Source of the DNA: an uncultured Verrucomicrobiota bacterium
Lineage (GTDB): Bacteria; Verrucomicrobiota; Kiritimatiellia; CAIQIC01; Lenti-01
Assembly (NCBI GenBank): GCA_964510645.1
Contig: CAZECJ010000002.1
Location: 11,432-75,431 of the forward strand
Direction: 5' to 3'
DNA length: 64,000 bases
The notes beneath the pieces are model-generated. The model did not search any database and was not told the origin of the DNA. It worked only from the letters and a program-made list of their open reading frames with translations. The position numbers were made by a program, and so were the translations under genes. This document shows, in pieces, positions 1-64,000 of the stretch (its first letter is position 1; the number at the start of each line of letters is the position of its first letter).

Positions 1-2
1 GG

Positions 3-3000
3 GTGTGGTTCGACGTCGACCGCGACGGCATCCAGGATTCCGGCGAAACCAATTTCATCGCCAACGTCCCCGTCTCCCTGATGACGACCAACGGGGTGGC
101 GGTGACCTCGACCTGGACGTCGGCGGATGGGGTATATCTGTTCGCCAACGTCCTTCCGGGCACCTATTACGTCCGCTTCGATCTGACGAACGTCACGGCC
201 TATGTCACGCTGGCGCCGGCCAACCAGGGCGGCGACGGCGCCGTCGACAGCGACGTGATCGGCGGCGGCACGCGGAACTATGCCTGGACGACGAATTTCA
301 CGGTTTCCGGCGGCCAGACGAATCTGGATCTGGATCTGGGCCTCATGACGCTCAAGGCCACCCGCGCCGATCTGGCCGAAGTCTGGGGCGAGTGGAAGGA
401 CGGCGAAGGGCGCGTGGGGTGGCGCACGAGCGCGGAATGGAACACGGCGGGTTTCTTCGTGTATCGCGTCGATCCGGAAACCGGAGCCGAAACGCCGTTG
501 AACGAAATGCCGGTGCCTTCGGCCTTCGAGGCGGCCGGTGCGGTCTACGAGCTGGCGGATCCCGCCGCCCGCGCCGGCGGCGGCGGAACCTATCGGCTGG
601 AAGAACTGGAATTGTCGGGCGGCACGATGGATCTCGGAACGCACGCCGTGGCGTTTGCGGGCGAGCCGGCCGCGGCGAAAGCCGCGCGCGCCGAAATCCG
701 GACGGCGCGGGCGATCCGTTCGGCGAAGCCGAAAGCCGCGCCGAAGGCGGACGGACCGTCGTCCGTGCTGAAGGTCTTCGTGCGCCACGAAGGCCTCTAC
801 GGCGTCGCGCTGCAAGCCATCGCCGCCGGCATGGGCCGGACGCTCGAAGACGTGCAGGCGCTCGCGGCGGCTGAACGGTTCTCCCTCTACGCGCAAGGCA
901 GCCCGGTGCCGACGATCTACGACGAAGCGCGCGGCCGGCTGGTCTTCCGCGGGCAAGGCCTCCGCGGGCGGTATGCGCGCGACAACGCCTACCTGATCTC
1001 GGCAGGCGACGGCCGGACGATGCCGCGCCGCGAACCCGGCGCGACGGATGGCCAGACGGTTTTCCCCGCGACGGTGCGCTTCGAGGAAGATCGCAACGTG
1101 TTCGACAGTCCCACGGTGCCGCTCGAAGACTACTTCTACTGGGATTACGTCATCGCCGGAACCAACGCGGCCTCCCTGAAGGATTTCCCGATCGACCTGA
1201 CGGGCGCGGCCGGCGACGTGTCGCTGAAGGTGCGCGTGATGGGCTGGTCCAGCGCGACGAACGATCCGGACCACCGGGCGGAATTCCGGTTCAACGGAAC
1301 GACGGTGGGGGCGGCGATCTTCGACGGCCAGGAATCGGTCGAGGCCGAAGTGTCCGTGCCCGCCTCGCTGGTCTCCAACGGCATGAACGTGCTTTCGGTG
1401 AAGGGTGTGCTGCAGGCGGGCGTCAAGTCCAGCGCCTTCGTGGTGGACTGGATCGAAGCGACGTTCGAACGCGAGCTGGTGCCGTTGTCCGGCACGGCGC
1501 ATGTCGCCGCCAACGGCGCCTCGGCGGTTTCGGCCGCGGCCTTTGCGGCGCCGTTGGCGCTCGCCTTGGACGCGGACGGGAACCCGACGTGGATCGCCGA
1601 CGAAAACGGCGGATTGCCGGGCAAGGCGTGGTCGGTTTCTCCGGAAAACATGCGCTATGCGGTCGTTGAGGCCGAAAGCCTGCCGCTGCTCGATCCCGAG
1701 CCGGCGGCGGCCGACGCCTGGTTCCTGTCGGAGACGAACCGCATCGATTATCTGGTGGTCGTCTCGCGCGCGCTCGCCGCCGCGGCGCAGGAGCTGGCGG
1801 ATTACCGCGCAGGCCAAGGCCTGCGCGTCGGCGTGGCGGTCTTCGAAGAGATCTGCGACCTGATGGCGGACGGCGTGCGCACGCCGGAAGCGATTCCGGA
1901 ACTGCTGGCCTATGCCGAGGGCATTTGGGCGGAGGCTCCGTGGATGGTCGTGCTGGCGGGCAACGGGAGCTACGACTACTTCGGCACGCTGGGCAGCGAG
2001 GTCAACCATCTCCCGCCGATGCTGGTCCAGACGGCCGAAGGACTGTTCGCCGCCGACGAGCTGCTCGCCGACAGCGGCGGCGACGAGTTGCCGGACGTGG
2101 CTATCGGGCGGTTGCCTGCGCTCACGGCGGAGGAATTGGCGGCGATGATCGCGAAGGTCAAGGCCTACGAGGCCGGCTTCGGGCAGAACTGGCAGGGGCA
2201 GATCGTGTTTGCGTCCGACACGAACGATGCCGCCGCCGGCCGTTTCGCGGCGGCCAACGAAAATCTGGCCTCGCTGGTCGGCGGCAAGCACGCGGCGGAT
2301 GTCGTCGATCTGAACGTGACGGCCCTCACCCCGGCCCGCAACAAGCTGATGTCGTATTTCCAGAGCGGCGCGGGAATGATCCACTACACCGGCCATGGCG
2401 GCGTCGCCAACTGGAGCGCGAAGGGCCTGTTGAAGGCGACGGACGTGGCGGCGATGAACAACCCGAACCAGCCCCCGGTGGTGGCGGCGTTGAGCTGCCT
2501 GGTGGGCCGCTACGAAGCGCCCGGCGTGAACAGCCTCGGCGAATTGCTGATGCGCAAGGCCGACGGCGGCGCGGCGGCGGTTTGGGGCCCGTCGGGCCTG
2601 TCGCGCAACGATCCGGCCGTCGAGCTCGGCGCGGCCTTCTATCGCGCCGTCCTGCAGGACGGCGCCGGCACGCTGGGACGGGCCGTGTTGCGGGCGCGCC
2701 GCAGCCTGGCGGCGGACTTGTTCAAGCAGGACACCTTCGGCGTCTACAATCTGCTGGGCGATCCCGCCCTGCGCATCGCGAACAACGCGGGCGGGCATCC
2801 CGCCGACGAAACCTTCGCCCAGTGGCGCTGGCAGCGGTTTGCGCCGGCCGAATTGGCCGATGCGGAAACCAGCGGCGCGACGGACGCCAACTTCAGGGAC
2901 TATGCGCTGGACGGCGGCTATGACATCGTGGCCGAGCTGCCTGAATTCGGCTATCCGTCGCCCGTCGTGGACGAAACGAGGCCTCGGGCCGACGACGGGG

Positions 3001-3221
3001 ATGGCTTCGTCATGCGCTGGAAGCGCCGCATCCGCCGCGCCGACGTCGAATATCGCTTGTTCCTGTCGCACGATCTGGAAACCTGGTCGGACGATCCGGC
3101 TCAGCTGGAAGAAGTCGGCACGGAGCCCGATCTCGACGGCGTGATGGAAACCGTGCGCACCCGCATCAAGCGCACGGACGCGGAACGCACCTATCTGGGC
3201 ATCAAGGCCAAGAAGAAGTAA
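3..3221 (+). CDS. Peptidase C25 (gingipain-like) family surface protein with SdrD B-like repeat; 5'-partial
   Basis: The frame is open to the window start. The N-end carries 'DRDGIQDSGETN' (SdrD B-like/Cna-type repeat). The C-half has C25 hallmarks: 'NRIDYLVVVSRAL', a His-Gly motif 'IHYTGHGG' and a Cys motif 'VVAALSCLVG'. Long colinear identical stretches are shared with the downstream paralog ('GFFVYRVDPETGAET', 'WFLSETNRIDYLV', 'APWMVVLAGNG', 'YNLLGDPALRIA'). Confidence 0.75.
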   Translation: MWFDVDRDGIQDSGETNFIANVPVSLMTTNGVAVTSTWTSADGVYLFANVLPGTYYVRFDLTNVTAYVTLAPANQGGDGAVDSDVIGGGTRNYAWTTNFTVSGGQTNLDLDLGLMTLKATRADLAEVWGEWKDGEGRVGWRTSAEWNTAGFFVYRVDPETGAETPLNEMPVPSAFEAAGAVYELADPAARAGGGGTYRLEELELSGGTMDLGTHAVAFAGEPAAAKAARAEIRTARAIRSAKPKAAPKADGPSSVLKVFVRHEGLYGVALQAIAAGMGRTLEDVQALAAAERFSLYAQGSPVPTIYDEARGRLVFRGQGLRGRYARDNAYLISAGDGRTMPRREPGATDGQTVFPATVRFEEDRNVFDSPTVPLEDYFYWDYVIAGTNAASLKDFPIDLTGAAGDVSLKVRVMGWSSATNDPDHRAEFRFNGTTVGAAIFDGQESVEAEVSVPASLVSNGMNVLSVKGVLQAGVKSSAFVVDWIEATFERELVPLSGTAHVAANGASAVSAAAFAAPLALALDADGNPTWIADENGGLPGKAWSVSPENMRYAVVEAESLPLLDPEPAAADAWFLSETNRIDYLVVVSRALAAAAQELADYRAGQGLRVGVAVFEEICDLMADGVRTPEAIPELLAYAEGIWAEAPWMVVLAGNGSYDYFGTLGSEVNHLPPMLVQTAEGLFAADELLADSGGDELPDVAIGRLPALTAEELAAMIAKVKAYEAGFGQNWQGQIVFASDTNDAAAGRFAAANENLASLVGGKHAADVVDLNVTALTPARNKLMSYFQSGAGMIHYTGHGGVANWSAKGLLKATDVAAMNNPNQPPVVAALSCLVGRYEAPGVNSLGELLMRKADGGAAAVWGPSGLSRNDPAVELGAAFYRAVLQDGAGTLGRAVLRARRSLAADLFKQDTFGVYNLLGDPALRIANNAGGHPADETFAQWRWQRFAPAELADAETSGATDANFRDYALDGGYDIVAELPEFGYPSPVVDETRPRADDGDGFVMRWKRRIRRADVEYRLFLSHDLETWSDDPAQLEEVGTEPDLDGVMETVRTRIKRTDAERTYLGIKAKKK

Positions 3222-3250
3222 CGATTCGCCGGCGCTCCCGGCGCTCACCG

Positions 3251-3269
3251 TTTTCCACACTGTGGAAAA
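3251..3269. repeat. Single copy of the 19-bp palindrome family: TTTTCCACaCTGTGGAAAA
   Basis: A perfect 9+1+9 palindrome read directly from the sequence. It lies 30 nt after the stop of CDS 3..3221 and 383 nt upstream of ATG 3652. Confidence 0.85.
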
Positions 3270-3651
3270 TCAGTCCCCGCTCCCGTAACGGCGTTGCCTA
3301 AGGCGGGCCGGCAGCCTCGCCCCATGAAGCGGCAAGCATAGCGGCGTCGTGCCGACGCTTTCCAAAAACATCTATCGCTTGGCTGGCGTCAGATGCGTTT
3401 GCCCGGGGTGGGTTACCCCCCATAGTCCCGGTCCGGGGGGGGGAGTAGGGTTTGTTGGGTGCAGTGGGTATCCATTCTCCCCGCCCCCTCTGGCAAACCG
3501 GGGGGAGAAAATGCGGACCTGCTTGGATCTTTGAATCGCAACCATAAAGCACGAGAAACAAATGAAGCCGGATCGATCCATCGAAGTAGACGGAAAATCG
3601 CCGCCGGCATGTTCATGGAGGTCGGCTTGGAATGGGGCGAATCGGATTTCC

Positions 3652-6600
3652 ATGGGACTGCTCTGGGCGGTCGCGATGGTTTTGTCGCTTCAAGAAGCCC
3701 CCGCGCAGATGGTCGATCTGGGTTCCGCCTCCGGGTTTGCCGTTCTGGCCGGCGCCGGGATCACCATCGGCGCTTCGGGCACGACCACGATCGCCGGGGA
3801 TATCGGGTCGTATCCCACCGCGACCATCACGGGCACGGAAAATCTGGACTTGGACGGGACCAACCACGGGGGCGATGCGGTCACGCAGGCCGCCAAAATC
3901 GATCTGGCCACGGCGTATGCCGATGCCGCCGGCCGCACCCCCACCACGACGTATCCGCCGATCTATGATCTGGGAGGACAGACCCTCGGCCCCGGCGTCT
4001 ACGACGATCCCAGTTCATTCGGGATCACCGGCATCCTGACGCTGGATGCCGGCGGCGACCCGGATGCGGTTTGGATCTTCCAGGCCGGGTCCACGCTCAT
4101 CACGGCCTCGGGCAGCCAGGTGGTGTTGATCAATGGCGCGCAGGCCGGCCGCGTTTTCTGGCAAGTGGGCACGTCGGCGACGCTCGGAACGGGCACGGAC
4201 TTCGCGGGAACTCTCTTGGCCTCCGCATCCATCACGCTGGCGGCCGGCGCATCGGTGGGGGGAAGCCTGTTGGCTCTGAATGGCGCCGTCACGTTGGACG
4301 ACAATGCGATCGCGCGGAGCGCCGACCTCGCCGTTCTCGGCGACCGGGCGTGGTTCGACGCCGACCGCGACGGCATTCAGGATGCAGGCGAGACCAACGG
4401 GGTTACCGGCGTGCCCGTGGCGCTGCTGGACGTCGATTCGAACGTGGTGGCTGCGACCACTACCGATGCCGGAGGCCACTACCTGTTCGCGAACCTGGCC
4501 GCGGGCGGCTATCGGGTGCGGTTCGACCTCTCCACGGTCACCACGAATGTAATCATCAGTTCCGCCGACCAGGGCGGCGACGACGCTCTCGACAGCGATG
4601 CGACCACCGGCGATACGGGCGGCTACGTCGGCACGGAACTCGTCTCCATCGGCGGGAGCGAGACCAACCGGAGCGTCGACCTGGGCCTGCGGGTGCGCGG
4701 CACGACCCGCGCGTCCCTCGCCGAAGTCTGGGGCGAGTGGAGCGGCGGCGCAGGGCGCGTCGTTTGGCAGACGAGTTCGGAGTGGGGAACGGCGGGATTC
4801 TTCGTCTACCGCGTCGATCCGGAGACGGGCGCGGAAACGCGCCTGAACGACGTGCTGGTGGCGTCGGCGTTCCGCGAGGCCGGCTCGGTCTACGAGCTGG
4901 AAGATCCGGCACCCCGGGAAGGCGGTGCGGCGACCTATCGGATCGAGGAAATCGAGCTGTCGGGCGGTTCGCTGGATCTGGGTACTCACGAGGTGGCATT
5001 TGCCGCGGCGCGGCCCCGGGCCAAAGCCGCGAAGGCGACGCTGTCGAAGGCGCTGCTGGCGCTGCCCAAGCTGGCGGGGCCGTCGCCGATCCTGAAAGTG
5101 CTCGTGCGCGACGAAGGCCTCTACGGCGTGGGGCTGCAAGCCATCGCCGAGGGGATGGGAACCGCGCTGGCGGACGCGCAGGCCCTGGCGGAGACGGAGT
5201 CACTGGAAATTTCAGAGCGGGGTACGCCGGTGCCGGTGCTCTATGACGCGGCGCGCGCGCGGCTCGTGTTCCATGGCGAGCCGACGGACGACTGGTACAC
5301 GCGTGACAACGCCTATTTGATTTCGGAAGGCGCGGGGCTCCCGATGCCGCGGCGCGAGCCCGGCGCGTCCTCCGGCGAATCGGTCTTTCCGGCGCAGGTG
5401 CGATTCGAACTGGATCGGTATCCGTTCGACATCGCCACGACCCGGCCCGAGGACTTCTACTACTGGGACTATGTCATCAGCGGTGCGACCAACGCGACTT
5501 CGCTGCGGGACTTTCCGCTGGATCTTGCGGGCGCGGCCGTCGCCGTCGCGCTGAAGGTGCGCCTGATGGGCTGGTCGAGCACGACCAACAACCCCGACCA
5601 CTTGGCGGAATTCCGTTTCAATGGAACCCGCGTGGGTTTGGTCTCCTTCGACGGGCAGGATTCCATCGAGACCGAGGTGTCCGTGCCCGTCGCGCTGGTT
5701 TCGAATGGCGCGAACGTGCTTTCCGTGAAGGGCGTGCTGCAGCCCGGACGCAGCCACAGCTATTTCGTGGTGGACTGGATCGAGGCGTCGTTCGCGCGCG
5801 CGCTGGTGCCGCGGGCCGGCACGGCGCACTTCGCGGCCGGCGGCGCGGCGGCGGTTTCGGCGGCGGCGTTTGCCGCTCCGTTGGCGCTGGCCCTGGACGG
5901 GGAGGGGCATCCGACGTGGATCGCAGATGAAAACGGCGAGCTGCCGGCCAAGTCGTGGACGGCGGCGGAAGCCGACAGGCGCTTCGCGGTCGTCGAGTCG
6001 GCTTCCGTTCCGATGCTGGTACCGGAATCGGTGAACGCCGATCCGTGGTTCCTGTCGGAAACGAACCGCATCGATTACCTTGTGCTCACGTCGCGCGCGC
6101 TGGAACCGGCGGCGCAGGAGCTGGCGGACTATCGCTCCGCTCAAGGGTTGCGCGTCGGCGTGGCGACCTTCGAAGACGTCTGCGACGGGATGGCCGGCGG
6201 CCTGCGCACGCCGGAAGCGATTCCGGAGCTGCTGGCCTATGCGGCCGCGACCTGGGCGGAAGCCCCGTGGATGGTGGTGCTGGCGGGCAACGGGCACTAC
6301 GACTATCTGGGCGCGCTGAGCAACGAGGTGAACCATGTGCCCCCGCTGATGCTCCAGACCCTCGCGGGGCTCTTCGCGGCGGACGGCTTGCTGGCGGACG
6401 CCACGGGAGACGGGGTGCCGGACGTCGCGATCGGCCGCCTGCCGGCGCGGACCGCGGCGGAGCTGACCGCGATGATCGCGAAGATTAGGGCCTACGAGGC
6501 TGCCTTTGGTTCGGCTTGGCAGAACGAGTTCGTCCTGGCGGCCGACGTCGCCGATGCGGCGGGCGACTTCTCGACGGCGAACGCGATCTTCGCCGCATTG

Positions 6601-7521
6601 GCGACGGCTCCGCATGCGGTGGTCGAGCGCATCGACCTGGACACGCAGGCGATCGCCTCGGCGCGCACGAACCTGATGAACCGGTTCAAGGCCGGAGCGG
6701 GCTTCATCCATTACACGGGCCATGGCGGAGTCAACAGCCTCAGCGCGCTCGGACTGCTGAAAGCGGCGGACGTCCAAGCGATGACCAACGTCCGCGCGCC
6801 GGTGGTGGTGACGCTGAGTTGCCTCGTCGGCCGCTTCGAAGCTCCGGCCGTGGACAGCCTGGGCGAATTGCTGATGCGCCAAACGCACGGCGGGGCGACG
6901 GCGGTCTGGAGTCCTTCGGGAATGTCCCTCAATCCGCCGGCGACGGAACTGGCCGAGGCGTTCTATCGCGCCGTCCTGCAGGAAGGTTCCGGTACGCTGG
7001 GGCTGGCGATCCTGCGGGCGCGCCGCGCGAGGCAGGCCAACTTCTTCACCCAGGACACCCTCGCCATCTACAACCTGCTGGGCGATCCGGCGCTGCGCAT
7101 CGCCGGCAACGTGGGCGGGCATTCCTCCGATGAAAGCTTCGCGCAATGGCGCTGGCAGCGGTTTTCACCGGAAGAACTGGCCGACCCTCAAACCAGCGGC
7201 GCGACGACGAACATCTTCTTCGACTACGCGATGGACGGTGGATACGAGGTGCTGGCCGAACGGCCCGAATTCGGCTTCGAGTTGCCGGAAGACGACGGGC
7301 CCGGATTCATCTTGCGCTGGAAGCGCCGGATCCTGCGCGCGGACGTCGAGTACCGCTTGTATGTTTCAGATGATCTGATACATTGGGAAGCAGAACCCGC
7401 CGACTTGGAGACCGTTGGCGTGGAGCCGGATGTGGATGGCGTGATGGAGACCGTTCGCACGCGGGTGGACCGCCCGCTGGCCGCGCGCGTTTTCGTGGTC
7501 GTCCGGGCCCGGAAAAAGTAG
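3652..7521 (+). CDS. Surface protein: DUF3494/ice-binding-like beta-helix + SdrD B-like repeat + peptidase C25 domain
   Basis: A signal-like 'MGLLWAVAMVLSLQEAPAQ' starts at ATG 3652; the ORF-track start 3562 is less likely. 'LGSASGFAVLAGAGITIGASGTTTIAGDIGS...FAGTLLASASITLAAGASVGGSLLALNGAVTL' is the DUF3494/ice-binding-like pattern. It is followed by 'DRDGIQDAGETN' and C25 motifs 'IHYTGHGG' and 'VVVTLSCLVG'. Confidence 0.75.
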   Translation: MGLLWAVAMVLSLQEAPAQMVDLGSASGFAVLAGAGITIGASGTTTIAGDIGSYPTATITGTENLDLDGTNHGGDAVTQAAKIDLATAYADAAGRTPTTTYPPIYDLGGQTLGPGVYDDPSSFGITGILTLDAGGDPDAVWIFQAGSTLITASGSQVVLINGAQAGRVFWQVGTSATLGTGTDFAGTLLASASITLAAGASVGGSLLALNGAVTLDDNAIARSADLAVLGDRAWFDADRDGIQDAGETNGVTGVPVALLDVDSNVVAATTTDAGGHYLFANLAAGGYRVRFDLSTVTTNVIISSADQGGDDALDSDATTGDTGGYVGTELVSIGGSETNRSVDLGLRVRGTTRASLAEVWGEWSGGAGRVVWQTSSEWGTAGFFVYRVDPETGAETRLNDVLVASAFREAGSVYELEDPAPREGGAATYRIEEIELSGGSLDLGTHEVAFAAARPRAKAAKATLSKALLALPKLAGPSPILKVLVRDEGLYGVGLQAIAEGMGTALADAQALAETESLEISERGTPVPVLYDAARARLVFHGEPTDDWYTRDNAYLISEGAGLPMPRREPGASSGESVFPAQVRFELDRYPFDIATTRPEDFYYWDYVISGATNATSLRDFPLDLAGAAVAVALKVRLMGWSSTTNNPDHLAEFRFNGTRVGLVSFDGQDSIETEVSVPVALVSNGANVLSVKGVLQPGRSHSYFVVDWIEASFARALVPRAGTAHFAAGGAAAVSAAAFAAPLALALDGEGHPTWIADENGELPAKSWTAAEADRRFAVVESASVPMLVPESVNADPWFLSETNRIDYLVLTSRALEPAAQELADYRSAQGLRVGVATFEDVCDGMAGGLRTPEAIPELLAYAAATWAEAPWMVVLAGNGHYDYLGALSNEVNHVPPLMLQTLAGLFAADGLLADATGDGVPDVAIGRLPARTAAELTAMIAKIRAYEAAFGSAWQNEFVLAADVADAAGDFSTANAIFAALATAPHAVVERIDLDTQAIASARTNLMNRFKAGAGFIHYTGHGGVNSLSALGLLKAADVQAMTNVRAPVVVTLSCLVGRFEAPAVDSLGELLMRQTHGGATAVWSPSGMSLNPPATELAEAFYRAVLQEGSGTLGLAILRARRARQANFFTQDTLAIYNLLGDPALRIAGNVGGHSSDESFAQWRWQRFSPEELADPQTSGATTNIFFDYAMDGGYEVLAERPEFGFELPEDDGPGFILRWKRRILRADVEYRLYVSDDLIHWEAEPADLETVGVEPDVDGVMETVRTRVDRPLAARVFVVVRARKK

Positions 7522-7578
7522 GGAGAGGCTGGTGAGGGTGCGAGTCGCGAAAAACGAGAGGCCCCGCGCGGCCGGGAA

Positions 7579-7651
7579 GTTTTCCATACCATGGAAAACG
7601 ATTCCGGTTTTTTTCCGCCCTGTGGAAAAAGATTTTCCACGCCGTGGAAAA
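7579..7651. repeat. Array of three copies of the TTTTCCAC-N3-GTGGAAAA palindrome (candidate operator array)
   Basis: The copies are GTTTTCCATaccATGGAAAAC (7579..7599), TTTTTCCGCCCTGTGGAAAAA (7610..7630) and TTTTCCACgccGTGGAAAA (7633..7651). Centre-to-centre spacings are 31 and 22 bp. The array ends 57 nt upstream of the PqqD ATG. Confidence 0.85.
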
Positions 7652-7707
7652 CCGACGGGCTGGGGCGAAAACGGGGCGGGAACGTGACCGCACCGAAGAC
7701 CTTTCGG

Positions 7708-7977
7708 ATGAAGGGCCGGGTGGTGCTGCGCCGAATCGGCGAGGACCGCCTGCTGGTGCCGGTATCGGGCGGCGCCGCGCGCGAGAACTGCGTGTTTCCC
7801 CTCAACGAAACGGGCGAATTCATCTGGAATTATCTGACGCAGGGCCGGACGCTGGACGAAACGGCGGCGGCGGTGGTCGCCGCGTTCGCCGTGGCTTTGG
7901 AAGAAGCGCTGCGCGATTGCCGCGGGTTCGCCGAAAAACTGGTGTCGCATGGGTTGCTCGAGGAGGGGCCGCCGTGA
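7708..7977 (+). CDS. PqqD-family peptide chaperone (RiPP recognition element)
   Basis: The 89-aa product 'MKGRVVLRRIGEDRLLVPVSG...FPLNETGEFIWNYLTQGRTLDETAAAVVAAF...FAEKLVSHGLL' has the typical PqqD layout. Its stop overlaps the next start (GTGA at 7974). ATG 7708 was chosen because the longer ORF-track start 7591 lies inside the palindrome array. Confidence 0.75.
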   Translation: MKGRVVLRRIGEDRLLVPVSGGAARENCVFPLNETGEFIWNYLTQGRTLDETAAAVVAAFAVALEEALRDCRGFAEKLVSHGLLEEGPP

Positions 7978-9077
7978 GCGGTTCGCCCGCCGAGATGGAG
8001 AGGACCGCCGCCCGCTGGACGGTCGATTTCCGCGCCCGAGCCGCGCAGGCGCGCCGGCCGATTTCCGCCACGCTGGAACTGACGCGGCGCTGCAACCTGC
8101 ATTGCGCCCACTGCTACCTCGGCGATCAGGCCGAACAGCACCGGCGGCGCGACCGCGAACTCGGTGCGGAGGCCGTGAAGGCGGCGCTCTCCGAATGGGC
8201 CGAGGCCGGCTGCCTGTACGTGCTGATCACGGGCGGCGAACCGCTGTTGCGCCCCGACTTCGCCGATGTCTACCGCCATGCGCGCGGGCTGGGGCTGGTG
8301 GTGACGGTCTTTTCCAATGGGACGCTCGTGGACGATGAAACCCTCGCGCTGTTTCGCGAACTGCCGCCGCGCCGGGTGGAGATCAGCCTCTACGGCGCGA
8401 CGGCGGAAGTCCACGACGCCGCCACCGGCGTGCCGGGTTCGCATGCGCGCGCCTGGGCCGGCATCCGCCGCCTGCACGCGGCGGGCGTGCGCGTCGGACT
8501 CAAGACCCTGCTGATGACGACCAATCTCCGCGAGTTCGCGGCCATGGAACGCCAAGCCCGGGATCTGGGCGTCCGCTTCCGCCACGATGCGGCGATCACC
8601 CCCTGCCTGCACGGTGGATCGCGCGCGCCGCTGGCGCTGCGCGTGTCGCCGGAAGAAGCGGTGCGGGCGGACATGGCGACGGCCGAGCGCCGTTCGACGT
8701 GGCGCGAGTCGATCGAGCAAGCCGCGGCGCGGCCCGAGGGGGATCGCCTCTATGGCTGTTCGGCCGGGCAGACCTTTTTCCACTGCGATCCGTTTGGCGG
8801 CCTGTCGCCGTGCCTCATGGCGGAGAGCGATCGCTGCGTTCCCGGCGGCCGCGCGTTCCGGGAAATCTGGAGCCGCGAGTTGGCGGCCATCCGCGGCCGG
8901 AAACGCACGCGGGCCGGCGGCAGCTTTTCCGGCGTTTTGCGCGGCGCGTGCGCGCATTGTCCGGCCTTCAACCGGGTGGAAACCGGTGACGAGGAAATGG
9001 AATCCGCTTACATGAAACAAACGACCCTGTTGCGTTACCAAGCGGCGATGACCCCCCCTGACGGAGAATGCCTATGA
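7974..9077 (+). CDS. Radical SAM peptide maturase (PqqE-like) with Cys-rich SPASM/twitch-like C-terminus
   Basis: 'LELTRRCNLHCAHCY' carries the CxxxCxxC motif and 'ITGGEPLLRPD' the GGE motif. The C-terminal Cys cluster is 'CSAGQTFFHCDPFGGLSPC...CAHCPAF'. GTG 7974 overlaps the PqqD stop; ATG 7995 is an alternative start. Confidence 0.85.
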   Translation: MSGSPAEMERTAARWTVDFRARAAQARRPISATLELTRRCNLHCAHCYLGDQAEQHRRRDRELGAEAVKAALSEWAEAGCLYVLITGGEPLLRPDFADVYRHARGLGLVVTVFSNGTLVDDETLALFRELPPRRVEISLYGATAEVHDAATGVPGSHARAWAGIRRLHAAGVRVGLKTLLMTTNLREFAAMERQARDLGVRFRHDAAITPCLHGGSRAPLALRVSPEEAVRADMATAERRSTWRESIEQAAARPEGDRLYGCSAGQTFFHCDPFGGLSPCLMAESDRCVPGGRAFREIWSRELAAIRGRKRTRAGGSFSGVLRGACAHCPAFNRVETGDEEMESAYMKQTTLLRYQAAMTPPDGECL

Positions 9078-9256
9078 ATCCCCAACCCGAACGTCAACCC
9101 TCCCCGAACGAAGACCGGCCCGTCCGCCGCCCGTACGAGAAGCCCGCGATCCAGCGGGTGGACCTGGCGCTGGCGGAAACCTTGGGCAGCGGCTGCAAAC
9201 TGGACGGCGAATGCAACATGCCGCCCATCAACATCCGGGACGAGGTAGGCTCCTGA
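9074..9256 (+). CDS. Candidate precursor peptide (60 aa), PqqA-like leader, two Cys, C-terminal Ser
   Basis: Its ATG overlaps the rSAM stop (ATGA); ATG 9068 is an alternative start. Third-position GC is high, like the neighbouring genes. The sequence is MNPQPERQPSPNEDRPVRRPYEKPAIQRVDLALAETLGSGCKLDGECNMPPINIRDEVGS. Confidence 0.5.
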   Translation: MNPQPERQPSPNEDRPVRRPYEKPAIQRVDLALAETLGSGCKLDGECNMPPINIRDEVGS

Positions 9257-10170
9257 GGTCGTCCGTCCATCTGGACCTCGGTCCGCTGCGCATCCAGCTG
9301 CGGACGGATGGAACGGGGCCGGTGCGCTATTCCGCGCCGGCCTATGCGGGTTTTTTCTCGCCGGCTGCGCCGCGTCCCGGCGCCGATCCGCTGGCGGCGC
9401 TGTCCGTGGACGTCGCTTTCGGAAAATCGTCCGTGCCGGCCCGCCCGCCGTTTTGGCAGATCGGTCCGAGCTGGGCGGTTTGGGAAGAGGGGGCCGATCT
9501 GCTTTGCCTCGCCGGGTTCCATGCGCCGGACTCTGCGTTTTTCGGTTGCCGGGTGGCGCGCGACTTGTCGCGCGCGGAGCTCGCGGTGGATCCGCAATTG
9601 CCCGGTTCAGTTCCCGGCCAGATGGAAGCGCCGTTGCGCTATCCGCTGGACCAGGTGGTGTCCTGGGGCATGCTGTCGCGCATCGGCGGAGCCCTGCTGC
9701 ATGCGGCGGTGGCGGTGAAAGACGGCGCCGGGTACGTGTTCGCCGGCCGCAGCGGCGCGGGCAAATCCACGCTGTCGGGATTGTGCCATGCGGAAGGCTG
9801 GCGGATCTTGAACGACGACCGCGCGCTGGTGTTTCGTCGCGGCGGCGCGTGGCGCGTGGCCGGCACGCCGTGGCATGGGTCGGGCCGCTTCGCCGAAGCG
9901 GCGGACATGCCGCTGGGCGGAATCTATTTATTGCAGCAAGCGTCCGGGAACCGATTGGAGCTGGTATCGGGTTCGCAGGCGCGGTTGGCCTTGCTGGACG
10001 TGGCGGCGGTGCCGTGGTTCGAGGATTCCTGGGCACAGGGAATCCTAGATGGGTTGGATCGGCTGGTGGGGGATGTCGAAACCCGCCGGTTCCATTTCAC
10101 GAAAACGTCCGCGGCGGTACGGGCCTTGACGATTCGTCAAGACGCCCTGCGGGCGGAAGCGTGTGCATGA
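9211..10170 (+). CDS. HPr kinase-related (HprK-like) P-loop kinase
   Basis: 'LHAAVAVKDGAGYVFAGRSGAGKSTLSGLCHAEGWRILNDDRALV' matches the HPr kinase C-terminal fold pattern (H..v...G.g....G.SG.GKS......G..l..DD). The start is uncertain: ATG 9211 overlaps the peptide ORF by 46 nt, and GTG 9322 is an alternative. Confidence 0.7.
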   Translation: MQHAAHQHPGRGRLLRSSVHLDLGPLRIQLRTDGTGPVRYSAPAYAGFFSPAAPRPGADPLAALSVDVAFGKSSVPARPPFWQIGPSWAVWEEGADLLCLAGFHAPDSAFFGCRVARDLSRAELAVDPQLPGSVPGQMEAPLRYPLDQVVSWGMLSRIGGALLHAAVAVKDGAGYVFAGRSGAGKSTLSGLCHAEGWRILNDDRALVFRRGGAWRVAGTPWHGSGRFAEAADMPLGGIYLLQQASGNRLELVSGSQARLALLDVAAVPWFEDSWAQGILDGLDRLVGDVETRRFHFTKTSAAVRALTIRQDALRAEACA

Positions 10171-10589
10171 GGCGATTGACGCAACTTCCAGATTGCGTGT
10201 CGGATAGGACGCAAGGCATAGCGGGCCAACCCGGCCCAGCGGGCGAACCGGCTGTTCAGACGGTGGACGCGTCCGTCGCGGCGCACGCTTTCGGCCACAC
10301 CGAGGACGTCTTGGGCCGGAATCCAGTCGCCCCCGGTCACGGCGGCATCGCCGATCGTGTAAACCCGCTTTGTTCGTTTTTCGTTAAAAACGCATCGGTG
10401 GACTGTTATTCTTCCATTAATCTTATATAGTATAACGCTACCGCAAAATATCGCGCTGGAGGCCAACGGCTGGATGAAGATGCTCTCTCCGTCGCGGATG
10501 GTTGGAGTCATGCTCGGCCCGAAGGCCTGGAATGAAATGGGCGTGTGTTGTCGGAGCAGCGAGGTGATGATGTCCTGAATCTCGGGCAT
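10137..10589 (-). CDS. S24/S26-family serine peptidase (signal-peptidase/LexA-like fold), 150 aa
   Basis: This is the C-terminal 150 codons of minus ORF 10137..12503, starting at ATG 10589. It carries 'FGPSMTPTIRDGESIFIQPL...VILYKINGRITVHR', a Ser/Lys dyad pattern. The gene is visibly AT-richer than its surroundings. Its 3' end overlaps the HprK-like gene by 34 nt (convergent). Confidence 0.65.
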   Translation of the reverse strand: MPEIQDIITSLLRQHTPISFQAFGPSMTPTIRDGESIFIQPLASSAIFCGSVILYKINGRITVHRCVFNEKRTKRVYTIGDAAVTGGDWIPAQDVLGVAESVRRDGRVHRLNSRFARWAGLARYALRPIRHAIWKLRQSPHAHASARRAS

Positions 10590-10607
10590 GACGATGACGG
10601 GTTCCAG

Positions 10608-12521
10608 ATGAAAAAGGTAGTACAAGCCATGAACAACACAAGCATCGTTTTTCGGGCGGGTCGTTTGGCTCTCGCGGCGTTGGCGAGTTGTCTGTTGTCC
10701 TTGCCCGCGCAGGCCGCCAAACCCACGGGCGAGGCCGTCGTGGCCGCCCTGACCGGCCGGGCCCAGGCGCGCGTGTTTACCGCGCCCATCCACGAAGGGC
10801 GAACGGAAATCAAAGATTTGTTCGAAGGCGCTTCCGTCGGCGAGAACGTCCGCGTAACGACCGGAAAGGACGGGCGCCTGTGCCTGGTGTGTTCGCCGGG
10901 AGCCATCCTGTGCGTCGCGCCGAATACCGAATTCATCATCCAGCAGTTGCGCCACACGGCGGATGGTTTGCCGAAAAGCGAAGAAGACCTGATCCGCCGC
11001 ATCCACGTCCAGCTGCTCGGGGGCCGCCTCCGCGTGCAAGCGGGGACGCCCATGCCGACGCTGGACATCCAGATCGAGACGCCGGCCGGAACGGTCGCGG
11101 CCCAAGGCGGCTCGTTCGTGGTGGCGCAGGGCGGCCAAGGCCGCTGGAACGTCTTGAGCGAAGCCTATGAATTGGCGGTCACGCCCCGCAACGGGACCCG
11201 CGAACAACTCAAGGCGGGCGAGGCCGCCTGGATGGCCGCCGATGGAGAAGACCGGAGCGAATTCCAACCCGAAAGCGCCGCAGAAAACGCCGAGCTCTAC
11301 CAGTTCGAGCTCTGCAATGCCTTTTTCGCGGATTTGGAGCCTTTCATCCACCACGAGCGGCCGTTCGACCGGGAGGGGCTCGGAGATTATATCGGAACGA
11401 CCGCGCCGTTCTTCGATCTGGATTCCGGCGCGCTGGTGACGGATGCCAGTCCCACGATCCGGCCCTCGGTGTCCTCGGTCCGGCCTTCCGCCATGCCTCG
11501 GCCCGGAGAAGGGGCGCCCGGCGGACGCTGGGACGAGATCCGCATCTGGAAGTGGTTCGACGACGTCGGCACCGTGAAGGGCGTGAATTATATTCCCCGC
11601 ACCGCCGTCAATTCGGTCGAGATGTGGATGGCGGACACCTTCGATCCCGACACGATCGACGAGGAACTGGGCTGGGCCCACGACATCGGCTATACCAGCA
11701 TTCGCGTCCAGCTCCAGTTCGCGGTTTGGCAGGCCGATCCCGACGGATTCCTCGCTCGCGTGGACGACCTGTTCGACATCGCCGCGAAGCACGGCTTGCG
11801 CGTGGTGCCGGTGCTGTTCGACGATCTGAATCTGGCGGGCGAGCCGCCGCAGGTCGGGAAGCAGCCCGAGCCGGTTCCCGGCGAGCACAATGCCCGCTGG
11901 GTGCCCAGCCCCGGCGCCGACGCGGTGAAGGATCGCCGCCAGTGGCCCGCGCTGGAAAAATACGTGAAGGACGTGTTGGGCCAATTCAAGCGCGACCCGC
12001 GCGTCCTGTATTGGGACCTCTACAACACCGCCGGCAACGGCGGCTTGGGAGAGGACACGCTGCCGCTGCTGGACCAGACCTTCAACTGGGCGCGGGCGGT
12101 CGAGGCGTCGCAGCCGCTGGCAGTGCCTGCGTGGCGGGAATTCGGCAGCGCGATGGCCGCGCGCAAGCTCGAGCGGTCGGATCTGATCACATTCCAGAGC
12201 TTCGACAGCGCCGAGAGCATCGAGGCGCGCCTCCAGCTTTTGCGGCGCTACCAGCGCCCGATCATCTGCTCCGACTGGCTGATGCGCCAAGTGGGCAACG
12301 ACTTCAAGAAAGTGCTCCCGTTGTTTTCCGTCTACCGCGTGGGCTGGTTCAACCAAGGGCTCGTCAGCGGCAAAACCCACCGGCCCATCCAGGAGGCTCG
12401 CTATCGGGCGGAGAATGAGCCCGACGTCTGGCAGCAAGACGTGCTGCACGAGGATGGAACTCCATATGATCGGAAAGAAGTGGAGCTGATCCAAGGCTTC
12501 CACTTTCTCGAAGCTCCTTGA
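10608..12521 (+). CDS. Secreted FecR-domain + glycoside-hydrolase-like (TIM-barrel, GH5/clan GH-A-like) protein
   Basis: A signal peptide 'AALASCLLSLPAQA' is present. The FecR-like segment is 'GRAQARVFTAPIHEGRTEIKDLFEGASVGENVRVTTGKDGRLCLVCSPGAILCVAPNTEF'. The C-half, 'VKGVNYIPRTAVNSVEMW...GYTSIRVQLQF...HGLRVVPVLFDD...VLYWDLYNTAG', resembles cellulase/xylanase-type barrels. ATG 10629 is an alternative start. Confidence 0.55.
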   Translation: MKKVVQAMNNTSIVFRAGRLALAALASCLLSLPAQAAKPTGEAVVAALTGRAQARVFTAPIHEGRTEIKDLFEGASVGENVRVTTGKDGRLCLVCSPGAILCVAPNTEFIIQQLRHTADGLPKSEEDLIRRIHVQLLGGRLRVQAGTPMPTLDIQIETPAGTVAAQGGSFVVAQGGQGRWNVLSEAYELAVTPRNGTREQLKAGEAAWMAADGEDRSEFQPESAAENAELYQFELCNAFFADLEPFIHHERPFDREGLGDYIGTTAPFFDLDSGALVTDASPTIRPSVSSVRPSAMPRPGEGAPGGRWDEIRIWKWFDDVGTVKGVNYIPRTAVNSVEMWMADTFDPDTIDEELGWAHDIGYTSIRVQLQFAVWQADPDGFLARVDDLFDIAAKHGLRVVPVLFDDLNLAGEPPQVGKQPEPVPGEHNARWVPSPGADAVKDRRQWPALEKYVKDVLGQFKRDPRVLYWDLYNTAGNGGLGEDTLPLLDQTFNWARAVEASQPLAVPAWREFGSAMAARKLERSDLITFQSFDSAESIEARLQLLRRYQRPIICSDWLMRQVGNDFKKVLPLFSVYRVGWFNQGLVSGKTHRPIQEARYRAENEPDVWQQDVLHEDGTPYDRKEVELIQGFHFLEAP

Positions 12522-13798
12522 TGAAGCACGCCGTCGCCATTCTAGCCTGCCTGGCCGGTGCCGCAGTCGCGGTGCCTTCCGCCGGCTGGGCTGCGGACGA
12601 CGGCTATGCCGCCGGCTTCTTCACGCGCGGGGTCGATGCGGCGTCCTACATCGACCAGGGCGGGGCGGTCATCGATCCGTTCTACGTGCCCGCCAAGACG
12701 GGGGCGCTGCTGCCGCGCGTGAGCCTGGCGATGTCGCACGAAGACAACGTGTTTCTCGATCCGACCAATGAAACTGCCGGCACCTCGATCCAGCTGGTCC
12801 CGGGTCTGCTGGCCATCTGGGGACGCCCGGCGGGGAACCATGTCTACGCCGACTACGGCCTGATCCTTCCGGTCTACGAGAGCGAAGAGGAATTGAGCGA
12901 CCGCCCCAGCCACCTGCTGCGGCTGGGAAGCGTCTATCGCACGGGGAAAAGCCAGATCCAGGGACAAGTGGGCTATCGCCAACTGGAAGACGTGGATACG
13001 GTGGTAGGGGCACGCGTGGCCAAGCGGGACGTCTTGGGCGATCTGGGCGTCGAGCACCGGATCTCGGGCAAGTCCAGCGCGGGGCTGCAAGGCCGCGTGG
13101 AAATGCACGAATTCGACGCGGAAAACTATCTCGACTACAACCGCTATTATGGGGCGGGACGCCTGTATCACCGCGTGTCGCCCAAGAGCCAGGCCTTCGT
13201 GCAGGGCGGCCTCGGCCGCGACGATCCCCGGGAAGACGGCCCGCGCGCCGCCACCGATTTCTACGACCTGTCGCTGGGCGTGCGCGGCAAGCAGTCGCCC
13301 AAGTTCAATACGGCCGGTCGGGTGGGCTACATGTGGCGCACCTACGACGACGAGTTCCGCAACGATTTCGCGCACTGGATCGCCTCGCTGAAGGCCGAAA
13401 GCGCGCCGTTTGGCTTTACCACCTTTTCGGGCGAGCTGTATGCGGATATCCGCCCGGCCATCGACGCGGACGCGACCGACGTGGTGGACCAAGGGGTCAC
13501 GCTTGGCGCGGCGCGGCGCCTGTTCTCCGAGCGCCTGCGCGGAAACGCCTCGGCCACCTTCGGCCAGATCGACTACTCCGGCGCCAGCGCCGCGGAGGGC
13601 GGAAGCCAGGACGGGCGGACCGACCGCTACTGGGGATTTTCCGTCGGCGTGGACTGGTGGAGCAAGGAGCGCTTCTCCGTCGGCTTGGCCTATTCCTACA
13701 TGCGCCGCGACGGCAACGTGGACGGCGATCCGGAAGCGCAGGATTCGACCTCGTATGAACAAGGACGCTGGAACCTGCGCGCCAGTTGGAATTATTGA
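12521..13798 (+). CDS. Outer-membrane beta-barrel protein of polysaccharide loci
   Basis: A signal peptide 'AILACLAGAAVAVPSAGWA' is present. The sequence alternates in an amphipathic pattern rich in G/Y/R/D. The C-terminus '...RWNLRASWNY' ends in an aromatic residue, typical of OMPs. The start overlaps the previous stop (TGATG). Confidence 0.6.
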   Translation: MKHAVAILACLAGAAVAVPSAGWAADDGYAAGFFTRGVDAASYIDQGGAVIDPFYVPAKTGALLPRVSLAMSHEDNVFLDPTNETAGTSIQLVPGLLAIWGRPAGNHVYADYGLILPVYESEEELSDRPSHLLRLGSVYRTGKSQIQGQVGYRQLEDVDTVVGARVAKRDVLGDLGVEHRISGKSSAGLQGRVEMHEFDAENYLDYNRYYGAGRLYHRVSPKSQAFVQGGLGRDDPREDGPRAATDFYDLSLGVRGKQSPKFNTAGRVGYMWRTYDDEFRNDFAHWIASLKAESAPFGFTTFSGELYADIRPAIDADATDVVDQGVTLGAARRLFSERLRGNASATFGQIDYSGASAAEGGSQDGRTDRYWGFSVGVDWWSKERFSVGLAYSYMRRDGNVDGDPEAQDSTSYEQGRWNLRASWNY

Positions 13799-13834
13799 GG
13801 TCCAACCCATTCCAGCATTCCCTTTCCGGGAAGC

Positions 13835-14785
13835 TTGTGCTATATGAATCACATGGCGTCGCGTATGAACAGATTCGGACGGTACGGGGGGGGGCTGTTG
13901 GCTGGTCTTGCGTTCGGCTGGATGACGGGGTGCGCCAGCCCCGACCTGCCGCCGCTTCCGCCAGGCGGTCTGCTGAGCGATGCGGCCCGCCGCGTGTCGC
14001 GGGCGGATGAACCGGCCGCTCCGACGGCTTCCGAAGAGGCCGCCGCCCGGAAAACCGCCGCGAAGGCGGCCAAGAAAGAAGCGGCCTTGGCGGCCGCCGA
14101 AGCGAAGAAAACCGCCGCCGCGGAAAAAGACCGGCGCCGCAAGGCGGAGAAACAGGCGGCGGCAGAGGCCAAGCGCGCGGCCGCCGAAGAAAAAGCCGCC
14201 GCCCAAAAGACCCGGGCGTTCGCACCGGCGCAGCGGGAGGACGCGGCCTCGGAAGAGGCCCGCCCGGATGGGGTTTCCTCGGAATCCGTTCTGCAAGTGG
14301 GCGACGAAATCGACATCCAGGTTTATCGCGAGCCGGAGTTGTCCGGCACGTTCAAGATCAATGCCGCGGGCGAAATCCGCCACTCGCTCGCGGGTTCGAT
14401 TCCCATGGCAGGCAAGACGGTCGCAGAAGCCGAGGCGTTTTTCACCCGGAAACTGGCCCAAGATTATCTGGTCGATCCCCGCGTCATCGTCAAGCTGCTG
14501 TCCACCCAGAGTTCGCAGATCGTCTTGATGGGCGAAGTCGAGAAACCGGGCGTCTATCCGTTGCCCTTCGGCGAAACCATGACGCTGCTGCAGGCGATCG
14601 CCGGCGCGGGCGGATTCACCGAGTTGGCCAGCCCGGACCGGGTCCGCATCGTCCGCCGGATGCCGGACGGCCACCAGACCACGCTGAAAATCCGCGTGTC
14701 GGATCTGCTGGGCGGCAAGGGCAAGCAGCGGGACGTTTCGCTGGAGCCGAACGACGTCATCATGGTCCCCGAAGTGCTGTTTTAA
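13835..14785 (+). CDS. wza: Polysaccharide export lipoprotein (Wza-like; Poly_export + SLBB)
   Basis: A lipobox 'GWMTGCAS' is present. 'LQVGDEIDIQVYREPELSGTFKINAAGEIRHSLAGSIPMAGKTVAEAEAFFTRKLAQDYLVDPRVIV' is the Poly_export pattern and 'GEVEKPGVYPL...TLLQAIAGAGGFTELA' is SLBB. Several in-frame ATGs lie at the 5' end. Confidence 0.8.
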   Translation: MCYMNHMASRMNRFGRYGGGLLAGLAFGWMTGCASPDLPPLPPGGLLSDAARRVSRADEPAAPTASEEAAARKTAAKAAKKEAALAAAEAKKTAAAEKDRRRKAEKQAAAEAKRAAAEEKAAAQKTRAFAPAQREDAASEEARPDGVSSESVLQVGDEIDIQVYREPELSGTFKINAAGEIRHSLAGSIPMAGKTVAEAEAFFTRKLAQDYLVDPRVIVKLLSTQSSQIVLMGEVEKPGVYPLPFGETMTLLQAIAGAGGFTELASPDRVRIVRRMPDGHQTTLKIRVSDLLGGKGKQRDVSLEPNDVIMVPEVLF

Positions 14786-14819
14786 AAAGCGACAAATCGC
14801 AGGAAATTTGGCCGCAAGC

Positions 14820-16967
14820 ATGCAAAAAAACCCATATATCGCCGGCGCCGCGGAAGGTTCGGACGGAGCCCTCTCGAAATTTCCCGATTGGCGCGAAGGC
14901 GTCGCCATTCTCATGGAACGCGCCTGGCTGGGCGTGATGGTCGCCGTCGCCGTCTTTCTGGTCTTCTTCTTCCAGGCCCGCCGCCAGACGCCCTACTACC
15001 GCAGCACGGCCACGCTGCTGGTCGAGGCGCAGATCCCCAAGATCCTGAACTACCAGGACATCCTGGCCTACAACACCCGGAACCTGGAATATTTCAATAC
15101 GCACATCAATGCCCTGCATAGCCGCAACATGATGGGGCAGGCGCTGGAACGGAGCGGCCTGGCGAAGAAGCCCGGCTTTCTGGCCGGAAAAACGCCGGAG
15201 GAACAGGCCGAAGCCGCGCAGGGGTTCGTCACCATCACGGCGGTCGAAAAAAGCCGGATGATCAACATCGTCGTCGAGCATCCGGATCCGCAGATCGCCT
15301 CCGCGCTGGCCAACGCGCTGGCCCAGTCGTACATCCAGCAGGATCTCGACAACCGCATGGGCGCCTCCATGCAGGCCATCGATTGGCTTCGCGACCGGTC
15401 CGAGGAATATCGCGAGAAGCTGGAAAAGGGATTGCTCGAGCTTCAGGAGTATCGCGAGAAAACCGGATCGGTCTCTCTCGAAGAGGACCAGAACATCGTC
15501 ATCGAGAAACTCAAGGCCTTGAACGCCGTGCTGACCGTGGCCCAGACTGAGCGCATCCAGGTGGAAACGATGTGGGAGTCCGTGCAGGAACGGCTCGACG
15601 GCCAGGTGCCGATGACCCAGATCGCGGCGGTGCTGAACGACCCGGGCGTCCAGGCGGCGCTCCAGAAACTGCAGGACCAGCAGCGCGAGGTGGCCGGTCT
15701 CCAGCAGCGCTATCGCGCGCAACACCCGGATCTGCAGCAGGCCCTCGAACTGGAGCAGAAGCTTCAGAAGCAGTTCGAAGACTCTTGCAATAGCGCCATC
15801 TACGCCTTGAAGAGCCGATTCGAGATGCTGGTCGAGCGGGAACGAAATCTCCAGGCCGCGCTGGAAGAGCAGGAAAAAGCGTCCTTCGAACTGGATCGAA
15901 AACTGGTCCGCTACAACGAACTCAAGCGGAACATCGAGGCCGATCAGGAAATCCACCAGGCGGTCATCGCGCGGATGAAGGAAGCCAGCATTTCGGAATC
16001 GCTGCCGACCGACATCATCCGCCTGGTCGAAGAGGCCCGGCCCGCCAAACTGCCGTTCCGTCCGCGTCCCGGCCAAGCCATGGTGCGCGGAGCCATCCTG
16101 GGCCTGATCCTCGGCATCGGCGCGATCTTCCTGTTCTACTATGCCGACCATCGGTTCCGCCGCAACGAGGAGGTCGAGCGCCTGCTGGGACTGCCCGTGC
16201 TCTCCACGATTCCCCTGGTTTTCGACAAGACCGTCCGCGAACGCGGCCTGATCGCGCACCTCAAGCAAACCGGCGAAGTGGCCGAAGCGTTCCGCACCCT
16301 GCGCGCCAGCCTCCTGCTGCGGGAAGACGTTCGCAATGCCCCCGTCCTGATGATCACCAGCGCCGGACCGGGGGAAGGCAAGTCCCTCATTGCCACCAAT
16401 CTGGCCATCAGTTTGGCGCAGGATGGCCGCCGCACCCTGCTGGTCGGCGCCGATCTCCGTCGGCCTGTGCTCTCCAAAATCTTCGGACAAGATCGGGAAA
16501 GCGTGGGCCTCGCCGAAGTGCTCAAGGGCGAAATGGCGTGGAGGGACGCCCTGCTGGCCCAGGACGTGCCGAATCTCGACGTGATGTTGTCAGGCCGCAT
16601 TCCGTCGCATCCTTCCGAACTGCTGGGCTGCAAGCCGCTGGCCGAATTCTTGCGCGAGGCGCGGGAAATCTACCAGCACGTCCTCGTCGATGCCCCCCCC
16701 GTCCTCGGCGTCAGCGACTCGTTGGTCTTGCTGCCGAACATGGATGGCGTGCTTTTCGTGGTGCGCTATGGCGTTACGCACAGCATGGGCGCCAGCCACT
16801 CGGTCCTCAAGCTGCGGGAAAGCGGCATCCCGTGCATCGGCAGCATCATGAACGGCGTCAATCTCAACTCGGTGGCCAACTACTATTATTATCGGCGCTA
16901 CGGCGGCTATGCCTACCGGCATTACCAGAGCCAGCCCGCCGACGTTCCGCCTCCCGCCCAAGGATGA
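14820..16967 (+). CDS. wzc: Polysaccharide co-polymerase / tyrosine autokinase (Wzc/GumC-like)
   Basis: It has an N-terminal TM segment and Wzz-like coiled-coil region, a second TM segment, and a Walker A motif 'TSAGPGEGKS'. 'LVDAPPVLGVSD' and the Tyr-rich tail 'NYYYYRRYGGYAYRHY' are also present. TTG 14808 is an alternative start. Confidence 0.85.
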   Translation: MQKNPYIAGAAEGSDGALSKFPDWREGVAILMERAWLGVMVAVAVFLVFFFQARRQTPYYRSTATLLVEAQIPKILNYQDILAYNTRNLEYFNTHINALHSRNMMGQALERSGLAKKPGFLAGKTPEEQAEAAQGFVTITAVEKSRMINIVVEHPDPQIASALANALAQSYIQQDLDNRMGASMQAIDWLRDRSEEYREKLEKGLLELQEYREKTGSVSLEEDQNIVIEKLKALNAVLTVAQTERIQVETMWESVQERLDGQVPMTQIAAVLNDPGVQAALQKLQDQQREVAGLQQRYRAQHPDLQQALELEQKLQKQFEDSCNSAIYALKSRFEMLVERERNLQAALEEQEKASFELDRKLVRYNELKRNIEADQEIHQAVIARMKEASISESLPTDIIRLVEEARPAKLPFRPRPGQAMVRGAILGLILGIGAIFLFYYADHRFRRNEEVERLLGLPVLSTIPLVFDKTVRERGLIAHLKQTGEVAEAFRTLRASLLLREDVRNAPVLMITSAGPGEGKSLIATNLAISLAQDGRRTLLVGADLRRPVLSKIFGQDRESVGLAEVLKGEMAWRDALLAQDVPNLDVMLSGRIPSHPSELLGCKPLAEFLREAREIYQHVLVDAPPVLGVSDSLVLLPNMDGVLFVVRYGVTHSMGASHSVLKLRESGIPCIGSIMNGVNLNSVANYYYYRRYGGYAYRHYQSQPADVPPPAQG

Positions 16968-18271
16968 AGGCCCGCGGCGCTCCATTCCCGTTGGTCATGC
17001 TCCTGCTCTTGCTGGGGCTTGCCGCGTGGGCGGGTCCTGGGTCCGCGCCATGGACAATCTGGGCGCTGCCGGGCTTGGCTTTGCTGGCGCTGATAGGCGG
17101 CCTGCTGTCCGGCGGCCTTCCCGCACGAATCTGGATGGCCGGCGGAGGGATGCTGGGCCTGATCGCCTTCTATGCGTGGAACGCCTCCCATGGCTGGATC
17201 GATGGGCGCGGATTGGTCCCGCTGGCGCATCTCCGCGGGTTGCCGGCGTCCGCCTTTCCCGAAGGCACGTGGAATACCTTTCGTCTGGCCTTGGCCCTGT
17301 GCGCCGCGTTTGCCTTGGGGTTCCGGCTGTCCCGCCGGCAAATCCGCGGATTGCAGGGAATCGCGGCGGTTGCCGCGGTGGCCATGGCGTTGGTGGTCCT
17401 GATGCAGCGGTTGGAGCCGAATCCCTTCCACGTCTACGAGCACACCGGCCTCTTCGTGAACGAAAACCATTTCGCCGTTTTTTCCAATCTGTTGCTGCCG
17501 GGGGTGCTCGTGATGGCCTCGCGCGCGCGCTTCCGCGCCGTGCAGGATGGGCGGCCCGCCAGCCCCGCGGGGCTCTTCCTGCTGGCGGCCGCGCTGATGG
17601 CCGCCGCCGTGGTGCTGTGCCGCTCCCGCGCCGGCGTGGCGGTAATGGCGCTGCTGGTCGCGGCGCACGTCTGGTTGTGCCATCGAACCATCCGCGAGTA
17701 TCCGTTCGCCGGCGTTCCCCTGTCTCCGTGGCTCAAGGGCATGGGCGGGCTGTCCATCGCGGTGGCGGCAGGATTCGCCGTGCGCGCCTTCTGGCGCGAA
17801 TGGCAACAGATCGCCGTCATCGGACAGGAGTGGGCCTTCCGTTCCGGCATTTTGAAGGATGCGCTCGTCGCATGGCGGGATCATCCGGCATGGGGAATCG
17901 GTCCGGGCACGTTTTCCGCCGCGTTTCCGTACTACCAGTCAGCGGCGTTCGAAGGTCGGTCCATCCTGCATGCCCACTGCGAGCCGATCCAGTTTCTGGT
18001 CGAGTTCGGCGTGGCGGGGGCGCTCATCGTCCTGGTCGCCGTCGCGCTGGCGCTCTCCGCGCGCGGGCCGTCGCCCGCCGGGGCGACCGGCGAAATCCCG
18101 CCTTTCGCGGAATTGGAGCGCCGCGCCTTCGGCTTCGGCCTGCTCGCCTGCGGCCTGCATGGGCTGATCGATTTTCCCTTGCGGATTCCCCTGATCGTCC
18201 TGCTGGCCGCCACGTGGGCCGGGGTATGGGCCGGCACGGCTCCGTTGCGGAATGAAGAGGGGGAGGCATGA
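16964..18271 (+). CDS. O-antigen ligase / Wzy-like polymerase family membrane protein
   Basis: The product is a multi-TM protein starting 'MKARGAPFPLVMLLLLLGL'. It carries 'LCRSRAGVAVMALLVAA' and 'LHAHCEPIQFLVEFGVAGALIV' (Wzy_C-type motifs). The start shows an ATGA overlap with wzc. Confidence 0.7.
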   Translation: MKARGAPFPLVMLLLLLGLAAWAGPGSAPWTIWALPGLALLALIGGLLSGGLPARIWMAGGGMLGLIAFYAWNASHGWIDGRGLVPLAHLRGLPASAFPEGTWNTFRLALALCAAFALGFRLSRRQIRGLQGIAAVAAVAMALVVLMQRLEPNPFHVYEHTGLFVNENHFAVFSNLLLPGVLVMASRARFRAVQDGRPASPAGLFLLAAALMAAAVVLCRSRAGVAVMALLVAAHVWLCHRTIREYPFAGVPLSPWLKGMGGLSIAVAAGFAVRAFWREWQQIAVIGQEWAFRSGILKDALVAWRDHPAWGIGPGTFSAAFPYYQSAAFEGRSILHAHCEPIQFLVEFGVAGALIVLVAVALALSARGPSPAGATGEIPPFAELERRAFGFGLLACGLHGLIDFPLRIPLIVLLAATWAGVWAGTAPLRNEEGEA

Positions 18272-19140
18272 ACGCGCCCCTACCTGCCGAATCCCTTCCC
18301 GCAAAATGGGCAGTGGAAATCCGTCCCAACGCCTCCTGGCTCGATCTGTCCCTCCGCGATCTGTGGACCTACCGGGATCTGATCCGGCTCTTTGTCCGCC
18401 GCGACGTCGTGGCGCAGTACAAGCAAACGATCCTTGGGCCGCTTTGGCTGGTGCTCCAGCCGTTGCTCACCACCATCGTGTTCACGGTGTTCTTCGGAAA
18501 CGTGGCGGGCCTGTCCACCGCGGGACTGCCCAAGCTGCTGTTCTATCTCTCCGGACAAATCGTGTGGGGCTATTTCGCGGCAGTCTTGACCACGACGTCC
18601 GATACCTTCATCGGCAACGCCAACCTCTTCGGCAAGGTCTATTTTCCCCGGCTGGCGGTTCCGGTTTCAGTCCTGTTCTCGCAGCTGTTCCAGTTCGGAT
18701 TGAGAATCCTGATTTTCCTCGGGTTCTTCGCCTGGTATTTTTTCCGCGGCGCTTCGATCCATCCGACGTCCGCCCTGTGGGCCCTGCCTTTGGCGCTGCT
18801 CGTCATGATGGGCCTTGCGCTCGGCCTGGGCATCTTATTTTCCGCCCTGACCGCCAAATACCGCGATCTCCGCTTCCTGCTGACGTTCGGCGTGCAGTTG
18901 CTGATGTTCACCACCACGGCCGTCCTGCCCCTTTCCGCGATGACGTCGGCCCGCTACCGGTTGTTGGTTCTGGCCAATCCCATGACCGCGGTGATCGAAT
19001 GTTTCCGCCAGGCCGTCATGGGGGCGGGGGACTTCCGGCCGGCCTATTTGCTCTACAGTGCTGGATTTGCACTCCTCGTTCTGGTGGTCGGGGTTCTTTC
19101 CTTTACCCGCATTGAGCGGAACTTCATGGATTCGGTTTGA
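18268..19140 (+). CDS. wzm: ABC-2 type polysaccharide transporter permease
   Basis: 'RDLIRLFVRRDVVAQYKQTILGPLWLVLQPLLTTIVFTVFFG' is the ABC-2/Wzm signature region. About six TM segments are present. The start shows an ATGA overlap with the previous gene. Confidence 0.85.
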   Translation: MNAPLPAESLPAKWAVEIRPNASWLDLSLRDLWTYRDLIRLFVRRDVVAQYKQTILGPLWLVLQPLLTTIVFTVFFGNVAGLSTAGLPKLLFYLSGQIVWGYFAAVLTTTSDTFIGNANLFGKVYFPRLAVPVSVLFSQLFQFGLRILIFLGFFAWYFFRGASIHPTSALWALPLALLVMMGLALGLGILFSALTAKYRDLRFLLTFGVQLLMFTTTAVLPLSAMTSARYRLLVLANPMTAVIECFRQAVMGAGDFRPAYLLYSAGFALLVLVVGVLSFTRIERNFMDSV

Positions 19141-19146
19141 GGCAAA

Positions 19147-19203
19147 CTGAAAAGCTGAGAAACTTAAAAAGCTGAGATGCTGAAAAGCTGAGATGCTGAA
19201 ATG
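19147..19203. repeat. Short direct repeats CTGAAAAGCTGAGA(TG) flanking the four-helix-bundle gene (left arm)
   Basis: Read directly as ctgaaaagctgagaaacttaaaaagctgagatgctgaaaagctgagatgctgaaatg. This is an AT-rich island inside a GC-rich operon. Confidence 0.8.
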
Positions 19204-19572
19204 AGATTGAGCGAGGAATTGAGGGCGCGGACGAAGCGATATGCTTCCAGTATCATTCGGTTCTATGCCGGCCTGCAAAAACAACGGGAAGAAGTGCGCG
19301 TGGTTGGTCATCAATTGCTCCGCTCCGGCACTTCGGTGGCGGGGCACGCGCGGGAAGCGTCCAGGGCTCGCTCGGTCGCGGAGTTCTGCTCCAAGCTGGA
19401 TGGACTTCTACAAGAGGCCGACGAAAGTCAGCTTTGGCTGGAGTTGTTGCATGAGGATTGCAACCTCACCGGGGACGCAATGGCGCACCTGCTGAAAGAA
19501 ACCGAGGAGATCTTGGCCGTTTTCACCACGATCGTTTCGCGCAGCCGCAAAACCATTTCCAAGCCAACATGA
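19201..19572 (+). CDS. Four-helix-bundle protein (23S rRNA intervening-sequence protein family)
   Basis: 'LRARTKRYASSIIRFYAGL...VVGHQLLRSGTSVAGHAREASRARSVAEFCSKLDGLLQEADESQLWLELL' is the typical pattern of this family (..a..ii.l...lp......i..Ql.RsatSi.aNi.Ea......dF..kl.ia..E..Et..wL.l). Confidence 0.8.
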   Translation: MRLSEELRARTKRYASSIIRFYAGLQKQREEVRVVGHQLLRSGTSVAGHAREASRARSVAEFCSKLDGLLQEADESQLWLELLHEDCNLTGDAMAHLLKETEEILAVFTTIVSRSRKTISKPT

Positions 19573-19585
19573 TGCTTTCCTCCGC

Positions 19586-19697
19586 CATTTCAGACTTTCA
19601 GCTATTCCTCCGGAAAGGAAGATGGTTTCACCCTTTTCAGCGTTTCAGTTTTCAGTGTTTCAGTTTTTTGAATTCCAGTTTTTTGTATTTCAGCTTT
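19586..19697. repeat. Array of ~8 TTTCAG-containing short repeats (right arm, inverted relative to left arm)
   Basis: Read directly as atttcagactttcagct...cttttcagcgtttcagttttcagtgtttcagtttt...tatttcagcttt. This is the reverse complement of the CTGAAA(A)GCTGA units at 19147..19203. Confidence 0.75.
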
Positions 19698-19701
19698 CCC
19701 A

Positions 19702-21060
19702 ATGACTGACATCATTCTCCAGGTCGAACACCTCTCCAAGCGCTATCGCTTGGGCATGATCGGCCGTACGGCGCTGCACGAGGATCTGAGCCGCTGGATG
19801 GCGAAGGTGAGGGGCCGCCCGGATCCGACCCTGCGGGTAGACCAGTTGTTGAGGCGGGAGCATCTGGCGCAGCAGCAGGCGGGGACGGCTCGGGCGGCAT
19901 CGGAAGACCCCGACCATGTCTGGGCCTTGCGCGACGTTTCCTTTTCGCTGCGGCGGGGGGAAGTGCTGGGCGTGATTGGCCGGAACGGATCGGGCAAAAG
20001 CACCCTGCTCAAGATCCTCTCCCGCGTCACCGCTCCCACCGCCGGCGGCGCGAAGTACAACGGCCGCATCGCCAGCTTGCTGGAAGTCGGCACCGGCTTC
20101 CATCCGGAGCTGAGCGGCCGCGAAAACGTCTTCCTCAACGGCGCGATTCTCGGCATGAGCATCCGCGAAGTGCGGCGGCGCTTCGATGAAATCGTCGCCT
20201 TCGCCGAGGTCGAGAAGTTCATCGATACGCCCGTCAAGCGCTACTCGTCCGGCATGTACGTGCGGCTGGCCTTCGCCGTCGCTGCGCATCTGGAGCCGGA
20301 AATTCTCGTGGTGGACGAGGTCCTCGCGGTGGGCGACTTCGCCTTCCAGGCCAAATGCCTCGGCAAAATGGGCGAGGTGGCCAGCCAAGGCCGCACCGTG
20401 CTCTTCGTCAGCCACAACCTGGCCAGCATCCAGAACCTCTGCCAATCGGCCCTCTGGCTCGATGGCGGAACCGTCGCCATGGAAAAGGACGAGGCGGCTC
20501 GGGTGGTGGCCGCCTACGAGAAATCCGGCCGGACCGATTCGGGCGTCGTGGAAATCCGGCCCGCGCAGCATCGCGTCGTCTCGCCGTTCCAGATCCGCCG
20601 GATCGAGATCCTCGGCCGCGACGGCCACCCCACGCCGCTGCTCAAATACGGCGAACCCGTCCGCTTGCGCCTCGTCTGTGCCTGTTCCGAAACGATGGCG
20701 GGCGTCCGCACCGGGATCGTGATCCGTTCCAACGGGCTGGTGTTGAGCACGCTTCGGTCTGGCGAATGCCGGTTCGAGGCCTCCGGGACGGGCTATGCCT
20801 TGGATTGCGCGATTCCCGGCGGAGTTTTGCTGCCCGGCATGTTCGAGCTCGACGTGGGCTCGTCGCGCGATCCGGGAAACGTCGGCCTGGATTATGCGCG
20901 AGGCGTGGGTTCGTTTTCCGTTTCGGATGCCGGCCTCGACCGGAACTGGACCTATGACCGGCACGTCGCGGGAGTCGTCCGCATGCCGGGAGAGTGGAGC
21001 GCGCCGATGGTCCTTTCAGAGCACCGCCCGATTCCCGGAGAGAGGGGAGAACGCCCATGA
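19702..21060 (+). CDS. wzt: ABC polysaccharide transporter ATP-binding protein with C-terminal extension (Wzt-like)
   Basis: Walker A 'GRNGSGKST', the signature 'YSSGMYVRLAFA' and Walker B 'ILVVDEVLAVGD' are present. An extra ~200-aa beta-rich C-terminal domain follows, as in Wzt glycan-cap-binding domains. Confidence 0.85.
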   Translation: MTDIILQVEHLSKRYRLGMIGRTALHEDLSRWMAKVRGRPDPTLRVDQLLRREHLAQQQAGTARAASEDPDHVWALRDVSFSLRRGEVLGVIGRNGSGKSTLLKILSRVTAPTAGGAKYNGRIASLLEVGTGFHPELSGRENVFLNGAILGMSIREVRRRFDEIVAFAEVEKFIDTPVKRYSSGMYVRLAFAVAAHLEPEILVVDEVLAVGDFAFQAKCLGKMGEVASQGRTVLFVSHNLASIQNLCQSALWLDGGTVAMEKDEAARVVAAYEKSGRTDSGVVEIRPAQHRVVSPFQIRRIEILGRDGHPTPLLKYGEPVRLRLVCACSETMAGVRTGIVIRSNGLVLSTLRSGECRFEASGTGYALDCAIPGGVLLPGMFELDVGSSRDPGNVGLDYARGVGSFSVSDAGLDRNWTYDRHVAGVVRMPGEWSAPMVLSEHRPIPGERGERP

Positions 21061-21881
21061 ACGTCAACACCACCGTGACCAATCTCGTCGTCGGTTCCGA
21101 AGGCTTCGTCGGTCAGCCGCTGTGTGCGCATCTAGAACGGCTCGGCGAACAGGTCGTGCGCTTCGACGTCAAGCGCGGCGACCACGAGGACGCGCGCCGC
21201 GTGCGTCTTTCGCTTGCCGGCGTGGACCGCGTGTATTTCCTGGCCTGGGAAGTCGGCGGCGCCAAGTATCTCTACCGCGACGACGTGCAGTTCCGCCAAT
21301 TGGACTGGAATCTCCAGCTTTTGCTCAACGTCATGCCGCAACTGCGCGAGTCGGGCACGCCGTTCCTGTTCGTCTCCTCGCAGTTGGCGGAGGAACACGA
21401 CACCGTCTACGGCGTGACCAAGCGCCTCGGCGAGGTGTGGACCCATTTGCTGCGCGGCGTGCGGGTGCGGCTGTGGAACGTCTATGGCAGCTACGAAGAC
21501 CAGACCGAGCGCAGCCACGTCGTCGCCGATTTCGTGCACCAAGCGCTTTCGAAGGGACGGATCGAGATGATGACGACGGGCGAAGAGGTCCGCCAGTTCA
21601 TCCACGTCGACGACGTGTGCCGCGCCTTCCACGCGGCGTTGTCCCGGAAGCTCGCCGGACTCTACGACGTGACCTCCTTCGAGTGGGTGCGCGTGCTCGA
21701 TCTGGCCCAGATCATCGCCGACCTGACCGGCGCCGAGGTCGTGCCCGGTTCCCGCGTCGGTTCAACGCCCATCACGCCCATGGTCGGCAAGGTTCCCGAC
21801 TGGGCGCCGGCGCTTCCCTTGCGCGCAGGGTTGGCCCAGATGGTTGACCTCTTCCGCGCGCGCCGGAAGGCAAACGGATAG
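21057..21881 (+). CDS. NAD-dependent epimerase/dehydratase family (SDR) protein
   Basis: 'NLVVGSEGFVGQPLCAHLERLGEQVVRFD' is a GxxGxxG Rossmann motif and 'YGVTKRLGE' the YxxxK motif. The start shows an ATGA overlap with wzt. Confidence 0.75.
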   Translation: MNVNTTVTNLVVGSEGFVGQPLCAHLERLGEQVVRFDVKRGDHEDARRVRLSLAGVDRVYFLAWEVGGAKYLYRDDVQFRQLDWNLQLLLNVMPQLRESGTPFLFVSSQLAEEHDTVYGVTKRLGEVWTHLLRGVRVRLWNVYGSYEDQTERSHVVADFVHQALSKGRIEMMTTGEEVRQFIHVDDVCRAFHAALSRKLAGLYDVTSFEWVRVLDLAQIIADLTGAEVVPGSRVGSTPITPMVGKVPDWAPALPLRAGLAQMVDLFRARRKANG

Positions 21882-21891
21882 GTTCCCCGGC

Positions 21892-23157
21892 ATGAGGATC
21901 CTGCTCTATGCCCCCGCGCTCCAAGGCCATCCCCAGGTCTATGGCCGAGTGATCGGCGACGTCCTGCTGGAGGCGGGGCACGAGGTCGTGCTGGCGTCGG
22001 CGATCGACGAAGCCGGATGGCCTGCGCAGTGGCCCGATCTCCGCCCGTTCGCCGCGAATGCCCGCGTCCAGATCGTGGATGTGCGCCGCCGCAGCGCCGG
22101 GGGACGGCCGGCGCTTTCGGCGGAGGAAATGAGAACCCTGCAGGAGGACTTTCGGATCGATTCGACCCTCCTGGTCGAGGCGGATTATTTCGCCGGGGAA
22201 TTGCGGCGCATCGCGGACAAGCAGGCCCCCCGCCTGCGCGGCAGGACCGTGGGCATTTTCGCCCGGACATCCGGTTGGTTCCCGCGCGAAAACGATTACG
22301 GCGGCGCGCCCGAACCGCGGGTTTGGGGCGGCGGTCCGCGCGCCAGCCTCGGGCGCCTGAAAAACCTCGCCTGGCCCGGCCGCGATACGGCGGCCTACCT
22401 GTATCGGACCGTTTTGCTGCGGCGCCGCGCCTTGGATGCCATCGTGGTGAAAGACGAGCGCATCGCCGAGCGCTTCGGTCCGCCGGTGTTCTGGATGCCC
22501 GAAATTTACAAGGTCTTCGGCACGCGGGAGGAAGAGCGGCGGCGGGGAGATTGGGAAGCCTTTGCGGAGCCGATGCGCGACTATGCGCGGCGCGCGGGTT
22601 CCGCCAACGTGCTGCTCTATTTCGGAACCGGCGCCTGGTACAAGGGCTATGACCTGTTTCTCCGCTTGGCCGACGTCGAACCGTCGATTTATGCGCTCCA
22701 CGCCGGCGCTCCCGAGCGCCGCGAGCCGGGCAAGATCATGGCGTACGATACGGCGGGCATCCGCGCACGCCTGCTCCGTCAAGGCCGGTTGTTCGAAACC
22801 AACGCCTACGTCGAAAGCGAAGAGCTCGTCCGGCTGGCCTTCGGCAGCATCGAACGTTTTGCCTCCACCCATCGGCTTACGCTCTCCAGCGGAACCGCCC
22901 TCCAGGCCCTCGACGCCGGAAAACCCGTGCTGACGCCGGCCTTGGGCCTCGTGGGCTATCGGACCCGGCGATACCATCTCGGCCTGACCTACCGGTATTT
23001 CGACGACGCGGATCTCGCCGCCAAATGGCGCGAGTTCCGGCAAACGCCATCCACCGCCTTCGCGCAGCCGATCGCGGACTTCATGAAGCGGTTTGGTCGA
23101 GACGAGGTGGCCCGGACCTTCCGCGCGCTGCTGCTTGGCGAGGGGGGGGGAGCGTGA
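21892..23157 (+). CDS. Divergent GT-B-fold glycosyltransferase-like protein (function uncertain)
   Basis: 'MRILLYAPALQGHPQVYGRVIGDVLLEAGHEVVL' is an N-terminal GT-B-like start. The C-terminal 'LSSGTALQALDAGKPVLTP' resembles the GT1/GT4 donor-binding helix. Confidence 0.4.
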   Translation: MRILLYAPALQGHPQVYGRVIGDVLLEAGHEVVLASAIDEAGWPAQWPDLRPFAANARVQIVDVRRRSAGGRPALSAEEMRTLQEDFRIDSTLLVEADYFAGELRRIADKQAPRLRGRTVGIFARTSGWFPRENDYGGAPEPRVWGGGPRASLGRLKNLAWPGRDTAAYLYRTVLLRRRALDAIVVKDERIAERFGPPVFWMPEIYKVFGTREEERRRGDWEAFAEPMRDYARRAGSANVLLYFGTGAWYKGYDLFLRLADVEPSIYALHAGAPERREPGKIMAYDTAGIRARLLRQGRLFETNAYVESEELVRLAFGSIERFASTHRLTLSSGTALQALDAGKPVLTPALGLVGYRTRRYHLGLTYRYFDDADLAAKWREFRQTPSTAFAQPIADFMKRFGRDEVARTFRALLLGEGGGA

Positions 23158-24167
23158 AGGAATACTCGTTCAGGCAGAAAGCCGGCGCGCTGCTGTTCGA
23201 TGCCCCGCGCTTGCTTGGAGTCCTGCACGGCACCGGCCGCTGGATGCGCTATGGCAATCGGGGCGATCGTTTGCGCTTCGATCCGGAAGGCCGGGGCGTG
23301 GCGTGCGAGTGGGAATTCACCCGCACCCTCCACGTGTGCGACGTGTTTCCCGCGTTCGGGCGGAAACTGCTGGACGCCGCCTTGCGCGATTGCCCCATTC
23401 GCCTGGAGGAGACACCGGCACTGGCCGCATCGGACGGTACCGAGCCCGGAGTCTGCTTCATCGTCGGCCACCGAGGACGGGAGCGGCTGCCGCAGCTGTT
23501 GCTGGTGCTGAAAGCCATCGCTGCCCAAACCGGCGTTTCCTTCGAGTGCATCGTGGTCGAGCAGGACGCGTCGCCGCAGGTGCGCGACGAATTGCCGGAT
23601 TGGGTCAGGTACGTGCACGATCCGATCGGAGATCCGGAAACGCCCTATTCCCGTTCGCGGGCGTTCAACGCCGGGGCGGCCTTGGCGCGCGGCCGGGTCC
23701 TGATTCTCCACGACAACGATCTGTTGGTTCCGGAACGATACGCGGAATGCGCGGGGAGGTTGGTCGGAGAGGGCTTTGAGGTCGTCAATCTGAAGCGATT
23801 CATCTTCTATCGCTCCGAAGGAATCCGCGCCGGACAATCGCCGCTGGCCGGGAACGTGGAATCCGTTTTGGAAAACGCCACGGGCGGCGGCAGTTTGGCC
23901 GTCGCGCGCGAAACCTTCGATGCCCTTGGCCGCATGGACGAATCCTTCGAAGGCTGGGGGGGGGAAGACGTGGAGTTCTGGCAGCGGGCCAAGACCCGCC
24001 GCGTCTGGAACTACGGGTTTCTCCCGCTCGTCCATCTTTGGCATGCCGATCAGCCCGGCAAAACGCCGGCGAAAAAAACGCGAGGGATGGCGCGGCTCAA
24101 GCAATTGTCCGATATCCCGCCGGAACGACGCATCGAAACCCTGTTGCAGAAGGGGAGGATGCCATGA
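23154..24167 (+). CDS. GT-A fold glycosyltransferase (GT2 / beta-4-galactosyltransferase-C-like)
   Basis: 'VCFIVGHRGRERLPQLLLVLKAIAAQTGVSFECIVVEQD', 'LILHDNDLLVP' and 'ESFEGWGGEDVEFWQR' are present. The start shows a GTGA overlap with the previous gene. Confidence 0.7.
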   Translation: MKEYSFRQKAGALLFDAPRLLGVLHGTGRWMRYGNRGDRLRFDPEGRGVACEWEFTRTLHVCDVFPAFGRKLLDAALRDCPIRLEETPALAASDGTEPGVCFIVGHRGRERLPQLLLVLKAIAAQTGVSFECIVVEQDASPQVRDELPDWVRYVHDPIGDPETPYSRSRAFNAGAALARGRVLILHDNDLLVPERYAECAGRLVGEGFEVVNLKRFIFYRSEGIRAGQSPLAGNVESVLENATGGGSLAVARETFDALGRMDESFEGWGGEDVEFWQRAKTRRVWNYGFLPLVHLWHADQPGKTPAKKTRGMARLKQLSDIPPERRIETLLQKGRMP

Positions 24168-25186
24168 TCTGGTTGGTCATCCCGGGCGCCCGCGAGGGCC
24201 TGCGCGGGGCGGGGCAGTGGAAAGATCTGCAGGGCATCCGCCTCGTCCTCGGTCCGTTGGACGCCGAGTGGCGGGAATTCCGGTTCGACGAGCGGAACCT
24301 GGACGCGTTGATCGCGCAGGTCGGCGCCTCCGAATCCACGGTGATCTGGTACTACACCTTCTGGCCGGAGGCGCTGGAGGAGCTCAAGCGCCGCTGCCCG
24401 CGCGTCCGGATCGTGCTGCGAACGGTCAATGCCGAGGCCTTCCAGCATTGGATCCGCGCCGGAAAAGACTGGCGAAGGCTGCGGGGCTTGCCGCGCGACG
24501 TCTATGGATGTTTTCGGTTGCTCTGGCGCGACCGGCGCTGTTGCCGCGCAGCGGACGCGCTGGCGGGCATCAGTTCCTGGGACGATGCGCACTACTGGTC
24601 GCGCCTGGCCGGTGAGTCCGAGGTGATCAGCGCTCCGTATGTTTGCCCTTGGCCCCAACTGCTGCCGGAAGTGCGGTCCTTGCCGTGGCCAGCGCGCGAA
24701 AACGCCATCGTCTGTCTGGCGGGAACGCGGGACCCCATCGGCCGCAGCCATGTCGCCGGTTTTGCCGCGCTGGCCCGCCGGCCCGAGTTGTCCAGCTGGC
24801 GTTTGGCGTCGAGCGACGGCTTCATGGATGCTTCCGGCGACGAATTTCCGCCCCATGTGGAGCGGCTGGGCCGCATCGAGGAGCCGTGGGAGCAACTGTG
24901 CAAGGTCAAGGCGGTGGCGGTTTTGTCGCCCTTGGGCTACGGCTACAAAACCACGGTGGCCGATGCGCTGGCCGCCGGTTGCCACGTGCTGGTTCATCCG
25001 CGCCAGCACGCGCGGCTTTCGCCCGAGGAGCGCGCCAAGGCCCTTTCCGTCGATCCGGCTTCGGAAGCCGATGTCCGCCGTCTGGCCGCCGCCTTGGCCC
25101 GCCCGCCCGCCGGCGATGCGGGGGACGAATCTCGTTCGCAACTCGAGCGAAGTCGATCGGCCTGGAAGAAAATTTTGCGGATATGA
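24164..25186 (+). CDS. Hypothetical protein, possible GT-B glycosyltransferase
   Basis: The frame is coding-like with an ATGA overlap at the start. 'VAVLSPLGYGYKTTVADALAAGCHVLVHP' resembles the GT1-type C-terminal motif. Confidence 0.35.
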   Translation: MIWLVIPGAREGLRGAGQWKDLQGIRLVLGPLDAEWREFRFDERNLDALIAQVGASESTVIWYYTFWPEALEELKRRCPRVRIVLRTVNAEAFQHWIRAGKDWRRLRGLPRDVYGCFRLLWRDRRCCRAADALAGISSWDDAHYWSRLAGESEVISAPYVCPWPQLLPEVRSLPWPARENAIVCLAGTRDPIGRSHVAGFAALARRPELSSWRLASSDGFMDASGDEFPPHVERLGRIEEPWEQLCKVKAVAVLSPLGYGYKTTVADALAAGCHVLVHPRQHARLSPEERAKALSVDPASEADVRRLAAALARPPAGDAGDESRSQLERSRSAWKKILRI

Positions 25187-25779
25187 ATCCCGTGCGATTG
25201 AATTCCATCCATTACGTGCAATACCGCTTGGGCCTGGCGGCGGCCTCCACCCAGACGTCGGAAACGGAACGGGCATGCCTGCGCCGCCATGCGGCAGGGA
25301 AAAAGCGTCTCGTGGAGATCGGCGTGTGGCACGGCGTCAACACGCGGGCGTTTCGCGAGGCGATGTCGCCGGAAGGCGTGATTCTCGCCGTGGATCCCTT
25401 TCAGCGCTGTTTTTTCGGCATCCGCGGTTTCGGCTGGGCGCGGCGCATCGCCCATCGGGAAGTGGAGAAGACGAGCAACGGCCGGGTGGTGTGGATCGAG
25501 CGGTTGGGCCGGGAGGTGCCGTCGCTGGAGGAGGTCCAGCCCTTCCTGCCGGTGGATTTCATCTTCATCGACGGCGACCACACCTACAAGGGCTTGCGCG
25601 ACGATTGGCAGGCCTGGAAGGACCACGTGGCCGCCGGCGGCATCGTCGCCCTCCACGATTCGCGTTGCCGGAATGGATGCGGGTCGGAACGATTCACCCG
25701 GGACGCGATCCTACGGGACTCTGGATTCGAGCGGACGGACGAAATCGACTCCCTGACGGTCCTGAGGAGGAAGGCATGA
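25183..25779 (+). CDS. Class I SAM-dependent methyltransferase (Methyltransf_24-like)
   Basis: 'RLVEIGVWHGVNTRAFREAM...ILAVDPF' and 'FIFIDGDHTYKGLRDDWQAWKDHVAAGGIVALHD' are present. Both ends show ATGA overlaps. Confidence 0.7.
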   Translation: MNPVRLNSIHYVQYRLGLAAASTQTSETERACLRRHAAGKKRLVEIGVWHGVNTRAFREAMSPEGVILAVDPFQRCFFGIRGFGWARRIAHREVEKTSNGRVVWIERLGREVPSLEEVQPFLPVDFIFIDGDHTYKGLRDDWQAWKDHVAAGGIVALHDSRCRNGCGSERFTRDAILRDSGFERTDEIDSLTVLRRKA

Positions 25780-26720
25780 ATGCGCCGGCCGTTTCCGTCG
25801 TGATGGGCGTGTACAACAACGCCGACACGCTGCCGGCGGCGCTCGACAGCATCCTGTCGCAGCACAGCGCGGAACTGGAATTCATCGTCGTCGACGACGG
25901 TTCCACTGACGGCTCCGCCGCGATCCTCGATGAGGCAGCGAAAGCGGATTCCCGCCTGAAGGTCGTACACAAGAAGAACGAAGGCCTGACCCGCGCGCTG
26001 ATCGACGGCTGCGCTCTGGCCGTCGCGCCTTGGATCGCGCGCCAGGACGCCGACGATGTTTCGCTGCCGGGCCGCCTAGCCGCGCTGCTGGATTTGACCC
26101 AGCAACGTCCCGATGCCGTTTTGCTGGCTTCGGCGGTTTGGTGTGTGGGACCTCGGGGGGAACGGCTGCGGGAGGTTGAGGTTGAATCCGATCCCGCGGT
26201 GGCCCGGCACCAACTGCTGAATGAAAAGATCGGTCCTCCGGCGCATGGCAGCGTGATGTTTTCGCGGGAGGCCTATCAAGCGGTCGATGGCTACCGCGCC
26301 TGTTTCTATTACGGCCAGGATTCCGATCTGTGGATGCGGTTGGCCGAACGCGGCGGCGTCGCCTATCGGATCGAGCCGTTCTATGCCTATCGCTGGGATC
26401 CCAATGCGATTTCCGGCGCGAGCCGGTCGCTGCAACGGAAGTTTGGCCGGTGGGGACAGGCCTGCCGTCGCGCCCGGGCGGTCGGAAAAAGCGAAGAACC
26501 GTTCCTCTGCCAAGCGGCACACCTGGCCGACGATATTCGTCGCGGCCGCGTGAAAATGGCGCGGGCGGCGGATCGGGCGATCGGCCTTTACCATGCCGGG
26601 TGCCTGATGGAAATGTCCGATCCATCCGGCGCGCGGGACTACTTCCGGCAGGCGGTCTCCGTCCATCCGCTTTTCGTGCGAGCCTGGCTCAAACTGCTGG
26701 GAATCGGAAGGCGGGCCTAG
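25776..26720 (+). CDS. Glycosyltransferase family 2
   Basis: 'VSVVMGVYNNADTLPAALDSILSQHSAELEFIVVDDGSTDGSAAIL' and 'ARQDADDVSLPGRL' (DxD region) are present. Confidence 0.85.
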   Translation: MNAPAVSVVMGVYNNADTLPAALDSILSQHSAELEFIVVDDGSTDGSAAILDEAAKADSRLKVVHKKNEGLTRALIDGCALAVAPWIARQDADDVSLPGRLAALLDLTQQRPDAVLLASAVWCVGPRGERLREVEVESDPAVARHQLLNEKIGPPAHGSVMFSREAYQAVDGYRACFYYGQDSDLWMRLAERGGVAYRIEPFYAYRWDPNAISGASRSLQRKFGRWGQACRRARAVGKSEEPFLCQAAHLADDIRRGRVKMARAADRAIGLYHAGCLMEMSDPSGARDYFRQAVSVHPLFVRAWLKLLGIGRRA

Positions 26721-26721
26721 C

Positions 26722-27879
26722 ATGCGCTTCCTGATCGGTTCCGACTACCTGCCCGACCCCAACGCCGGTGCGGCCGGCACGATCTATTGGACCAGCCGGG
26801 CGCTGGAAGCGCTGGGCCACGAAGTCGATGAATTCTGGGGACCGGATCTGCCGCGCCGCATCCGGCACGGCAATCTCCACTATCTGCTGGAATTGCCGTC
26901 GGCCTTCCGCCGGGAAGTGGCGGCGCGGTGCCGCCGCCGCGCCTATGACGCGGTCATCTTGGACCAACCCCATGCCTGTCTGGCCGGCGAAGATCTGCAA
27001 GCCCGCCATCCGGAGATCCTGTTTCTGAATCGCACGCAAGGTTGGGAGGGGCAGGCGGACGAGGCGCTGGCGCTCGCGGACATGCCGTCGCCGGGATTCT
27101 TGCGCGGCCGGGCGCAGGCCGCCATGCGGGGCCTGCTGGCCCGCCACCAGGATCGGGTGGTGGCTTGCGCCGACGGCATCCTGGCGGGGTGTTCGCCCGT
27201 TTGCGATTATCTCGAGCGGAAGTACGGCTATCCCCGGGAACGCGTCGCCGTCATTCCCTACGGCGTGACCGAGGCTTTCATGAGCCAACCGGCGCGACCG
27301 CCCCCGGACCGATGGAACAAGCTGTTGCACGTCGCGCAATTCGCCCCGTTCAAAGCCCCGGAGATCGTGGCGGCCGTCTTCGGACGGATGTTGAGGGAAC
27401 GCCCCGAGGTCCAAGCCGGCTGGGTGTGCGACCGGAGACATCACGTGGACGTCCGGAACCTGTTCGATCCCGATCTGCGGGACCGGTTGTGCCTCCACTC
27501 CTGGACCGATCAGCAGGCGTTGGTGTCCCTTTACGATGCCTTCGGCATTTTTCTGTTCCCGTCGCATTACGAAGGATTCGGCAAGACGCCTTTCGAGGCC
27601 ATGGCTCGCGGGCTGGCCGTCGTGGCTACGAAGGTCGGCGGATTGGTCGATTTCATCCGCGACGGCGAAAACGGATTTGTGTGCGAACCCGGCGACGGGG
27701 AAGGCTTGGCGCGGCGGATCGAACAGCTGCTGGACGATCCGGCTCTGGCTGCGCGGCTCGGGGCGCAAGCGCGCCGGGACGTCCAGGAATTGACCTGGAC
27801 GAACCACGCCCGGCAACTGGTGGCGTTCGCGGAACGCCGGCTGGCGGAAAAGCGGCGGGCGGGCATGAGGGAGTCCTAG
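26722..27879 (+). CDS. Glycosyltransferase family 4 (GT-B)
   Basis: 'FLFPSHYEGFGKTPFEAMARGLAVVATKVGGLVDFIRDGENGFV' is the E-x7-E type motif. Confidence 0.85.
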   Translation: MRFLIGSDYLPDPNAGAAGTIYWTSRALEALGHEVDEFWGPDLPRRIRHGNLHYLLELPSAFRREVAARCRRRAYDAVILDQPHACLAGEDLQARHPEILFLNRTQGWEGQADEALALADMPSPGFLRGRAQAAMRGLLARHQDRVVACADGILAGCSPVCDYLERKYGYPRERVAVIPYGVTEAFMSQPARPPPDRWNKLLHVAQFAPFKAPEIVAAVFGRMLRERPEVQAGWVCDRRHHVDVRNLFDPDLRDRLCLHSWTDQQALVSLYDAFGIFLFPSHYEGFGKTPFEAMARGLAVVATKVGGLVDFIRDGENGFVCEPGDGEGLARRIEQLLDDPALAARLGAQARRDVQELTWTNHARQLVAFAERRLAEKRRAGMRES

Positions 27880-27884
27880 GCGCC

Positions 27885-28691
27885 ATGTTGTATTTCGTGA
27901 TTCCATTGCGCGATCGAAGCACCACGTCCGACTGGCCCGGCGTCTGCCGCTTGCTGGAGCGCACGCTGGCTTCTGCCTGCGGACAGCTTCACGAAGATTT
28001 CCGCGCCGTCGTGGTTGGCCACAGCCGGCCGATCGGAATCCAGTTCCCGTCCCGCTGCGAGTTCCTCGAGGTGCCGTTTCCGCCCCCCGCGGTCCATCCA
28101 ACCGATGCCGGGGACCGCCGCCTGTTTCTCCTGCATTCCGACAAGGGGCGCAAGCTGTTGCATGGGCTGGAGCGGGCCCGGGCGATTCCGGGTTCCTACG
28201 TGATGTTTCTCGACGCGGACGACCTCGTCAGCAACCGCCTGGCCGGTTTTGTCGCGGAACGGGCCGGCGCGAACGGATGGTATGTCGATCGCGGCTACCG
28301 CCTGGACGAGCATCTGCGGCACGTCGTGTTCTGGCGACGCCGCTTCTACGAAGAGTGCGGATCCAGCTACTTGATCCGTTCGGACCTCGCGCCGTTCCCG
28401 GATCGGCTGGACGATACCCTGGACCTGTCGGATTATTTCGTCCGGCGATACGTGGTGCATGCCTACATCCGCTCGGATCTGGAGAAAAGGGGAGTCCCGC
28501 TGGCCCCCCTGCCGTTCTACGGCGCGATCTATTCCTTCAACGGCCAGAACTTCTATGCATCCCGTTACCGGAATTCCGATCCGCCGTGGAGAACATGGGG
28601 GCGGTGGGCCTTCAAGAGCCGATGGATCACGCCGGCGTTGCGCCGGGAATTCGGCATTCGCCCCGTGCCAGTTGAATCGACAAGCGTATAA
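27885..28691 (+). CDS. GT-A-like glycosyltransferase (divergent family 2)
   Basis: 'MLYFVIPLRDRSTTSDWPGVCRLLERTLASACGQ...FRAVVVGH' and 'YVMFLDADDLVSNRL' (DxD) are present. Confidence 0.55.
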   Translation: MLYFVIPLRDRSTTSDWPGVCRLLERTLASACGQLHEDFRAVVVGHSRPIGIQFPSRCEFLEVPFPPPAVHPTDAGDRRLFLLHSDKGRKLLHGLERARAIPGSYVMFLDADDLVSNRLAGFVAERAGANGWYVDRGYRLDEHLRHVVFWRRRFYEECGSSYLIRSDLAPFPDRLDDTLDLSDYFVRRYVVHAYIRSDLEKRGVPLAPLPFYGAIYSFNGQNFYASRYRNSDPPWRTWGRWAFKSRWITPALRREFGIRPVPVESTSV

Positions 28692-28706
28692 ACCCCGAAG
28701 GAGATC

Positions 28707-29375
28707 ATGATGACATCGCGAACTGCGGCTCGACTCAAGCGTTTCATCGCCGACCACGTCGCCTTGCGGCGCCTGTATGGCGCGCTCTTGATTTTGCGCT
28801 GGCGCAAGGAATTCGAACGGCTGGGCATCATCGAAAGCCAGTTGCGCGGCGAGCCGGTGGATTCGAACGGCCAGCCCCTGCCGTGGCTGTCCATGCCGGC
28901 GATCGCTCTGCTCGAAGCCCGCGCGCCGTCCGGCTTGTCGGTGCTGGAATATGGCAGCGGGAATTCGACGCTGTGGTGGGCCCGCCGCGCCGCCCGCGTC
29001 GTCGCCGTCGAGCACGATGCTGCCTTCCACGCCCGCCTCGCGCCCCGGCTGCCGGAAAACGCCGTCAGCCTGCTGGTTCCGGATTCGCCGGACGGAGCCT
29101 ACGAGCAGGCGCCCGCCCGTTACGGCCGGGTTTTCGACGTGATCGTGATCGACGGCGCGCGGCGGATCGAATGCGCCCAGGCCTGCCTGCCCCTGCTGAA
29201 GGAAGCCGGCGTGATCATTTACGACAATGCGGATTGGAAGAACGCCGCCCCCGGGTTGGCGCATCTGCGGGAACAGGGTTTTCGCTGCCTGGAGCTCCCG
29301 GGCCTGTGCGCGCTCCTGACCTGGTCCAATACCACGGCGATCTTCTATCGGGACGGCAATTGCCTCGGGCTTTGA
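28707..29375 (+). CDS. SAM-dependent methyltransferase-like protein
   Basis: 'LSVLEYGSGNSTLWWARRAARVVAVEHD' is a motif-I-like GxGxS segment. 'FDVIVIDGARRIECAQACLPLLKEAGVIIYDN' is also present. Confidence 0.5.
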   Translation: MMTSRTAARLKRFIADHVALRRLYGALLILRWRKEFERLGIIESQLRGEPVDSNGQPLPWLSMPAIALLEARAPSGLSVLEYGSGNSTLWWARRAARVVAVEHDAAFHARLAPRLPENAVSLLVPDSPDGAYEQAPARYGRVFDVIVIDGARRIECAQACLPLLKEAGVIIYDNADWKNAAPGLAHLREQGFRCLELPGLCALLTWSNTTAIFYRDGNCLGL

Positions 29376-29477
29376 ACGCCGCAGACAGCTCCGCCGCCAT
29401 GCGGGACATGCCCTCCAGGCTCCGGTCGGCTTCACGAGAGGCTGGAGCTGGCGCGCGTGAATTGATAGATTCCAGAC

Positions 29478-31613
29478 ATGCAGCCTGATGATTCCAGCGC
29501 GCACGGAAGGCGGGCCTCCGACGTCAGCGTGGTGATTCCGACCTATCGGCGCGGAGAAGTCCTGCTGCGCACGCTGGATCTGCTCTTCCGGCTCGATCCT
29601 CCGCCCGGGGAGATTCTGGTCGTGGATCAGACGGAGCAGCCGTCGGCCGAGGTGGCGCAAGCGCTGCGACGGCTGGAATCCGCCGGCCGCATCCGGGTCG
29701 TCCGCTTCTCGCCGCCCTCCATTCCCCGCGCGATGAACGTGGGCCTGCGCGAGGCGAAGGGAGCCGTGGCGCTGTATCTGGACGACGACGTCGAGCCGGC
29801 GGCGGACCTCGCGGCGGCGCACGCGGCCCGTTACGCCGGCGGTTGCGCCGCCGTGTGCGGCCAGGTGCTTCAGCCGGGCGAAGTTCCCGATCCCGCCGCG
29901 AACCAGGGGCCGCGCGCGGACGGCTTCCGCGCCGATCTCGACTTCCGGTTCTGCGGCACGCGCGAAGCCGAATTGGCCAGCGTGATTTCGTGCAACTTGT
30001 CGGTCGACCGCGAAACGGCCCTGTCCATCGGCGGCTTCGACGAGCAATTCATCGGGTCCGCCTATCGCTACGAAACCGACTTCGCGAGGCGTCTGGTCGC
30101 GGCGGGGCACCGGATCCTGTTTGCTCCCGAAGCATCCCTTCGCCATTTGCGCCTGGCTACCGGGGGCACGCGGAGCTTGGGCGACCACCTGCGCCGTCCA
30201 TCGCCCTTGCATGCCGTCGGCGACTATTATTTCGCGTTTCGCCACGCTCGCGGCGCGGAGCGATGGGCCTATCTGGCCCGGCGGCTGAGGCGGGAGACGT
30301 GCAACCGATTCTACGCGAAACGCCCGTGGCAGATTCCCGCCAAGGCCATTTCGGAACTGCGCGCGTTGGGCATGGCGGTCCGGTTGCATCGCCAAGGGCC
30401 GCGCTGGGGCGGGGCGGACCGGAACGCCCGGCCGTATCGCCTTTTCGCGGTGGAGACGCATCCCATCCAGTACAAGGCGCCGTTGTTCCGGCGGCTGGCA
30501 GCGGATCCGCGCATCGATCTGACCGTGCTCTACGCGATGATGCCCGACGCTGCGCAACAGGGCGCGGGCTTTGGCGTCCCGTTCGCCTGGGACGTGCCCT
30601 TGCTCGGGGGCTACCGCCACGAGGTGCTGGAGAACCGCGCGAAGCAGCCGTCCGTGACCGCCTTTTCCGGGTGCGACACGCCGGGGCTGTTCGAGCGCTT
30701 GCGCCGCGACCAGCCCGATGCCGTGCTGGTGAACGGCTGGGGGACGAAGACCAGCCTGCAAGCCCTCTGGGCGTGCCGTCGCTTGGGCATCCCCTGCCTG
30801 GTGCGCGGCGAGGCGAACCTTCTGCGTCCTCGCGCGGTCTGGAAGCATGGGCTGCATCGGTTGCTGTTGCGGAACTACCGCGCATTTCTCGCCATCGGTT
30901 CCGCCAATCGCGATTTCTACCGCTTCCACCGCTGCCGGGAAGACCGCATCTTCTGGGCTCCCTATGCGGTGGACAACGAGTCGTTCGCCGCGCAAGCGGC
31001 CGCGCGCACCGGGCGCCGGAACGAATTGCGCGCCGCGTTCGGCATTCCGCCGGCGGCCGTGGTTTTTCTTTTCGCCGGCAAATTGGAGGAAAAGAAGCAT
31101 CCGCTGGATTTGCTGGAGGCCGTGTCGCGCCTGCCGGCGGAGGTGCGCGCGCATGCCCACTTGCTGATCGCCGGCGATGGCCCTCTGCGCGGCGGATGCG
31201 AACAAGTGGCGCGCGAGCGGAAGCTGCCGGTTTCATTTGCGGGATTCCTCAACCAGGCGCGGCTGCCCGATGCCTATGCGGCGGCCGACGTGCTCGTGCT
31301 GCCGTCCGATGCAGGCGAAACCTGGGGGTTGGTCGTCAACGAAGCCATGGCGTCGGGTCGTCCGGCCGTCGTTTCGCGCGCGGCGGGGTGTTGCGCCGAT
31401 TTGATCGTGGAGGAGAAGACGGGGTATTCCTTCGCTGCGCGCGACGTCCGGGGGCTGGCGGACATCCTGGCCGGCTATCTGCGCGATCCCGGTCTTGCCG
31501 CCCGCCAAGGGCTCGCGGCGGCGGAACAGATCCGCTCATTCGGCTCTGAAACGGCGGCGGCCGGCATCGCGGCGGCCGTGGCGGCTTGCGCGGAGAGGCG
31601 GCGGCCATGTTGA
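29478..31613 (+). CDS. Two-domain glycosyltransferase: GT2 (N) fused to GT4 (C)
   Basis: The N-terminal half carries 'VSVVIPTYRRGEVLLRTLDLLFRL...ILVVDQT...LYLDDDVEP'. The C-terminal half carries 'VLVLPSDAGETWGLVVNEAMASGRPAVVSRAAGCCADLI'. Confidence 0.8.
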   Translation: MQPDDSSAHGRRASDVSVVIPTYRRGEVLLRTLDLLFRLDPPPGEILVVDQTEQPSAEVAQALRRLESAGRIRVVRFSPPSIPRAMNVGLREAKGAVALYLDDDVEPAADLAAAHAARYAGGCAAVCGQVLQPGEVPDPAANQGPRADGFRADLDFRFCGTREAELASVISCNLSVDRETALSIGGFDEQFIGSAYRYETDFARRLVAAGHRILFAPEASLRHLRLATGGTRSLGDHLRRPSPLHAVGDYYFAFRHARGAERWAYLARRLRRETCNRFYAKRPWQIPAKAISELRALGMAVRLHRQGPRWGGADRNARPYRLFAVETHPIQYKAPLFRRLAADPRIDLTVLYAMMPDAAQQGAGFGVPFAWDVPLLGGYRHEVLENRAKQPSVTAFSGCDTPGLFERLRRDQPDAVLVNGWGTKTSLQALWACRRLGIPCLVRGEANLLRPRAVWKHGLHRLLLRNYRAFLAIGSANRDFYRFHRCREDRIFWAPYAVDNESFAAQAAARTGRRNELRAAFGIPPAAVVFLFAGKLEEKKHPLDLLEAVSRLPAEVRAHAHLLIAGDGPLRGGCEQVARERKLPVSFAGFLNQARLPDAYAAADVLVLPSDAGETWGLVVNEAMASGRPAVVSRAAGCCADLIVEEKTGYSFAARDVRGLADILAGYLRDPGLAARQGLAAAEQIRSFGSETAAAGIAAAVAACAERRRPC

Positions 31614-32968
31614 ACCTCATGCTGCTGCTGGTCTTGGGCGGCTGCGCCTTGGCCTTGGCGAATTGGCGATGGGGGATCGCGGCCGCGATCGTGATCGGCC
31701 TGCTGCAGGATCCCCTGCGGAAACTGGTCCCGGGCTCTCCCGGCTATCTGGCCATGGCCTCCATGCCGATTTGGCTGGCCACCATGGCTTCCGCCGCGTT
31801 TGCCGACCAACTGCCGATCCAGCGCTTCTTCTCCGGTTTTCCTCGCTTGGGAAAATGGATCGTCGCCATGATCGCCTATCTGGCGATTCCGGCGATGATT
31901 TCGGCCACCTACGGGCGCAACACCTGGATGATCACGCTGCTGGGCGCGTTCGTCTATCTCACGATGTTCTTGGTGCTGGTGGCGGGGTGGCGCTATCCCG
32001 GCGGGACCCACCGCATTGGATGGATCTTGGGTTTCTACGTGATCGTCGCCGCGATCCTGTTGGCGGGCGGACCGATGGACGCCTGGGGCTGGAGCGAACG
32101 CTTTCCCGCCATCGGCACCGCCGCGATGGGCCACGTCTGGGTGACGCATCGCACGGGCGCGGCCGTGTACATGTTGGCGGGGTTCTTCCGCGGTCCGGAC
32201 GTGATGGGCTGGCATGCGGCGCTCGTATTCATGATTTCCGTCATCATGGCGTTTCGGGCCCGCGGCGCGGACCGCTGGCTCTGGATCGCGCTGGCCGTTT
32301 GGGGCGTGCTGAACATCTGGTTGTGCGGCCGCCGCAAAATGCTTTCCATGGTTCCGATTTTCATGGGGTGCTATCTGTTGCTGGTTTTCCGCTTCAAGGA
32401 CGTCCGGCGCATCGGATCGATCCTGGGCACGGTGCTGATGATCGGCGGGCTGGGGTGGTATTTCATTTCCTCGCTCTATCGAAGCGCCGCCGTCGAGGCT
32501 TTCTATCTGACGGCGTTTACCCAGGCGGAGGAACAAATCCAGCGCCATGGAGTCGATACCGTCCTGAGCACGGTCAAACAGGCGGGATTCTGGGGCTATG
32601 GACTGGGCATGTCGCAGCAAGGCATCCACCACATTTCGGCCGACAAGCCCAAGGTCTGGCAGGAAAGCGGCCCCGGCAAACTGGTCGCGGAATTCGGCGT
32701 GCCCGGGAGCCTGCTGCTCGCCGCGCTCGGCTTCATCTTCCTGAAGACGGCCTATCTGGTTGTGCGCGGAAGCCGGCGAGACGAATCGTTTTATTTCACG
32801 GCGGGCCTGTTTTCCGTGTTGGTGGCCAATCTGACCTCGGCGGTCATTTCCGCGCAGATTTTCGGCGATCCCTTCGTGGCCATGTTCCTGGCGTTTTTGG
32901 CGGGACTGCTGTTCTCGAACGCCCGCGCGGCCTCCGTGCCGGTGGCGGGAAAGGCGGAGCACGCATGA
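31607..32968 (+). CDS. Wzy/O-antigen-ligase-like polytopic membrane protein (second copy, distinct sequence)
   Basis: The product has about 10-12 TM segments. 'LWIALAVWGVLNIWLCGRRKML' and 'GYGLGMSQQGIHH...GPGKLVAEFGVPGSLLL' are present. The start has a 7-nt overlap with the upstream gene. Confidence 0.55.
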   Translation: MLNLMLLLVLGGCALALANWRWGIAAAIVIGLLQDPLRKLVPGSPGYLAMASMPIWLATMASAAFADQLPIQRFFSGFPRLGKWIVAMIAYLAIPAMISATYGRNTWMITLLGAFVYLTMFLVLVAGWRYPGGTHRIGWILGFYVIVAAILLAGGPMDAWGWSERFPAIGTAAMGHVWVTHRTGAAVYMLAGFFRGPDVMGWHAALVFMISVIMAFRARGADRWLWIALAVWGVLNIWLCGRRKMLSMVPIFMGCYLLLVFRFKDVRRIGSILGTVLMIGGLGWYFISSLYRSAAVEAFYLTAFTQAEEQIQRHGVDTVLSTVKQAGFWGYGLGMSQQGIHHISADKPKVWQESGPGKLVAEFGVPGSLLLAALGFIFLKTAYLVVRGSRRDESFYFTAGLFSVLVANLTSAVISAQIFGDPFVAMFLAFLAGLLFSNARAASVPVAGKAEHA

Positions 32969-34053
32969 AACGACTTGCGTGGATTCGGACGTCGCCGCCG
33001 GACATCCCGGGCAGCATGGCGGCGTATGGCGATTTGGTGCGGGAGGCGACGGCTGCCCTCGCCGGCGAATGGTCGCTGACGGCCTGCGATTGCTTCGATC
33101 CCCGCGGCGGCACCTCCATGTGGCGGCACCACCTCTGGCGGCTGCGCAATGTCTGGCGCGTGCTCGCGGAGCATCCCGCCGATCTCTATCACTGGCTGGA
33201 CGGTTCGATGGCCGCTTTTATCCCAAGCTCTTTGCGCGCGCGCAGTCTCGTCACGGTCCACGATCTGATTCCGTTGTTGCAGCTGCGCGGCGAATTGCCC
33301 GAACGGCCCAGCCTGCCCGCCGCCGGATTGATCCGGCGCGGCATCCGGACCTTGCGCGGCTGTGCCGGCTGGTGCGCGGATTCCCGGGCCACGCAAGCGG
33401 ATTTGGCGCGGCTGGCGGGCATCGGTGCGGGCGTCGCGGTCGTGCCCGTGGCGTTGCGCCCCTTGCCGGCGCCGACTTCCGTTTCGATTCCCGGACTGGA
33501 TCCACCCGCGCGCTTCATCCTGCACGTCGGCAACAACGCAGCCTACAAGAACCGGGTGGGCGCGCTGGACGTCTTTGCCCGCCTGATCGATTTTCCCGAC
33601 CTGCATCTGGTGCTGGTCGGTCCGCCGCCCACCGGGGCGCTGCGCGCCGCCGCCGCGCGGTTGCCGCGCGTGCATTTCGCCGGGCCCGTGGCCGACGCGC
33701 AATTGCACGGCCTCTATCGTCGCGCCGCGTTGTTCCTTTTTCCCAGCCGCTACGAAGGCTACGGCATGCCGGTGCTCGAAGCCATGGCCGCCGGCTGTCC
33801 CGTCGTTTGCTCCGCCGCGCCCTCCCTCGTCGAAGTGGCCGGCGACGCGGCGCGCTTCGCCTCCGCGTCGGATCCCGCCGCGCTGGCTTCGCAATGCCGG
33901 GCTTTGCTCGCGGACGAAGCCCTCCGGCAGGAGATGACCGAACGCGGCCGGGCGCGCGCCGCTTCTTTTGACGTTGCTTCGATGGGGCGTTCCCTGATGA
34001 AATGGTACGACCAAGCGTTTGCCGCGCTGGAGGAGAAGGAGTCCCATGCCTGA
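32965..34053 (+). CDS. Glycosyltransferase family 4
   Basis: 'FILHVGNNAAYKNRVGAL' and 'LFLFPSRYEGYGMPVLEAMAAGCPVVCSAAPSLVEV' are present. The start shows an ATGA overlap. Confidence 0.85.
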   Translation: MKRLAWIRTSPPDIPGSMAAYGDLVREATAALAGEWSLTACDCFDPRGGTSMWRHHLWRLRNVWRVLAEHPADLYHWLDGSMAAFIPSSLRARSLVTVHDLIPLLQLRGELPERPSLPAAGLIRRGIRTLRGCAGWCADSRATQADLARLAGIGAGVAVVPVALRPLPAPTSVSIPGLDPPARFILHVGNNAAYKNRVGALDVFARLIDFPDLHLVLVGPPPTGALRAAAARLPRVHFAGPVADAQLHGLYRRAALFLFPSRYEGYGMPVLEAMAAGCPVVCSAAPSLVEVAGDAARFASASDPAALASQCRALLADEALRQEMTERGRARAASFDVASMGRSLMKWYDQAFAALEEKESHA

Positions 34054-34621
34054 ATCGTCCGCTTCCCGCATCCGGGTGGACCGGGCGGCCTGTCCGAGTC
34101 CCCACTCGGCCGCCAACAAGCTGGCGCGTCTGCTGTGGCAGGTGGCCGGGCTGCTCCTGTTCCGTCCCTCGCCGTGGTTTTGGCACGCTCCGCGCCGCGC
34201 GCTGCTGCGCCTGTTCGGCGCGCAGGTCGGAAAACACGTCCAGATCATGCCGTCCGTCCAGATCTGGGCGCCGTGGAACCTGGCGCTGGGCGACCATGCG
34301 ACCGTCGGCTCCGGCGTGGATCTCTACGACGTGGACCGCATCGAGATCGGCGCCCACGCCACGGTCAGCCAGCGCGCCTTTCTGTGCACGGCCACGCACG
34401 ACGTGGACCACCCGAACATGCCGCTGCAGACCGCGCCCATCCGGATCGGGGCCGGCGCCTGGGTCTGCGCCGAGGCCTACGTGCATCCCGGAGTGGCGAT
34501 CGGCGTGGACGCCGTCGCCGGCACGCGCGCCGTGGTGCTGCACGACGTGCCGCCGGGACAGATCGTCGGCGGCAACCCCGCGAAATTCATTCGCCTGCGG
34601 AAGCTCGGGAACGCGGATTGA
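34046..34621 (+). CDS. Hexapeptide-repeat O-acetyltransferase (WcaF-like)
   Basis: 'RRALLRLFGAQVGKHVQIMPSVQIWAPWNLALGDHATVGSGVDLYDVDRIEIGAHATVSQRAFLCTATHD...IRIGAGAWVCAEAYVHPGVAIG' shows left-handed beta-helix repeats. Confidence 0.8.
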   Translation: MPESSASRIRVDRAACPSPHSAANKLARLLWQVAGLLLFRPSPWFWHAPRRALLRLFGAQVGKHVQIMPSVQIWAPWNLALGDHATVGSGVDLYDVDRIEIGAHATVSQRAFLCTATHDVDHPNMPLQTAPIRIGAGAWVCAEAYVHPGVAIGVDAVAGTRAVVLHDVPPGQIVGGNPAKFIRLRKLGNAD

Positions 34622-34624
34622 CCG

Positions 34625-35458
34625 ATGGCGGAACCCGTTTCCATCTCGGCGGTCGTTCTTTCCCACAACGAAGCGGCCAACCTGCCGCGCTGCCTCCGCG
34701 CGCTGCGCGACTGCGCCGAGACCGTCGTCGTGGACGACGGCAGCACCGACGACAGCCGGCGCATCGCCGCCGCGTGCGGCGCCCGGGTCGTCGAACATCC
34801 GTTCGTTTCCTTTGCCGACCAGCGCAATTGGGCGATGGCGTCCGCCGGGCTCCGGTGCGATTGGGCGCTGCACCTGGACGCCGACGAGGTCATGACGCCG
34901 GCCGCGCTGGAAGAGATCCGCCGCCGGCTGCCGGCGCTGTCGCCCGGCTCCGCCGGTTTTTTGGCGCGCAAGGTGATGCTGGGGCAGAAGTGGCTGCGGT
35001 TCAGTTCGGATTATCCCGTGTTCGTTCCGCGGCTGATTCACCGGCAGGGGCCGCGCTACGCGATGCGCGGCCACGGCGAAACGCTGGCTTCCTCGGCGGA
35101 GGCGTCCGTCTATTTCGCCGAGCCGCTGTTGCACTACAATTTTTCCAAAGGCTGGGCCGAATGGCGCGCGCGCCACTTGCGCTACGCCGCCGCCGAAGCC
35201 GCGCGCATCCGTTCCGGCGCGTCTGCGGTTTCGGGCCGTGCGTTGTTTGCGAAGGACCGATCCCGCCGGCGCGCCGCGCTGCGGGCGCTGTCCTACCGGC
35301 TGCCGGGCCGGCCGGCGCTTCGGTTCCTCTATGCCTATCTGCTGCGCCTTGGATTGTTAGATGGGCGGGAGGGCTGGACTTTCTGTCGCGCCATGGCCTC
35401 CTATGAGCGCATGATCGACGACGCTTTGCGCCAGCCGCCGGAAACCGGGAGCCCATGA
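34625..35458 (+). CDS. Glycosyltransferase family 2
   Basis: 'ISAVVLSHNEAANLPRCLRALRDCAETVVVDDGSTDDSRRIA' and 'LHLDADEVM' are present. Confidence 0.8.
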   Translation: MAEPVSISAVVLSHNEAANLPRCLRALRDCAETVVVDDGSTDDSRRIAAACGARVVEHPFVSFADQRNWAMASAGLRCDWALHLDADEVMTPAALEEIRRRLPALSPGSAGFLARKVMLGQKWLRFSSDYPVFVPRLIHRQGPRYAMRGHGETLASSAEASVYFAEPLLHYNFSKGWAEWRARHLRYAAAEAARIRSGASAVSGRALFAKDRSRRRAALRALSYRLPGRPALRFLYAYLLRLGLLDGREGWTFCRAMASYERMIDDALRQPPETGSP

Positions 35459-36648
35459 ACGTCGTGCTGGTCAACCAGTTCTTTCCGCCGGCGGCGGCGC
35501 CGACGGGAATCCTGCTGGGCGATCTGGCCGCAGAACTGGTGCGCCGGGGACACGGCGCGTCGGTCATCGCTTCGGCATCGGGCTACGGAGCGGGTCTGGG
35601 CGCGCCGGTGCCCGAAGGCGTGCAGTTGATCCGGGTCGGGCCGGAGGCCCGGCATCGGGATGGACCCGCCTCGAAATTCGCAGATTATCTGTCGTTCGCT
35701 CGCGGGGCTTGGCGGGAACTGTCGCGCATGCCTCGTCCGGATGTGCTGCTCGGCATGACCACGCCGCCGTTCGTCGGACTTTTGGGCGCGCACCTGCAAA
35801 AACGCCACGGCGTGCCGTTCGTGCTGTGGTGCATGGACCTCTATCCCGAGGCGCTGGCGGCGCATGGCTGGCTGCGCCCCTGGAATCCCATGACGCCTGT
35901 TTTGAAGGCCTTGGCGCGGGAAGAACGACGCCGGGCTTTCGCCGTCGTCGCCCTCGGGCCGGACATGGCGGAGCGGCTGGCGGCCTCGGGTGCTCGCCGC
36001 GTGGAAACGATCCCCGTCTGGAGCGCTCTCGAGATCTCGCCGGCGCGGGAAGCCGAAGCGCGCGCCTTGCGGCGCGCGCGCGGATGGGGCGACGATGAGA
36101 TCATCCTGCTCTACAGCGGCAACATGGGCCGCGCCCACCGCGCGGAGGAATTCGCCGCGCTGGCCGAACGGCTGCGCGGTCGCCCGCCGCGCTGCCGGTT
36201 CGTCTTTTCTGGCGACGGCCCGCAACGGAGGGAATGGCAGCGGAAATGGGACGGGCTTTTCGAATTCATGCCGGCGGTGGCCGGAGATTCGTGCGCGGCC
36301 CATTTGCTCGCGGCCGACGTCCATCTGGTTTCCCAGCAGCCGGCGTGGACGGGCATCGTGGTGCCAAGCAAGTTTCCGGCCGCCTGCGCCCTGGGAAAGC
36401 CCGTCGTTTTCGCCGGGCCGCCGGACAGCGCCGTCGGTCGCTGGCTGGCGGAAGCCGACGCGGGGTGGATCTTGCCGCCCGGCGACGCCGCCGCTTGCGG
36501 AAACGCTGCCCGCGACGTTCCCGAGGCGGGCTTGCGCGCCCCCAAGGGCGCGAATGCGCTGCGCCTGTTCCAAGAGCGGTTCACGCCGGCGGCGAACTGT
36601 GGTAAGGTTGCGGACCTGATCGAACAGGCCGCGAAAGAACGGACATGA
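35455..36648 (+). CDS. Glycosyltransferase family 4 (WcaI-like)
   Basis: 'MNVVLVNQFFPPAAAPTGILLGDLAAELVRRGH' is a WcaI-type N-terminus. 'LLYSGNMGRAH' is present. The start shows an ATGA overlap. Confidence 0.8.
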   Translation: MNVVLVNQFFPPAAAPTGILLGDLAAELVRRGHGASVIASASGYGAGLGAPVPEGVQLIRVGPEARHRDGPASKFADYLSFARGAWRELSRMPRPDVLLGMTTPPFVGLLGAHLQKRHGVPFVLWCMDLYPEALAAHGWLRPWNPMTPVLKALAREERRRAFAVVALGPDMAERLAASGARRVETIPVWSALEISPAREAEARALRRARGWGDDEIILLYSGNMGRAHRAEEFAALAERLRGRPPRCRFVFSGDGPQRREWQRKWDGLFEFMPAVAGDSCAAHLLAADVHLVSQQPAWTGIVVPSKFPAACALGKPVVFAGPPDSAVGRWLAEADAGWILPPGDAAACGNAARDVPEAGLRAPKGANALRLFQERFTPAANCGKVADLIEQAAKERT

Positions 36649-38540
36649 GCTTCGAAGCCATCCTGAAGTATCCGTCGGTTTTTCTGGCGGGCATGCTGGC
36701 TGCGCTCGTGCTGACGCCGGTTTGGCGGCGGCTCGCGCCGCGCTGGGGATTCATGGATCGGCCCGGCGACCGCAAAGTCCATCGGCGTCCCGTTCCCCGC
36801 GGCGGCGGTTTGGCCGTATTCATCGGATTCCACGTCGCCTGCGCGGTCGTGTTTCTGTTTCCCTGGAAGCCGTTTGCGGGACAGCTCTCCATCGATTGGT
36901 GGTTTCGATTTCTGCCGCTGAGCGCGGGGGTGGTGGCGCTGGGGCTGCTGGATGACCGGTACGACCTCAAGCCGCTGGTCAAATTGCTGGACCAAATCGC
37001 GCTGGGCGCCGCGGCCTACGCGCTGGGCTTCCGATTGCAGAATTTGTTTGGTTTTCCCTTGCTTGGCTGGGTGGATTTCGCGGCGACCGTGTTCTGGTTC
37101 GTCGCGCTGATGAATGCGTTCAACCTGATCGACGGCGTGGACGGGCTGGCCGCCGGCATCGCGCTGATCGCCGCCGCCGGCATCGGCCTGTCGCTCGTGT
37201 TCCGCGGCGCGCCGGGCGACGTGTTGCTGTTTCTGGGCTTCGCGGGCGCCTGCCTGGGTTTCTTGCGCTACAATTTCGTTCCCGCCAGCGTGTTCCTCGG
37301 CGATGCCGGCAGCCTGTTTCTGGGATTCACGCTGGCGGCGTTGTCCATTTCCACGAACTCGAAAGCCTCGTTCATGGCCGGCCTCGGCGTGCCGATGCTG
37401 GCCGTGGGGGTGCCGCTGTTCGACGTGGTTCTGGCCGTCTGGCGGCGCTCCATGCGCCGGATCTTGAATCACGCTTCGGGACAGGATGCCGGGGCGGGCA
37501 TTGAAAACGCGGATGCGGACCATCTGCACCACCGCTTGCTGCGGCGGGGATTCGGGCAGGGGCAGGTGGCCGGATTCCTGTACGCCGCGACCCTGCTGCT
37601 CGTCCTCGTCGGCCTGCTGGCCAGCGCGTTCAACGATCGGGCGCTGGGCATTCTGGTGCTGGCCTTCCTGCTGGCGGCCTACACCGTCGTCCGCCATCTG
37701 GCGGGCATCGAACTGCACGAGAGCGGCCAGGTCGTCCTGCAGGGCCTGGCGCGGCCCGTGCGGCGGAATCGGACGCTCCTGTTCTATCTCGTGGGCGACC
37801 TCCTCATCTTGAATCTCGTCCTGCTGGCGGGGCACGCGCTGCTGGATTTGCAGGACGGCGTGCTGGACGTCTCCCTGAAAGCCGCCTGGCTGGGCTCCGC
37901 GCCCATGGACCTGTTCATTCCGTTCGCGGTTCTGTTGTTGTTCCGGTCCTACTCGCGCGTCTGGTATCTGGCGCGCGTGTCGGAATACGCCTCCACGGGG
38001 CTGGCCGTGGCGCTGGGCTACGCCATCGCCTGCGGGCTGCAGTTGCTCGTCGCGCGGAGCCGGGGCGAGGTCCTGTCGCTGGCGCTGTACTATCTCCTGT
38101 TGGCGGGGCTGGCCGCGCCCGCCGTGGTCCTGACCCGCGCCGCCTTGCGCGTGGTGCAGGATCTCATGCAATGGCGGACGCGCGGGCCCGGGCCCGACGG
38201 CGTCGTTCCGGCGCGCGCCCTCGTCTGCGGCGCGGGCTACCGCACCACCCTGTTTCTCCGGCAGATTTCGTTCCGCGTCCAGGATCGCGCTCCCGTCGAG
38301 GTCGTTGGGCTCGTCAGCGAAGACGCCGCCATCACGGGCCACGCCGTCCACGGCATCCGCGTCGTCGGCACCTGCCGCGAATTGCCGGCGCTGATTGCCC
38401 GCCACCGCGTCGACGTCGTCTATCTCGTCGAAGCCGTGGCCGCCGCCGAAGTCGAGAATTATGGCCGGATGCTGCAGGGCCTGCCCGTGCGGCTGGTCCG
38501 TTGGGACATCGTCGAGACGGACGTTCCGCTCCATGGATAG
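36645..38540 (+). CDS. Polyprenyl-phosphate sugar-1-phosphate transferase (MraY/WecA family) with long C-terminal extension
   Basis: 'RWGFMDRPGDRKVHRRPVPRGGGLAVFIGF', 'LLDDRYDLKPLVKLL', 'NAFNLIDGVDGLAAG' and 'FLGDAGSLFLGF' are WecA/MraY motifs. Extra TM segments follow, then a Rossmann-like 'ALVCGAGYRTTLF...VVGLVSED...VVGTCRELPALIARHRVDVVYLVE'. Confidence 0.85.
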   Translation: MSFEAILKYPSVFLAGMLAALVLTPVWRRLAPRWGFMDRPGDRKVHRRPVPRGGGLAVFIGFHVACAVVFLFPWKPFAGQLSIDWWFRFLPLSAGVVALGLLDDRYDLKPLVKLLDQIALGAAAYALGFRLQNLFGFPLLGWVDFAATVFWFVALMNAFNLIDGVDGLAAGIALIAAAGIGLSLVFRGAPGDVLLFLGFAGACLGFLRYNFVPASVFLGDAGSLFLGFTLAALSISTNSKASFMAGLGVPMLAVGVPLFDVVLAVWRRSMRRILNHASGQDAGAGIENADADHLHHRLLRRGFGQGQVAGFLYAATLLLVLVGLLASAFNDRALGILVLAFLLAAYTVVRHLAGIELHESGQVVLQGLARPVRRNRTLLFYLVGDLLILNLVLLAGHALLDLQDGVLDVSLKAAWLGSAPMDLFIPFAVLLLFRSYSRVWYLARVSEYASTGLAVALGYAIACGLQLLVARSRGEVLSLALYYLLLAGLAAPAVVLTRAALRVVQDLMQWRTRGPGPDGVVPARALVCGAGYRTTLFLRQISFRVQDRAPVEVVGLVSEDAAITGHAVHGIRVVGTCRELPALIARHRVDVVYLVEAVAAAEVENYGRMLQGLPVRLVRWDIVETDVPLHG

Positions 38541-39645
38541 ACTGCTGGTCAATGCGCTGTCCGTCGCGAACCCGAGCGGGCTCCACGTGTTGCTTGGGCA
38601 TCTGGATCAGGTGGCGGATGCGCTGAAGGATCGCGTCCGCCTCGTGGTGCTCTGCCGCGAAGACCTGGCCGGTCTGCGCGCCGGGCTCGGGGAGCGCGCG
38701 GATTGGGAATTCGCGCCCGCGTCCACGCGCGGCTGGCTCCGGCGCGCATGCTGGGAACGCGCGCATCTCGCGCGGCTCGTCCGGAAGCATGGCGCCGGCA
38801 TTTACTTCACGCCCAGCGGCATCGCCGCGCATGGGCTGGACGTTCCCCAGATCGTCTTCTGCCAGAATCCGTGGGCGCTGGTTCCCGCGGCGCGGCGGCG
38901 GCGCGACTTTTTCAAGGCGTGGCTTCAGCGCCGGGCCTATCGCCGCGCCATGCGCGCGGCCGACGTCCTGGTGTTCAATTCCCGCTACATGCAGAACGCC
39001 TATCGCGCAAACGCGGGCTTTGCGGAAAAGCGAGGCCTCGTGGTCTATCAAGCCGTGGACGCCGCCCCGCCCGCCGCCGTCGCCGTCCCGCGCAAGCCGG
39101 AGCAAATCCTTTGCGTGTCCGTGATGGCGCCGCACAAGAACGCGGAAGCGCTCGTGCGAGCCTTCCGCGACGTGCGCGACGTCCATCCGGACGCGCGTCT
39201 CGTGCTCGCCGGCTCTTGGCCGGATCCCGCCTACGAGCGCCAAATCCGCGCCCTGGTCGGGGCGCTGGGCCTGCGCGACGCCGTCGAGTTCGCCGGCTTC
39301 GTTGCGCGCGACCGGCTGGACCGGTTGCATGCCGAGTCGCGCGTCTTCTGCCTGATGAGCCGTTGCGAATCGTTCGGCATTCCCGCCATCGAGGCGCAGC
39401 GGTTCGGCACCCCCGTCGTCAGTTCCACGGCCGGCGCCATTCCCGAGATCTGCGGGCCGGGCGGGCTTTTCCGCGATCCCGACGACGTCGCCGGCATCGC
39501 CGCCGCCCTGCGGACGCTGCTGGAAGACGACGCCGAATGGCGGCGGCTTTCCGTTTTGGCGCGGGAAAATGCCGGACGATTTACCTGGAGCGAATGTTCG
39601 CGTCCGCTCGTCGAGTTGGTGGAGAAAATGGCCCGTGGGCGCTAA
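38533..39645 (+). CDS. Glycosyltransferase family 4
   Basis: 'ILCVSVMAPHKNAEAL' and 'VFCLMSRCESFGIPAIEAQRFGTPVVSSTAGAIPEI' are present. Confidence 0.85.
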   Translation: MDRLLVNALSVANPSGLHVLLGHLDQVADALKDRVRLVVLCREDLAGLRAGLGERADWEFAPASTRGWLRRACWERAHLARLVRKHGAGIYFTPSGIAAHGLDVPQIVFCQNPWALVPAARRRRDFFKAWLQRRAYRRAMRAADVLVFNSRYMQNAYRANAGFAEKRGLVVYQAVDAAPPAAVAVPRKPEQILCVSVMAPHKNAEALVRAFRDVRDVHPDARLVLAGSWPDPAYERQIRALVGALGLRDAVEFAGFVARDRLDRLHAESRVFCLMSRCESFGIPAIEAQRFGTPVVSSTAGAIPEICGPGGLFRDPDDVAGIAAALRTLLEDDAEWRRLSVLARENAGRFTWSECSRPLVELVEKMARGR

Positions 39646-41272
39646 GCCGGAAACGGGCCGGGGCTGGGCTTGGTTGATGGTGACGCTGGCGGGGGTGTTC
39701 CCGTTCGCGTCGGACATGCTGCGCAATTTCCAGCTCTTCGCGCCGACGCAGATGGCGTGGTCCTTTGCGGCGGTACTGGCGGCGACCGGGGGGACGTATG
39801 CGTTGGCCCGGACGATTCTCCGGGGGGTCGAGGCCGCGCTGCGCCGCGCGGGCCGGCCGCCCGGGCCCCGTCTGCGGTCCGTCGTCTTCGCGCTGGCCGC
39901 GGCGCTGGTCTTCGCCGGGTTTCTCTACGATGCCAACATGACGGAGCTGCGCGTGGATTTTGGTCTGCCCCGGCTGGCGGCCGCTTCCATCGTCGTGGCG
40001 TTGTTCGCCGTCTACGGGGCCGTCGCAGAGCGGCTCGGCGCGAAACGAACGTGCCTCTTGCTGCTCGCGCTGCTGGCGTTCCGGTCGGTCCGGGCGGGGT
40101 GCGAGATCTCGGGCGCGCTCTTGCGGGGGCACGCCCTGATGTCCCCCGAGGAAATCCGCGTCTATCAAAACGTGAAACTGTCCCGCACGCCGAACGTCTA
40201 CTTCATCTGCCTGGAGTCGTATCACGACTTCGGCGACATGGAGGTGCTGTACGGGCTCGACAACTCGGCGTTCCGCGGATTCCTGGAAACCAACGGATTC
40301 GCGGTGGCGGAGGGCATCTGCGCCAACGACTGGCACACGATGTCGAGCCTGCATTCCTTTTTCCGGATGGGGCATCACTACGGGTCGGGCACGTTCGGCA
40401 ACCACGATTCCCTGCATGCGCGCGGATTCCTCTCGGGCAGCGGAACCTACTACAACCCCGTGTTGAACGTCCTGAAGCGCAACGGCTACGCCATCGTCTA
40501 TCTGCTGCCGTCCGACTACTACTATCGCCCGGGGACCGGTCTGGTGGACGTGTCGCTGCTGGATCGCTCGTGGCCGCTGGCGCCGCTCAAGGTCAGCCTG
40601 CCGCGGTTCGTCGGCCGCGAACCGATCACCTACGTCGAGGACTATGAGCGGAAGCTGGCCGACGTCCTCTCCGCCTGGCCCGGCGACCGGCCCGCGTTTT
40701 TCTTCGCAAAGCTGGGCGCGGAGCATGTTCCCAAGCACTACGATTGCCGGACGGACCGGGCCGAATTCGTCGAGCAGTATAAAAAATCGGTTGCGGACGG
40801 CAATCCCCGGATCGAGTCGCTCTGCCGCCGGATCATCGCGAAAGATCCCGGCGGGATCATCGTGTTGGCCGGCGATCACGGCGCGCAAAGCTACCAGTCG
40901 AAGGAACGCCGGTTCCAGGACGTCATGCGCGAAGACGGCATTCCGGCGGAGCGCATCGTGCGGGACCTGCACGGCGTGCTCTTGGCCATCCGCTGGGGCG
41001 AAGGGCTGTCGCCGGAACCCTATCCCTTCCGGAGCCTGGCCAACGCGATGCGGTTCGTGTTGTACCGGCTGAGCGGCGACGAGGCGCTGCGGAAAACGGC
41101 CGTCCACGATTCGTCCTACGTGCTCGAAATGGACGGCCTGCTTTACCAGACCACGGACGATGGGCGACCGCTCTCCGAATGGAAAGCCGTGCCCCGGAGT
41201 CCTCCGGAACGCGGACCGGACGATCAGGGCCGGCGGTACAGCGCGCCCCGCACCGGCCGGACAAGCCAATAG
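39635..41272 (+). CDS. Membrane-anchored alkaline-phosphatase/sulfatase-superfamily transferase (LtaS/phosphoglycerol-transferase-like)
   Basis: N-terminal TM segments are followed by 'TPNVYFICLESYHDF' (LtaS-like 'lES' metal/nucleophile region) and 'IIVLAGDHGAQ'. The start is GTG 39635 or ATG 39677. Confidence 0.55.
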   Translation: MGAKPETGRGWAWLMVTLAGVFPFASDMLRNFQLFAPTQMAWSFAAVLAATGGTYALARTILRGVEAALRRAGRPPGPRLRSVVFALAAALVFAGFLYDANMTELRVDFGLPRLAAASIVVALFAVYGAVAERLGAKRTCLLLLALLAFRSVRAGCEISGALLRGHALMSPEEIRVYQNVKLSRTPNVYFICLESYHDFGDMEVLYGLDNSAFRGFLETNGFAVAEGICANDWHTMSSLHSFFRMGHHYGSGTFGNHDSLHARGFLSGSGTYYNPVLNVLKRNGYAIVYLLPSDYYYRPGTGLVDVSLLDRSWPLAPLKVSLPRFVGREPITYVEDYERKLADVLSAWPGDRPAFFFAKLGAEHVPKHYDCRTDRAEFVEQYKKSVADGNPRIESLCRRIIAKDPGGIIVLAGDHGAQSYQSKERRFQDVMREDGIPAERIVRDLHGVLLAIRWGEGLSPEPYPFRSLANAMRFVLYRLSGDEALRKTAVHDSSYVLEMDGLLYQTTDDGRPLSEWKAVPRSPPERGPDDQGRRYSAPRTGRTSQ

Positions 41273-42282
41273 AGCCCGCGCAGCGCGGGCGGGAGCGCGA
41301 ACCACCGGAAATCGCCGTCGCCGGGCGTGAGGATCCGCCGCAGGCGATAGAAGAGGATTTCCGGCCGGGCCATGAAAGTCTCGTGGAAGCGGCGCAATTC
41401 GCCGCCATCCATCGCCCGCGCGTTTCCGCGGAGCCGAGCGACGGCTTCGGCGACGACGTCGGGCGGGGCGGCGTCGGGGCCCAGGCCGGGGCCGAAGATC
41501 GCGTCGGCGACGGCGCCGCCGGCCGCCAAGGCGTTTTCCGCGAAGGGGCATTTCTTCGCCAGCGCCCGGGCTTCCGGAACAATCCCCGGATGCCGCGCCA
41601 ACAGGCCGGCGACGTCCACGAGCCACGCGATCCGTTCCCAGCCGTGCCAAACCGCATGCAGGCAACCCAGCAGCAGATGCAGGGCCGGCGTCGGCGCGCG
41701 GATTTCGCCGCCTTCCAGTTCCAGGGTTGCGAACGAATCTTGCCAGCGCCGGTTGCCGGGTCGAGGCCACGGATATTGCGGGGGAAAGAAGCGGCGTTTG
41801 ACTTCCACCGTGAATCCCTCCGGATGGCGGAACGCCACGCCCCATCCATAGTGCCACAGATGCGCGCGCCGCCACGGATCTGCGATTTCCGGGGCATAGC
41901 CCGCTTCCTCCATTCCGGCGGCGAAAGCCGGATAATCGCGGCCGGCGCAAACGAAGTCGAGATCGTCGAAGCTCCGCAGGCCGGGTTCGGGCCAAGCCTG
42001 CGCCGCCAGCGCGGGGCCTTTCACCAGCGCCAGCGTCCGCAGGCGGGGCGCCAGCCGGGCGAAGAGGCGGACCGCTTCGTGCGCATGGCGCGCCGCATGC
42101 CGGGCCTGTCCGTAGGCCGCGGTCCGCAGCGCCGCGCCGGGATCCGGCAGGCCCGCCTGCAACAGTCCCAACAGCCGGTGCCGCCGCGCCCACGGAAACA
42201 GCCGCTCCCGCGCCTCCGGCGCCAGAACGGCGCCGGCGGCGTCCGGCAAGCCGTGCAGCGCGCGGAAGGCCTGCCGGGCCAT
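41224..42282 (-). CDS. Uncharacterised nucleotidyltransferase family protein (NTP_transf_5-like)
   Basis: 'LLGLLQAGL...VRLFARLAPRLRTLALVKGPALAAQAWPEPGLRSFDDLDFVCAGRDYPAFAAGMEEAGY...VEVKRRFFPP...LHLLLGCLHAVWHGWERIAWLVDVAGLL' is the typical layout of this family (vKG..la...Y....R...DiDlLV......a...l...Gy). ATG 42282 was chosen because ORF-track start 42378 lies in the palindrome array. The 3' end overlaps the LtaS-like gene by 49 nt. Confidence 0.7.
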   Translation of the reverse strand: MARQAFRALHGLPDAAGAVLAPEARERLFPWARRHRLLGLLQAGLPDPGAALRTAAYGQARHAARHAHEAVRLFARLAPRLRTLALVKGPALAAQAWPEPGLRSFDDLDFVCAGRDYPAFAAGMEEAGYAPEIADPWRRAHLWHYGWGVAFRHPEGFTVEVKRRFFPPQYPWPRPGNRRWQDSFATLELEGGEIRAPTPALHLLLGCLHAVWHGWERIAWLVDVAGLLARHPGIVPEARALAKKCPFAENALAAGGAVADAIFGPGLGPDAAPPDVVAEAVARLRGNARAMDGGELRRFHETFMARPEILFYRLRRILTPGDGDFRWFALPPALRGLYWLVRPVRGALYRRP

Positions 42283-42347
42283 TGGAAGGAAGTCGTCCAC
42301 GCCCGGATTCGACACTTCCCGCCTTTGCCCGTCAACCGCAAAGACGG

Positions 42348-42419
42348 TTTTTCCACGCTGTGGAAAAAAGTTTTCCACGCTATGTAAAAAATCACCAAAA
42401 AATTACGTAGCATGGAAAA
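42348..42419. repeat. Array of 2-3 copies of the TTTTCCAC-N3-GTGGAAAA palindrome
   Basis: The copies are TTTTTCCACgctGTGGAAAAA (42348..42368, perfect 9-nt arms), TTTTCCACgctATGTAAAA (42371..42389) and the degenerate AATTACGTAgcATGGAAAA (42401..42419). Centre spacings are 22 and 30 bp. The array starts 66 nt upstream of the nucleotidyltransferase start. Confidence 0.85.
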
Positions 42420-42542
42420 TCCGATCGCGCGGGAACGAGCCGCGATTCCCCGTGCGGGGCGCGGGTTTTGCTTGGCGGCGGCGGAGGAGGGGGCTACAGT
42501 GGCGCGCGGTTGAAGTCGCCAGAGCGGCGCATCCCGTCCCCG

Positions 42543-42619
42543 GCGTCCGTAGCTCAATTGGACAGAGCTTCTGACTTCGGATCAGAAGGTTACAGGTTCG
42601 AGTCCTGTCGGACGCGCCA
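42543..42619 (+). tRNA. tRNA-Arg (anticodon TCG), CCA encoded
   Basis: The acceptor stem is GCGTCCG/CGGACGC and the D arm GCTC-AATTGGAC-AGAGC. The anticodon arm is TCTGA-CTTCGGA-TCAGA with TCG at positions 34-36. The T arm is ACAGG-TTCGAGT-CCTGT, followed by discriminator G and CCA. Confidence 0.92.
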
Positions 42620-42658
42620 ACGATCGGGCGGCGGGAATCCATCGGCAAAGAGGTCCGC

Positions 42659-43807
42659 ATGAAAAAAGTCGCTGTCGTCATCCTCTCGCTCGCCGTTGCG
42701 CTCGCGGCGATTTGCGCGCTCGTTTTTCTTTTCGCGGGAAAAGAACCGCCGCGGGACAAGGGCGCGGCGCCAGCCCTCTCGCCGGAATCCGCAGCGATGG
42801 CGCCGGTTTCGCCGGCCGCGCCGCCGCCAGCCGTTCCGGCCGCCGGCTCCGCCGCGGCGCCGGCGAATCCGGCTTCCGCGGCCGTCCGCGCCATGCTGGA
42901 GGGGGCCACGCCGGACGATTGGGAGCCGGCGCTGACGGCGCTGGTGGAGACCGCCGATTCGAACGCCGTGGCGGCCTTGGCGTCGGCGATGGCGTCGGAA
43001 ACCGACGTGCACAAGCTCCAATTGATCGGCCGGGCCCTGAACGGCATCGGGACCGAGGAGGCCTTTCGGATTTTCCGGGACTTCTTGAGCAACGCGAAGA
43101 ACCTCGGCTATCGCGAGCATCTGGCCGGCACGATGCTGGCCCTCGAGAACTTCGATCTGTCCGGCCAGGTGCTGGACTGGATGATGGAGATGCAGCGGGT
43201 GATGGATTACGACGTCACGATGGCCTGCCAGGAGGCGGTTGGGCGGTTGGCGACGGAAGAAACCCTCGCGCGGATCGTCGCCGAGCACAGCCGGACCAAT
43301 TGCAGCGAGTACATGCTGGAGCTGATGCGCACCTCGCTGGCGAACAGCGAATGCCCGGAGGCGCTCGACCTGCTCCGGGGCGTGCTGGAGCATCCGGAAG
43401 GGCGTCCCTCCGCGGCCCTGCAAGCGGCCGCGGCCCAGGCCTTGGCCCGGATCGGCACGCGCCCGGCGATCGATGCATTGATCGCCGCGCTGGAGAAATC
43501 CCCCCGCTCGCCCGCCAGCGACTATTTGGCGGAGGCGGTTTTGCTGTTGAAGGATTCCTACCTGCAGGCCTATCTGCAGGAGCAGTTCGACCGGACCACG
43601 TCGCCCAACGTGAGGTACGCCCTGGGCCACGCGCTGGCCGGAACCGTGCCGCCGCGGCCGGACGGCCCGGAAGAATCGCATTCATCCGGGGGCGGGACCG
43701 AACCCGCCGCCGGAGAAAGTTCCGCCGCGGATGAAGGGGCATCCCCTTGGATTCCGTCCGGAGCGGTTCTGCCGGCGGGGGGAGCCGCGCCGGCCGGAGT
43801 GGATTGA
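42659..43807 (+). CDS. Membrane-anchored HEAT-repeat protein
   Basis: An N-terminal TM segment 'VAVVILSLAVALAAICALVFLF' and an Ala/Pro-rich linker are present. Repeated 'A..AL..IGT..A...L...L' units (e.g. 'AAAQALARIGTRPAIDALIAALEKS') follow. Confidence 0.5.
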   Translation: MKKVAVVILSLAVALAAICALVFLFAGKEPPRDKGAAPALSPESAAMAPVSPAAPPPAVPAAGSAAAPANPASAAVRAMLEGATPDDWEPALTALVETADSNAVAALASAMASETDVHKLQLIGRALNGIGTEEAFRIFRDFLSNAKNLGYREHLAGTMLALENFDLSGQVLDWMMEMQRVMDYDVTMACQEAVGRLATEETLARIVAEHSRTNCSEYMLELMRTSLANSECPEALDLLRGVLEHPEGRPSAALQAAAAQALARIGTRPAIDALIAALEKSPRSPASDYLAEAVLLLKDSYLQAYLQEQFDRTTSPNVRYALGHALAGTVPPRPDGPEESHSSGGGTEPAAGESSAADEGASPWIPSGAVLPAGGAAPAGVD

Positions 43808-43874
43808 GGGCAGGCCGAAGGCGGCGCCGCCTTGGCGTTGCGATCGGTTTGCGCCGCGGAATTCGGACGGGGGC

Positions 43875-44726
43875 TCAGTAATTCACGTATCCGTAATCCT
43901 GCACCCAGCGCGGGCCCCAGTTGTCGGTAGAATTGTAATATCCAAACCCGGCGTGCCGCATGGAGCTGTTCAGGATGTTGGCTTGATGTCCGGCGCTGGC
44001 CCACCAGGCGTTCATGACGGCGGCCACGGTGGTATAGCCATAGGCGATGTTTTCGCAAAATCCATAGCTGCTCCAACCTGCGCCCCGATAGCCCGCGGCC
44101 AGGATCCGCAGCGTCATCGTCATGTTGGCCGCCGTGCTGCCGTGGTGATCGGCGCCGCCATAGTAGTGCTTGGCCGCCATGTCGTAGGCGTAGTTCTGGG
44201 CGGCGGTATTAAGCTGGGAATTCTGGGTCACCGGCACCCGGCCATATTGGCTGCGGTAATAGTTGACGCGGCTCAGCATGTCCGACCGCCAGTCGTACGT
44301 GGTTTGGTGCGTGGTGGTGATCCGGAAGCAGGCCATGTAGTTCCGGTAGGCGTAGAGTTTGACGTAATAGCGGCCGGGCGTCGGATTCGAGATCTGGATC
44401 GTTTCGACGTAGCTGTTGCCGGCCGACCGCCGGGAGTAGGAGGTGAAGCTGGGCCAACCTCCGAACTTCAGATACAGATCGACGTCTCCAAAGCCGCAGT
44501 GGCCATCATTCAGGGTTTGCACCGTGAGGCTGGCGCAGTTGGCGCCAACGTCGAAGGAGTAGCCCCCCAGCCAGACGCCGTTCCCGTTCAGGAAACTCCA
44601 CCGCCCTTGGGTCGATCGCACGTAATGGCCGTTGAAGGTGCCCCACAGCGGCGCCGCCGAGGCCGTCATCATGGACAACAAGAACAAACCCGCTGCTATC
44701 CATCCCAGTCGTCGCATCGTTTTCAT
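43875..44726 (-). CDS. Secreted PPC (pre-peptidase C-terminal-like) + CAP/SCP/PR-1 domain protein
   Basis: A signal peptide 'WIAAGLFLLSMMTASAAP' is present. 'DVDLYLKFGGWPS...PGRYYVKLYAYRNY' is PPC-like. 'LSRVNYYRSQYGRVPVTQNSQLNTAAQNYAYDMA...NIAYGYTTVAAVMNAWWASAGHQANILNSSMRHAGFG' is CAP-like. The gene is visibly AT-richer than its neighbours. Confidence 0.7.
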   Translation of the reverse strand: MKTMRRLGWIAAGLFLLSMMTASAAPLWGTFNGHYVRSTQGRWSFLNGNGVWLGGYSFDVGANCASLTVQTLNDGHCGFGDVDLYLKFGGWPSFTSYSRRSAGNSYVETIQISNPTPGRYYVKLYAYRNYMACFRITTTHQTTYDWRSDMLSRVNYYRSQYGRVPVTQNSQLNTAAQNYAYDMAAKHYYGGADHHGSTAANMTMTLRILAAGYRGAGWSSYGFCENIAYGYTTVAAVMNAWWASAGHQANILNSSMRHAGFGYYNSTDNWGPRWVQDYGYVNY

Positions 44727-45168
44727 GATCCTGCCCTTTCTCGTCGCATATTCGAATTTCCATGGGGAAGCTTGCCGCCCGCGCCTTTCGGTTCATCTCG
44801 CCTTCATCTAGAAAATGAACCGGTTCATAACGGGTGTCAATGCCGAGCGGGGCATCGAACGATAAATTCACGTTTGGGTCTTGGCGGGTGGGCGAAGGCG
44901 GGTTGGTGCGGCGATCGGCGGCAATGCGGCCGCCGTTGCGGAGGGGCGATTCCCTTCGGCCTTGGGGGTGAACGAAATGCGGCGCGGCGAGATCACGGCT
45001 TTCCGGCGGCTGGGCGTGGCTCGGCTGGGGGCTCGGCTGGGCGTGGCTCGGCTTGACTCAAACCGCCGACAGGTGGCATTCTGCGTCGGTTTAGGTTAAC
45101 CGGGTTTCCGGCGCTTGCGGCAGCTCCGCGGCAACGGAATCCTTGGAATTCCAGGAAGTGACGGCAAC

Positions 45169-46854
45169 ATGAAAATCGGTTTGGGCTCGGATCACGGCGG
45201 CTTCGAAATGAAGCAGAAGATCAAGGATCTGCTGGCGAAGCGCGCGGGCGTGGAGGTCACGGATTTCGGCACGTACAGTCCGGAATCGGTGGATTATCCC
45301 GATTTCGCGGTCGAGGTGTCGCGCCGGGTGTCGGAAGGCGCGCTGGAACAGGGCATCCTGATTTGCACGACGGGCGTCGGCATGAGCATGACGGCGAACA
45401 AGTTCCCGCGGGTGCGCGCGGCTCAGGTGTTCACCGCGAAGATGTCCCGCATGGCGCGGGAGCACAACAACGCCAACGTCCTGGTTCTCGGCGCGGCCGT
45501 GACGCCGCTGGAGGAGATCCCGGCGATCCTCGACGCATGGTTCGCGGCGGAATTCGAGCCGGGGTCGCGCCACGACCGGCGGGTCCAGAAAATCAACGCG
45601 TGCACGCTGCGGGTGACGGAACCCGAGGCGATCCACGAGCGCGACACGGAGATCTACGCGGCGATCCAGGGCGAAGCGAAGCGCCAGCGGCAGAACATCG
45701 AGCTGATCGCGTCGGAGAACTACGTGAGCCGGGCGGTGCGCGAGGCGCAGGGTTCGGTGCTGACGAACAAGTACGCGGAAGGCTATCCCGGCAAGCGTTA
45801 CTACAATGGGTGCGAATTCGTGGACGAGGCGGAGCGCCTGGCCATCGAGCGGGCGAAGCAGCTGTTCGGGGCCGAGCACGCGAACGTGCAGCCGCACAGC
45901 GGCAGCGGCGCGAACATGGCGGTCTATTTCGCGATGCTGCAGCCGGGCGACACGATCCTGGCGATGAGCCTCGCCGCCGGCGGGCACCTGACGCACGGCC
46001 ACAAGCTGAATTTCTCGGGCCGGTTCTTCAACGTGGTGCCCTACGGGGTGGATCCGGGAACGGAGCGCATCGACTACGACGCCATCGAAAAGCTGGCGGC
46101 CGAGCACAAGCCGCGGATGATCTGCGCGGGAGCGAGCGCCTATTCGCGCATCATCGACTTCAAGCGCCTGCGGGCGATCGCCGATTCCGTCGGGGCGCTG
46201 CTGATGGTGGACATGGCGCACATCGCGGGGCTGGTGGCGGCGGGATTCCATCCGAGCCCGGTGCCCTACGCCGATTTCGCGACGACGACGACGCACAAGA
46301 CGCTGCGCGGGCCGCGCGGCGGCCTGATCCTGTGCAAGGAGGCCTTCGCGGCGGACGTCGACAAGCAGGTCTTCCCCGGCATCCAGGGCGGGCCGCTGAT
46401 GCACGTGATCGCGGCGAAGGCGGTGTGCTTCCTGGAAGCCCTGCAGCCGTCGTTCAAGGAATACGCGCGGCAGATCGTCGCCAATGCGCAGACGCTGGCC
46501 GCCGAACTGGAAAAGGCGGGCCTCCGCATCGTCTCGGGCGGGACGGACAACCACCTCATGCTGGCGGATTTGACGCCGCTGGGCGTGACGGGCAAGGACG
46601 CCGCCACGGCGCTCGACCAGGCGCTCATCACCGTGAACAAGAACGCGATTCCCTTCGACAAGCAGAAGCCGTTCGTGACTTCCGGCATCCGACTCGGCAC
46701 GCCGGCCGTCACCACGCGCGGAATGAAGGAGAAGGAAATGGCCCAGATCGCCGCGTGGATCGGCCAGATCGTGGCCAAGCCGGCCGACGAAAAGCTGCAA
46801 CTGCGCATCCAGGACGAGGTCATCGCCTTTACCGAGAAGTTCCCCGTTCCGTAA
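45169..46854 (+). CDS. glyA: Fusion protein: ribose-5-phosphate isomerase B (RpiB/LacAB) + serine hydroxymethyltransferase
   Basis: The N-terminal ~145 aa, '[22 protein letters not shown]...[24 protein letters not shown]...VLVLGA', match RpiB. The rest, '[46 protein letters not shown]...[14 protein letters not shown]', matches SHMT including the PLP-Lys motif. The frame is single with no internal stop. Confidence 0.9.
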
Positions 46855-46883
46855 AGGCAGGGCGGTTTCCAGAAGGCCGAATC

Positions 46884-46918
46884 CGGGGCCGGGAGAAATC
46901 CCGGCCCCGATTTGTTTT
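46884..46918 (+). terminator. Rho-independent terminator of rpiB-glyA
   Basis: An 11-bp GC stem CGGGGCCGGGA / TCCCGGCCCCG with a GAAA loop is followed by ATTTGTTTT. It lies 30 nt after the stop, between convergent genes. Confidence 0.75.
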
Positions 46919-46920
46919 CC

Positions 46921-47589
46921 TCAAACCGGCGGCGTGCGGAGCGAAAAGGTGCGGCGGGCGTCGCAATAGAGAACGGCGTGGGCGGCGGCGCGGGCGCCGG
47001 AGGCATAGCGGGGATAGTCGCGAAGATTGCTCTGCAGGAAGAGGTCGATGGCCTTTTCGAGGGTACAGCCGCGTTCGCGCAGGTCGCGGGTCAGGCGGAC
47101 GTTGAGCTGGGTGCGCCAGTGGGCTTCGACGAGGATCAGGCGGTCGAGACAAGGGCGGACGGCTTCGTGCGCGGCGATTTCGCCGTCGGCAAGGAGAATG
47201 CGGGCGGCGGACACGCGAATTTCGCGGGCGGCCTGGCCGGCGACGGGGTCGAAGACGGGCTGGCGGATGGAGCGGCCTTTCCGGAAATCGGCGAGGGTCT
47301 TCCGGAGGCGGAGCAGATCGTTGGCTTCAGGGTGGGACCCGTAGCGTCCGTGGGCCGACCGCTGGGCGCGCGGCAGGCGGAAGTCGTCCAGGGACAGGAT
47401 GCGGGCGTCGGGCAGATGGTGGCGGAGCCAGCGGGAAAGCGTGCTTTTGCCGCAGCCGCCGGGCCCGCCGATGCCGATCACGAGGGGTGCCGGCGCGGCG
47501 GCAACTTCGCGCTCGAGCCACGCTTCGATTTCCCGGAAACAGTTCCGGCTGGCGGCGTTCAAATGGCTGGGACAAGTGGTCGGGATCAT
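46921..47589 (-). CDS. P-loop kinase of the uridine kinase/phosphoribulokinase family
   Basis: 'PLVIGIGGPGGCGKSTLSRWL...ILSLDDF...PVFDPV...ILLADGEIA' matches the PRK/Udk-type layout. Confidence 0.55.
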   Translation of the reverse strand: MIPTTCPSHLNAASRNCFREIEAWLEREVAAAPAPLVIGIGGPGGCGKSTLSRWLRHHLPDARILSLDDFRLPRAQRSAHGRYGSHPEANDLLRLRKTLADFRKGRSIRQPVFDPVAGQAAREIRVSAARILLADGEIAAHEAVRPCLDRLILVEAHWRTQLNVRLTRDLRERGCTLEKAIDLFLQSNLRDYPRYASGARAAAHAVLYCDARRTFSLRTPPV

Positions 47590-47661
47590 GGGGTTCGGAT
47601 TTTTCCGTTGCGGCGCGATTTCCCGGATCGGGCGACCCGGGCGGTCGGGCGCCGGGCCGGT

Positions 47662-48417
47662 TCAAGCCTGGCCGCGGCTGATCTTCTGGGCGAGGTCCAT
47701 CACTTCGGCGGGGGTCAGGACCGGGGGGTCGAAGCAGCGGTCGTTGATGAAGCGGATGGCGTCGCGGGTCAGGAAGACGCGGTCCTTGGAATTGGAGATC
47801 TGAAGATTCGCGAAGGTATGGGTGAAAACGGCGAGGGCGTAGATGTGATCCTCGGGGACCTTGGCGGCGAGGAGGGTGATGAACATGCGGCGCTGGCGCT
47901 CGCACTGCTGGACGGGGCTTTTGACGGACAGCGAGGTCCCGTTGGATTTGGTCTGCGTCCACTGGGCGTCGTTCGCGTCGCCGCTCAGTTTGCCGGCCCA
48001 AAACTTGGATTCGACAATGTAGATGCCGGAAGGAGCGATGACGAGATGGTCGATCTGGCAACGTTCGTGCGCGATTTGGAATGCGAGGTCGTTCAGGATG
48101 ACGTGGTCGTCGGCGAGTTGCTCGGCGAGGAGGTTGGCCATCTTCTGCTCGCCGCGCCGGCCGCCATCGATGCGATAGATTTCGCGGGCGATTTCGCGAA
48201 GATGGACCTCGTAGCCGGCTCCGAGGACGGCCACCACGGCGCCCACGACGATGCCGGTAAACGTCCCGCTTTGGATCGTCGCGACAATCCCCCAGATGGC
48301 CACGGCGAGAACGGATCCCCAGACGGCGAAGCGCGTGATTTGCCGCCGGCCCAGTTCGCGCTGGATGGCCTCCTGCTGGCGGAGAAGGCTGGTTTCGTTG
48401 CGCAGGATCTTGGCCAC
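47662..48417 (-). CDS. Membrane-anchored NERD-domain protein (paralog A)
   Basis: Two predicted TM segments ('FAVWGSVLAVAIWGIVATI', 'GIVVGAVVAVLGAG') are present. The NERD pattern is 'GRRGEQKMANLLAEQLADDHVILNDLAF...CQIDHLVIAPSGIYIVESKFWAGKLSG...WTQ'. The start is GTG, preceded by GGGGAG. Confidence 0.7.
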   Translation of the reverse strand: MAKILRNETSLLRQQEAIQRELGRRQITRFAVWGSVLAVAIWGIVATIQSGTFTGIVVGAVVAVLGAGYEVHLREIAREIYRIDGGRRGEQKMANLLAEQLADDHVILNDLAFQIAHERCQIDHLVIAPSGIYIVESKFWAGKLSGDANDAQWTQTKSNGTSLSVKSPVQQCERQRRMFITLLAAKVPEDHIYALAVFTHTFANLQISNSKDRVFLTRDAIRFINDRCFDPPVLTPAEVMDLAQKISRGQA

Positions 48418-48439
48418 GCGGATCTCCCCGGAAAGGGGA

Positions 48440-49216
48440 TCAGGCCTCGGCGACGTGCTGGTTCAGGCCGTTGGCGAGTTTATCGACTTCCGCGTTGGAC
48501 AGGACAGGCTTTTTGAAGCAGAAATCGTTGATGAAAGTGACGGTCTGCTCGGGGGTGAGCACGCGGCGCTCGGTATTGGTGACCTGGATTTCGGCGTTCG
48601 GATTGGCCAAGACGACGACGGAAAAGACATGTTCCCAGATCAGATTGGTGCCCTTGAGCCAGTTGCAGAGGATGCGCCGTTCGCGCAGGACCTTGCCGAT
48701 CGGATTGCGGACAGGGCGGATCTTGCCGTCGGGCGCGCGGATTTTCCAGGTATAGGCGTGTTTGCCGGTGTCGCCGACGATCTTGCCGTCCCAGTTGAGG
48801 GTGTTGAGCACGAACATGCCGGAAGGCGCGACGACGAGATGGTCGATCCAGCACTTTTCCCGGCCAACGACGAGGTGCAGGTCGTTGAGCACGTAATGGT
48901 CGTTGGCGAGCTTTTCATCCAGCAAGCGGGCGACCTCGCCCTTGGCTTCACGAATGCTGGCGGTGTCGACCTGATCCCGCATCTGTTCCCGGCGCCGAGC
49001 CTCGTGACCGAAGGCCAAGAAGGCCAAGGCGCCGCCGATGAACAGGACGAAGGCGGCGGACGAGTGGCCCAGGTTCTTCAGGAAGAAGCCGACGGCCAGG
49101 AAAAGAGCTGCGGCGCCCCATTCAATGAGGCGCATGCTCTTGAGAATGCGCAGGTCGCGCTCGATGGATTCCTGGCGTTCGCGGAGATTGCTTTCGCTGG
49201 TGAGTGTTTTAGCCAT
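48440..49216 (-). CDS. Membrane-anchored NERD-domain protein (paralog B)
   Basis: The architecture is the same as the downstream gene: 'MAKTLTSESNLRERQESIERDL', two TM segments, 'AKGEVARLLDEKLANDHYVLNDLHL...CWIDHLVVAPSGMFVLNTLNWDGKIVG'. A GGGAGA RBS is present. Confidence 0.7.
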   Translation of the reverse strand: MAKTLTSESNLRERQESIERDLRILKSMRLIEWGAAALFLAVGFFLKNLGHSSAAFVLFIGGALAFLAFGHEARRREQMRDQVDTASIREAKGEVARLLDEKLANDHYVLNDLHLVVGREKCWIDHLVVAPSGMFVLNTLNWDGKIVGDTGKHAYTWKIRAPDGKIRPVRNPIGKVLRERRILCNWLKGTNLIWEHVFSVVVLANPNAEIQVTNTERRVLTPEQTVTFINDFCFKKPVLSNAEVDKLANGLNQHVAEA

Positions 49217-49255
49217 GGGAATCTCCCAAATGGGGGTTGCGGATGATTCTGACGA

Positions 49256-51349
49256 TCAAAAGGCCGGAGCTACGGGGGTTGCCGGAGCGACAGCCGGGGC
49301 GGGGGCCACCGCGGGGGCCGGTGCAACCGCAGCCGGGGCGGCCGTTGCCACCGGGGGTGCCGAAACGACCGCAGGGGCTGCCGCGGGCGCCGGCGCGACG
49401 GCCGGTGCCGGGGCCGCCTCAGGGGCCGGTGCAACCGCAACCGGGGCGGCCGTCTCCACCGGGGGCGCCGAAACGACCGCAGGGGCTGCCGCGGGCGCCG
49501 GCGCGACGGCCGGGGCGGGGGCCACCGCCGGGGCCGGTGCAACCGCAGCCGGGGCGGCGGCGACGGGATCGGCGGTGACTTCGCCGATGGCGATGGTCCG
49601 GCTGCGCTCCGTGATGCGGACGTTGACGGCTTGGCCGACGGTGGTAGCGCCCTTCACGAAAATCACGAAGCCGTCGATCTTGGCGACGCCTTCGGTGGTC
49701 GGGTTCTTCTCGGAGGGCTCCACGATGGTCGTCGCGATCACGGCGCCGGGGACGACGTGGGGCGCGGAATCGCCGGGGCCGGGGACGTAGTTGCGCGGGG
49801 CGCGGGGCGCCGGCGCCGCATAGACAGGCAGGGGCTCGGTGCCGGCGGGCTTGCCCGTGGGCATGGCGGTCGCCACGCGTTCGCGGCGCTCGACGATGCG
49901 GACGTTGACGCGCTCGCCGATGGTGGTCGCGCCGTTCACGAAGACGACGAGGCCGCCGATCTTGGCGACGCCGTCGGTCAGGGGATTCTTCTCCGAGGCT
50001 TCGGCGATGACGACGTCCATTTCGGCGCCGGCCACGACGTGGGCGGTGGGATCGCCCGCGGGCGGCACGTAGGCGGCGCGCGGGGCGCGGGGCGCCGGCG
50101 CCGCATAGACGGGCAGGGGCTCGGTGCCGGCGGGCTTGCCGGTGAGTTCGGCGAAAGCCATGCGCTCGCGACGGTCGGTGATGCGGACATTGACGCGCTC
50201 GCCGACGGTGGTCGCGCCGTTCACGAAGACGACGAGGCCGGCGACCTTGGCGACGCCTTCGGTGGTCGGGTTCTTTTCCGAGGCTTCGGCGATGACGACG
50301 TCCATTTCGGCGCCGGGGATGACGTGGCCGGCGGAATCGCCGGGAGGCGGCACGAAGGCGGCGCGCGGGGCGCGGGCCGGCATCGCATAGGTGGGCAGGG
50401 GCTCGGTGCCGGCGGGTTTGCCCGTGGGCTCGGCGAAGGCGATGCGTTCGAGGCGCTCGACGATGCGGACGTTGACGCGCTCGCCGATGGTCGGCACGCC
50501 TTTCACGGAGACCACGAGGCCGCCGATCCGGGCGATGCCCTCGGCGTAGGGATTCTTCTCGGAGGGTTCGGAGACGACGACGTCCATCTCGGCGCCGACG
50601 ATGACCGGATCTCCGGCCGGGGGAACGTAGGCGGCGCGGGGCGCGCGGCCCGGCATCGCATAGGTGGGCAGCGGATCGGTGCCGGCGGGTTTGCCCGTGG
50701 GCTCGGCGAAGGCCATGCGCTCGCGGCGCTCGGTGATGCGGACGTTGACGCGCTCGCCGATGGTGGGTACGCCGTTCACGAAGACGATGAGACCGGCGAC
50801 TTTGGCCACGCCTTCGGTTTCGGGATTCTTGGAGGAGGCCTCGGTAATGATCACGTCCATCTCGGCGCCGGGGATGACGTGGCCGGCGGAATCGCCGGGC
50901 TGGGGCACGAAGGCGGCGCGGGGCGGCTTCGGGGGCAGGGCTACTTCGGAGAGCACGTCGATGAGGATGGCGTCGACCACGCGTTCGCGCACGCGGGTGA
51001 CGTCCACGATGGCGGTCATTCCCCGGCGGGCGGCGGGGATAAACGTGGTCATGCGGCCGATCTTGGCGATGCCGGAGGAGCGGTCGTCGCTTTCGTCGTC
51101 CACGTAGACCTTGTAGCGGTATCCCAGTTGCGGAAGGATGGGGTCGCCGCCGGTGGCGTCGATGATGCCGCCGGTGTTGATCGCGGTCGCGCCGGCCTGT
51201 CCTTCGCCCACGACGACGGTGACGACGGATTTCTCCTTGCTTTTCGTGGCGAAGATGGCGGCAACCACGAGGGCGATGCCCAAGATGGGCAGGAGGATCA
51301 GCGCGGCGGTTCGCAGGGGACTGCTGGAGGCAGGGGCGGGATCATTCAT
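49256..51349 (-). CDS. Membrane-anchored protein with six tandem TRAM-like domains and Ala/Pro-rich C-terminal tail
   Basis: An N-terminal TM segment 'AALILLPILGIALVVAAIFA' is followed by KSKEK. Five near-identical units carry 'PGAEMDVVI.E.SEKNP..EGVAK..GLVVFVNG..T.GERVNVRI..R.ER.AFAE' (the pattern of stand-alone TRAM proteins). One degenerate N-terminal unit precedes them. The tail is '(APAPAVAPAPA...)n'. AAGGAG lies 7 nt upstream of the ATG. Confidence 0.75.
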   Translation of the reverse strand: MNDPAPASSSPLRTAALILLPILGIALVVAAIFATKSKEKSVVTVVVGEGQAGATAINTGGIIDATGGDPILPQLGYRYKVYVDDESDDRSSGIAKIGRMTTFIPAARRGMTAIVDVTRVRERVVDAILIDVLSEVALPPKPPRAAFVPQPGDSAGHVIPGAEMDVIITEASSKNPETEGVAKVAGLIVFVNGVPTIGERVNVRITERRERMAFAEPTGKPAGTDPLPTYAMPGRAPRAAYVPPAGDPVIVGAEMDVVVSEPSEKNPYAEGIARIGGLVVSVKGVPTIGERVNVRIVERLERIAFAEPTGKPAGTEPLPTYAMPARAPRAAFVPPPGDSAGHVIPGAEMDVVIAEASEKNPTTEGVAKVAGLVVFVNGATTVGERVNVRITDRRERMAFAELTGKPAGTEPLPVYAAPAPRAPRAAYVPPAGDPTAHVVAGAEMDVVIAEASEKNPLTDGVAKIGGLVVFVNGATTIGERVNVRIVERRERVATAMPTGKPAGTEPLPVYAAPAPRAPRNYVPGPGDSAPHVVPGAVIATTIVEPSEKNPTTEGVAKIDGFVIFVKGATTVGQAVNVRITERSRTIAIGEVTADPVAAAPAAVAPAPAVAPAPAVAPAPAAAPAVVSAPPVETAAPVAVAPAPEAAPAPAVAPAPAAAPAVVSAPPVATAAPAAVAPAPAVAPAPAVAPATPVAPAF
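49314..49560. repeat. 108-bp tandem repeat (~2.3 copies) encoding the Ala/Pro-rich tail
   Basis: The unit starts with GGGGCCGGTGCAACCGCA at 49314, 49422 and 49530, read directly from the sequence. Confidence 0.85.
49600..50950. repeat. ~273-285-bp tandem repeat (about 5 copies) encoding the TRAM units
   Basis: The landmark CGCATAG(A/G) recurs at 49817, 50102, 50384 and 50657, giving periods of 285, 282 and 273 bp. The flanking GGCAGGGGCTCGGTGCCGGCGGG(C/T)TTGCC is conserved. Confidence 0.8.
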
Positions 51350-51486
51350 CGGACGACTCCTTATAGTTTATAAACCGTACACGATAGGGCTAACCGGGAC
51401 TTTTACAAGGATAAAGAACGCGCGCAACGGTCTGCGAGGGAACGTCGGCCGGCATCCGGAAAATCGAACTTCATCGCGCGTGGCTT

Positions 51487-52074
51487 TCAGGGCGTTCGGT
51501 ACAGGACTTCCATTTCGATGTTGGTGTACGCCGCCAGGAACTGCTTCATCACGTTCCAGCAACTGGGGCAGGGGTACAGTTCCGTGAACAGCAGCATGCG
51601 CCCCCCCGCCGCCGTGTCCGGCAGCCGCGCCGCCATGTCCTCGATGATTTTATATTCGGTGTCCACGTCGCGTTGCCAGCAGTCGAAGCCTTCCACCGCT
51701 TCGTCCTGGTTGACGCAGAGGGTCTTGAAGCGGCTGGCCGCGGGTTTGAGCGATATTTCCGCGATCGCGGCCTGGGCCTCGGTCGACAGGCCCTCGAAAT
51801 CCTGGATGCCGCTGTGGGCGAAAAACTCCCGCTTGTCCAGGCCGTCGATCTTCGCGATCGCCCAGGCAAAATTGTTGCGCTGCTGAAATTGCACGGGCAG
51901 CTTCTGGCGGACGAACTCGATTCGCTTCAGGACGGCGGCATCCTTGGCCGGATCGATCTGCCGCAATCCGGGATCGCGGGTGGGCGGCGGCGGCGGCGGG
52001 ACGGTATACCCTTGTGCAAAACCTGAAAGCGCGAAGGCCAAGAGGATCCAAAATGCAAAACCAAATTTGTTCAT
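51487..52074 (-). CDS. Secreted cytidine/nucleic-acid-deaminase-fold protein (atypical D-x-E ... P-C-x-x-C)
   Basis: The signal peptide is 'MNKFGFAFWILLAFALSGFAQG', followed by a poly-Pro linker. 'NFAWAIAKIDGLDKREFFAHSG' forms a beta-hairpin ending in SG, as in toxin-type deaminases. 'DTEYKIIEDM' sits where H-A-E normally is. 'LLFTELYPCPSCWNVMKQF' is a PCxxC zinc motif about 28 aa later. Confidence 0.45.
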   Translation of the reverse strand: MNKFGFAFWILLAFALSGFAQGYTVPPPPPPTRDPGLRQIDPAKDAAVLKRIEFVRQKLPVQFQQRNNFAWAIAKIDGLDKREFFAHSGIQDFEGLSTEAQAAIAEISLKPAASRFKTLCVNQDEAVEGFDCWQRDVDTEYKIIEDMAARLPDTAAGGRMLLFTELYPCPSCWNVMKQFLAAYTNIEMEVLYRTP

Positions 52075-52191
52075 TCGAACTTCTTCCATGGCGGGGGGGG
52101 AAGCCATTTGCGATCTTCTTCACTCTTCAACTAAAATTCTGATTCTACGCAGGTCGTTGGGCTTCTGCAAGGAATATGCGCGGGGAATCGC

Positions 52192-52218
52192 TTGTGCCCG
52201 GCCCGAATATGGTATAGT
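52192..52218 (+). promoter_or_regulatory. Candidate extended -10 promoter for the HydG-like gene
   Basis: TTGTGC is followed by 15 nt that end in TGG, then TATAGT (52213..52218). This lies 47 nt upstream of ATG 52265, which is preceded by AGGTGAGG. Confidence 0.35.
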
Positions 52219-52264
52219 AGGAAACGTCGCGCGGGAAAATCGGTTTACCCGCCGGCAGGTGAGG

Positions 52265-53764
52265 ATGACCATGAGGCTGCAGGAAAGACAACGGTGGGCG
52301 CGGGAACGCATCGTGCCCGCGGAGATCGGGAAATATCTGCGCGCGGACGGCTCGGATTTCGTCAACGACGCGGAGATTTTCCGTCTGCTGCAGGAAACCG
52401 GCGAGCCCGCGGCGGCGCAGGTGCGCGACGTCGTCGCGAAGGCGCTGGCGGTGCAGACCCTTTCGCAGGCGGAAGTGGCGACGCTGCTGCGCGTGCGCGA
52501 TCCGGGGCTGTGGGACGAGATGCGCGCGGCAGCCGGCGCCATCAAGCGCAAGGTGTACGACAACCGCATCGTGACGTTCGCCCCGCTCTACCTGAGCAGC
52601 AAGTGCGTGAACAACTGCGTCTATTGCGGCCTGCGCAGCTCGAACGACGCCGTGGAACGGCGCGTGCTGGCGATGGACGCCGTGCGCGCCGAAACCGAGG
52701 CGCTGGCCGGCAAGCTGGGCCACAAGCGCTTGATCGTGGTCTACGGCGAGCATCCGGAATCGGGCGTGGACTACATCGCCGAAAGCATCCGCGCGGTCTA
52801 TTCCGTGAAGGTGCAGACGCGCCGGGGCGTCGGCCAGATCCGCCGCGTGAACGTGAACGCCGCGCCGATGCGCGTGGCGGAGCTGAAGGTTCTGCACGAA
52901 TGCGGGCTGGGCACCTACCAGGTGTTCCAGGAGACCTACGACCGGCGCGCCTACGCGCAGCTGCATCCGGCGGGGACGATCAAGGGCGACTTCCGCTGGC
53001 GGCTGACGGCCATGCACCGCGCGCAGGACGCGGGCATCGACGACAACGGCATCGGCATCCTCTGCGGCCTGTCCGACTGGCGCTTCGAGCTGCTGGCGCA
53101 GCAGGCGCACGTGCACGAAATGGAGCGCTTCTGCGGCATCGGCCCGCATACGCTGTCCTTCCCGCGCCTCGAGCCCGCCGTCAACACGCCGTTCCTCGAG
53201 CAACCGGCCTGGCGCGTCAGCGACGCCGATTTCGAGCGCATCGTGGTGCTGGCGCGGCTGGCCGTGCCGTATGCGGGCCTGATCATCACCGCGCGCGAAT
53301 CGCCGGAGATGCGCCGGCGCCTGCTGCCGCTGGGCGTGACGCAGATGGACGCCGCCTCGAACGTCGGCGTCGGCGCCTACGCCGACGGGCAGGAAAAGCA
53401 AAAGGGCGAGCGCCAGCAGTTCATCCTGGGCGACCCGCGCGGCCTCGACGAGGTCGTGCGCGAGTGGGCCGGCTTGGGCTGCATCACCAGCTTCTGCACC
53501 GCGGGCTACCGCTGCGGGCGCACGGGCAAGTGCATCATGGACCTCCTGCGCAGCGGCGCCGAGGGCAAGTTCTGCAAGCTCAACGCCGTGCTGACCTTCA
53601 AGGAATGGCTCGACGACTTCGCCACGCCCGAAACCCAGGCCGTCGGGGAGGCGCTGCTGCAAAAGGAACTCGCCGAGGTGCGCCGGACCCAGCCGAAGAT
53701 CTGGCCGGCGTTCTGGGCGAACTACGAACGCACCGCCGCCGGCGAGCGCGATCTCTACTTCTAG
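52265..53764 (+). CDS. hydG: Radical SAM tyrosine-lyase family protein, HydG-like (ThiH/HydG)
   Basis: 'KRKVYDNRIVTFAPLYLSSKCVNNCVYCGLRSSN' is the HydG/ThiH CxxxCxxC context. The N-terminal 'DAEIFRLLQE...' is present. The C-terminal 'ITSFCTAGYRCGRTGKCIMDL' resembles the HydG auxiliary-cluster region (canonical 'SFCTACYR'). Confidence 0.65.
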   Translation: MTMRLQERQRWARERIVPAEIGKYLRADGSDFVNDAEIFRLLQETGEPAAAQVRDVVAKALAVQTLSQAEVATLLRVRDPGLWDEMRAAAGAIKRKVYDNRIVTFAPLYLSSKCVNNCVYCGLRSSNDAVERRVLAMDAVRAETEALAGKLGHKRLIVVYGEHPESGVDYIAESIRAVYSVKVQTRRGVGQIRRVNVNAAPMRVAELKVLHECGLGTYQVFQETYDRRAYAQLHPAGTIKGDFRWRLTAMHRAQDAGIDDNGIGILCGLSDWRFELLAQQAHVHEMERFCGIGPHTLSFPRLEPAVNTPFLEQPAWRVSDADFERIVVLARLAVPYAGLIITARESPEMRRRLLPLGVTQMDAASNVGVGAYADGQEKQKGERQQFILGDPRGLDEVVREWAGLGCITSFCTAGYRCGRTGKCIMDLLRSGAEGKFCKLNAVLTFKEWLDDFATPETQAVGEALLQKELAEVRRTQPKIWPAFWANYERTAAGERDLYF

Positions 53765-53819
53765 GATGGACAGCGCCCCGCGCCCGGTGGCAAGATGACT
53801 TGTTTGTGAGGACAGAACC

Positions 53820-54782
53820 GTGACCATTCGATTGTCGCCCAACCATCGGCTGAAGCCGCTGTTCGACCGGAACCACGTGGCGTGGCTGAGCGAACAGGAG
53901 GCCGAACACCAGGACATCCGCCCGCTGCGCATCGGCATCCTGAACATCATGCCGCACGCGGAGGACTACGAGTTCAACCTCTTGGCGCCGATGGGCCGCA
54001 GCATCCTCCAGATCGTGCCCATCTGGATCCGGCTGCAAACGCACGACTACAAGAGTTCCGACCACGCCCACCTCGACCGGCACTACGTGCCCTACGACTG
54101 GGCGCAGTCCGTGGCGTCCCTCGACGGCCTGATCGTGACGGGCGCGCCGGTCGAAGAGCTGCCGTGGGAGACCGTGACCTACTGGAAGGAACTGTGCGGG
54201 ATCGTCGATGCGGCGAAGGCCGGCGGCACCTGCATCCTCGGCATCTGCTGGGGCGGCCTCGCGCTGGCGAAGTACCTCGGCATCGAGAAGAAAATGTATC
54301 CGCAGAAGGTGTTCGGCGTCTATCCCACGCGCAACCTCGTGCCGGGCCATCCCATCACCGGCGGGCTCGACGACGTGTTCCAATGTCCGCAGAGCCGGCA
54401 TTCCGGCATCGACGACGCCGTGCTCGAGGCCGCGGAAAAGGACGGCAAGCTCCGCCTGCTCGCGCACGCGGAAAAAGGCGGCTACACGATTTTCGAGACC
54501 CCCGACCACCAGATCGTCATGCATCTGGGCCACCAGGAATACAATTCCTCGCGCCTGCTGAGCGAGGCGCGCCGCGATCTCCTGAAGAAACGGCCCGACG
54601 TCGGCCCGCTGGAAAACCTCGACGAGAAGAACCCCGTCAACACCTGGCGGGCGAACCGCAACGAGTTCTTCAATTCCTGGATCAAGTACGTCTACCTGAC
54701 CACGCCCTTCGCCAAGGCGCAGACGGCGTCCGCGCGGACCAACGAGATCGTGGTGGCCGACGGCCCCGGCGGCGCGACATGA
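53820..54782 (+). CDS. metA: Homoserine O-acyltransferase (MetA family)
   Basis: 'RPLRIGILNIMPHAEDYEFNLLAPMG...IWIRLQTHDYKSS...LDGLIVTGAPVEELPWETVTYWKEL...ILGICWGGLALAKYLGIEK' includes the catalytic Cys context. The start is GTG. Confidence 0.85.
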   Translation: MTIRLSPNHRLKPLFDRNHVAWLSEQEAEHQDIRPLRIGILNIMPHAEDYEFNLLAPMGRSILQIVPIWIRLQTHDYKSSDHAHLDRHYVPYDWAQSVASLDGLIVTGAPVEELPWETVTYWKELCGIVDAAKAGGTCILGICWGGLALAKYLGIEKKMYPQKVFGVYPTRNLVPGHPITGGLDDVFQCPQSRHSGIDDAVLEAAEKDGKLRLLAHAEKGGYTIFETPDHQIVMHLGHQEYNSSRLLSEARRDLLKKRPDVGPLENLDEKNPVNTWRANRNEFFNSWIKYVYLTTPFAKAQTASARTNEIVVADGPGGAT

Positions 54783-55777
54783 GGGTGGCGGTCATCGGCG
54801 ACGGGGGCTGGGGCACCGCGCTGGCGCTGACGCTGGCCCGCAACGGCCACGCCCCGCGCGTCTGGGGGCCGGCGGCCGACTACGTCGCGGAAATCCGGGC
54901 AACCCGCCGCAACCGCAAGTTCCTGGCCGGCGTCGAGCTGCCGGACACCATCGCCTGGACGGCCGATCCGGACGAAGCGCTGGCCGGCGCGGAAGCCGTC
55001 GTCATGGTCGTGCCCTCGAAATACGTGCGCGCCACGCTCGAAGGCTTCGCGGCCGCGTACCGCGCCGCGGGCGCGCCGCCCGTCGTCAGCGCCACCAAGG
55101 GCTTCGACGAATCCACCCAGGAGCGCATGACGGAAATCCTCTCCGAACTATGGGGCGCGCAGCATCCGGCGGCGCTGTCCGGCCCGAGCATCGCGCCCGA
55201 AACCGCGCGCGGCGTGCCCACGGCCGTGACGATCGCCTGCGCCGACGAAGCCATGGCGCGCCGGTTCCAGGAGCTCTTCACGGGCGACACGTTCCGCGTC
55301 TACACGAGCGACGACGTGCGCGGCGTCGAGCTCGGCGGCGCGCTGAAGAACGTCATCGCCCTCGCGGCCGGCATCTGCGACGGCCTCGGCTTCGGCAACA
55401 ACGCCAAGGCGGCGTTGATCACGCGCGGCCTGGCCGAGATGGCGCGCCTGGGGGTGGCGCTGGGCGCGCATCCGCAGACCTTCTACGGCCTGAGCGGCAT
55501 CGGCGACCTGATGGTGACCTGCATGAGCCCGCACAGCCGCAACCGCACCGTCGGCGAGCGCCTCGGGCGCGGCGAGACCGTCGCGCAGATCCTGTCCGGC
55601 ATGGAGCAGGTGGCCGAAGGCGTCTGCACCTGCGGCCCGGCGCTGGCGCTCGCGCGCGCCGCCGGCGTGGCCGCGCCCGTCATGGAACAGGTCGACGCCA
55701 TCCTGCACCGCGGCAAGCAGCCCAAAGCCGCCGTCGTCGAACTGATGCGCCGCGATCCGCGCGCCGAACGCGATTAG
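54779..55777 (+). CDS. gpsA: NAD(P)H-dependent glycerol-3-phosphate dehydrogenase
   Basis: 'MRVAVIGDGGWGTALALTLARNGH', 'NRKFLAGVELPDTI', 'SGPSIAPETARGVPTAV', 'GGALKNVIALAAGICDGLGFGNNAKAALITRGLAEM' and 'SRNRTVGERLGRGE' are present. The start shows an ATGA overlap with metA. Confidence 0.9.
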   Translation: MRVAVIGDGGWGTALALTLARNGHAPRVWGPAADYVAEIRATRRNRKFLAGVELPDTIAWTADPDEALAGAEAVVMVVPSKYVRATLEGFAAAYRAAGAPPVVSATKGFDESTQERMTEILSELWGAQHPAALSGPSIAPETARGVPTAVTIACADEAMARRFQELFTGDTFRVYTSDDVRGVELGGALKNVIALAAGICDGLGFGNNAKAALITRGLAEMARLGVALGAHPQTFYGLSGIGDLMVTCMSPHSRNRTVGERLGRGETVAQILSGMEQVAEGVCTCGPALALARAAGVAAPVMEQVDAILHRGKQPKAAVVELMRRDPRAERD

Positions 55778-55787
55778 GAATTCCGCC

Positions 55788-56465
55788 GTGCCTATCGCCG
55801 AAAAAACGACCCTCCTGCTCGTGGACGACCACGCCATCGTGCGCCAAGGCCTCGCCGCGCTGCTGGCGCGCGAAGCGGACTTTGCCGTCGCCGGCGAGGC
55901 GGGCACCTACGAAGACGGCCTCGCCGCGCTGTTCAGCCTGAATCCCGGCGCCGTCGTGCTGGACCTGTCCCTCCGCGACCGCAGCGGCCTCGACTGGATT
56001 CGCGCGGCGCGCGCGCAAGGCTACGCCGGAAAAATCCTCGTGCTCTCGATGCACGACGAAGGCCTCTACGCCGAAAAGGCGCTCCGCGCGGGCGCGCAGG
56101 GCTACGTCATGAAAGACCAGGCCGAAGACGCGCTCGTCGCCGCGCTGCGGAAGGTGATGGCCGGCCAGACCTACCTGAGTCCGGCGGCGGAAAAGCTCCT
56201 GGCCGGGCATCCCGGCGCCGCCGAAAAGGAAGCGGACGGATTCGAAGGCCTCACCGCGCGCGAAAGCGAAATCCTCTCCGCCATCGGCGGCGGCCTCACC
56301 ACGCGCGACATCGCCGAGAAATTCGGCCTGAGCGGGCGCACCGTCGACGTGCACCGCGTCAACATCAAGCGCAAGCTCGGCTGCGCCTCCCTCGCCGAAG
56401 TGCTCGTCAAGGCCGTGGAATTCAAGCGCGCGCAAGACGAGGCCCTCCAGCCCCCGGCGCTCTGA
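55788..56465 (+). CDS. Response regulator, NarL/LuxR (REC + HTH) family
   Basis: 'LLLVDDHAIVRQGLAALL', 'VVLDLSLRDRSGLDWI' and 'ILVLSMHDE' form the REC domain. 'LTARESEILSAIGGGLTTRDIAEKFGLSGRTVDVHRVNIKRKLG' is the LuxR HTH. Confidence 0.9.
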   Translation: MPIAEKTTLLLVDDHAIVRQGLAALLAREADFAVAGEAGTYEDGLAALFSLNPGAVVLDLSLRDRSGLDWIRAARAQGYAGKILVLSMHDEGLYAEKALRAGAQGYVMKDQAEDALVAALRKVMAGQTYLSPAAEKLLAGHPGAAEKEADGFEGLTARESEILSAIGGGLTTRDIAEKFGLSGRTVDVHRVNIKRKLGCASLAEVLVKAVEFKRAQDEALQPPAL

Positions 56466-56508
56466 GCCCCTCCGATCCTCCGTCCCCGCTGCGGGGAGTC
56501 GCGGCTCG

Positions 56509-57288
56509 TCAGAGGCCGTCGTCGATCGTTCCCGCCGTGACGACGATCAGGAGATGCTTTTGTTCTTCGACTTCCCGGCTGCTGCGGAACAAGCGCCCCA
56601 GCCATGGAATGGCACCGAGGACGGGCACTCGATCTTCAATGCGTTTCGTTTCCTGCTGGATCAGGCCACTCAGGACGACCGTGCCGTGGTTGGGCAGGGA
56701 CAGGGTTGTCGCGGTATGGCGGGCGGTACGGATGGGTTGGGGGAACTGGGCGGTGCGCGGGATGCCGTCGATGCCTTCATAGGGGATGGCATATTCCTTC
56801 CAAGCCAGGTCCGAGGCCACTTCCGCGTCCACTTGCAAATCGATCCAGTCGCGCCGGGCGTCGTACGTCGGCGTGGCCTCCAGCGTGACGCCCTCCGCGA
56901 TCGTTTCGAAATGGCTCGGCACCACGGCCACCCCCCGCACGACCTCTTCCCCGTTCGTTTCCGCGAAGGAGCGGATCTCCACTTCGGTGGGATAGCGATA
57001 TTCGCGGACCACCTTGACGGTCGCGTTCGATCCGGACCGGGTCCGGACTCGCGGGGCCGACAGCACGTCCATGCCGTGGGAGGTTTGCAGCGCGGCGAGG
57101 AGGTGGGTGTCCTGCCGCGCGATGGAAGTGAATCCGTTGGTTCCGTTCAGCTTCCATTCCCCGGCGACGGATTTGGCTGCGGATTCGGAAAATTCGACGA
57201 AGCGTACTTCGACCTCGATCAAAGGGGGGGCCGCCAGTGCGGTCCCCGCCAAGAGGAGGCTGCCTATCCATGCCCAGGGGAATTTCAT
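56509..57288 (-). CDS. Short secretin-domain outer-membrane protein (GspD/PilQ C-terminal domain only)
   Basis: The signal peptide is 'MKFPWAWIGSLLLAGTALAAPP'. 'VLSAPRVRTRSGSNATVKV' and 'VVLSGLIQQETKRIEDRVPVLGAIPWLGRLFRSSREVEEQKHLLIVVT' are the secretin signature. GGAG precedes ATG 57288. Confidence 0.7.
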   Translation of the reverse strand: MKFPWAWIGSLLLAGTALAAPPLIEVEVRFVEFSESAAKSVAGEWKLNGTNGFTSIARQDTHLLAALQTSHGMDVLSAPRVRTRSGSNATVKVVREYRYPTEVEIRSFAETNGEEVVRGVAVVPSHFETIAEGVTLEATPTYDARRDWIDLQVDAEVASDLAWKEYAIPYEGIDGIPRTAQFPQPIRTARHTATTLSLPNHGTVVLSGLIQQETKRIEDRVPVLGAIPWLGRLFRSSREVEEQKHLLIVVTAGTIDDGL

Positions 57289-57406
57289 GTTTTCTCCTTC
57301 CCAGCGGCCCCGAAAAACCAGGAGTCGTTTTCGAAGGTACACACCCGGATGCGGGGAGGCAAGACGCTTCCCGCGACAGACGATTCTCGGTTTCCGGAGT
57401 AGAAAG

Positions 57407-57509
57407 TTTTCCACGCTGCGGAAATCATTTTTCCACGGCGTGGAAAAATCGGGCAAAGTTTTTACGTTCTACGTAATTTTCGCTGAAAGTTTTTACGTTC
57501 CGTGGAAAA
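57407..57509. repeat. Array of four copies/variants of the TTTTCCAC-N3-GTGGAAAA palindrome
   Basis: The copies are TTTTCCACgctGCGGAAA (57407..57424), TTTTTCCACggcGTGGAAAAA (57428..57448), the variant TTTTTACGTtctACGTAA (57459..57476) and the hybrid TTTTACGTtccGTGGAAAA (57491..57509). Centre spacings are 22, 31 and 31 bp. Confidence 0.85.
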
Positions 57510-57515
57510 CCGGGG

Positions 57516-57543
57516 AATATACTTGTTTGTAAACAAGTATATT
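57516..57543. repeat. Perfect AT-rich inverted repeat AATATACTTGTTT-gt-AAACAAGTATATT
   Basis: The arms are 13 nt with a 2-nt spacer, read directly from the sequence. It lies 21 nt downstream of the stop of CDS 57565..59007 (minus strand). Confidence 0.85.
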
Positions 57544-57564
57544 TCGACCGAGATGCGCGGGGCG

Positions 57565-59007
57565 TCAGTCGAGCGAGTATTCCAGAAGGGCCGCATGGAA
57601 CGCATCGCCCGAGCCGGCGAGTAGACGCTCGGAGCCGGAGGCTCCGGCAGGCACGGCGGCGAGGGCGGGCGCGAGGTTGCCCATGACGGCTTCGACGTCC
57701 TGATGGACCAGCTTCCCGCCGCTGTCGTAGACGTAGAGCACGGCGAGATCGGGATGCAGGTTCTTCCGGACCGCCAGATAGGCGGGGGCATCGGCGCGGA
57801 ACGTCACGGGGATGGCCGCCACGGCGCCAAAGCTCCGGCAGCCGGGGGCTTCCAGCCGGCGGACTTCGTTGCCGTCCAGATCCACGATCCGGATCTGGTT
57901 TTCTTCCGTGAGCAGCAGATTGGGCCGGTCCGGTTGGCCCGGCCAATCGACGAGGGCAAATGCGGAGGATGTCGTATCGAGGTTGAGCTTGCTCTCGAAC
58001 AGCCCGGTCGCGCCCACGGTCGTGAAGTCGGTCGCGCGGCCGGCATTCTTGGACTGGCTATAGAAGATGCCCTGCCGGCCGTTGCGGAGGACATTCGCCA
58101 TTTCCAGATGTCCCGGCGAATCGATTGGGTGGGTCCAGCGGATCTGGCCGGCTTCGTCCACGAGCAGGAGTCCGCCCCCGTAGCGATAGAAAACCGCGAA
58201 TTCGGGCCGGCCATCGCCGTCGAGGTCTCCGCTGCCTACGCCGTCGATCGTCTGGCCGGGAGCCAGTTTTTCGCCGGCGCGCCAGAGTTCGTTGCCCTCG
58301 GCATCGAGGAGGGCGGCGTATTCGAACAGCTTGTGGACGATGAACTGGCCGGTGAACACGCCCTCGGCCCATACCGGGGCGACCGTTTGGTAATAGTTGG
58401 TCGTGAACTCCAAACGGGTTTTCACGGCATAGCGGGCGTCGAGCCGGACCGCGCCCCGGTGGAAGGCCACGAGGAGTTCCCCGGAACCGTCGATCCGGTG
58501 GATGCCGCAGATGCCGCGCAGGTCCTGATCTTCCAAGACGGTGCGACGGGTCAGAACTCCAGGGGCGGGCTTGGCCAGCAAGGCCTTGAGTTCCTCCGGG
58601 CGTTCGTTGCGCATGGACATCATGCCGACCTGGAAGGACAGGGGCCGGAAAGCAAAGAAAAAGAGCGGCAGGCAGGCGAGAACGACGATCCAGCGGACGA
58701 GCCGGCGCGCCTTCGGGAAGAACCGCACGACGAGACGGTCCGCCAGCCACGGGAGGACGAACCACATCACCGAGCCCAAAACCCCGAAGGAGATCAGCGG
58801 CGAGCTCATGACGGCTTTGCCGACGGCGTCGGGCAGCAGCGTCTGGAGAAGCCAGAGCGGAGCGTCCAAGACGACGAAGGGCAGGAAGGCCAATCCCGCC
58901 GTGCTGGATTTCGAACTGGACATGGCCACGTAGGCCAGCACCGCCAGAAGGAAATGAAGCGCGGCGGTCATCAGGCCGATTTTAAAGCCGACGGATTTGG
59001 GCGTCAT
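57565..59007 (-). CDS. Polytopic membrane protein with C-terminal FG-GAP/beta-propeller-like domain
   Basis: About five N-terminal TM segments are followed by 'IDGVGSGDLDGDGRPEFAVFYRYGGGLLLVDEAGQIRW' (FG-GAP/VCBS-like Ca-binding loop) and repeated beta-strand units. GGAG precedes ATG 59007. The start shows an ATGA overlap with the upstream gene. Confidence 0.5.
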   Translation of the reverse strand: MTPKSVGFKIGLMTAALHFLLAVLAYVAMSSSKSSTAGLAFLPFVVLDAPLWLLQTLLPDAVGKAVMSSPLISFGVLGSVMWFVLPWLADRLVVRFFPKARRLVRWIVVLACLPLFFFAFRPLSFQVGMMSMRNERPEELKALLAKPAPGVLTRRTVLEDQDLRGICGIHRIDGSGELLVAFHRGAVRLDARYAVKTRLEFTTNYYQTVAPVWAEGVFTGQFIVHKLFEYAALLDAEGNELWRAGEKLAPGQTIDGVGSGDLDGDGRPEFAVFYRYGGGLLLVDEAGQIRWTHPIDSPGHLEMANVLRNGRQGIFYSQSKNAGRATDFTTVGATGLFESKLNLDTTSSAFALVDWPGQPDRPNLLLTEENQIRIVDLDGNEVRRLEAPGCRSFGAVAAIPVTFRADAPAYLAVRKNLHPDLAVLYVYDSGGKLVHQDVEAVMGNLAPALAAVPAGASGSERLLAGSGDAFHAALLEYSLD

Positions 59008-60008
59008 GGGCGATCTCCTGGGCGGGTTTGGGTTGGTTCGATGAACGGGGCGAGGAAGGCTGCGACGGCGGCGCGCCATGGGTCGGGATATTTCGCGGCG
59101 TAGGAATCGTGGCCGACGTCGTTGAAAACGACGAATTGCTTGCGGCGGCTGGGAGCGGCCTCGAAAACGCGGCGGCCTTCGTCGAGGGTGGCGCGGGGAT
59201 CGTCCGCGCCGTGCAGGAAGAGGACGGGGCACTCCAGCGACGTCGCGTAATCGACGGGATTGTGGGCGAAGCCGTTGAAGCCGAATTGCCGGCCGCCCCA
59301 GAACGTCAGCAGCTCGGCGGCGGGGAACGCCGGCACGCCCATGGCGTCGAACCGGTTGCGGACCGTGCCGAGCATGGCGTCGAAAACGGATTCGAGGATC
59401 ACCGCGTCCGGGGAGACGCCGAGTTCATGGATGGCGCGGAGGATGGCGGCGGAGCCCATGCTCTGGCCGTAGAGAATCCGCGCGGCATGCGGCAGACGTT
59501 CCTGCGCGTAGCGGACGGCGGCGGCGACGTCTTCCGCTTCGAGCCGGCCGAGAGTGGCGTAGCTTTCGGAGGATCCGCCCGAGCCGCGGAAATCGACCAG
59601 CAGGACGGACGCGCCCATGGCGTGGATTTCGCGCGCTTCCAGCAGGAGCCGGGTCTTGTCGGTGGAGTAGCCGTGGAAAAAGACCACGAGCGGTGCGCGC
59701 GCGCCAGAATCGGCGTACCAGGCCGAAAGTTCGATGTCGCGGGAGACGGGAATGGTTCGGACTTGGGCATCCGGGGCAAGGACCGAGGCTGGGCGTTCAT
59801 CCGCGGGGCGGGGAAGATGAACGCCGACGAGCAGGACCCGGAGTTTGGCGAGGGGCGCGAGGGCTTCGGGCTTTTCCGTGCGCGCGCCGTCGGCCGCGTA
59901 GCGCAGCAGGGCGTGCGCGTGGCGATAGGCGAGGGCGTTCAGCGCGGCGAATCCCGCGAGCAGCAGGAAGCCTAGAAGCAGAACCATGCGCCGGACCGGA
60001 GTCTTCAT
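59004..60008 (-). CDS. Alpha/beta hydrolase (membrane-anchored)
   Basis: An N-terminal TM segment 'MVLLLGFLLLAGFAAL' is present. 'PLVVFFHGYS', the nucleophile elbow 'GQSMG', 'LFLHGADD' and 'VGHD' follow. ATG 60008 is used; the ORF-track upstream extension is Arg/Pro-rich and was rejected. Confidence 0.8.
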   Translation of the reverse strand: MKTPVRRMVLLLGFLLLAGFAALNALAYRHAHALLRYAADGARTEKPEALAPLAKLRVLLVGVHLPRPADERPASVLAPDAQVRTIPVSRDIELSAWYADSGARAPLVVFFHGYSTDKTRLLLEAREIHAMGASVLLVDFRGSGGSSESYATLGRLEAEDVAAAVRYAQERLPHAARILYGQSMGSAAILRAIHELGVSPDAVILESVFDAMLGTVRNRFDAMGVPAFPAAELLTFWGGRQFGFNGFAHNPVDYATSLECPVLFLHGADDPRATLDEGRRVFEAAPSRRKQFVVFNDVGHDSYAAKYPDPWRAAVAAFLAPFIEPTQTRPGDRP

Positions 60009-60082
60009 CCGTCGGCAGGATGGCAAATGGCGCCGGATTTGGCCAGCGGAGTTCTCCCGGGGGGATCCGGCGGGAGCGGAGT

Positions 60083-60625
60083 TTACTTGAAGACGGGCGG
60101 CGAGGTCCGCAGGGTGACCGCGCGCGCATCGGCGCGCGATTCGTAGACGAGCAGCATGTGGTCGGGCGCATGCAGCCAGGCGGTGCGGCCGCCCCACTCG
60201 AGAACGAGGTTCGTGGAACTGGCGTAGGAACCGGCGACGCCGCCGAGCAAGCGGTCGTACAGCGCGGCGCGCGCCGCGGCATCGGGAGCCTGGTAGGTCA
60301 GTTCGGCCTGGACGAGTTGCTGCGCTTTGAAGGAGAAGCGCATGGCCGCCGGGCGGTCCTCTTCGGGGCGCCCGGGTTTTGCTTCCATCCGGGAGCGATC
60401 GTTTCCGGCGCGGGCGACGGCGAAGCCGGCGCCGTCGGGGTTCCGGTAATTCGGAACGGCGCGCACGGCGGTCTGGACGTCGTCTTCGGACATGCCGATC
60501 CGGAAGAGCGTCGTTTCCTGCCCTGCGGCGGGCGCCGGCGGTGGCGGCCGCGCGGTGGGTTTGTCGCGGCAGCCCAGCAAGGCGGCCGCGCCGAACAGGA
60601 CCAGGCAAAGACGGACGTTCTTCAT
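60083..60625 (-). CDS. Lipoprotein, unknown function
   Basis: The N-terminus 'MKNVRLCLVLFGAAALLGCRD' is a lipobox (L-L-G-C). No recognisable domain was found. Confidence 0.55.
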   Translation of the reverse strand: MKNVRLCLVLFGAAALLGCRDKPTARPPPPAPAAGQETTLFRIGMSEDDVQTAVRAVPNYRNPDGAGFAVARAGNDRSRMEAKPGRPEEDRPAAMRFSFKAQQLVQAELTYQAPDAAARAALYDRLLGGVAGSYASSTNLVLEWGGRTAWLHAPDHMLLVYESRADARAVTLRTSPPVFK

Positions 60626-60640
60626 GGCGCGGGATTCTGT

Positions 60641-62551
60641 CTAGACAGCATACACCACGACCTGCGCCGGTCGCAAGACGGCCGGGAGCGGTTCGCCGGT
60701 GAGCAAGTCCAGCTTGGCGGACGGATGCGGCAGGATCAGCGGTTGTTCGCGGTGCATGTCGCTGTTGCCGAGGATGGCGAAGGCTTTCTTCAGGCCGGGC
60801 TTCTGGCGGAGATAGCCGGTGACGGCGCGGTTGCCGGTCTCCAGCGGGATGATGGTGCCGGGGGAGGGATCGCTGAACAGCTCGCGGTATTTGTCGCGCA
60901 GGGCGTGCACGCGGCGCAGCGGGTCGACGAGCGTTTGCTCGCGCGTCCATCCGAGGGCGGCGGCGCTGAACAGCGGCAGCACGGACGGCGGCAGTTGCGC
61001 GACTTCCTCGTTGGTGAAGTCGAAGCCGGTGTTGACGGGGACGGGCTCGGCGAGCTCGATGCCGTTGTGGAGGTAGGGGACGCCGGGGAGGAAGGCGCCC
61101 ATGGCCTGCGCGTAGAGCGCGAAGGCGGCGCCCCCGGCCCAATGCACGGCGCGCGGCGTGTTGTGGTTTTCCGCCATGGCCATGAACGGCACGGGCAGGC
61201 CCGCGCCGTGGATCCAGCGCAGCCAGCCGCGGAAGTTTTCCGCGTTGCGCACGGTCTGCATGAAGGGACCGACGCAGACGTTGTAGCCTTCATCGCGGGC
61301 GGCGGGACTGAGGTTGAATTCCTCGGCCCACAGCGCGAAGTCGGGATCGACCTGGCGGGCGCGGGCGACGAGCCCGCGCTTGAGATCGGCGGGCAGGGCG
61401 TGGCCCATGTCGATCATCACGCCGTCGACGCCGAAGGTCGTCTGGTAGTGGGGGATGACCTCGGTGATTTTTTCCCACAGCGGGCGCACGACGTGCTCGG
61501 CGCGCGCGAGCTGCGCGGAATACATGCGGACGGTGTTGTAGGCGATGTAGTTGAAGTCGGGGTGGTCGTAGAGCCGCAGGTAGGTCACGTCCGTCCACGG
61601 CGGCTGTTCGGAGTCCGGGCCCCAGTCGCAGAAGGCGCCGGGTATGCGCACGGAAACGGGCTGGCCGTTGCGGGGATCGGGCGCGGTGCCGCGCCAGCAG
61701 CCGTTTTCCATGCGGAGGGTCTCGGGCTTGGGCGGAACGGTGAACATGTCGCGGTACGTTTGGTGCGGCGGCAGCAGCTCGTGGAAGCGGCCGTTGCCGA
61801 CGGCGTCGTAGATGTTCTTCAATTCGTCGGGCGTGAACAGCGGCGCGCCGTAGGTGTCTTCGGATTTCTCGCCGTTGCGGCGGTCGGGCACGTCGGCGCG
61901 GATCCAGTAGAACCACTCGGGGTGTTCTTTCGCCCAGGCGGCGTCCTTGGCGGCGGTGCGGAAAACGAATTCGACGACGATGCGGATGCCGAGATGGTGC
62001 GCGGCGGCGACGAAGGCGGCGAATTCGGTTTCCACGTCGAGCCCCAGCGCGGGTTCGGCGAGGTGTTCGTCGAGCGCGTAGGGGTCGCGGATGGCGAAAG
62101 CGCTGCCGAGGTCGCCCTTGTTGCCGTCCTGGCCGATGGAGGTGATCGGCAGCAGATGGATCGTGTTGCAGCCGAGCGAGCGGATGAACGGAAGCATGGC
62201 GGTGGCCTTGAGGAAGGTGCCGGTCTCGCGCCAGCCGGAGGCGAGCGGCTCGCAGGAAATCCGGCCGTCGCCGTCGTGGTCGAAGGCGGCGCCGTAGCGG
62301 ACGAGGAGATTGTAGGCGATGGCGTTCTTGCCCCAGTCGCCGGGGACGTCGCCGTCGGTGACGCGCTTGCGGCGGGGCGAAGCGAGGATTCCGCGGAGGC
62401 TGTTCAGGAAAAATTGCTCGGGCACGACGGACTGGGCCGCGACGGGACCGGTCGGATCGATCCAAAGCCCGGGAATGCGAATGGCCGGCGAGGGGCGCGC
62501 GAGGCGCTCTTCGAGGCGGGCGATGACACGATTCAGGGGTTTGGATTTCAT
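60641..62551 (-). CDS. Alpha-amylase family (GH13) glycoside hydrolase/transferase
   Basis: 'GCNTIHLLPITSIGQDGNKGDLGSAFAIRDPYALD', 'HHLGIRIVVEFVFRTAAKD', 'FGVDGVMIDMGHALP' (region II, nucleophile Asp), 'FALWAEEFN' (region III Glu) and 'MAMAENHNTPR' (region IV) are present. Confidence 0.8.
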   Translation of the reverse strand: MKSKPLNRVIARLEERLARPSPAIRIPGLWIDPTGPVAAQSVVPEQFFLNSLRGILASPRRKRVTDGDVPGDWGKNAIAYNLLVRYGAAFDHDGDGRISCEPLASGWRETGTFLKATAMLPFIRSLGCNTIHLLPITSIGQDGNKGDLGSAFAIRDPYALDEHLAEPALGLDVETEFAAFVAAAHHLGIRIVVEFVFRTAAKDAAWAKEHPEWFYWIRADVPDRRNGEKSEDTYGAPLFTPDELKNIYDAVGNGRFHELLPPHQTYRDMFTVPPKPETLRMENGCWRGTAPDPRNGQPVSVRIPGAFCDWGPDSEQPPWTDVTYLRLYDHPDFNYIAYNTVRMYSAQLARAEHVVRPLWEKITEVIPHYQTTFGVDGVMIDMGHALPADLKRGLVARARQVDPDFALWAEEFNLSPAARDEGYNVCVGPFMQTVRNAENFRGWLRWIHGAGLPVPFMAMAENHNTPRAVHWAGGAAFALYAQAMGAFLPGVPYLHNGIELAEPVPVNTGFDFTNEEVAQLPPSVLPLFSAAALGWTREQTLVDPLRRVHALRDKYRELFSDPSPGTIIPLETGNRAVTGYLRQKPGLKKAFAILGNSDMHREQPLILPHPSAKLDLLTGEPLPAVLRPAQVVVYAV

Positions 62552-62726
62552 GCAGACTCCATTCAAAGGGGGGCAAATATAGGCGACGGCCGGCGAATAG
62601 GGAAGAGAAAAACGCTTTACCCGCCATATTTTCAGAGAATTGCGGGTTGAGCCCCCCCGCCCAGCGCTTCAGCAGGATCCCCATTTCTGTGCATAGTCAA
62701 TTAAGTATGCACAGGATATCTGAAAT

Positions 62727-62751
62727 TCAATCCATTTGGAATGAATGGATT
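62727..62751 (-). terminator. Candidate terminator hairpin downstream of lpdA
   Basis: A 9-bp stem CAATCCATT/AATGGATTG carries a 7-nt loop. On the minus strand it is followed by AATTTCAG, a weak U-tract. A second hairpin, CTGTGCATA/TATGCACAG, lies at 62687..62713. Confidence 0.3.
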
Positions 62752-62792
62752 GCGCTTGTATTGCCTGAAATCTGGTTATGGACGGATCGGCC

Positions 62793-64000
62793 TCAGGACG
62801 CCGATGGACGGGACGGCTTGGCGGGACGATACAGGTGGGTGCAAAGGCCTTCGTGGAGGTCGGCGGCTTCGCCCAAGGTTTCGGAAAGCGTGGGGTGCGG
62901 GTGGATCGTGCGCGCGAGATCGGCGGCGGTCGCGCCGGTCTCCAGCGCGAGGGCCGCCTCGGAAATCAAATCGCCCGCGCCGGGTCCGGCCATGGCGACG
63001 CCCAGCAGTTTTCCGGTGCCGGGATCGGCGAGGATTTTCGTAACGCCGTCGGTGCGGTCCAGCGTGAGCGCGCGCCCGCTGGCGGCCCAAGGGAATTTCG
63101 AGACCTTGATTTCGAGTCCTTGTTCCTTGGCTTGCGTTTCGGTGAGGCCCACCCAGGCGATTTCGGGATCGGTGAACACGACGGCCGGCACATGCGCAGA
63201 ACGATGCGCCGCGCGTCCGAACAGGCGCGCAACGAGCGCGCGGGCTTCGTGCGTGGCCTTGTGGGCCAGCATGGGATTGCCTGCGACGTCGCCGGCGGCG
63301 AAGACGCGCGGATTCGCGGTGCGGCCATCGGCCGCGACGGAAATGAAGCCGCGGTCCGTGAGGGAAATCCCGGCCTTTACCAGATCGAGCCCGTCGGTGA
63401 AGGGGCGGCGGCCGACGGCGACGAGGGCCTTGGCGAACGTTTCCTCGCGGGTTTCGCCGGTCTTGACGTTTTCGAGCGCGACGCGCAGCCCGGCGGGATC
63501 GTCGGCGACGCCGGCGACGTGCGTATTCAGATGGATATCCTTGAAAATTCCTCGCAGGCGCTTGGCGAGAGGCACGATCAAGTCGCGGTCGACGCCGGGC
63601 AGGAGGCCGCCGGTCATTTCGACGACGGTGACGCGCGAACCAAGCGCGGCATAAACGGAGCCGAGTTCGAGGCCGATGTAGCCGCCGCCCACGACGAGGA
63701 GCGTTTCGGGGATTTCGGGGAGCTCGAGCGCTGCGGTGGAATCCCACAGGTGCGGATGGCGGGCGGGGAAGGCGGCGGGCATCGCCGGAACCGAGCCGGT
63801 GGCGAGCAGGAGCGCGTCGAAATCGTGCGGCGCGGCCGAACCGTCCGGCGCGACGAGGCGGAGCCGCGCGGGCGAGTCGAAGGCCGCGCGGGCCTCGACG
63901 ACGCGTACGCCGCGGGCCTTGGCGAGCTGGGCGAGGCCTTGCGCGAGGCGGTCGGTGACGGCTTCTTTCCATTCGCGCAGGGCGTCGAGGCGGATGGCAG
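62793..64000 (-). CDS. lpdA: Dihydrolipoyl dehydrogenase (E3), 5'-partial (N-terminus beyond window end)
   Basis: 'LLVVGGGYIGLELGSVYAALGSRVTVVE' is the NAD GxGxxG motif. 'VFAAGDVAGNPMLAHKATHEA', 'AVVFTDPEIAWVGLTE' and 'TIHPHPTLSETLGEAA' follow. My own translation shows the frame stays open from 63783 to 64000 (...AIRLDALREWKEAVTDRLAQGLAQLAKARGVRVVEARAAF...). Confidence 0.85.
   Translation of the reverse strand, partial: AIRLDALREWKEAVTDRLAQGLAQLAKARGVRVVEARAAFDSPARLRLVAPDGSAAPHDFDALLLATGSVPAMPAAFPARHPHLWDSTAALELPEIPETLLVVGGGYIGLELGSVYAALGSRVTVVEMTGGLLPGVDRDLIVPLAKRLRGIFKDIHLNTHVAGVADDPAGLRVALENVKTGETREETFAKALVAVGRRPFTDGLDLVKAGISLTDRGFISVAADGRTANPRVFAAGDVAGNPMLAHKATHEARALVARLFGRAAHRSAHVPAVVFTDPEIAWVGLTETQAKEQGLEIKVSKFPWAASGRALTLDRTDGVTKILADPGTGKLLGVAMAGPGAGDLISEAALALETGATAADLARTIHPHPTLSETLGEAADLHEGLCTHLYRPAKPSRPSAS

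Follow-up and report, generated by a model that had tools for sequence, protein, structure and literature searches.

Organization of the locus

The window, which is the whole stretch of 64,000 nucleotides analysed, comes from contig CAZECJ010000002.1 of an uncultured Kiritimatiellia bacterium, and opens with two genes (3..7521, plus strand) coding for giant surface proteins in which SdrD_B/ice-binding-like repeats are combined with a PorU-like Peptidase_C25 domain. A peptide cassette follows on the same strand. Its first gene (7696..7977) encodes a PqqD-family peptide chaperone (RRE; PF05402, E 4e-12), and among NCBIfam models the one for lasso PqqD, NF033530, comes closest, at E 2.5e-7 and short of its cutoff. 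The second (7974..9077, start approximate) encodes a radical SAM/SPASM peptide maturase (PF04055, E 4e-25), for which all NCBIfam matches to SPASM maturase families fall below cutoffs. The third (9068..9256) codes for a 62-aa precursor peptide, delineated by an alignment of six lineages, featuring a RPYExPxI leader motif, two Cys residues and a C-terminal Gly-Ser; the latter is invariant in the precursors of all six lineages, even where the precursor gene has moved before PqqD. The fourth (9259..10170, though the ORF could begin as early as 9211) encodes an HprK-like P-loop kinase of the ScmC family (GRSGAGKST), assigned by alignment and by weak matches to TIGR04352, TIGR04249 and TIGR04355; its homologues carry a precomputed match to PF27840 (ScmC). 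Neither a lasso cyclase nor a B2 protease was found in the window by tblastn with the cyclases of two lasso clusters (L040 and L046) and the B2 protease of the former.

Genes for export and polymerisation (10545..21060, plus strand) lie directly after the kinase, in an order kept in five further lineages: a FecR-like protein, a BBP2_2/EpsL-like barrel, a Poly_export (Wza-like) protein, a Wzc-like tyrosine autokinase, a Wzy_C protein and an ABC-2/Wzt_C transporter. The cassette is operonic with the export genes, and in four related loci the stop codon of the kinase gene overlaps the start of the next gene. The glycan assembly genes (20994..36648, plus strand), collinear in relatives, encode an epimerase, several GT2 and GT4 enzymes, a methyltransferase, a GT2+GT1 fusion, a 460-aa membrane protein and a hexapeptide acyltransferase. 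Next come a 631-aa polyprenyl-phosphate sugar-phosphate transferase of the WecA/MraY family (36645..38540, plus strand; PF00953, E 3.7e-32; TIGR02380 WecA, E 2.6e-31), which has an extra C-terminal region (positions 2-212 of TIGR03025 match residues 384-611), and a GT4 glycosyltransferase (38395..39645, plus strand; PF00534, E 1.8e-33). The last co-directional gene (39569..41272, plus strand) encodes a membrane protein with a weak sulfatase/alkaline-phosphatase-superfamily domain (PF00884, E 0.002, below cutoff).

Convergent with this gene, and overlapping its 3' end by 49 bp, is the gene of main interest (41224..42300, minus strand), which codes for a 358-aa enzyme of the PF14907 family, hereafter the transferase. 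Beyond it reside a tRNA-Arg gene (42543-42619) and then unrelated genes, and therefore the transferase closes the glycan locus, as the first-pass annotation had stated. The same annotation placed an HprK-like kinase 31 kb away; the distance is 31.05 kb, and the kinase at 9259-10170 is the only one of its type in the window, as the transferase is the only PF14907 gene. The two are the reciprocal unique tblastn matches of lasso-type kinase and transferase. A scan for sigma-70 promoters and terminators around the transferase gene gave nothing above chance.

The transferase

Assignment of the minus-strand ORF ending at 41224 to NTP_transf_5, initially made from the sequence alone, is borne out by Pfam: PF14907 is matched with an E-value of 3.1e-29 and 102.7 bits, against a cutoff of 31.2, over profile positions 6-235 of 249, so that the gathering threshold is passed over most of the model. 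The domain is carried by 120 of 120 homologues among the matches listed. No NCBIfam model matched the protein, and a profile search against PDB sequences found nothing. The 'VKG...R...DLD' layout noticed at the outset is present as LVKGPALAAQAWPEPGLRSFDDLDFV, and its K-G, R and D-x-D residues, along with a Glu, are invariant in an alignment of 15 orthologues. K94-G95 and D113/D115 stay invariant once homologues from lasso clusters join the alignment. The third acidic residue is conserved too, as E166 within the clade and as either E or D in the lasso-cluster homologues. The gene had been drawn from 41224 to 42282. Its start is probably not the ATG at 42282 but the GTG at 42300, because VDDFLPMARQAFR aligns with the orthologue N-termini MxxFLxxxRQAFR.

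The AF2 model of the transferase (pLDDT 87.6, pTM 0.89) has LnuA, ANT(2'')-Ia (including 5cfs and 4xje) and JHP933 as top Foldseek matches in the PDB. All are nucleotidyltransferases, retrieved with a probability of 0.98-1.00 but with weak E-values, from 1e-3 to 0.2. The match to FKRP has an E-value of 0.35. The gene is predicted to encode an active, cytoplasmic Pol-beta-fold transferase; by sequence the enzyme is a PF14907 member and a full-length relative of the nucleotidyltransferases (NTases) found next to HprK-type kinases in lasso clusters.

A palindrome upstream of both ends

The first-pass annotation reported the same palindrome array upstream of the transferase gene and of PqqD. Both sites exist. 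A pair of TTTTCCAC-N3-GTGGAAAA palindromes with 22 bp spacing (42350..42388) lies 50-88 bp upstream of the transferase start, and three copies of the same palindrome (7581..7650) lie 46-115 bp upstream of PqqD. The element is not special to these two genes, however. TTTCCA-N5-TGGAAA has 9 matches in the window against 0.09 expected, and occupies four intergenic sites, of which the other two precede a giant gene of the C25 type (3252) and a gene for a secretin (57408-57446); in relatives it precedes unrelated genes, such as those for PPDK and C25 proteins. It is kept upstream of the transferase orthologue in several loci (L001, L002/L013, L010, L014, L020 and L027), and is found upstream of PqqD in three others (L052-L054), not in L004. 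Since the palindrome is a widespread intergenic element, and is missing upstream of PqqD in several relatives, its presence at both ends is no evidence of specific co-regulation, and this idea was discarded.

Conservation among relatives

Transferase and cassette reside on the same contig in four genomes, at a distance of 31.0, 25.6, 30.3 and 29.4 kb, down to about 51% identity. In all four contigs they bracket the glycan locus, in agreement with what had been proposed for the window; in the 29.4-kb genome the transferase gene is inverted, yet still terminal. The co-occurrence in relatives that the first-pass annotation anticipated holds in these genomes as presence on one contig, but not as adjacency: in the orthologue loci examined, no gene for PqqD, an rSAM enzyme or the kinase comes closer than 10 kb to the transferase, and in no lineage examined is the transferase found within 10 kb of the kinase. 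In nine pairs of NTase and kinase clusters the longest contig is equally long, and two of these pairs are among the four measured genomes. A cassette-bearing contig of 340 kb has no corresponding transferase cluster among the matches listed. All the co-occurrence falls within one lineage and may therefore reflect shared descent, which synteny of this range cannot separate from function.

The strongest and most rearrangement-proof linkage of the transferase is with the WecA-like phosphoglycosyltransferase. The latter is encoded within 5 kb of the transferase gene in 23 of 30 species-level GTDB loci, and is directly adjacent in 12. The two stay adjacent through inversions and where every other neighbour has been lost, at identities as low as 39%. 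In five loci the two genes are co-directional, with gaps of 8-36 bp, and in one of these, from Tichowtungia, they form a stand-alone two-gene operon among housekeeping genes. The sulfatase-like gene is a less constant neighbour, adjoining the transferase orthologue in seven loci and absent in the others. One orphan transferase gene is found among aromatic amino-acid genes. An antibiotic-resistance or toxin-type nucleotidyltransferase was among the candidates considered, and was rejected on the ground of the deep, rearrangement-proof synteny with the phosphoglycosyltransferase. In Kiritimatiellia and related PVC bacteria a glycan super-locus of some 35 kb is thus conserved, and the transferase is one of its fixed parts.

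The giant surface proteins precede the cassette in every cassette locus reaching upstream of PqqD, and in one locus their genes reside directly after the transferase. In GCA_964399775.1, giant C25 genes were noticed upstream of the presumed locus.

Relatives in lasso peptide clusters

The nearest homologues outside the Kiritimatiellia clade all reside (7/7 loci, L040-L046) in lasso-type peptide clusters, which encode PqqD, a lasso cyclase, an HprK-like kinase, the NTase and an ABC exporter. The NTase gene is directly downstream of the kinase gene in six, and of the PqqD gene in one. The association of PqqD, kinase and this NTase family, which the first-pass annotation put forward, is thus reproduced at the family level. 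Identity to the lasso-cluster enzymes is 24-26% across the full-length alignment; in tblastn, E-values range from 7e-21 to 1.6e-7, and the best segment is 28% identical. Because identity is this low, the substrate of the transferase may differ. The chemistry given along with the association agrees with published work: in lasso precursors the C-terminal Ser is phosphorylated by a kinase of the HprK type, after which the NTase PsmN adds a hexose to that phosphate (PMC8498205; PMC6993621). Lasso kinases recognise the C-terminal Ser and have little other specificity (PMC8498205). The structures 5cfs and 4xje, retrieved here with the transferase model, were also reported as remote structural matches of PsmN (PMC6993621). 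A literature search on PF14907/NTP_transf_5 and HPr-rel-A/TIGR04352 returned only lasso papers and one mention of a phosphonate cluster.

Possible roles of the transferase

A scheme may be drawn in which the two ends of the locus cooperate. The PqqD chaperone would bind the YxxPxL-like leader of the 62-aa precursor, and the radical SAM/SPASM enzyme would modify its core, probably at the two Cys residues. The ScmC/HprK-like kinase would then phosphorylate the invariant C-terminal Ser. The transferase, holding two metal ions by D113/D115 and the third acidic residue, would take the peptide phosphate as acceptor for a sugar, a sugar-phosphate or a nucleotidyl group, in the manner of PsmN acting on pseudomycoidin. 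Given the tight coupling of its gene to that of the WecA-like initiating phosphoglycosyltransferase, the transferase would by this step link the peptide with the beginning of glycan assembly. We infer every chemical step, including the action of the kinase on the C-terminal Ser and the very encounter of transferase and peptide. As a whole, a PsmN-like transferase acting on a kinase-phosphorylated peptide, in connection with the start of glycan assembly, is the explanation that we tentatively prefer, at somewhat less than even chances. The C-terminal Gly-Ser could instead be the site of the radical SAM enzyme, as in mycofactocin-type chemistry, and this counts against it.

Since the cassette at the head of the locus carries the kinase type that normally partners the PF14907 family, a peptide-linked glycan is plausible by analogy. 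The product, conjecturally, might be a phospho-glycosylated peptide, or a glycan primed or capped by a peptide. Spelled out in full, the phospho-Ser of the modified peptide would be joined to the first sugar, via a phosphodiester or a pyrophosphate, by the PF14907 enzyme and the phosphoglycosyltransferase, and the peptide would prime or cap a polysaccharide exported by the co-transcribed Wza/Wzc/Wzy_C and Wzm/Wzt machinery, with the PorU-like C25 giant proteins perhaps serving in the same attachment to the surface; in this detail the scheme is unlikely to be right.

The linkage with the phosphoglycosyltransferase, in its frequency, in the short co-directional gaps and in the stand-alone Tichowtungia operon, fits a role in which the peptide has no part. 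Transferase and phosphoglycosyltransferase would act on a lipid-linked or growing glycan, adding a LicD/FKRP-like phospho-substituent or a nucleotide-derived group, or else capping the chain end for recognition by Wzt_C of the ABC exporter, and the peptide cassette would belong to the locus as an independent module, perhaps with a regulatory or cofactor-like task. Among the structural neighbours of the transferase, ANT(2'') and LnuA act on hydroxyls of sugars and FKRP transfers phospho-alcohols, and the locus encodes both a Wzt_C ABC transporter and a methyltransferase. Recognition of a terminal cap by Wzt_C is established for E. coli O9a. What such a role leaves unexplained is that every one of the closest relatives outside the clade is a RiPP enzyme coupled to a kinase, and that a kinase and a Ser-terminated precursor occur in the same locus with no transferase of their own. 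Moreover, none of the PF14907 enzymes is known to use a glycan as substrate, and the one further context that the literature search brought up is a phosphonate cluster, itself uncharacterised (PMC8942020). A purely glycan-directed role is a serious though doubtful reading.

Rather improbable, to our mind, is that the transferase deals with a donor and not with the final acceptor, making or editing an activated compound, as an unusual NDP-sugar or NDP-alcohol, for the glycosyltransferases of the locus. Classical sugar-1-phosphate nucleotidyltransferases differ in fold, and the large helical domain at the C-terminus, which the lasso-cluster enzymes share, points to a macromolecule or a peptide as substrate. 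On the other side, apart from the epimerase, the locus has no other recognisable sugar-nucleotidyltransferase, and Zyubko et al. leave open that PsmN makes a substrate for a host glycosyltransferase (PMC6993621).

Very improbable is that the gene is a conserved passenger, kept at the locus edge by descent and endowed with an unrelated cytoplasmic function (small-molecule nucleotidylation, or a resistance- or toxin-like activity) linked to neither peptide nor glycan: the orphan copy among aromatic amino-acid genes, the separate upstream region with a general intergenic palindrome and a fold common to antibiotic nucleotidyltransferases would suit it, but the adjacency to the phosphoglycosyltransferase outlives the other neighbours, a related locus (L001) keeps the convergent overlap of 49 bp with the gene before it, and neither a HEPN or antitoxin partner nor a mobile-element context was seen.

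The pair made by the kinase and PF14907 is so far known only as a couple tailoring lasso peptides, and the chemistry by which a peptide phosphate receives its sugar has hardly been characterised. In the present case the pair is split across a conserved glycan locus of a whole bacterial class: the kinase belongs to a radical-SAM peptide cassette that shares its transcription unit with the genes for polysaccharide export, and the transferase is tightly coupled to the enzyme initiating the sugar chain. Should the two cooperate, they would open a way to phospho-linked conjugates of peptide and polysaccharide, which are not known from bacterial envelopes, and PF14907 would gain a second biological role. 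Should they not, this would be the first glycan-pathway function of PF14907.

Comparison with known systems

The closest parallel is PsmN of the pseudomycoidin cluster of Bacillus pseudomycoides. Like the transferase, PsmN belongs to an uncharacterised NTase family, has a remote ANT(2'')-like fold (5cfs, 4xje) and an essential D-x-D; PsmN is likened here by description, the full-length homology having been computed against the NTases of the seven lasso clusters. As in the window, PsmN and the psmN-like genes of kinase-containing lasso clusters are accompanied by a PqqD-family chaperone, a kinase of the HprK type and a precursor whose last residue is Ser. In contrast to them, the window has no lasso cyclase or B2 protease, its peptide machinery being of the radical SAM/SPASM type, and the transferase gene lies 31 kb from the kinase, adjoining a phosphoglycosyltransferase inside a glycan locus.

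The cassette resembles SynChlorMet (ScmC/ScmD/ScmE/ScmF) and the HprK-related kinase A/B families in combining a PqqD-like protein, a radical SAM/SPASM enzyme, a short peptide and an HprK-like P-loop kinase. The NCBIfam equivalog cutoffs are not reached by the window cassette (ScmC 38 vs 125, ScmD 17 vs 100, ScmE/ScmF 65-76 vs 400), nor is that of HprK_rel_A by the kinase (39 vs 200), and among ScmC models only the broader Pfam PF27840 matches, as a precomputed assignment of the kinase homologues. Unlike SynChlorMet, the cassette has one rSAM enzyme instead of two, and is fused into a glycan export operon. No paper on SynChlorMet was found in the literature search, and such cassettes are uncharacterised. 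In mycofactocin (MftA/B/C and the glycosyltransferase MftF), a PqqD-type chaperone and a radical SAM/SPASM enzyme work on a small precursor, and the peptide-derived product is then glycosylated. The mycofactocin model TIGR03962 matches the window rSAM enzyme over its full length (E 5.6e-29), but with a score of 101 the match falls well short of the cutoff, 265. The window differs in lacking MftD and MftE, in a precursor that ends in GS and not VY, and in the presence of the kinase and of a whole export locus.

ANT(2'')-Ia, LnuA, JHP933, TM1012 and FKRP/LicD share the Pol-beta-type catalytic core with the transferase (Foldseek probability 0.90-1.00), at 11-17% identity and a TM-score of 0.24-0.34 normalised by query length; the helical domains of the transferase, about 80 aa at the N-terminus and 150 aa at the C-terminus, have no counterpart in them. 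The WbdD/Wzt_C O-antigen system, finally, has in common with the window a WecA-type initiation, a Wzm/Wzt exporter with Wzt_C, a kinase and a methyltransferase. The kinase-methyltransferase WbdD has its place taken in the window by an HprK-like kinase residing inside a peptide cassette, and Wza/Wzc/Wzy_C components are also encoded in the locus.

Organization of the locus

The minus-strand ORF ending at 41224 matches the Pfam family PF14907 (NTP_transf_5; E 3.1e-29; 102.7 bits, gathering threshold 31.2), and no NCBIfam model. PF14907 is present in all of the best 120 homologues, whose identity declines gradually from 99% to about 42%; where a source is named, it is a Kiritimatiellia MAG. The first-pass annotation had called the gene an NTP_transf_5 transferase with a 'VKG...R...DLD' layout, and both points hold: K88-G89, R103 and D107-L108-D109 are invariant in an alignment of 15 orthologues, as is E160. 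Judging from the orthologue N-termini (MxxFLxxxRQAFR) and the window sequence VDDFLPMARQAFR, translation probably starts at the GTG at 42300, rather than at the ATG at 42282 chosen earlier.

The gene closes the glycan locus, as had been proposed. In the window, which has a G+C content of about 67%, every gene between about 7.7 and 41.3 kb is encoded on the plus strand. The transferase gene is convergent with the last of them (39569-41272, encoding a 567-aa membrane protein with a weak sulfatase-superfamily domain), and overlaps it by 49 bp. Beyond the transferase are found a tRNA-Arg gene, and then unrelated genes for a HEAT-repeat protein, a CAP/PPC protein and an RpiB-SHMT fusion. The latter is a single 579-aa ORF (45115-46854) joining ribose-5-phosphate isomerase B (LacAB_rpiB) to serine hydroxymethyltransferase, and is kept beside the locus in three loci of relatives (L011, L012, L034) at 93-94% identity.

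The head of the locus is a cassette made of PqqD (7696-7977), a radical SAM/SPASM enzyme (about 7974-9077), a 62-aa peptide (9068-9256) and an HprK-like P-loop kinase (9259-10170). The kinase has weak NCBIfam matches only, to HprK_rel_A, ScmC and HprK_rel_B, and its homologues carry a precomputed PF27840 ScmC match. Genes for FecR-like, BBP2_2/EpsL-like barrel, Poly_export, Wzc-like tyrosine autokinase and Wzy_C proteins follow in this order, then those for an ABC-2 permease and an ABC ATPase with a Wzt_C domain, between which a 23S rRNA intervening-sequence protein gene (PF05635; 19201-19572) is inserted. An epimerase, about ten glycosyltransferases, a methyltransferase and a hexapeptide acyltransferase come next, and the plus-strand series ends with a 631-aa WecA-like Glycos_transf_4 phosphoglycosyltransferase (PGT; 36645-38540), a GT4 enzyme and the sulfatase-like protein. 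The PGT is fusion-like: its N-terminal half is WecA-like (TIGR02380 over residues 18-343), and its C-terminal part, of about 230 residues, resembles the N-terminal membrane/Rossmann-like region of WcaJ/EPS_sugtrans enzymes (TIGR03025 positions 2-212). Searched by tblastn with lasso-type kinase and nucleotidyltransferase queries, the window yields one HprK-like kinase and one PF14907 gene as sole significant matches; neither a lasso cyclase nor a B2 protease was found in it.

Conservation of the cassette and of the bracketing arrangement

The context of the cassette is constant in five further lineages, in which the kinase is 48-65% identical. The conserved order is giant C25 protein, PqqD, radical SAM enzyme, precursor, kinase, FecR-like, BBP2_2, Poly_export, Wzc-like and Wzy_C; ABC transporter genes come next in four of the five. 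In L049, L054, L057 and L058 the stop codon of the kinase gene overlaps the start codon that follows, so cassette and export genes belong to one operon. The giant surface proteins (3-3221 and 3562-7521 in the window) combine SdrD_B/CLIPPER/GEVED or ice-binding-like repeats with a PorU-like Peptidase_C25 domain (NF033707, E 4e-51, below cutoff). They are always found directly upstream of the cassette (5' of PqqD in the window, L004, L047, L049 and L052-L058), and in L008 a giant C25 gene lies directly downstream of the transferase (11467 onward). PorU is a sortase attaching proteins to a glycan and, by analogy, the C25 proteins may be part of the same surface system as the locus.

That cassette and transferase flank glycan loci in relatives is borne out by coordinates on shared records. 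Kinase and transferase are 31.0 kb apart in the window, 25.6 kb on a 150,831-bp contig (L004/L013) and 30.3 kb on a 101,528-bp contig (L049/L011), with convergent orientation in all three; on JAAZFE010000124.1 (L056/L019) they are 29.4 kb apart, and the transferase is inverted and co-directional, yet still terminal. Nine pairs of transferase and kinase clusters have longest contigs of equal size (348,789; 474,415; 101,528; 216,647; 151,779; 96,633; 42,111; 35,444; 61,076), a proxy for linkage in which two pairs belong to genomes already measured directly. A 132,270-bp contig also carries a transferase orthologue of 41% identity (L031) together with a kinase of 49% identity (P0232). Shared-contig distances and matching cluster pairs together indicate that the bracketing is conserved across the lineage, the evidence being drawn from this one lineage, largely from MAG contigs, and from lists of the best 120 homologues.

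Precursor peptides from six lineages are 60-63 aa long and follow a conserved pattern, with a [RK]-P-Y-x-x-P-x-[ILV]-x-R-V-x-L-A leader, E-T-L, two cysteines, P-P and, at the C-terminus, G-S without exception. The L047 gene (8264-8446) is shifted to before PqqD, rather than lying between the radical SAM enzyme and kinase genes, and pattern and terminal serine are kept. Leaders of the Y-x-x-P-x-L type are linked to RRE domains, and the best NCBIfam match of the window PqqD is the lasso PqqD model; both agree with recognition through an RRE, as in lasso systems. An invariant terminal serine is what a PadeK/PsmK-like kinase requires. Alternatively, radical SAM chemistry could take place there, as it does at the C-terminus of MftA. 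The Wzy_C family includes the O-oligosaccharyltransferases PglL and PilO, the latter glycosylating the C-terminal serine of pilin, and the Wzy_C protein of the operon (about 16967-18271) may offer an alternative route for glycan onto the terminal serine of the peptide.

The transferase family and HprK-like kinases

Kinases of the PadeK type phosphorylate the C-terminal serine of lasso precursors with little other specificity, and PsmN, an uncharacterised NTP transferase remotely similar to ANT(2''), is needed for the addition of one or two hexoses to the serine phosphate; its D134A/D136A mutant is inactive (PMC8498205; PMC6993621). The sequence of kinase, phosphoserine and sugar-on-phosphate, given in the first-pass annotation, is thus confirmed by these two papers, and the co-occurrence of the family with HprK-like kinases and PqqD, stated there as well, is recovered in genomes.

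A scan with the orthologue alignment, using one genome per GTDB species, gave 37 loci, of which 30 are orthologue loci and seven host distant homologues, 24-26% identical over a full-length alignment, in a deltaproteobacterium, Binataceae, Gemmatimonadetes and an Erythrobacteraceae. The gene immediately 5' of the distant homologue encodes an HprK-like kinase in six of the seven, and PqqD in the other. According to NCBIfam matches, all below curated cutoffs, L040 has the order PqqD chaperone, lasso cyclase, HprK-related kinase, nucleotidyltransferase, ABC exporter, L046 a lasso cyclase and a kinase, and L044 a lasso PqqD chaperone. Homology to the window transferase is full-length, down to the C-terminal LP..L..LY...RP.R motif; the window protein and the lasso-cluster homologues all share K-G, D-x-D and H..HGW. 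The AlphaFold2 model of the transferase (pLDDT 87.6, pTM 0.89) matches LnuA, ANT(2'')-Ia (including 5cfs and 4xje), JHP933, TM1012 and, more weakly, FKRP; 5cfs and 4xje are also the remote structural relatives reported for PsmN. Kinase/PqqD adjacency, full-length homology and shared remote fold relatives support the premise at the level of the family.

The transferase and the initiating PGT

All window proteins were compared by tblastn with the orthologue loci. The PGT lies within 5 kb of the transferase in 23 of the 30, and is directly adjacent (8-125 bp) in 12; the intervening genes vary (sulfatase-like, GT4, and a GDSL lipase in L009). The two genes mostly converge; in L008, L024, L026, L033 and L039 they run in the same direction, with the PGT first and gaps of 8-36 bp. 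Tichowtungia (L024) has them as an isolated pair surrounded by Mur-ligase-like, QueC-like, aminotransferase and NDK genes; in L008, transposases come before the pair and the giant C25 gene after it. The isolated pair occurs in the Tichowtungia MAGs JBFHEM01 and JBFHJU01. No PqqD, radical SAM or kinase gene was found within 10 kb of the transferase in orthologue loci. By the usual logic of gene neighbourhoods, PGT adjacency and the absence of cassette genes within this distance mean that the primary functional partner of the transferase is the initiating PGT, not the kinase.

The PGT is missing in 7/30 orthologue loci, only one of which (L016/L050) has full flanks and shows an orphan transferase among DAHP synthase, prephenate dehydratase and related genes. 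In L050 (GCA_050176815.1, JBFXHR010000006.1) this 73%-identity orthologue (10001-11083 of the locus) sits between restriction/NYN-type and aromatic amino-acid biosynthesis genes, with no glycan genes within 10 kb. On the 340,134-bp contig of L054 (JGI Ga0534105_00319; kinase at 193,225-194,124), cassette and export genes are kept, but a PLDc_2 gene follows where the ABC transporter would be expected; among the matches listed, none of the transferase clusters maps to this contig, which is possibly a natural case of a cassette without transferase. This contig, the orphan transferase and the stand-alone pair are possible counter-examples to the association.

Three independent links emerge: the operonic one between peptide cassette and glycan export genes, that between transferase and glycan initiation (PGT adjacency), and that between the transferase family and HprK-like kinases, set by its nearest outside homologues. 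The simplest reading, because it uses all three, is that the transferase might act on the phosphoserine product of the kinase where the glycan pathway starts, a putative role that we favour tentatively. A role confined to the glycan, exercised together with the PGT, is almost as likely, since the neighbourhood favours the PGT and the lasso enzymes share little identity with the transferase; it could consist in transferring a phospho-substituent, or a cap that the Wzt_C domain of the exporter recognises. A role in donor synthesis looks improbable, and an unrelated passenger function is the least credible reading.

A palindrome in upstream regions

TTTCCA-N5-TGGAAA has nine matches in the window, against 0.09 expected. 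The AT-rich palindrome, TTTTCCAC-N3-GTGGAAAA, occurs within a 67% G+C genome in arrays with 22 or 31 bp spacing, often as pairs 22 bp apart. It resides upstream of the transferase (42350/42372; 42350-42388), PqqD (7581/7612/7634; 7581-7650), the second C25 giant gene (3252-3268) and a secretin gene (57408/57430; 57408-57446); the ninth match, with one mismatch, is inside the PGT gene. In relatives it precedes the transferase in L001, L002/L013, L010 (5506-5605), L014, L020 and L027, and PqqD in L052-L054 (about 8250-8395); PqqD of L004 has no copy before it. Further copies lie upstream of a PPDK gene (L009/L021; L009 5011-5133) and after a C25 gene (L051), and the Tichowtungia contig (L024) carries 12 sites. 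The same array does precede transferase and PqqD, as first noted, but as a signature tying these two genes together it is ruled out, since it occurs before diverse genes, among which C25, secretin and PPDK genes, across Kiritimatiellia. It is a real element, spread through promoter regions across the lineage, and probably serves a broad regulon as an operator or another promoter-associated site.

Comparison with known systems

In the literature searched, no paper connects polysaccharide loci with PF14907, ScmC or HprK-related kinases and PqqD. The kinase-nucleotidyltransferase tailoring pair of lasso peptides is already known (PMC8498205; PMC6993621). In contrast to lasso systems, a radical-SAM peptide takes here the place of the lasso peptide, and kinase and nucleotidyltransferase lie far apart within a glycan locus of about 35 kb, an arrangement conserved across Kiritimatiellia and related PVC MAGs. 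Differently from the lasso pairs as well, the nucleotidyltransferase is joined by neighbourhood to a WecA-like initiating enzyme.

Follow-up and report, generated by a model that had tools for sequence, protein, structure and literature searches.

The window, a 64,000-nt stretch of DNA from an uncultured Verrucomicrobiota bacterium, carries five neighboring open reading frames on its minus strand. These genes and their associated features are as follows.

51487..52074, minus strand: neighbor gene, Sec-exported BURPS668_1122-type deaminase, 195 aa (PF14424, E=3.6e-30)
51350..51486, minus strand: spacer between the deaminase and TRAM genes, with a promoter-like block and a Shine-Dalgarno (SD) sequence
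49256..51349, minus strand: core gene 1, TM-TRAMx6 protein, 697 aa (Pfam TRAM PF01938, E=2.3e-41)
49604..50920, minus strand: 282-nt tandem repeat, 4.7 copies with 80% matches, covering TRAM repeats 2-6 and their linkers (Tandem Repeats Finder)
49281..49558, minus strand: 108-nt repeat, 2.6 copies with 90% matches, coding for the Ala/Pro-rich C-terminal tail of the TRAM protein (Tandem Repeats Finder)
48440..49216, minus strand: core gene 2, NERD-A, 258 aa (Pfam NERD PF08378, E=1.6e-15)
47662..48417, minus strand: core gene 3, NERD-B, 251 aa, GTG start (Pfam NERD PF08378, E=8.1e-24)
46921..47589, minus strand: neighbor gene, divergent PRK/Udk-family P-loop kinase, 222 aa (PRK PF00485, E=3.8e-15)

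The five genes are separated by gaps of 137, 39, 22, and 72 nt (an earlier sequence-only reading of this DNA had counted the first as 138), and the deaminase frame has a longer reading that extends to 52107. SD-like sites precede the internal starts: AAGGAG 7 nt before the TRAM ATG, GGGAGA before NERD-A, and GGGGAGA before the NERD-B GTG. A terminator hairpin belonging to glyA at 46884-46909 and a promoter-like site for the HydG-like gene at 52108-52137 mark the two edges, both as that reading had described. Its domain assignments also hold for all five proteins, with every Pfam match above the gathering score and both the NERD and TRAM families recovered by HMM, as does the membrane tethering of the TRAM protein, NERD-A, and NERD-B. 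It had further proposed that all five genes form one module. They are instead a composite of one three-gene operon and two unrelated neighbor genes, the deaminase and the kinase, brought beside the TRAM-NERD operon through local rearrangement.

The TRAM, NERD-A, and NERD-B genes are colinear and in constant order in all related loci that span enough DNA (about 27 distinct sets), with the TRAM ortholog always directly upstream of NERD-A. All of these loci lie on Kiritimatiellia-type MAG or metagenome contigs; since the protein library carries no taxonomy, the restriction to Kiritimatiellia rests on the names given by MAG submitters (Kiritimatiellia, Verrucomicrobia, Lentisphaerae, Opitutae, or Spartobacteria). 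The cassette is found throughout the clade rather than patchily, and its proteins are 47 to 87% identical across it. The core occupies a fixed position beside the HydG-like gene, metA, and gpsA and co-diverges with them (Spearman coefficients of 0.88 for NERD-B versus the HydG-like gene, 0.91 for NERD-A versus NERD-B, and 0.78 for TRAM versus NERD-B), while its downstream flanks vary among loci (glyA, thiamine genes, PHP, DTW, and DUF1538). Judged by this synteny and co-divergence, the three genes are an operon inherited vertically in one Kiritimatiellia clade. Conservation of gene order thus bears out part of the proposed module, a co-transcribed-looking unit of three genes with which the deaminase and kinase do not consistently co-occur. 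Exact-sequence look-ups of NERD-B, the TRAM protein, and the 100%-identical P0001 returned no record.

The region upstream of the TRAM gene contains a promoter-like block (TTGTAA at 51408-51403, 16 nt, and TATCGT at 51386-51381), followed by the SD AAGGAG at 51362-51357. This region aligns with that of relatives lacking the deaminase gene, and the block is kept with or without an upstream deaminase, which suggests that the core has its own, putative promoter, with a transcription start downstream of the deaminase gene. The deaminase-TRAM gap also contains a weak terminator-like hairpin at 51436-51423.

The TRAM protein begins with a TM segment (approximately residues 14 to 35), followed by six TRAM domains, Pro-rich linkers, and a 103-aa Ala/Pro-rich tail. 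PF01938 matches it at 139.9 bits (cutoff, 21) in five stretches and NCBIfam PyTRAM in six, in agreement with six repeats counted by eye. Because these repeats are encoded by a 282-nt tandem repeat, TRAM copy number varies from three to six among orthologs; the length of the tail is likewise not conserved, ranging from 2 to 103 aa. The charges flanking the TM segment leave the topology ambiguous, with a K/R count of 1.9 on the N side and 2.75 on the C side, a difference offset by the N-terminal amine. TRAM is an RNA-binding domain in RumA/RlmD, MiaB, and the archaeal TRAM chaperones, and the best NCBIfam match of the repeats is "TRAM domain-containing RNA chaperone," the archaeal TRAM RNA chaperones. 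By analogy with its family, the array would be expected to bind RNA; binding of single-stranded DNA (ssDNA) is also compatible.

Both NERD proteins score well above the PF08378 cutoff of 22.1 (58 bits for NERD-A and 84.7 bits for NERD-B) and share the same layout and hydrophobic pattern: an N-terminal helix, a TM hairpin, and a NERD domain, which in NERD-B is of the PD-(D/E)xK type. The catalytic residues Glu90, Asp123, Glu136, and Lys138 of NERD-B are intact (codons 48004-48150), and E90/D123/H124/E136/K138 are invariant in 94 of 94 sequences. The E..D..ExK residues are invariant in single-NERD relatives, too. An AF2 model of NERD-B (pLDDT 86) consists of the TM hairpin (helices 25-50 and 54-100) and a restriction-endonuclease-like alpha/beta fold. 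The best Foldseek matches in the PDB are the PD-(D/E)xK domains of Cdn1, Can2, and Card1, followed by VC1899, Bax1, R2, and Hjc, all of them weak (E = 2e-3 to 0.1; TM score of about 0.3) with no close solved relative. A PDB sequence search with NERD-B returned chance matches only (spore photoproduct lyase, E of about 0.6). Motif and fold together predict that NERD-B is a PD-(D/E)xK endonuclease. Arg and Lys abound on both sides of its hairpin, so the nuclease domain is predicted to face the cytoplasm.

In NERD-A, the ExK motif is degenerate, reading N138-T-L140 in the window (codons 48797-48805) and [N/D/H]-T-[L/M/V] across the family. The lysine is lost in 30 of 30 distinct orthologs, and many other columns are invariant; the consistent loss suggests that NERD-A is probably a noncatalytic partner.

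A library-wide HMM search found approximately 55 to 60 representative clusters that match NERD-B end to end, followed by a continuum of other small TM-NERD proteins; the NERD domain itself is widespread (about 21,800 representative clusters). The more distant TM-NERD loci from a metagenome scan (L061 and L065-L135; <=32% identity) have neither TRAM nor ComEC adjoining and were set aside as other NERD families.

A sister clade carries the block TRAMx3-NERD-s1-s2-ComEC in 9 to 10 distinct loci, where the NERD is of the active type and s1 and s2 are small TM proteins. These NERDs are 28 to 34% identical to those of the window, and the block is tight (4-nt overlaps and 3-nt gaps), with variable flanks. 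The HxHxDH motif of the metallo-beta-lactamase domain in these ComECs reads S-x-x-P-E-R, and Pfam Lactamase_B is below threshold or absent, making the channel's own nuclease look dead. Within the window, tblastn detects no ComEC, and neither ComEC, s1, nor s2 lies within 8 to 10 kb of the cassette in any double-NERD locus, the type that the window's clade carries, so the window locus is connected to ComEC only indirectly. Across the family, no further partner is conserved besides ComEC and the two small membrane proteins.

Taking together gene content, conserved order, motif conservation and loss, the sister-clade ComEC linkage, and the absence of defense signatures described below, we infer complex formation, topology, substrate, and biological role as follows. 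With a probability of roughly 0.4, the core encodes a complex that is anchored in the membrane, inherited vertically, and ancestrally coupled to ComEC DNA import, and that binds and cleaves single-stranded nucleic acid. The complex would be tethered to the inner membrane, with its string of OB-like TRAM domains holding the strand and NERD-B acting as the cutting subunit. NERD-A would be a dead structural or regulatory partner that probably forms a heterodimer with NERD-B via the TM hairpins and N-terminal helices. Since the older form, TRAMx3 with one active NERD, sits in a tight ComEC operon, the likeliest substrate would be DNA on the ComEC import route, such as imported ssDNA at the cytoplasmic face, whether for recombination, nutrition, or destruction.

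Several considerations weigh against this proposal. To our knowledge, TRAM is an RNA-binding domain in every characterized context, which counts against capture of ssDNA. Were the TRAM domains periplasmic and the NERD domains cytoplasmic, a simple one-face model of capture and cleavage would fail. In DNA uptake, the strand is known to be degraded outside the cytoplasm, but the NERD domain is predicted to lie inside it, and this counts against a role in ComEC import. Further, synteny conserved inside one class may persist without a functional link.

A more specific proposal, which we regard as doubtful, is that the TM-TRAM array, the TM-hairpin NERD, and the two small membrane proteins are unrecognized accessory subunits of the Kiritimatiellota ComEC DNA-import machine. 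The TRAM repeats would then serve as a strand-holding ratchet or receptor, as ComEA or ComFA/SSB do elsewhere, and the NERD would replace the nuclease that these ComECs, with their degenerate metallo-beta-lactamase motif, have lost. The pair would later have left comEC in the window's clade, where the nuclease would have duplicated into a live/dead heterodimer and the TRAM array would have expanded. We know of no competence phenotype for Kiritimatiellia. As in the ComE operon of Bacillus subtilis (comEA-comEB-comEC), the sister clade has a TM-anchored nucleic-acid-binding protein and small genes before comEC; the binding domain here is TRAM, however, not the helix-hairpin-helix of ComEA, and the window cassette does not adjoin comEC. 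Natural transformation employs dedicated endonucleases of the PD-(D/E)xK class, YraN and CoiA (bioRxiv 10.1101/2024.02.06.579203). The sister-clade NERD would resemble them as an endonuclease of this class dedicated to a pathway, but YraN and CoiA are soluble, whereas the nuclease here is a membrane-anchored NERD. The sister-clade linkage thereby offers a testable hypothesis on the cytoplasmic-membrane partners of the DNA-uptake channel. The cytoplasmic-membrane step of uptake is poorly understood outside Firmicutes, and we know of no competence genetics in the PVC superphylum.

The main alternative to capture and cutting on a DNA-import route, possible though short of probable, is a complex at the membrane that processes or degrades RNA, analogous to membrane-tethered RNases but specific to this lineage. 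Here the TRAM array would bind tRNA, rRNA, or mRNA, NERD-B would be an endoribonuclease, and NERD-A would be a dead scaffold or substrate-presenting partner. The RNA-binding record of TRAM and the RNA-chaperone match favor this alternative, as does vertical inheritance resembling that of the core genome, which suits a housekeeping RNA function. Two of the nearest solved folds of NERD-B, Can2 and Card1, also favor it; both nucleases reportedly cleave RNA in addition to DNA. On the other side, none of the family's conserved extra partners is RNA-metabolic, and an Rfam search revealed no RNA gene or known RNA element in the locus, its sole match being one tRNA far away. The sequence of the TRAM repeats does not discriminate RNA binding from ssDNA binding.

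Two characterized systems lend the RNA alternative further weight. In the TbLrRP1/TbLrRP2 system of Trypanosoma brucei, which acts in large-subunit (LSU) rRNA processing, TbLrRP2 is a TM-anchored NERD protein needed for rRNA cleavage and pairs, as a heterodimer, with a protein that does not need its own catalytic motif (PMC12702573). By its published description, this system shares with ours a TM-anchored NERD protein with conserved charged residues (essential in TbLrRP2), a membrane-anchored partner that can dispense with its catalytic motif, and a lineage-specific housekeeping role rather than defense. It differs in having a partner with a DEDDh fold in place of a dead NERD paralog, single-segment TM anchors (C-terminal in TbLrRP2) where ours are N-terminal hairpins, no TRAM protein, and a eukaryotic setting at the endoplasmic reticulum (ER) and nuclear envelope. 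ZwsA (Zowangsin), which acts against RNA phages, is a NERD RNA endonuclease with the same E/D/ExK residues and an S4 domain as its RNA-binding module (bioRxiv 10.64898/2026.04.06.716636). It is a single soluble multidomain effector (VHS-DUF647-NERD-S4) from Pseudomonas defense loci, whereas here a distinct TM protein with TRAM repeats supplies the binding module, in a vertically inherited locus without defense context. Both NERD proteins studied biochemically or genetically, TbLrRP2 and ZwsA, behave as RNases, an observation that runs against ssDNA capture.

It is improbable that the core works at the membrane without cutting nucleic acid, for example as a scaffold for the cell envelope or for division, with TRAM and NERD as interaction modules. 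Such a role has been proposed for SmdA of Staphylococcus aureus, a membrane NERD protein on which cell shape and division depend and for which no nuclease function has been demonstrated (bioRxiv 10.1101/2021.11.23.469651). SmdA is, like the NERD proteins here, a clade-restricted, conserved, membrane-anchored protein with a cytoplasmic NERD domain and a non-defense role; the cassette as a whole is a conserved, vertically inherited, lineage-specific set of membrane proteins, and the Pro/Ala-rich linkers and tail of the TRAM protein resemble envelope-spanning spacers. However, SmdA has one TM helix, is monocistronic, has no TRAM partner, and lacks several canonical NERD catalytic residues, all of which are invariant in NERD-B. 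Enzymes, rather than scaffolds, typically retain an active copy beside a dead one, and the ComEC linkage indicates nucleic acid.

More improbable still is a three-gene defense system against phages or other foreign nucleic acid, a membrane sensor/effector nuclease that would destroy incoming phage RNA or DNA. NERD domains do occur in the defense proteins PglW, MAD6, and MkoA, the source of partial matches, as well as in ZwsA, and nucleic acid entering the cell could be met by a nuclease stationed at the membrane. The core's fixed syntenic position at a housekeeping site, its co-divergence with the HydG-like gene, and its clade-wide presence argue against defense, as does the ComEC operon context of deeper relatives, and the anti-phage role suggested by the sequence-only reading finds no backing here. 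PADLOC-DB v2 yielded only NERD fragments of PglW, MkoA, and a NERD+UvrD model (E = 3e-8 to 1e-2, over ~100 of >500 profile positions) and nothing for the deaminase or the TRAM protein, and PHROGs gave no phage-family assignment beyond bare domains. No full-length relative was present on 72,556 plasmids or in 50,697 phage records, where only the NERD domain was matched at 24 to 29% identity, and no integrase, transposase, or defense gene recurs around the cassette in related loci. That the composition corresponds to no described system was correctly anticipated: PADLOC matched no system, and no paper in the library searched contains both "NERD domain" and "TRAM domain."

Few proteins of the little-studied NERD family have been characterized, and they diverge among defense, processing of rRNA, and cell division. 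Conserved across the clade, the pairing of a live with a dead membrane NERD alongside repeated TRAM domains offers a clean natural system for the NERD target, the reason for the tether, and the contribution of the dead paralog.

That all five genes act jointly as a single module is highly improbable and already largely refuted, despite the common strand, the short gaps, the nucleic-acid- or nucleotide-related fold of every member, the recurrence of the deaminase-TRAM-NERD-NERD adjacency in the closest relatives (L047 and L049), and a deaminase ortholog 1.8 kb from the cassette on the opposite strand in L028, since two of the five genes do not co-occur with the rest in other genomes. The deaminase is missing from the cassette in >25 other loci and is exported, whereas the NERD domains are predicted to lie on the cytoplasmic side; the kinase goes with glyA and is missing in most loci; and the TRAM gene retains its own promoter-like block. 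Same-strand adjacency of nucleic-acid-related genes had thus mimicked a "defense module," which comparative genomics separated into one operon and two bystanders.

The kinase matches Pfam PRK at 56.7 bits (cutoff, 22) and has the Walker A motif GPGGCGKS, but it falls below every NCBIfam equivalog cutoff (69 versus 236 for PRK and 54 versus 180 for Udk). It occurs in only three related loci, each time adjoining glyA. In L020/L035, DUF1538 and a 377-aa gene lie between the kinase and NERD-B; the kinase is missing in L021/L029/L047, and L047 has those two genes in its place. The kinase abuts NERD-B in the window because the two intervening genes are missing there. As a candidate cassette member it was rejected on synteny, since it travels with glyA.

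The deaminase matches the toxin-deaminase family PF14424 at 105.5 bits (cutoff, 29.6), and its RxxDxExK (R-DVD-TEYK) and PCxxC motifs are intact. Residues Arg135, Asp138, Glu140, Lys142, Cys169, and Cys172 are invariant in 47 sequences; RxxDxExK and CxxC are the signature of the BURPS668_1122 clade (PMC3239186). The AF2 model (pLDDT 88) has APOBEC3 as its best Foldseek PDB match (E of about 1e-2), with no close solved relative. The protein carries a Sec-type signal peptide, and homologs share the same start Met, some with a lipobox. No immunity gene lies beside it: no open reading frame of >23 aa is wholly inside the 137-nt downstream gap. It thus resembles the BURPS668_1122 polymorphic-toxin deaminases (Iyer et al. 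2011, PMC3239186) in its PF14424 match, its motifs, and its truncation after helix 3, but it is a stand-alone 195-aa protein, exported by Sec or as a lipoprotein, with neither a toxin-delivery domain nor an adjacent immunity gene. Its orthologs form a uniform family across Kiritimatiellia (52 to 98% identity), and a classical polymorphic toxin was rejected on these grounds. The deaminase adjoins the core only in the nearest relatives (L047-L049). In deeper relatives (L028 and L050/L051), it closes a phosphorelay operon (sensor kinase, response regulator, and PP2C), followed in L050/L051 by a gene for an 883-aa GEVED protein.

Between the rpiB-glyA fusion gene and a HydG-like radical-SAM gene, the window carries five open reading frames (ORFs) on the minus strand:

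45115-46854, plus strand, rpiB-glyA fusion gene
46921-47589, minus strand, kinase, 222 aa
47662-48417, minus strand, NERD-B, 251 aa, GTG start
48440-49216, minus strand, NERD-A, 258 aa
49256-51349, minus strand, TRAM protein, 697 aa
51487-52074, minus strand, deaminase, 195 aa counted from the conserved Met
about 52250-53764, plus strand, HydG-like radical-SAM gene

The domains that the sequence-only reading had given these ORFs all exceed the Pfam gathering score: Toxin-deaminase (PF14424, 3.6e-30), TRAM (2.3e-41), NERD in NERD-A and NERD-B (1.6e-15 and 8.1e-24, respectively), and PRK in the kinase (3.8e-15). The intergenic gaps are 137, 39, 22, and 72 nt, the first of which had been counted as 138. 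Shine-Dalgarno-like sequences 5' of three internal starts, a terminator for glyA, and a promoter-like site in front of the HydG-like gene, also part of that reading, were found as well. The observation is confirmed, and its interpretation as one five-gene module is only partly supported: across loci, the TRAM protein, NERD-A, and NERD-B alone remain together. The five genes are one genuine, undescribed three-gene operon and two bystanders.

To place the operon, we collected contexts by exact look-up, a scan of species-representative genomes, and tblastn of the window proteins against all loci. NERD-B homologues form more than 120 clusters, nearly all of about 251 aa and 57 to 82% identical, with source names of Kiritimatiellia-type metagenome-assembled genomes (MAGs). 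Wherever the upstream DNA extends far enough, the order is TM-TRAM, NERD-A, NERD-B (about 27 distinct sets, all on MAG or metagenome contigs with inconsistent taxon labels; as they were gathered by pattern- and word-based searches, absences are not countable). Within the 8 to 10 kb of flank examined, the usual upstream neighbor is a divergent HydG-like/metA/gpsA block, or hisB/hisH/hisA in one sub-lineage, and the downstream flank varies among glyA, thiamine genes, a PHP protein, a DTW protein, and a DUF1538 gene with a 377-aa gene. The closer a locus is to the window in NERD-B, the closer it also is in the neighboring HydG-like gene (Spearman 0.88, n=18), and the core genes track one another (0.91 for NERD-A versus NERD-B; 0.78 for TRAM versus NERD-B). 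Colinear order and co-divergence are typical of an operon inherited vertically, in the manner of core-genome genes.

The deaminase is a neighbor and no component of this operon. Its position 5' of the TRAM gene is limited to the closest relatives (three loci, L047 to L049; 88 to 98% identity). Further, the 137-nt deaminase-TRAM gap can be aligned to the sequence 5' of TRAM in relatives lacking the deaminase, with a shared TTGCCG-17-TATCTT-like block and AAGGAG, so the TRAM operon appears to keep its own promoter. In deeper relatives, the deaminase ends an operon encoding an SBP_bac_3-HisKA sensor, a response regulator (RR), an RR-HisKA protein, and an RR-SpoIIE (PP2C) protein:

L050 1598-8600; L051; L028 10514-16150, deaminase phosphorelay operon in three related loci

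In L050, a CNT-type nucleoside transporter gene precedes it. The deaminase family is uniform, comprising exported proteins of 190 to 220 aa with Sec or lipoprotein signals and 52 to 98% identity across Kiritimatiellia. The RxxDxExK ... CxxC clade signature of Iyer et al. (PMC3239186) is invariant in it, and a confident AF2 model (pLDDT 88) has only distant similarity to APOBEC3 structures. We found no immunity-sized ORF after the deaminase in the window, so that it reads as a conserved "toxin" deaminase, periplasmic or a lipoprotein, that lacks an immunity gene.

Similarly, the kinase is a bystander. Outside the window, we found it in three loci only (L020, L030, and L035), each time abutting glyA, and it scores under every NCBIfam equivalog cut-off. 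In several relatives, a conserved pair of genes, one for a 672-aa DUF1538 membrane protein and one for a 377-aa protein without a Pfam match, directly follows NERD-B on its 3' side. This pair separates the kinase from NERD-B in L020 and L035 and is present without the kinase in L021, L029, and L047 (14324-17472). The kinase touches NERD-B in the window because these two intervening genes are missing there.

The TRAM protein has six TRAM stretches by NCBIfam, repeats 2 to 6 forming a 282-nt tandem array in the DNA (window 49604-50920). In the window's clade, one TM segment is followed by four to six TRAM domains with Pro-rich linkers between them and an Ala/Pro tail of 2 to 103 residues; the flanking charges do not decide orientation. 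Three loci with identical NERD-B differ in TRAM count, having five (L001, 520 aa), six (L002, 615 aa), and four (L003, 430 aa), which reflects either true polymorphism in the number of 282-nt units or repeat collapse in assembly:

7300-9180, TRAM genes of L001, L002, and L003

The AF2 model of NERD-B (pLDDT 86) begins with a short helix, continues into a membrane hairpin of two helices, the second of which reaches into the cytoplasm, and ends in an alpha/beta nuclease domain. Arg and Lys are abundant on both sides of the hairpin, which predicts a cytoplasmic nuclease. Among solved structures, the closest in fold are the PD-(D/E)xK domains of Cdn1, Can2, and Card1, followed by VC1899, Bax1, R2 endonuclease, and Hjc, all weak matches (E between 2e-3 and 0.1). 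Residues E90, D123, H124, E136, and K138 do not vary among the 94 NERD-B family members compared. NERD-A retains the Asp-His, its ExK reads [N/D/H]-T-[L/M/V], and the Lys is lost in 30 of 30 distinct orthologues, across which long stretches such as GREKCWIDHLVVAPSG are invariant. Judged by these residues, NERD-A is probably a dead paralog under strong constraint, for which a non-catalytic partner would be the obvious role.

A sister clade, first seen in locus L043, has a version at 32 to 34% identity in which three TRAMs accompany one NERD with an intact ExK. Searching with this NERD identified a second family, again of about 251 aa and named Kiritimatiellia. Exact look-ups and a metagenome scan with purpose-built TRAM, NERD, and ComEC profiles recovered a tight block in 9 to 10 distinct loci: TM-TRAMx3, NERD, a 72-aa two-TM protein (s1), a 62- to 69-aa one-TM protein (s2), and ComEC, with starts and stops overlapping or 3 nt apart. 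The flanks differ by locus (MetRS, XthA plus SNase, or a 2222-aa surface protein).

L052 6753-7163; L054 6753-7189; L043 about 8795-9160, s1/s2 region
L043 9175-12612; L052 7167-10649; L054 7179-10490, ComEC genes

Neither s1 (motif GV.YLLPC) nor s2 (beginning MERGAKA) has a Pfam match, and in this clade NERD and ComEC always flank the two. The ComECs are unusually long (1100 to 1160 aa, DUF4131 plus Competence). The Pfam Lactamase_B match is sub-threshold or absent, and the metallo-beta-lactamase HxHxDH reads S-[PA]-[LR]-P-E-R in three of them (SPLPER, SARPER, and SPRPER), so the nuclease domain looks inactive. In L054, genes for an ExoIII-like EEP nuclease and a signal-peptide SNase-like nuclease (3446-5055) lie directly 5' of the block, a single occurrence that fits a DNA-processing neighborhood.

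Next to TM-NERD proteins of lower similarity (32% identity or less), neither TRAM nor ComEC was found. The pairing of TRAM and NERD is thus the conserved kernel. No ComEC, s1, or s2 was found in the window or within 8 to 10 kb of any double-NERD cassette; the window's clade may have duplicated its NERD into live and dead copies, expanded the TRAM array, and lost the comEC link.

We read the three-gene operon as one form of membrane-anchored NERD nuclease system, plausibly tied to DNA uptake. A literature search found no experimental work on any family member, and we infer the promoter, complex formation, topology, and substrate of the core. The products would form a membrane-tethered complex that captures and cuts single-stranded nucleic acid, with the TRAM array holding the strand, NERD-B cutting it, and NERD-A serving as partner of NERD-B. 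Because the sister clade encodes its TRAM and NERD in one operon with ComEC, we tentatively favor DNA on the ComEC import route as the substrate (probability roughly 0.4); transformation has known dedicated endonucleases of the PD-(D/E)xK type, YraN and CoiA. The main rival, itself doubtful, is a role in processing or decay of RNA at the membrane. In its favor, all studied TRAM domains bind RNA, to our knowledge. The TM-NERD protein TbLrRP2 of trypanosomes acts in rRNA cleavage together with a catalytically dispensable partner, and ZwsA is a NERD RNA endonuclease. A non-nucleolytic role like that of SmdA is less likely, given the invariant catalytic residues. The anti-phage function considered in the sequence-only reading is very improbable, as PADLOC yields no system, inheritance is syntenic and vertical, and plasmid or phage matches cover only the NERD domain at 24 to 29% identity.

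Beyond the operon, the glyA gene of the window encodes a 579-aa ORF with an N-terminal RpiB (LacAB_rpiB) domain, and this RpiB-SHMT fusion is kept in the clade (561-aa orthologues with the same Pfam pair, 86 to 95% identity). The minus strand at 43875-44726 encodes a 283-aa protein whose N terminus resembles a signal segment; its L047 counterpart (279 aa), located beyond glyA, has PPC and CAP (SCP/PR-1-like) domains. The sole Rfam match in the 64-kb window is a tRNA gene at 42543-42616 on the plus strand.

Follow-up and report, generated by a model that had tools for sequence, protein, structure and literature searches.

The question raised by this locus is whether an Asp in place of the usual first zinc ligand sets a small secreted deaminase-like protein apart from known deaminases, and what such a protein might do outside the cell. 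The gene lies at 51487..52074 on the minus strand of a 64,000-nt stretch of DNA from an uncultured Kiritimatiellia bacterium (here called the window) and encodes 195 amino acids. A sequence-only reading had described a stand-alone, exported deaminase-like protein with Asp-Thr-Glu instead of His-Ala-Glu, and had proposed that the Asp might signal either novel chemistry or specificity or an inactive binder.

An exported, domain-minimal protein

The open reading frame ends in a stop codon at 51487-51489, and its start is the same as that called for an 88%-identical homologue at locus L001 of a close relative. Residues 1 to 22 (MNKFGFAFWILLAFALSGFAQG; 52009..52074, minus strand) read as a signal peptide of the Sec/SPase I type without a lipobox. 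The call was made by eye, and the predicted segment, MNKFGFAFWILLAFALSGFA with QG directly after the cleavage site, has K3 in the n-region, an 18-residue hydrophobic core, a small-x-small cleavage site, and no lipobox Cys. An N-terminal hydrophobic export segment is found in 30/30 aligned homologues, with a lipobox instead in four of them. In the AF2 model, residues 5-19 of this region are helical with low pLDDT.

The signal peptide is joined to the domain by the PPPPPP linker already noted in the sequence-only reading, at residues 26-31 (51982..51999, minus strand). The linker segment is variable and gapped in the homologue alignment, and residues 19-26 have pLDDT values under 50. The Pfam HMM for PF14424 matches the deaminase domain over residues 55-192 (51499..51912, minus strand), and a conserved N-terminal extension starting at R33 is common also to polymorphic-toxin relatives. 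No receptor-binding or translocation domain is found in the mature protein, in which the delivery region consists of the Sec signal and Pro linker only. The previously described segments are all in the translation, with AIAKIDG at residues 72-78, FFAHSG at residues 84-89, DVDTEYKIIEDM, which holds D-T-E, at residues 136-147, and LFTELYPCPSCWNVM, which holds PCPSC, at residues 162-176; the DNA of both catalytic motifs was checked directly. The motif spacing of about 28 residues is likewise correct, as E140 and P168 are 28 residues apart and D138 and C169 are 31 residues apart.

Assignment to the BURPS668_1122/PF14424 clade

The protein matches Pfam family PF14424 with an E value of 3.1e-30 and 105.7 bits, against a curated Pfam gathering threshold of 29.6 bits, and the match spans profile positions 4-144 of 146. 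A profile search of the whole genome agrees with this assignment. The only other Pfam matches are sub-threshold ones to SNAD4, NAD1, APOBEC_N, and Pput_2613, the last of which (Pput2613-deam; E 0.088) is far under its cut-off. Neither PF14428 (SCP1.201) nor YwqJ appears among Pfam matches up to E 10, no NCBIfam family model and no PADLOC defence model matches the deaminase, and an Rfam scan of window positions 49000-54000 returned nothing. A YwqJ-like deaminase was considered and rejected, as helix 2 reads DVDTE, not Gx[CH]xE, and there is no YwqJ HMM match.

A word-indexed search recovered 188 homologous protein clusters of ~190-220 aa, and all of the matches listed carry PF14424. The few named clusters are called 'deaminase domain-containing protein [Kiritimatiellia bacterium]', and the named genome matches are MAGs of uncultured Kiritimatiellia or 'Verrucomicrobia' that come from digesters, rumen, and comparable sources. 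The profile match, these homologues, and the export signal together support the earlier description of a stand-alone deaminase-fold protein that is predicted to be exported.

The BURPS668_1122 clade (PF14424, 'Toxin-deaminase') was defined by "RxxDxExK in helix 2" together with an insert before helix 2 and truncation after helix 3 (Iyer, Zhang, Rogozin, and Aravind 2011, PMC3239186). Signal-peptide ('T2SS') export is among the secretion routes given for the clade (PMC3239186), and its immunity genes are Imm2, Imm3, or SUKH. In many relatives, the PF14424 domain forms the C terminus of a protein of 1000-2700 residues; all six large relatives checked score as PF14424, and two of them carry RHS repeats (2319-2729 aa, with the domain C-terminal). 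The window protein resembles the clade in its full-length HMM match, in RxxDxExK in helix 2 and PCxSC at helix 3, in a fold truncated after strand 4, and in export by signal peptide. It differs in being a stand-alone protein rather than the C terminus of an RHS, CDI, T6SS, or T7SS toxin, in having no Imm2, Imm3, or SUKH neighbour, and in its extra Cys pair, C120/C132. It also belongs to a Kiritimatiellia expansion with conserved positions and a lineage-restricted helical partner. By its sequence, we place it as an exported member of this described clade. Elsewhere in the literature, PF14424 domains are described, on prediction and not on assays, as toxin domains of CDI or T6SS systems.

The closest comparisons outside the clade are with other toxin deaminases. 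SCP1.201 is the sister clade of BURPS668_1122, and HxE motifs are found in the DYW and Pput_2613 clades (Iyer et al. 2011, PMC3239186). The SCP1.201 clade (PF14428; BaDTF1) includes DddA, a T6SS dsDNA cytosine deaminase toxin with the immunity protein DddI; like the window protein, this clade has an insert preceding helix 2 and, two positions past the catalytic Glu, a polar K/Q; some SCP1.201 members have DxE, and the toxin-plus-immunity logic is the same. DddA itself uses HxE. It is also the C-terminal domain of a large T6SS effector, whereas the window protein has no match to PF14428. SsdA (BaDTF2, DYW-like) and BaDTF3 belong to the same superfamily, act between bacteria as toxins that deaminate cytosine in nucleic acids, and are each paired with an immunity protein of their own, but they fall in other clades than the window protein.

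Predicted structure

The AF2 model, built on 30 homologues, has a mean pLDDT of 88 and a pTM of 0.79. Its elements are, in order, a helix at 46-56/61-64, strands at 69-76 and 83-87, an insert of ~50 residues (88-137), a helix at 139-150, a strand at 157-166, a helix at 170-182, and a strand at 185-194. The insert thus lies before helix 2, between strand 83-87 and helix 139-150, and the chain ends after strand 185-194, one strand past helix 3, with neither strand 5 nor helix 4. The modelled fold is a deaminase core truncated after strand 4, matching the clade description. D138 stands directly before helix 139-150, with E140 and K142 inside it, and helix 170-182 begins within the C169-C172 stretch; this places the D-x-E segment at the catalytic helix, as expected for a deaminase.

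A Foldseek comparison of the model against the PDB, one of the checks that had been proposed, gave top matches that are almost all APOBEC3, and the best of them is weak (E 6e-3, probability 0.96, TM ~0.3). This result supports a deaminase fold but is not decisive alone. A PDB sequence search with the single protein gave no match, and a profile search of PDB sequences gave weak APOBEC3 matches only, over the segment of strand 3, PCxxC, and helix 3. As neither search found one, a PF14424 member with a solved structure appears to be lacking. The likeness to the AID/APOBEC ssDNA cytosine deaminases extends to the best PDB folds, to the profile alignment, and to the weak SNAD4, NAD1, and APOBEC_N matches, whereas APOBEC enzymes are cytoplasmic or nuclear eukaryotic proteins that use HxE and the window protein has DxE.

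Conservation of the catalytic residues and the origin of the Asp

The helix-2 signature R135-D-V-D138-T-E140-Y-K142 (RxxDxExK) is encoded at 51649..51672 on the minus strand (reverse complement CGC GAC GTG GAC ACC GAA TAT AAA), and P168-C169-P-S171-C172, at the start of helix 3, at 51559..51573 on the same strand (reverse complement CCC TGC CCC AGT TGC). D138 is presumed to be a zinc ligand and E140 the proton shuttle, with C169 and C172 as the presumed remaining zinc ligands. D138, T139, E140, and K142 are invariant in the alignment of 30 homologues. A family-wide alignment, consisting of the window protein and 43 diverse relatives from an exhaustive HMMER search, conserves R135, E140, K142, G158, T164, C169, S171, C172, F179, and S88 in 44/44 sequences and D138 in 43/44. 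Among the Kiritimatiellia copies at 56 loci of species-representative genomes, RxxDxExK is found in 71 of 72 and CxxC in all 72. CxSC is present in 44/44 of the family-wide alignment, and the position two after the second Cys is N174, not Ser, and variable in that alignment; the zinc motif of the BURPS668_1122 clade is given as 'CxxCxS' in Table 1 of Iyer et al. 2011 (PMC3239186).

[quoted passage not shown] This pair is invariant among the 30 aligned sequences and present in the DeamB-type and SpoIIE-linked copies described below, and 16/16 DeamA copies lack it, as do nearly all of the polymorphic-toxin relatives. We infer that C120 and C132 form a disulfide in the exported protein.

With these data, the Asp is not a novelty, because the window protein fits RxxDxExK, the published hallmark of its clade since 2011. 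In a structure-clustering base-editor screen, deaminases of the 'Toxin-deaminase (PF14424)' clade were reported to have ssDNA cytidine deamination activity (bioRxiv 10.1101/2023.05.21.541555), so new chemistry is not implied by the Asp either. That the Asp ligand nonetheless marks new chemistry or a new substrate class, the protein being distinct from known toxin deaminases and not a cytosine deaminase, strikes us as improbable. Room for it is left by the PDB sequence search, which found no PF14424 structure, by the position of the C120/C132 pair and the conserved AHSG in the substrate-side insert, and by the fact that the activity of the clade rests on one screen of other members. Yet the Asp is common to the whole clade, clade members are reported as cytidine deaminases, and the catalytic motifs of this protein are no different from theirs. 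As Asp for the first zinc ligand is the textbook PF14424 signature, the gene can be annotated with confidence and with no pointer to new chemistry.

A recently inserted copy at the window locus

In the window, the deaminase gene is divergently upstream of a HydG/ThiH-like radical-SAM gene. On its other side, 137 bp past the deaminase stop and on the same strand, is a gene for a TRAM-repeat membrane protein, followed by two NERD genes. As had been noted, no immunity-like gene is adjacent, and no Imm or SUKH Pfam match (Imm2, Imm3, and SUKH being usual for the clade) is found next to the deaminase; the sole homologue of the small partner protein described below is on another contig, C5.

The arrangement is common only to a close relative, P0003 (88% identity, loci L001-L003). 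Four related genomes have an empty site instead, three from the same genus (G124, G062, and G032) and one from a sister genus of the same family (G094). At these sites the radical-SAM gene and the TRAM gene are separated by ~225 bp that hold no deaminase, the radical-SAM orthologues are 82-89% identical, and the TRAM leader sequence is conserved. The four empty sites indicate that the deaminase is a lineage-specific insertion and not ancestral to the TRAM-NERD block. The alignment to the empty sites bounds the inserted segment, gene and flanks, at approximately 51425..52265, from the TRAM-gene leader to the radical-SAM start. The locus is thus a clear-cut case of an orphan allele of the toxin type that was inserted recently.

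The same comparison bears on whether the deaminase is a functional part of a five-gene minus-strand module with the TRAM-repeat protein, the two NERD proteins, and a P-loop kinase. In favour of this, the TRAM and NERD domains are both related to nucleic acids, the deaminase gene precedes the TRAM gene by 137 bp on the same strand, and the arrangement is kept in L001-L003. We nevertheless hold such a module to be very unlikely, as radical-SAM and TRAM-NERD-NERD occur without the deaminase, with the TRAM leader conserved, in all four genomes with an empty site, and 0/56 other loci link a deaminase to the radical-SAM/TRAM context. A weak terminator-like hairpin also lies between the deaminase and the TRAM gene, though such sites are no commoner than in shuffled sequence. 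TRAM and NERD genes were accordingly rejected as functional partners of the deaminase.

The window copy carries the DeamB-type Cys pair and, judged by its sequence, is an additional allele of the DeamB type, and an orphan. Its identity to the DeamB of its own genome is 55%, compared with 69-76% to the DeamBs of other genomes. Both trees place it outside the clade of the genome's own DeamB, and the larger tree nests it among DeamBs of other lineages. An AU test did not reject grouping with the own DeamB clade (delta lnL 27, p 0.10), for which reason acquisition from another Kiritimatiellia lineage is likely rather than shown.

Base composition adds little here. The observation that the gene is AT-richer than its surroundings holds numerically, at 60.9% GC versus 66.5% (sd 3.5%) for the window, which puts it in the lowest 8.5% of 588-bp windows; the difference is marginal and not diagnostic, since GC is 60-64% in all four paralogues, and likewise in the NERD gene two genes downstream. 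Low GC was therefore rejected as a sign of foreign origin and reflects the family.

The window copy has been under purifying selection since insertion, with a dN/dS of 0.22 against the L001 copy and 24 substitutions that all lie outside the motifs. Because D, E, K, and CxSC vary hardly or not at all and dN/dS is low, an inactive binder, the other earlier suggestion for the Asp, is unlikely on sequence grounds. A catalytically dead binder or decaying orphan might be suspected from the non-ancestral location and from the missing adjacent partner gene and DeamA neighbour, but with all catalytic and family-invariant residues intact, and with substitutions that avoid the motifs, we give it hardly any credence.

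Paralogues, genomic contexts, and a small partner protein

The genome (82.6% complete) has four copies of the deaminase family: besides the one in the window, contig C68 holds one and C5 two in tandem. The deaminase family was found in 11/151 genomes sampled at class level and in 6/6 others sampled from the same taxonomic family. Three contexts recur among the 56 species-representative loci. In the first, a 228-aa gene without a Pfam match is followed by thiolase, DUF35, DeamA, DeamB, and a small gene of ~117 aa, the small gene lying within 250 bp downstream of 27 DeamB copies. In the second, a SpoIIE-type response regulator precedes the deaminase, often with a GEVED-domain protein after it (18 copies; the one on C68 is of this kind). 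The third consists of 11 orphan copies. Elsewhere than in the window, the ancestral arrangement places a conserved helical protein of 117 aa, cytoplasmic in location, after the DeamA-DeamB pair. The module also keeps a stable syntenic position across genera, a stability less expected of mobile polymorphic toxins.

The small protein has no signal peptide, 44 invariant positions among seven sequences, and a predicted helical-bundle fold (pLDDT 93). It matches no Pfam family and no PADLOC model, and a search for PDB folds gave no match (best E 1.2). Its homologues form 143 clusters, all of unnamed Kiritimatiellia proteins, and the genome has a single one, on C5. As it follows DeamB directly and is cytoplasmic, as expected for protection against a cytoplasm-acting toxin, we regard it, from gene order, as a candidate immunity factor.

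Divergence within the first context is uneven. Compared with the C5 genes, those of other genomes are 94-98% identical for thiolase and 89-94% for DUF35, versus 66-89% for DeamA and 63-80% for the small protein, and DeamB falls into two groups, at 81-87% or 59-66% identity, which correspond to two allelic types at one locus. Such fast divergence of the cassette relative to its frame is as expected for toxin and immunity genes and suggests a conflict system, which fits better than housekeeping because a conserved frame holds a fast-evolving cassette with two allelic types.

Proposed function

We favor the reading, at a probability of roughly 0.6, that the protein is a Sec-exported, domain-minimal member of the BURPS668_1122/PF14424 clade acting as an antagonistic deaminase; its metal, substrate, toxicity, immunity, and route of entry are inferred. 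After cleavage of the signal peptide, a mature protein of ~173 aa would fold outside the cytoplasm, probably with the C120-C132 disulfide, which would suit an extracytoplasmic protein. Zinc would be bound through D138, C169, and C172, E140 would activate water, and a base in nucleic acid would be deaminated, with K142, S88, and H87 close to the substrate, which, if the tested family members are a guide, would most likely be cytosine in ssDNA. In its canonical Kiritimatiellia form, the exported antagonist would be a DeamA-DeamB pair with the small cytoplasmic helical protein as candidate immunity factor. The window copy entered between the radical-SAM and TRAM genes in the lineage of this species, probably from another Kiritimatiellia lineage, and self-protection may come from export in an unfolded state, from the single C5 partner gene acting in trans, or from both.

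Several features speak against an antagonist. The mature protein appears to be nearly a bare domain with no recognisable route into a target cell, the syntenic position is stable and 6/6 same-family genomes carry the family, and the small partner resembles no known immunity family in the Pfam and PDB fold searches. The similarity of the model to solved deaminases is also weak. The main rival explanation is a non-antagonistic extracytoplasmic enzyme, a periplasmic or surface housekeeping deaminase acting on nucleosides, nucleobases, or extracellular DNA or RNA in salvage or signalling, with the small protein as regulator or chaperone. The same features count for it, the bare domain here as the lack of a trafficking or translocation domain, together with Sec signals on all copies, lipoboxes on some, and three conserved genomic contexts. 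We judge this enzyme possible but rather unlikely, since RHS and other polymorphic toxins carry this domain, with the same invariant residues, as their C-terminal warhead, PF14424 members reportedly act on ssDNA, divergence of the cassette far outpaces that of its neighbours with two allelic DeamB types at one locus, and distribution is patchy at class level.

With this protein, a toxin-deaminase clade that appears to have no solved structure and has almost no biochemistry gains a well-conserved, exported subgroup of minimal domain content. The more interesting material is outside the window on contig C5, in the DeamA-DeamB-partner module and its unclassified helical protein; this conserved partner, encoded elsewhere in the genome, might represent a new family of immunity proteins. 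There is practical interest, too, in compact DxE deaminases as scaffolds for base editors.

A bolder and distinctly tentative proposal is that the stand-alone Sec-exported DxE deaminases of Kiritimatiellia constitute an undescribed antagonism system or an extracellular nucleic-acid-editing system. If so, the helical partner would represent a new immunity family and the window gene an orphan allele captured from another lineage; the window deaminase may prefer another substrate than the tested members, and its 160-aa core would be a candidate compact base-editing scaffold.

The Kiritimatiellia set is further distinguished by delivery without a recognisable translocation domain and by a lineage-restricted helical partner without a known fold relative. 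It is also set apart by its 3-4 paralogues per genome in the genus, its DeamA-DeamB pairs, and its lineage-specific Cys pair.

A conserved deaminase module and its candidate immunity family

The genome carries a conserved Kiritimatiellia module on contig C5 (locus L012, 525-4775), which encodes, in order, a 228-aa protein with no Pfam domain, a thiolase, a DUF35 (zf-ChsH2) protein, the secreted deaminases DeamA and DeamB, and a 117-aa cytoplasmic protein. This last product is predicted to be all-helical (model pLDDT, 93) and has no match in Pfam, PADLOC, or the PDB, and its homologues fall into 143 clusters, every one of them unnamed. The 117-aa protein is a candidate for a new immunity family for PF14424 deaminases.

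Identities at L005, L006, L007, L014, L015, and L026-L075 were each calculated against L012. The frame genes are strongly conserved, with 94 to 98% identity for the thiolase and 89 to 94% for DUF35. DeamB falls into two identity classes, 81 to 87% and 59 to 66%, and the small protein shares 63 to 80% identity. Such variation of DeamB and the small protein at a fixed locus looks like either allelic cassette replacement or fast evolution.

Among the DeamB-type homologues in the alignment with the window deaminase, four (P0011, P0021, P0040, and P0053) carry a lipobox (LAAC, LAGC, or LSAC) rather than an SPase I site, as well as a longer linker. These sequence features suggest that members of the subgroup are lipoprotein forms of this deaminase, tethered to the membrane.

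Giant genes, each exceeding 12,000 codons, lie a few kilobases downstream of the module in L005 (11905-end), L007 (8622-end), and L015 (11213-end), encoding 12,805, 12,173, and 12,698 aa, respectively, as called. The counterpart on C5 (L012, 7950-14000) is a reading frame open for >2,017 aa, with FN3-like repeated segments. Small gene pairs of the nucleotidyltransferase/HEPN type (or NTase-substrate-binding) separate module and giant gene (L005, 8519-9245; L015, 10451-11144; L012, 6897-7940); these pairs are typical toxin-antitoxin modules.

Other deaminase contexts

A third conserved context, on contig C68 (L013, 2706-7745) and likewise in L004, L043, L047, L048, L051, and L052, accounts for 18 of the 72 deaminase copies. 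Here, a response regulator bearing a SpoIIE phosphatase domain is followed by the secreted PF14424 deaminase, with no small partner gene adjacent, and then, often, by a large secreted GEVED-domain protein.

Beside the window deaminase lies a HydG/ThiH-like radical-SAM gene (52268-53764, plus strand; Radical_SAM and BATS domains), which adjoins metA and gpsA. Conservation of its product is 82 to 89% within the genus and its sister genus, and the flanks that were examined showed neither hydrogenase-maturation nor thiamine genes. A second neighbor (49256-51349, minus strand) encodes a membrane-anchored protein in which Pfam detects five TRAM domains and whose tail is rich in Ala and Pro. Two NERD paralogues come after it, and this TRAM-NERD block is kept beside the radical-SAM gene in related genomes lacking the deaminase (L022-L025). 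Multiple offset tblastn alignments show that repeat number in this protein differs between genomes.
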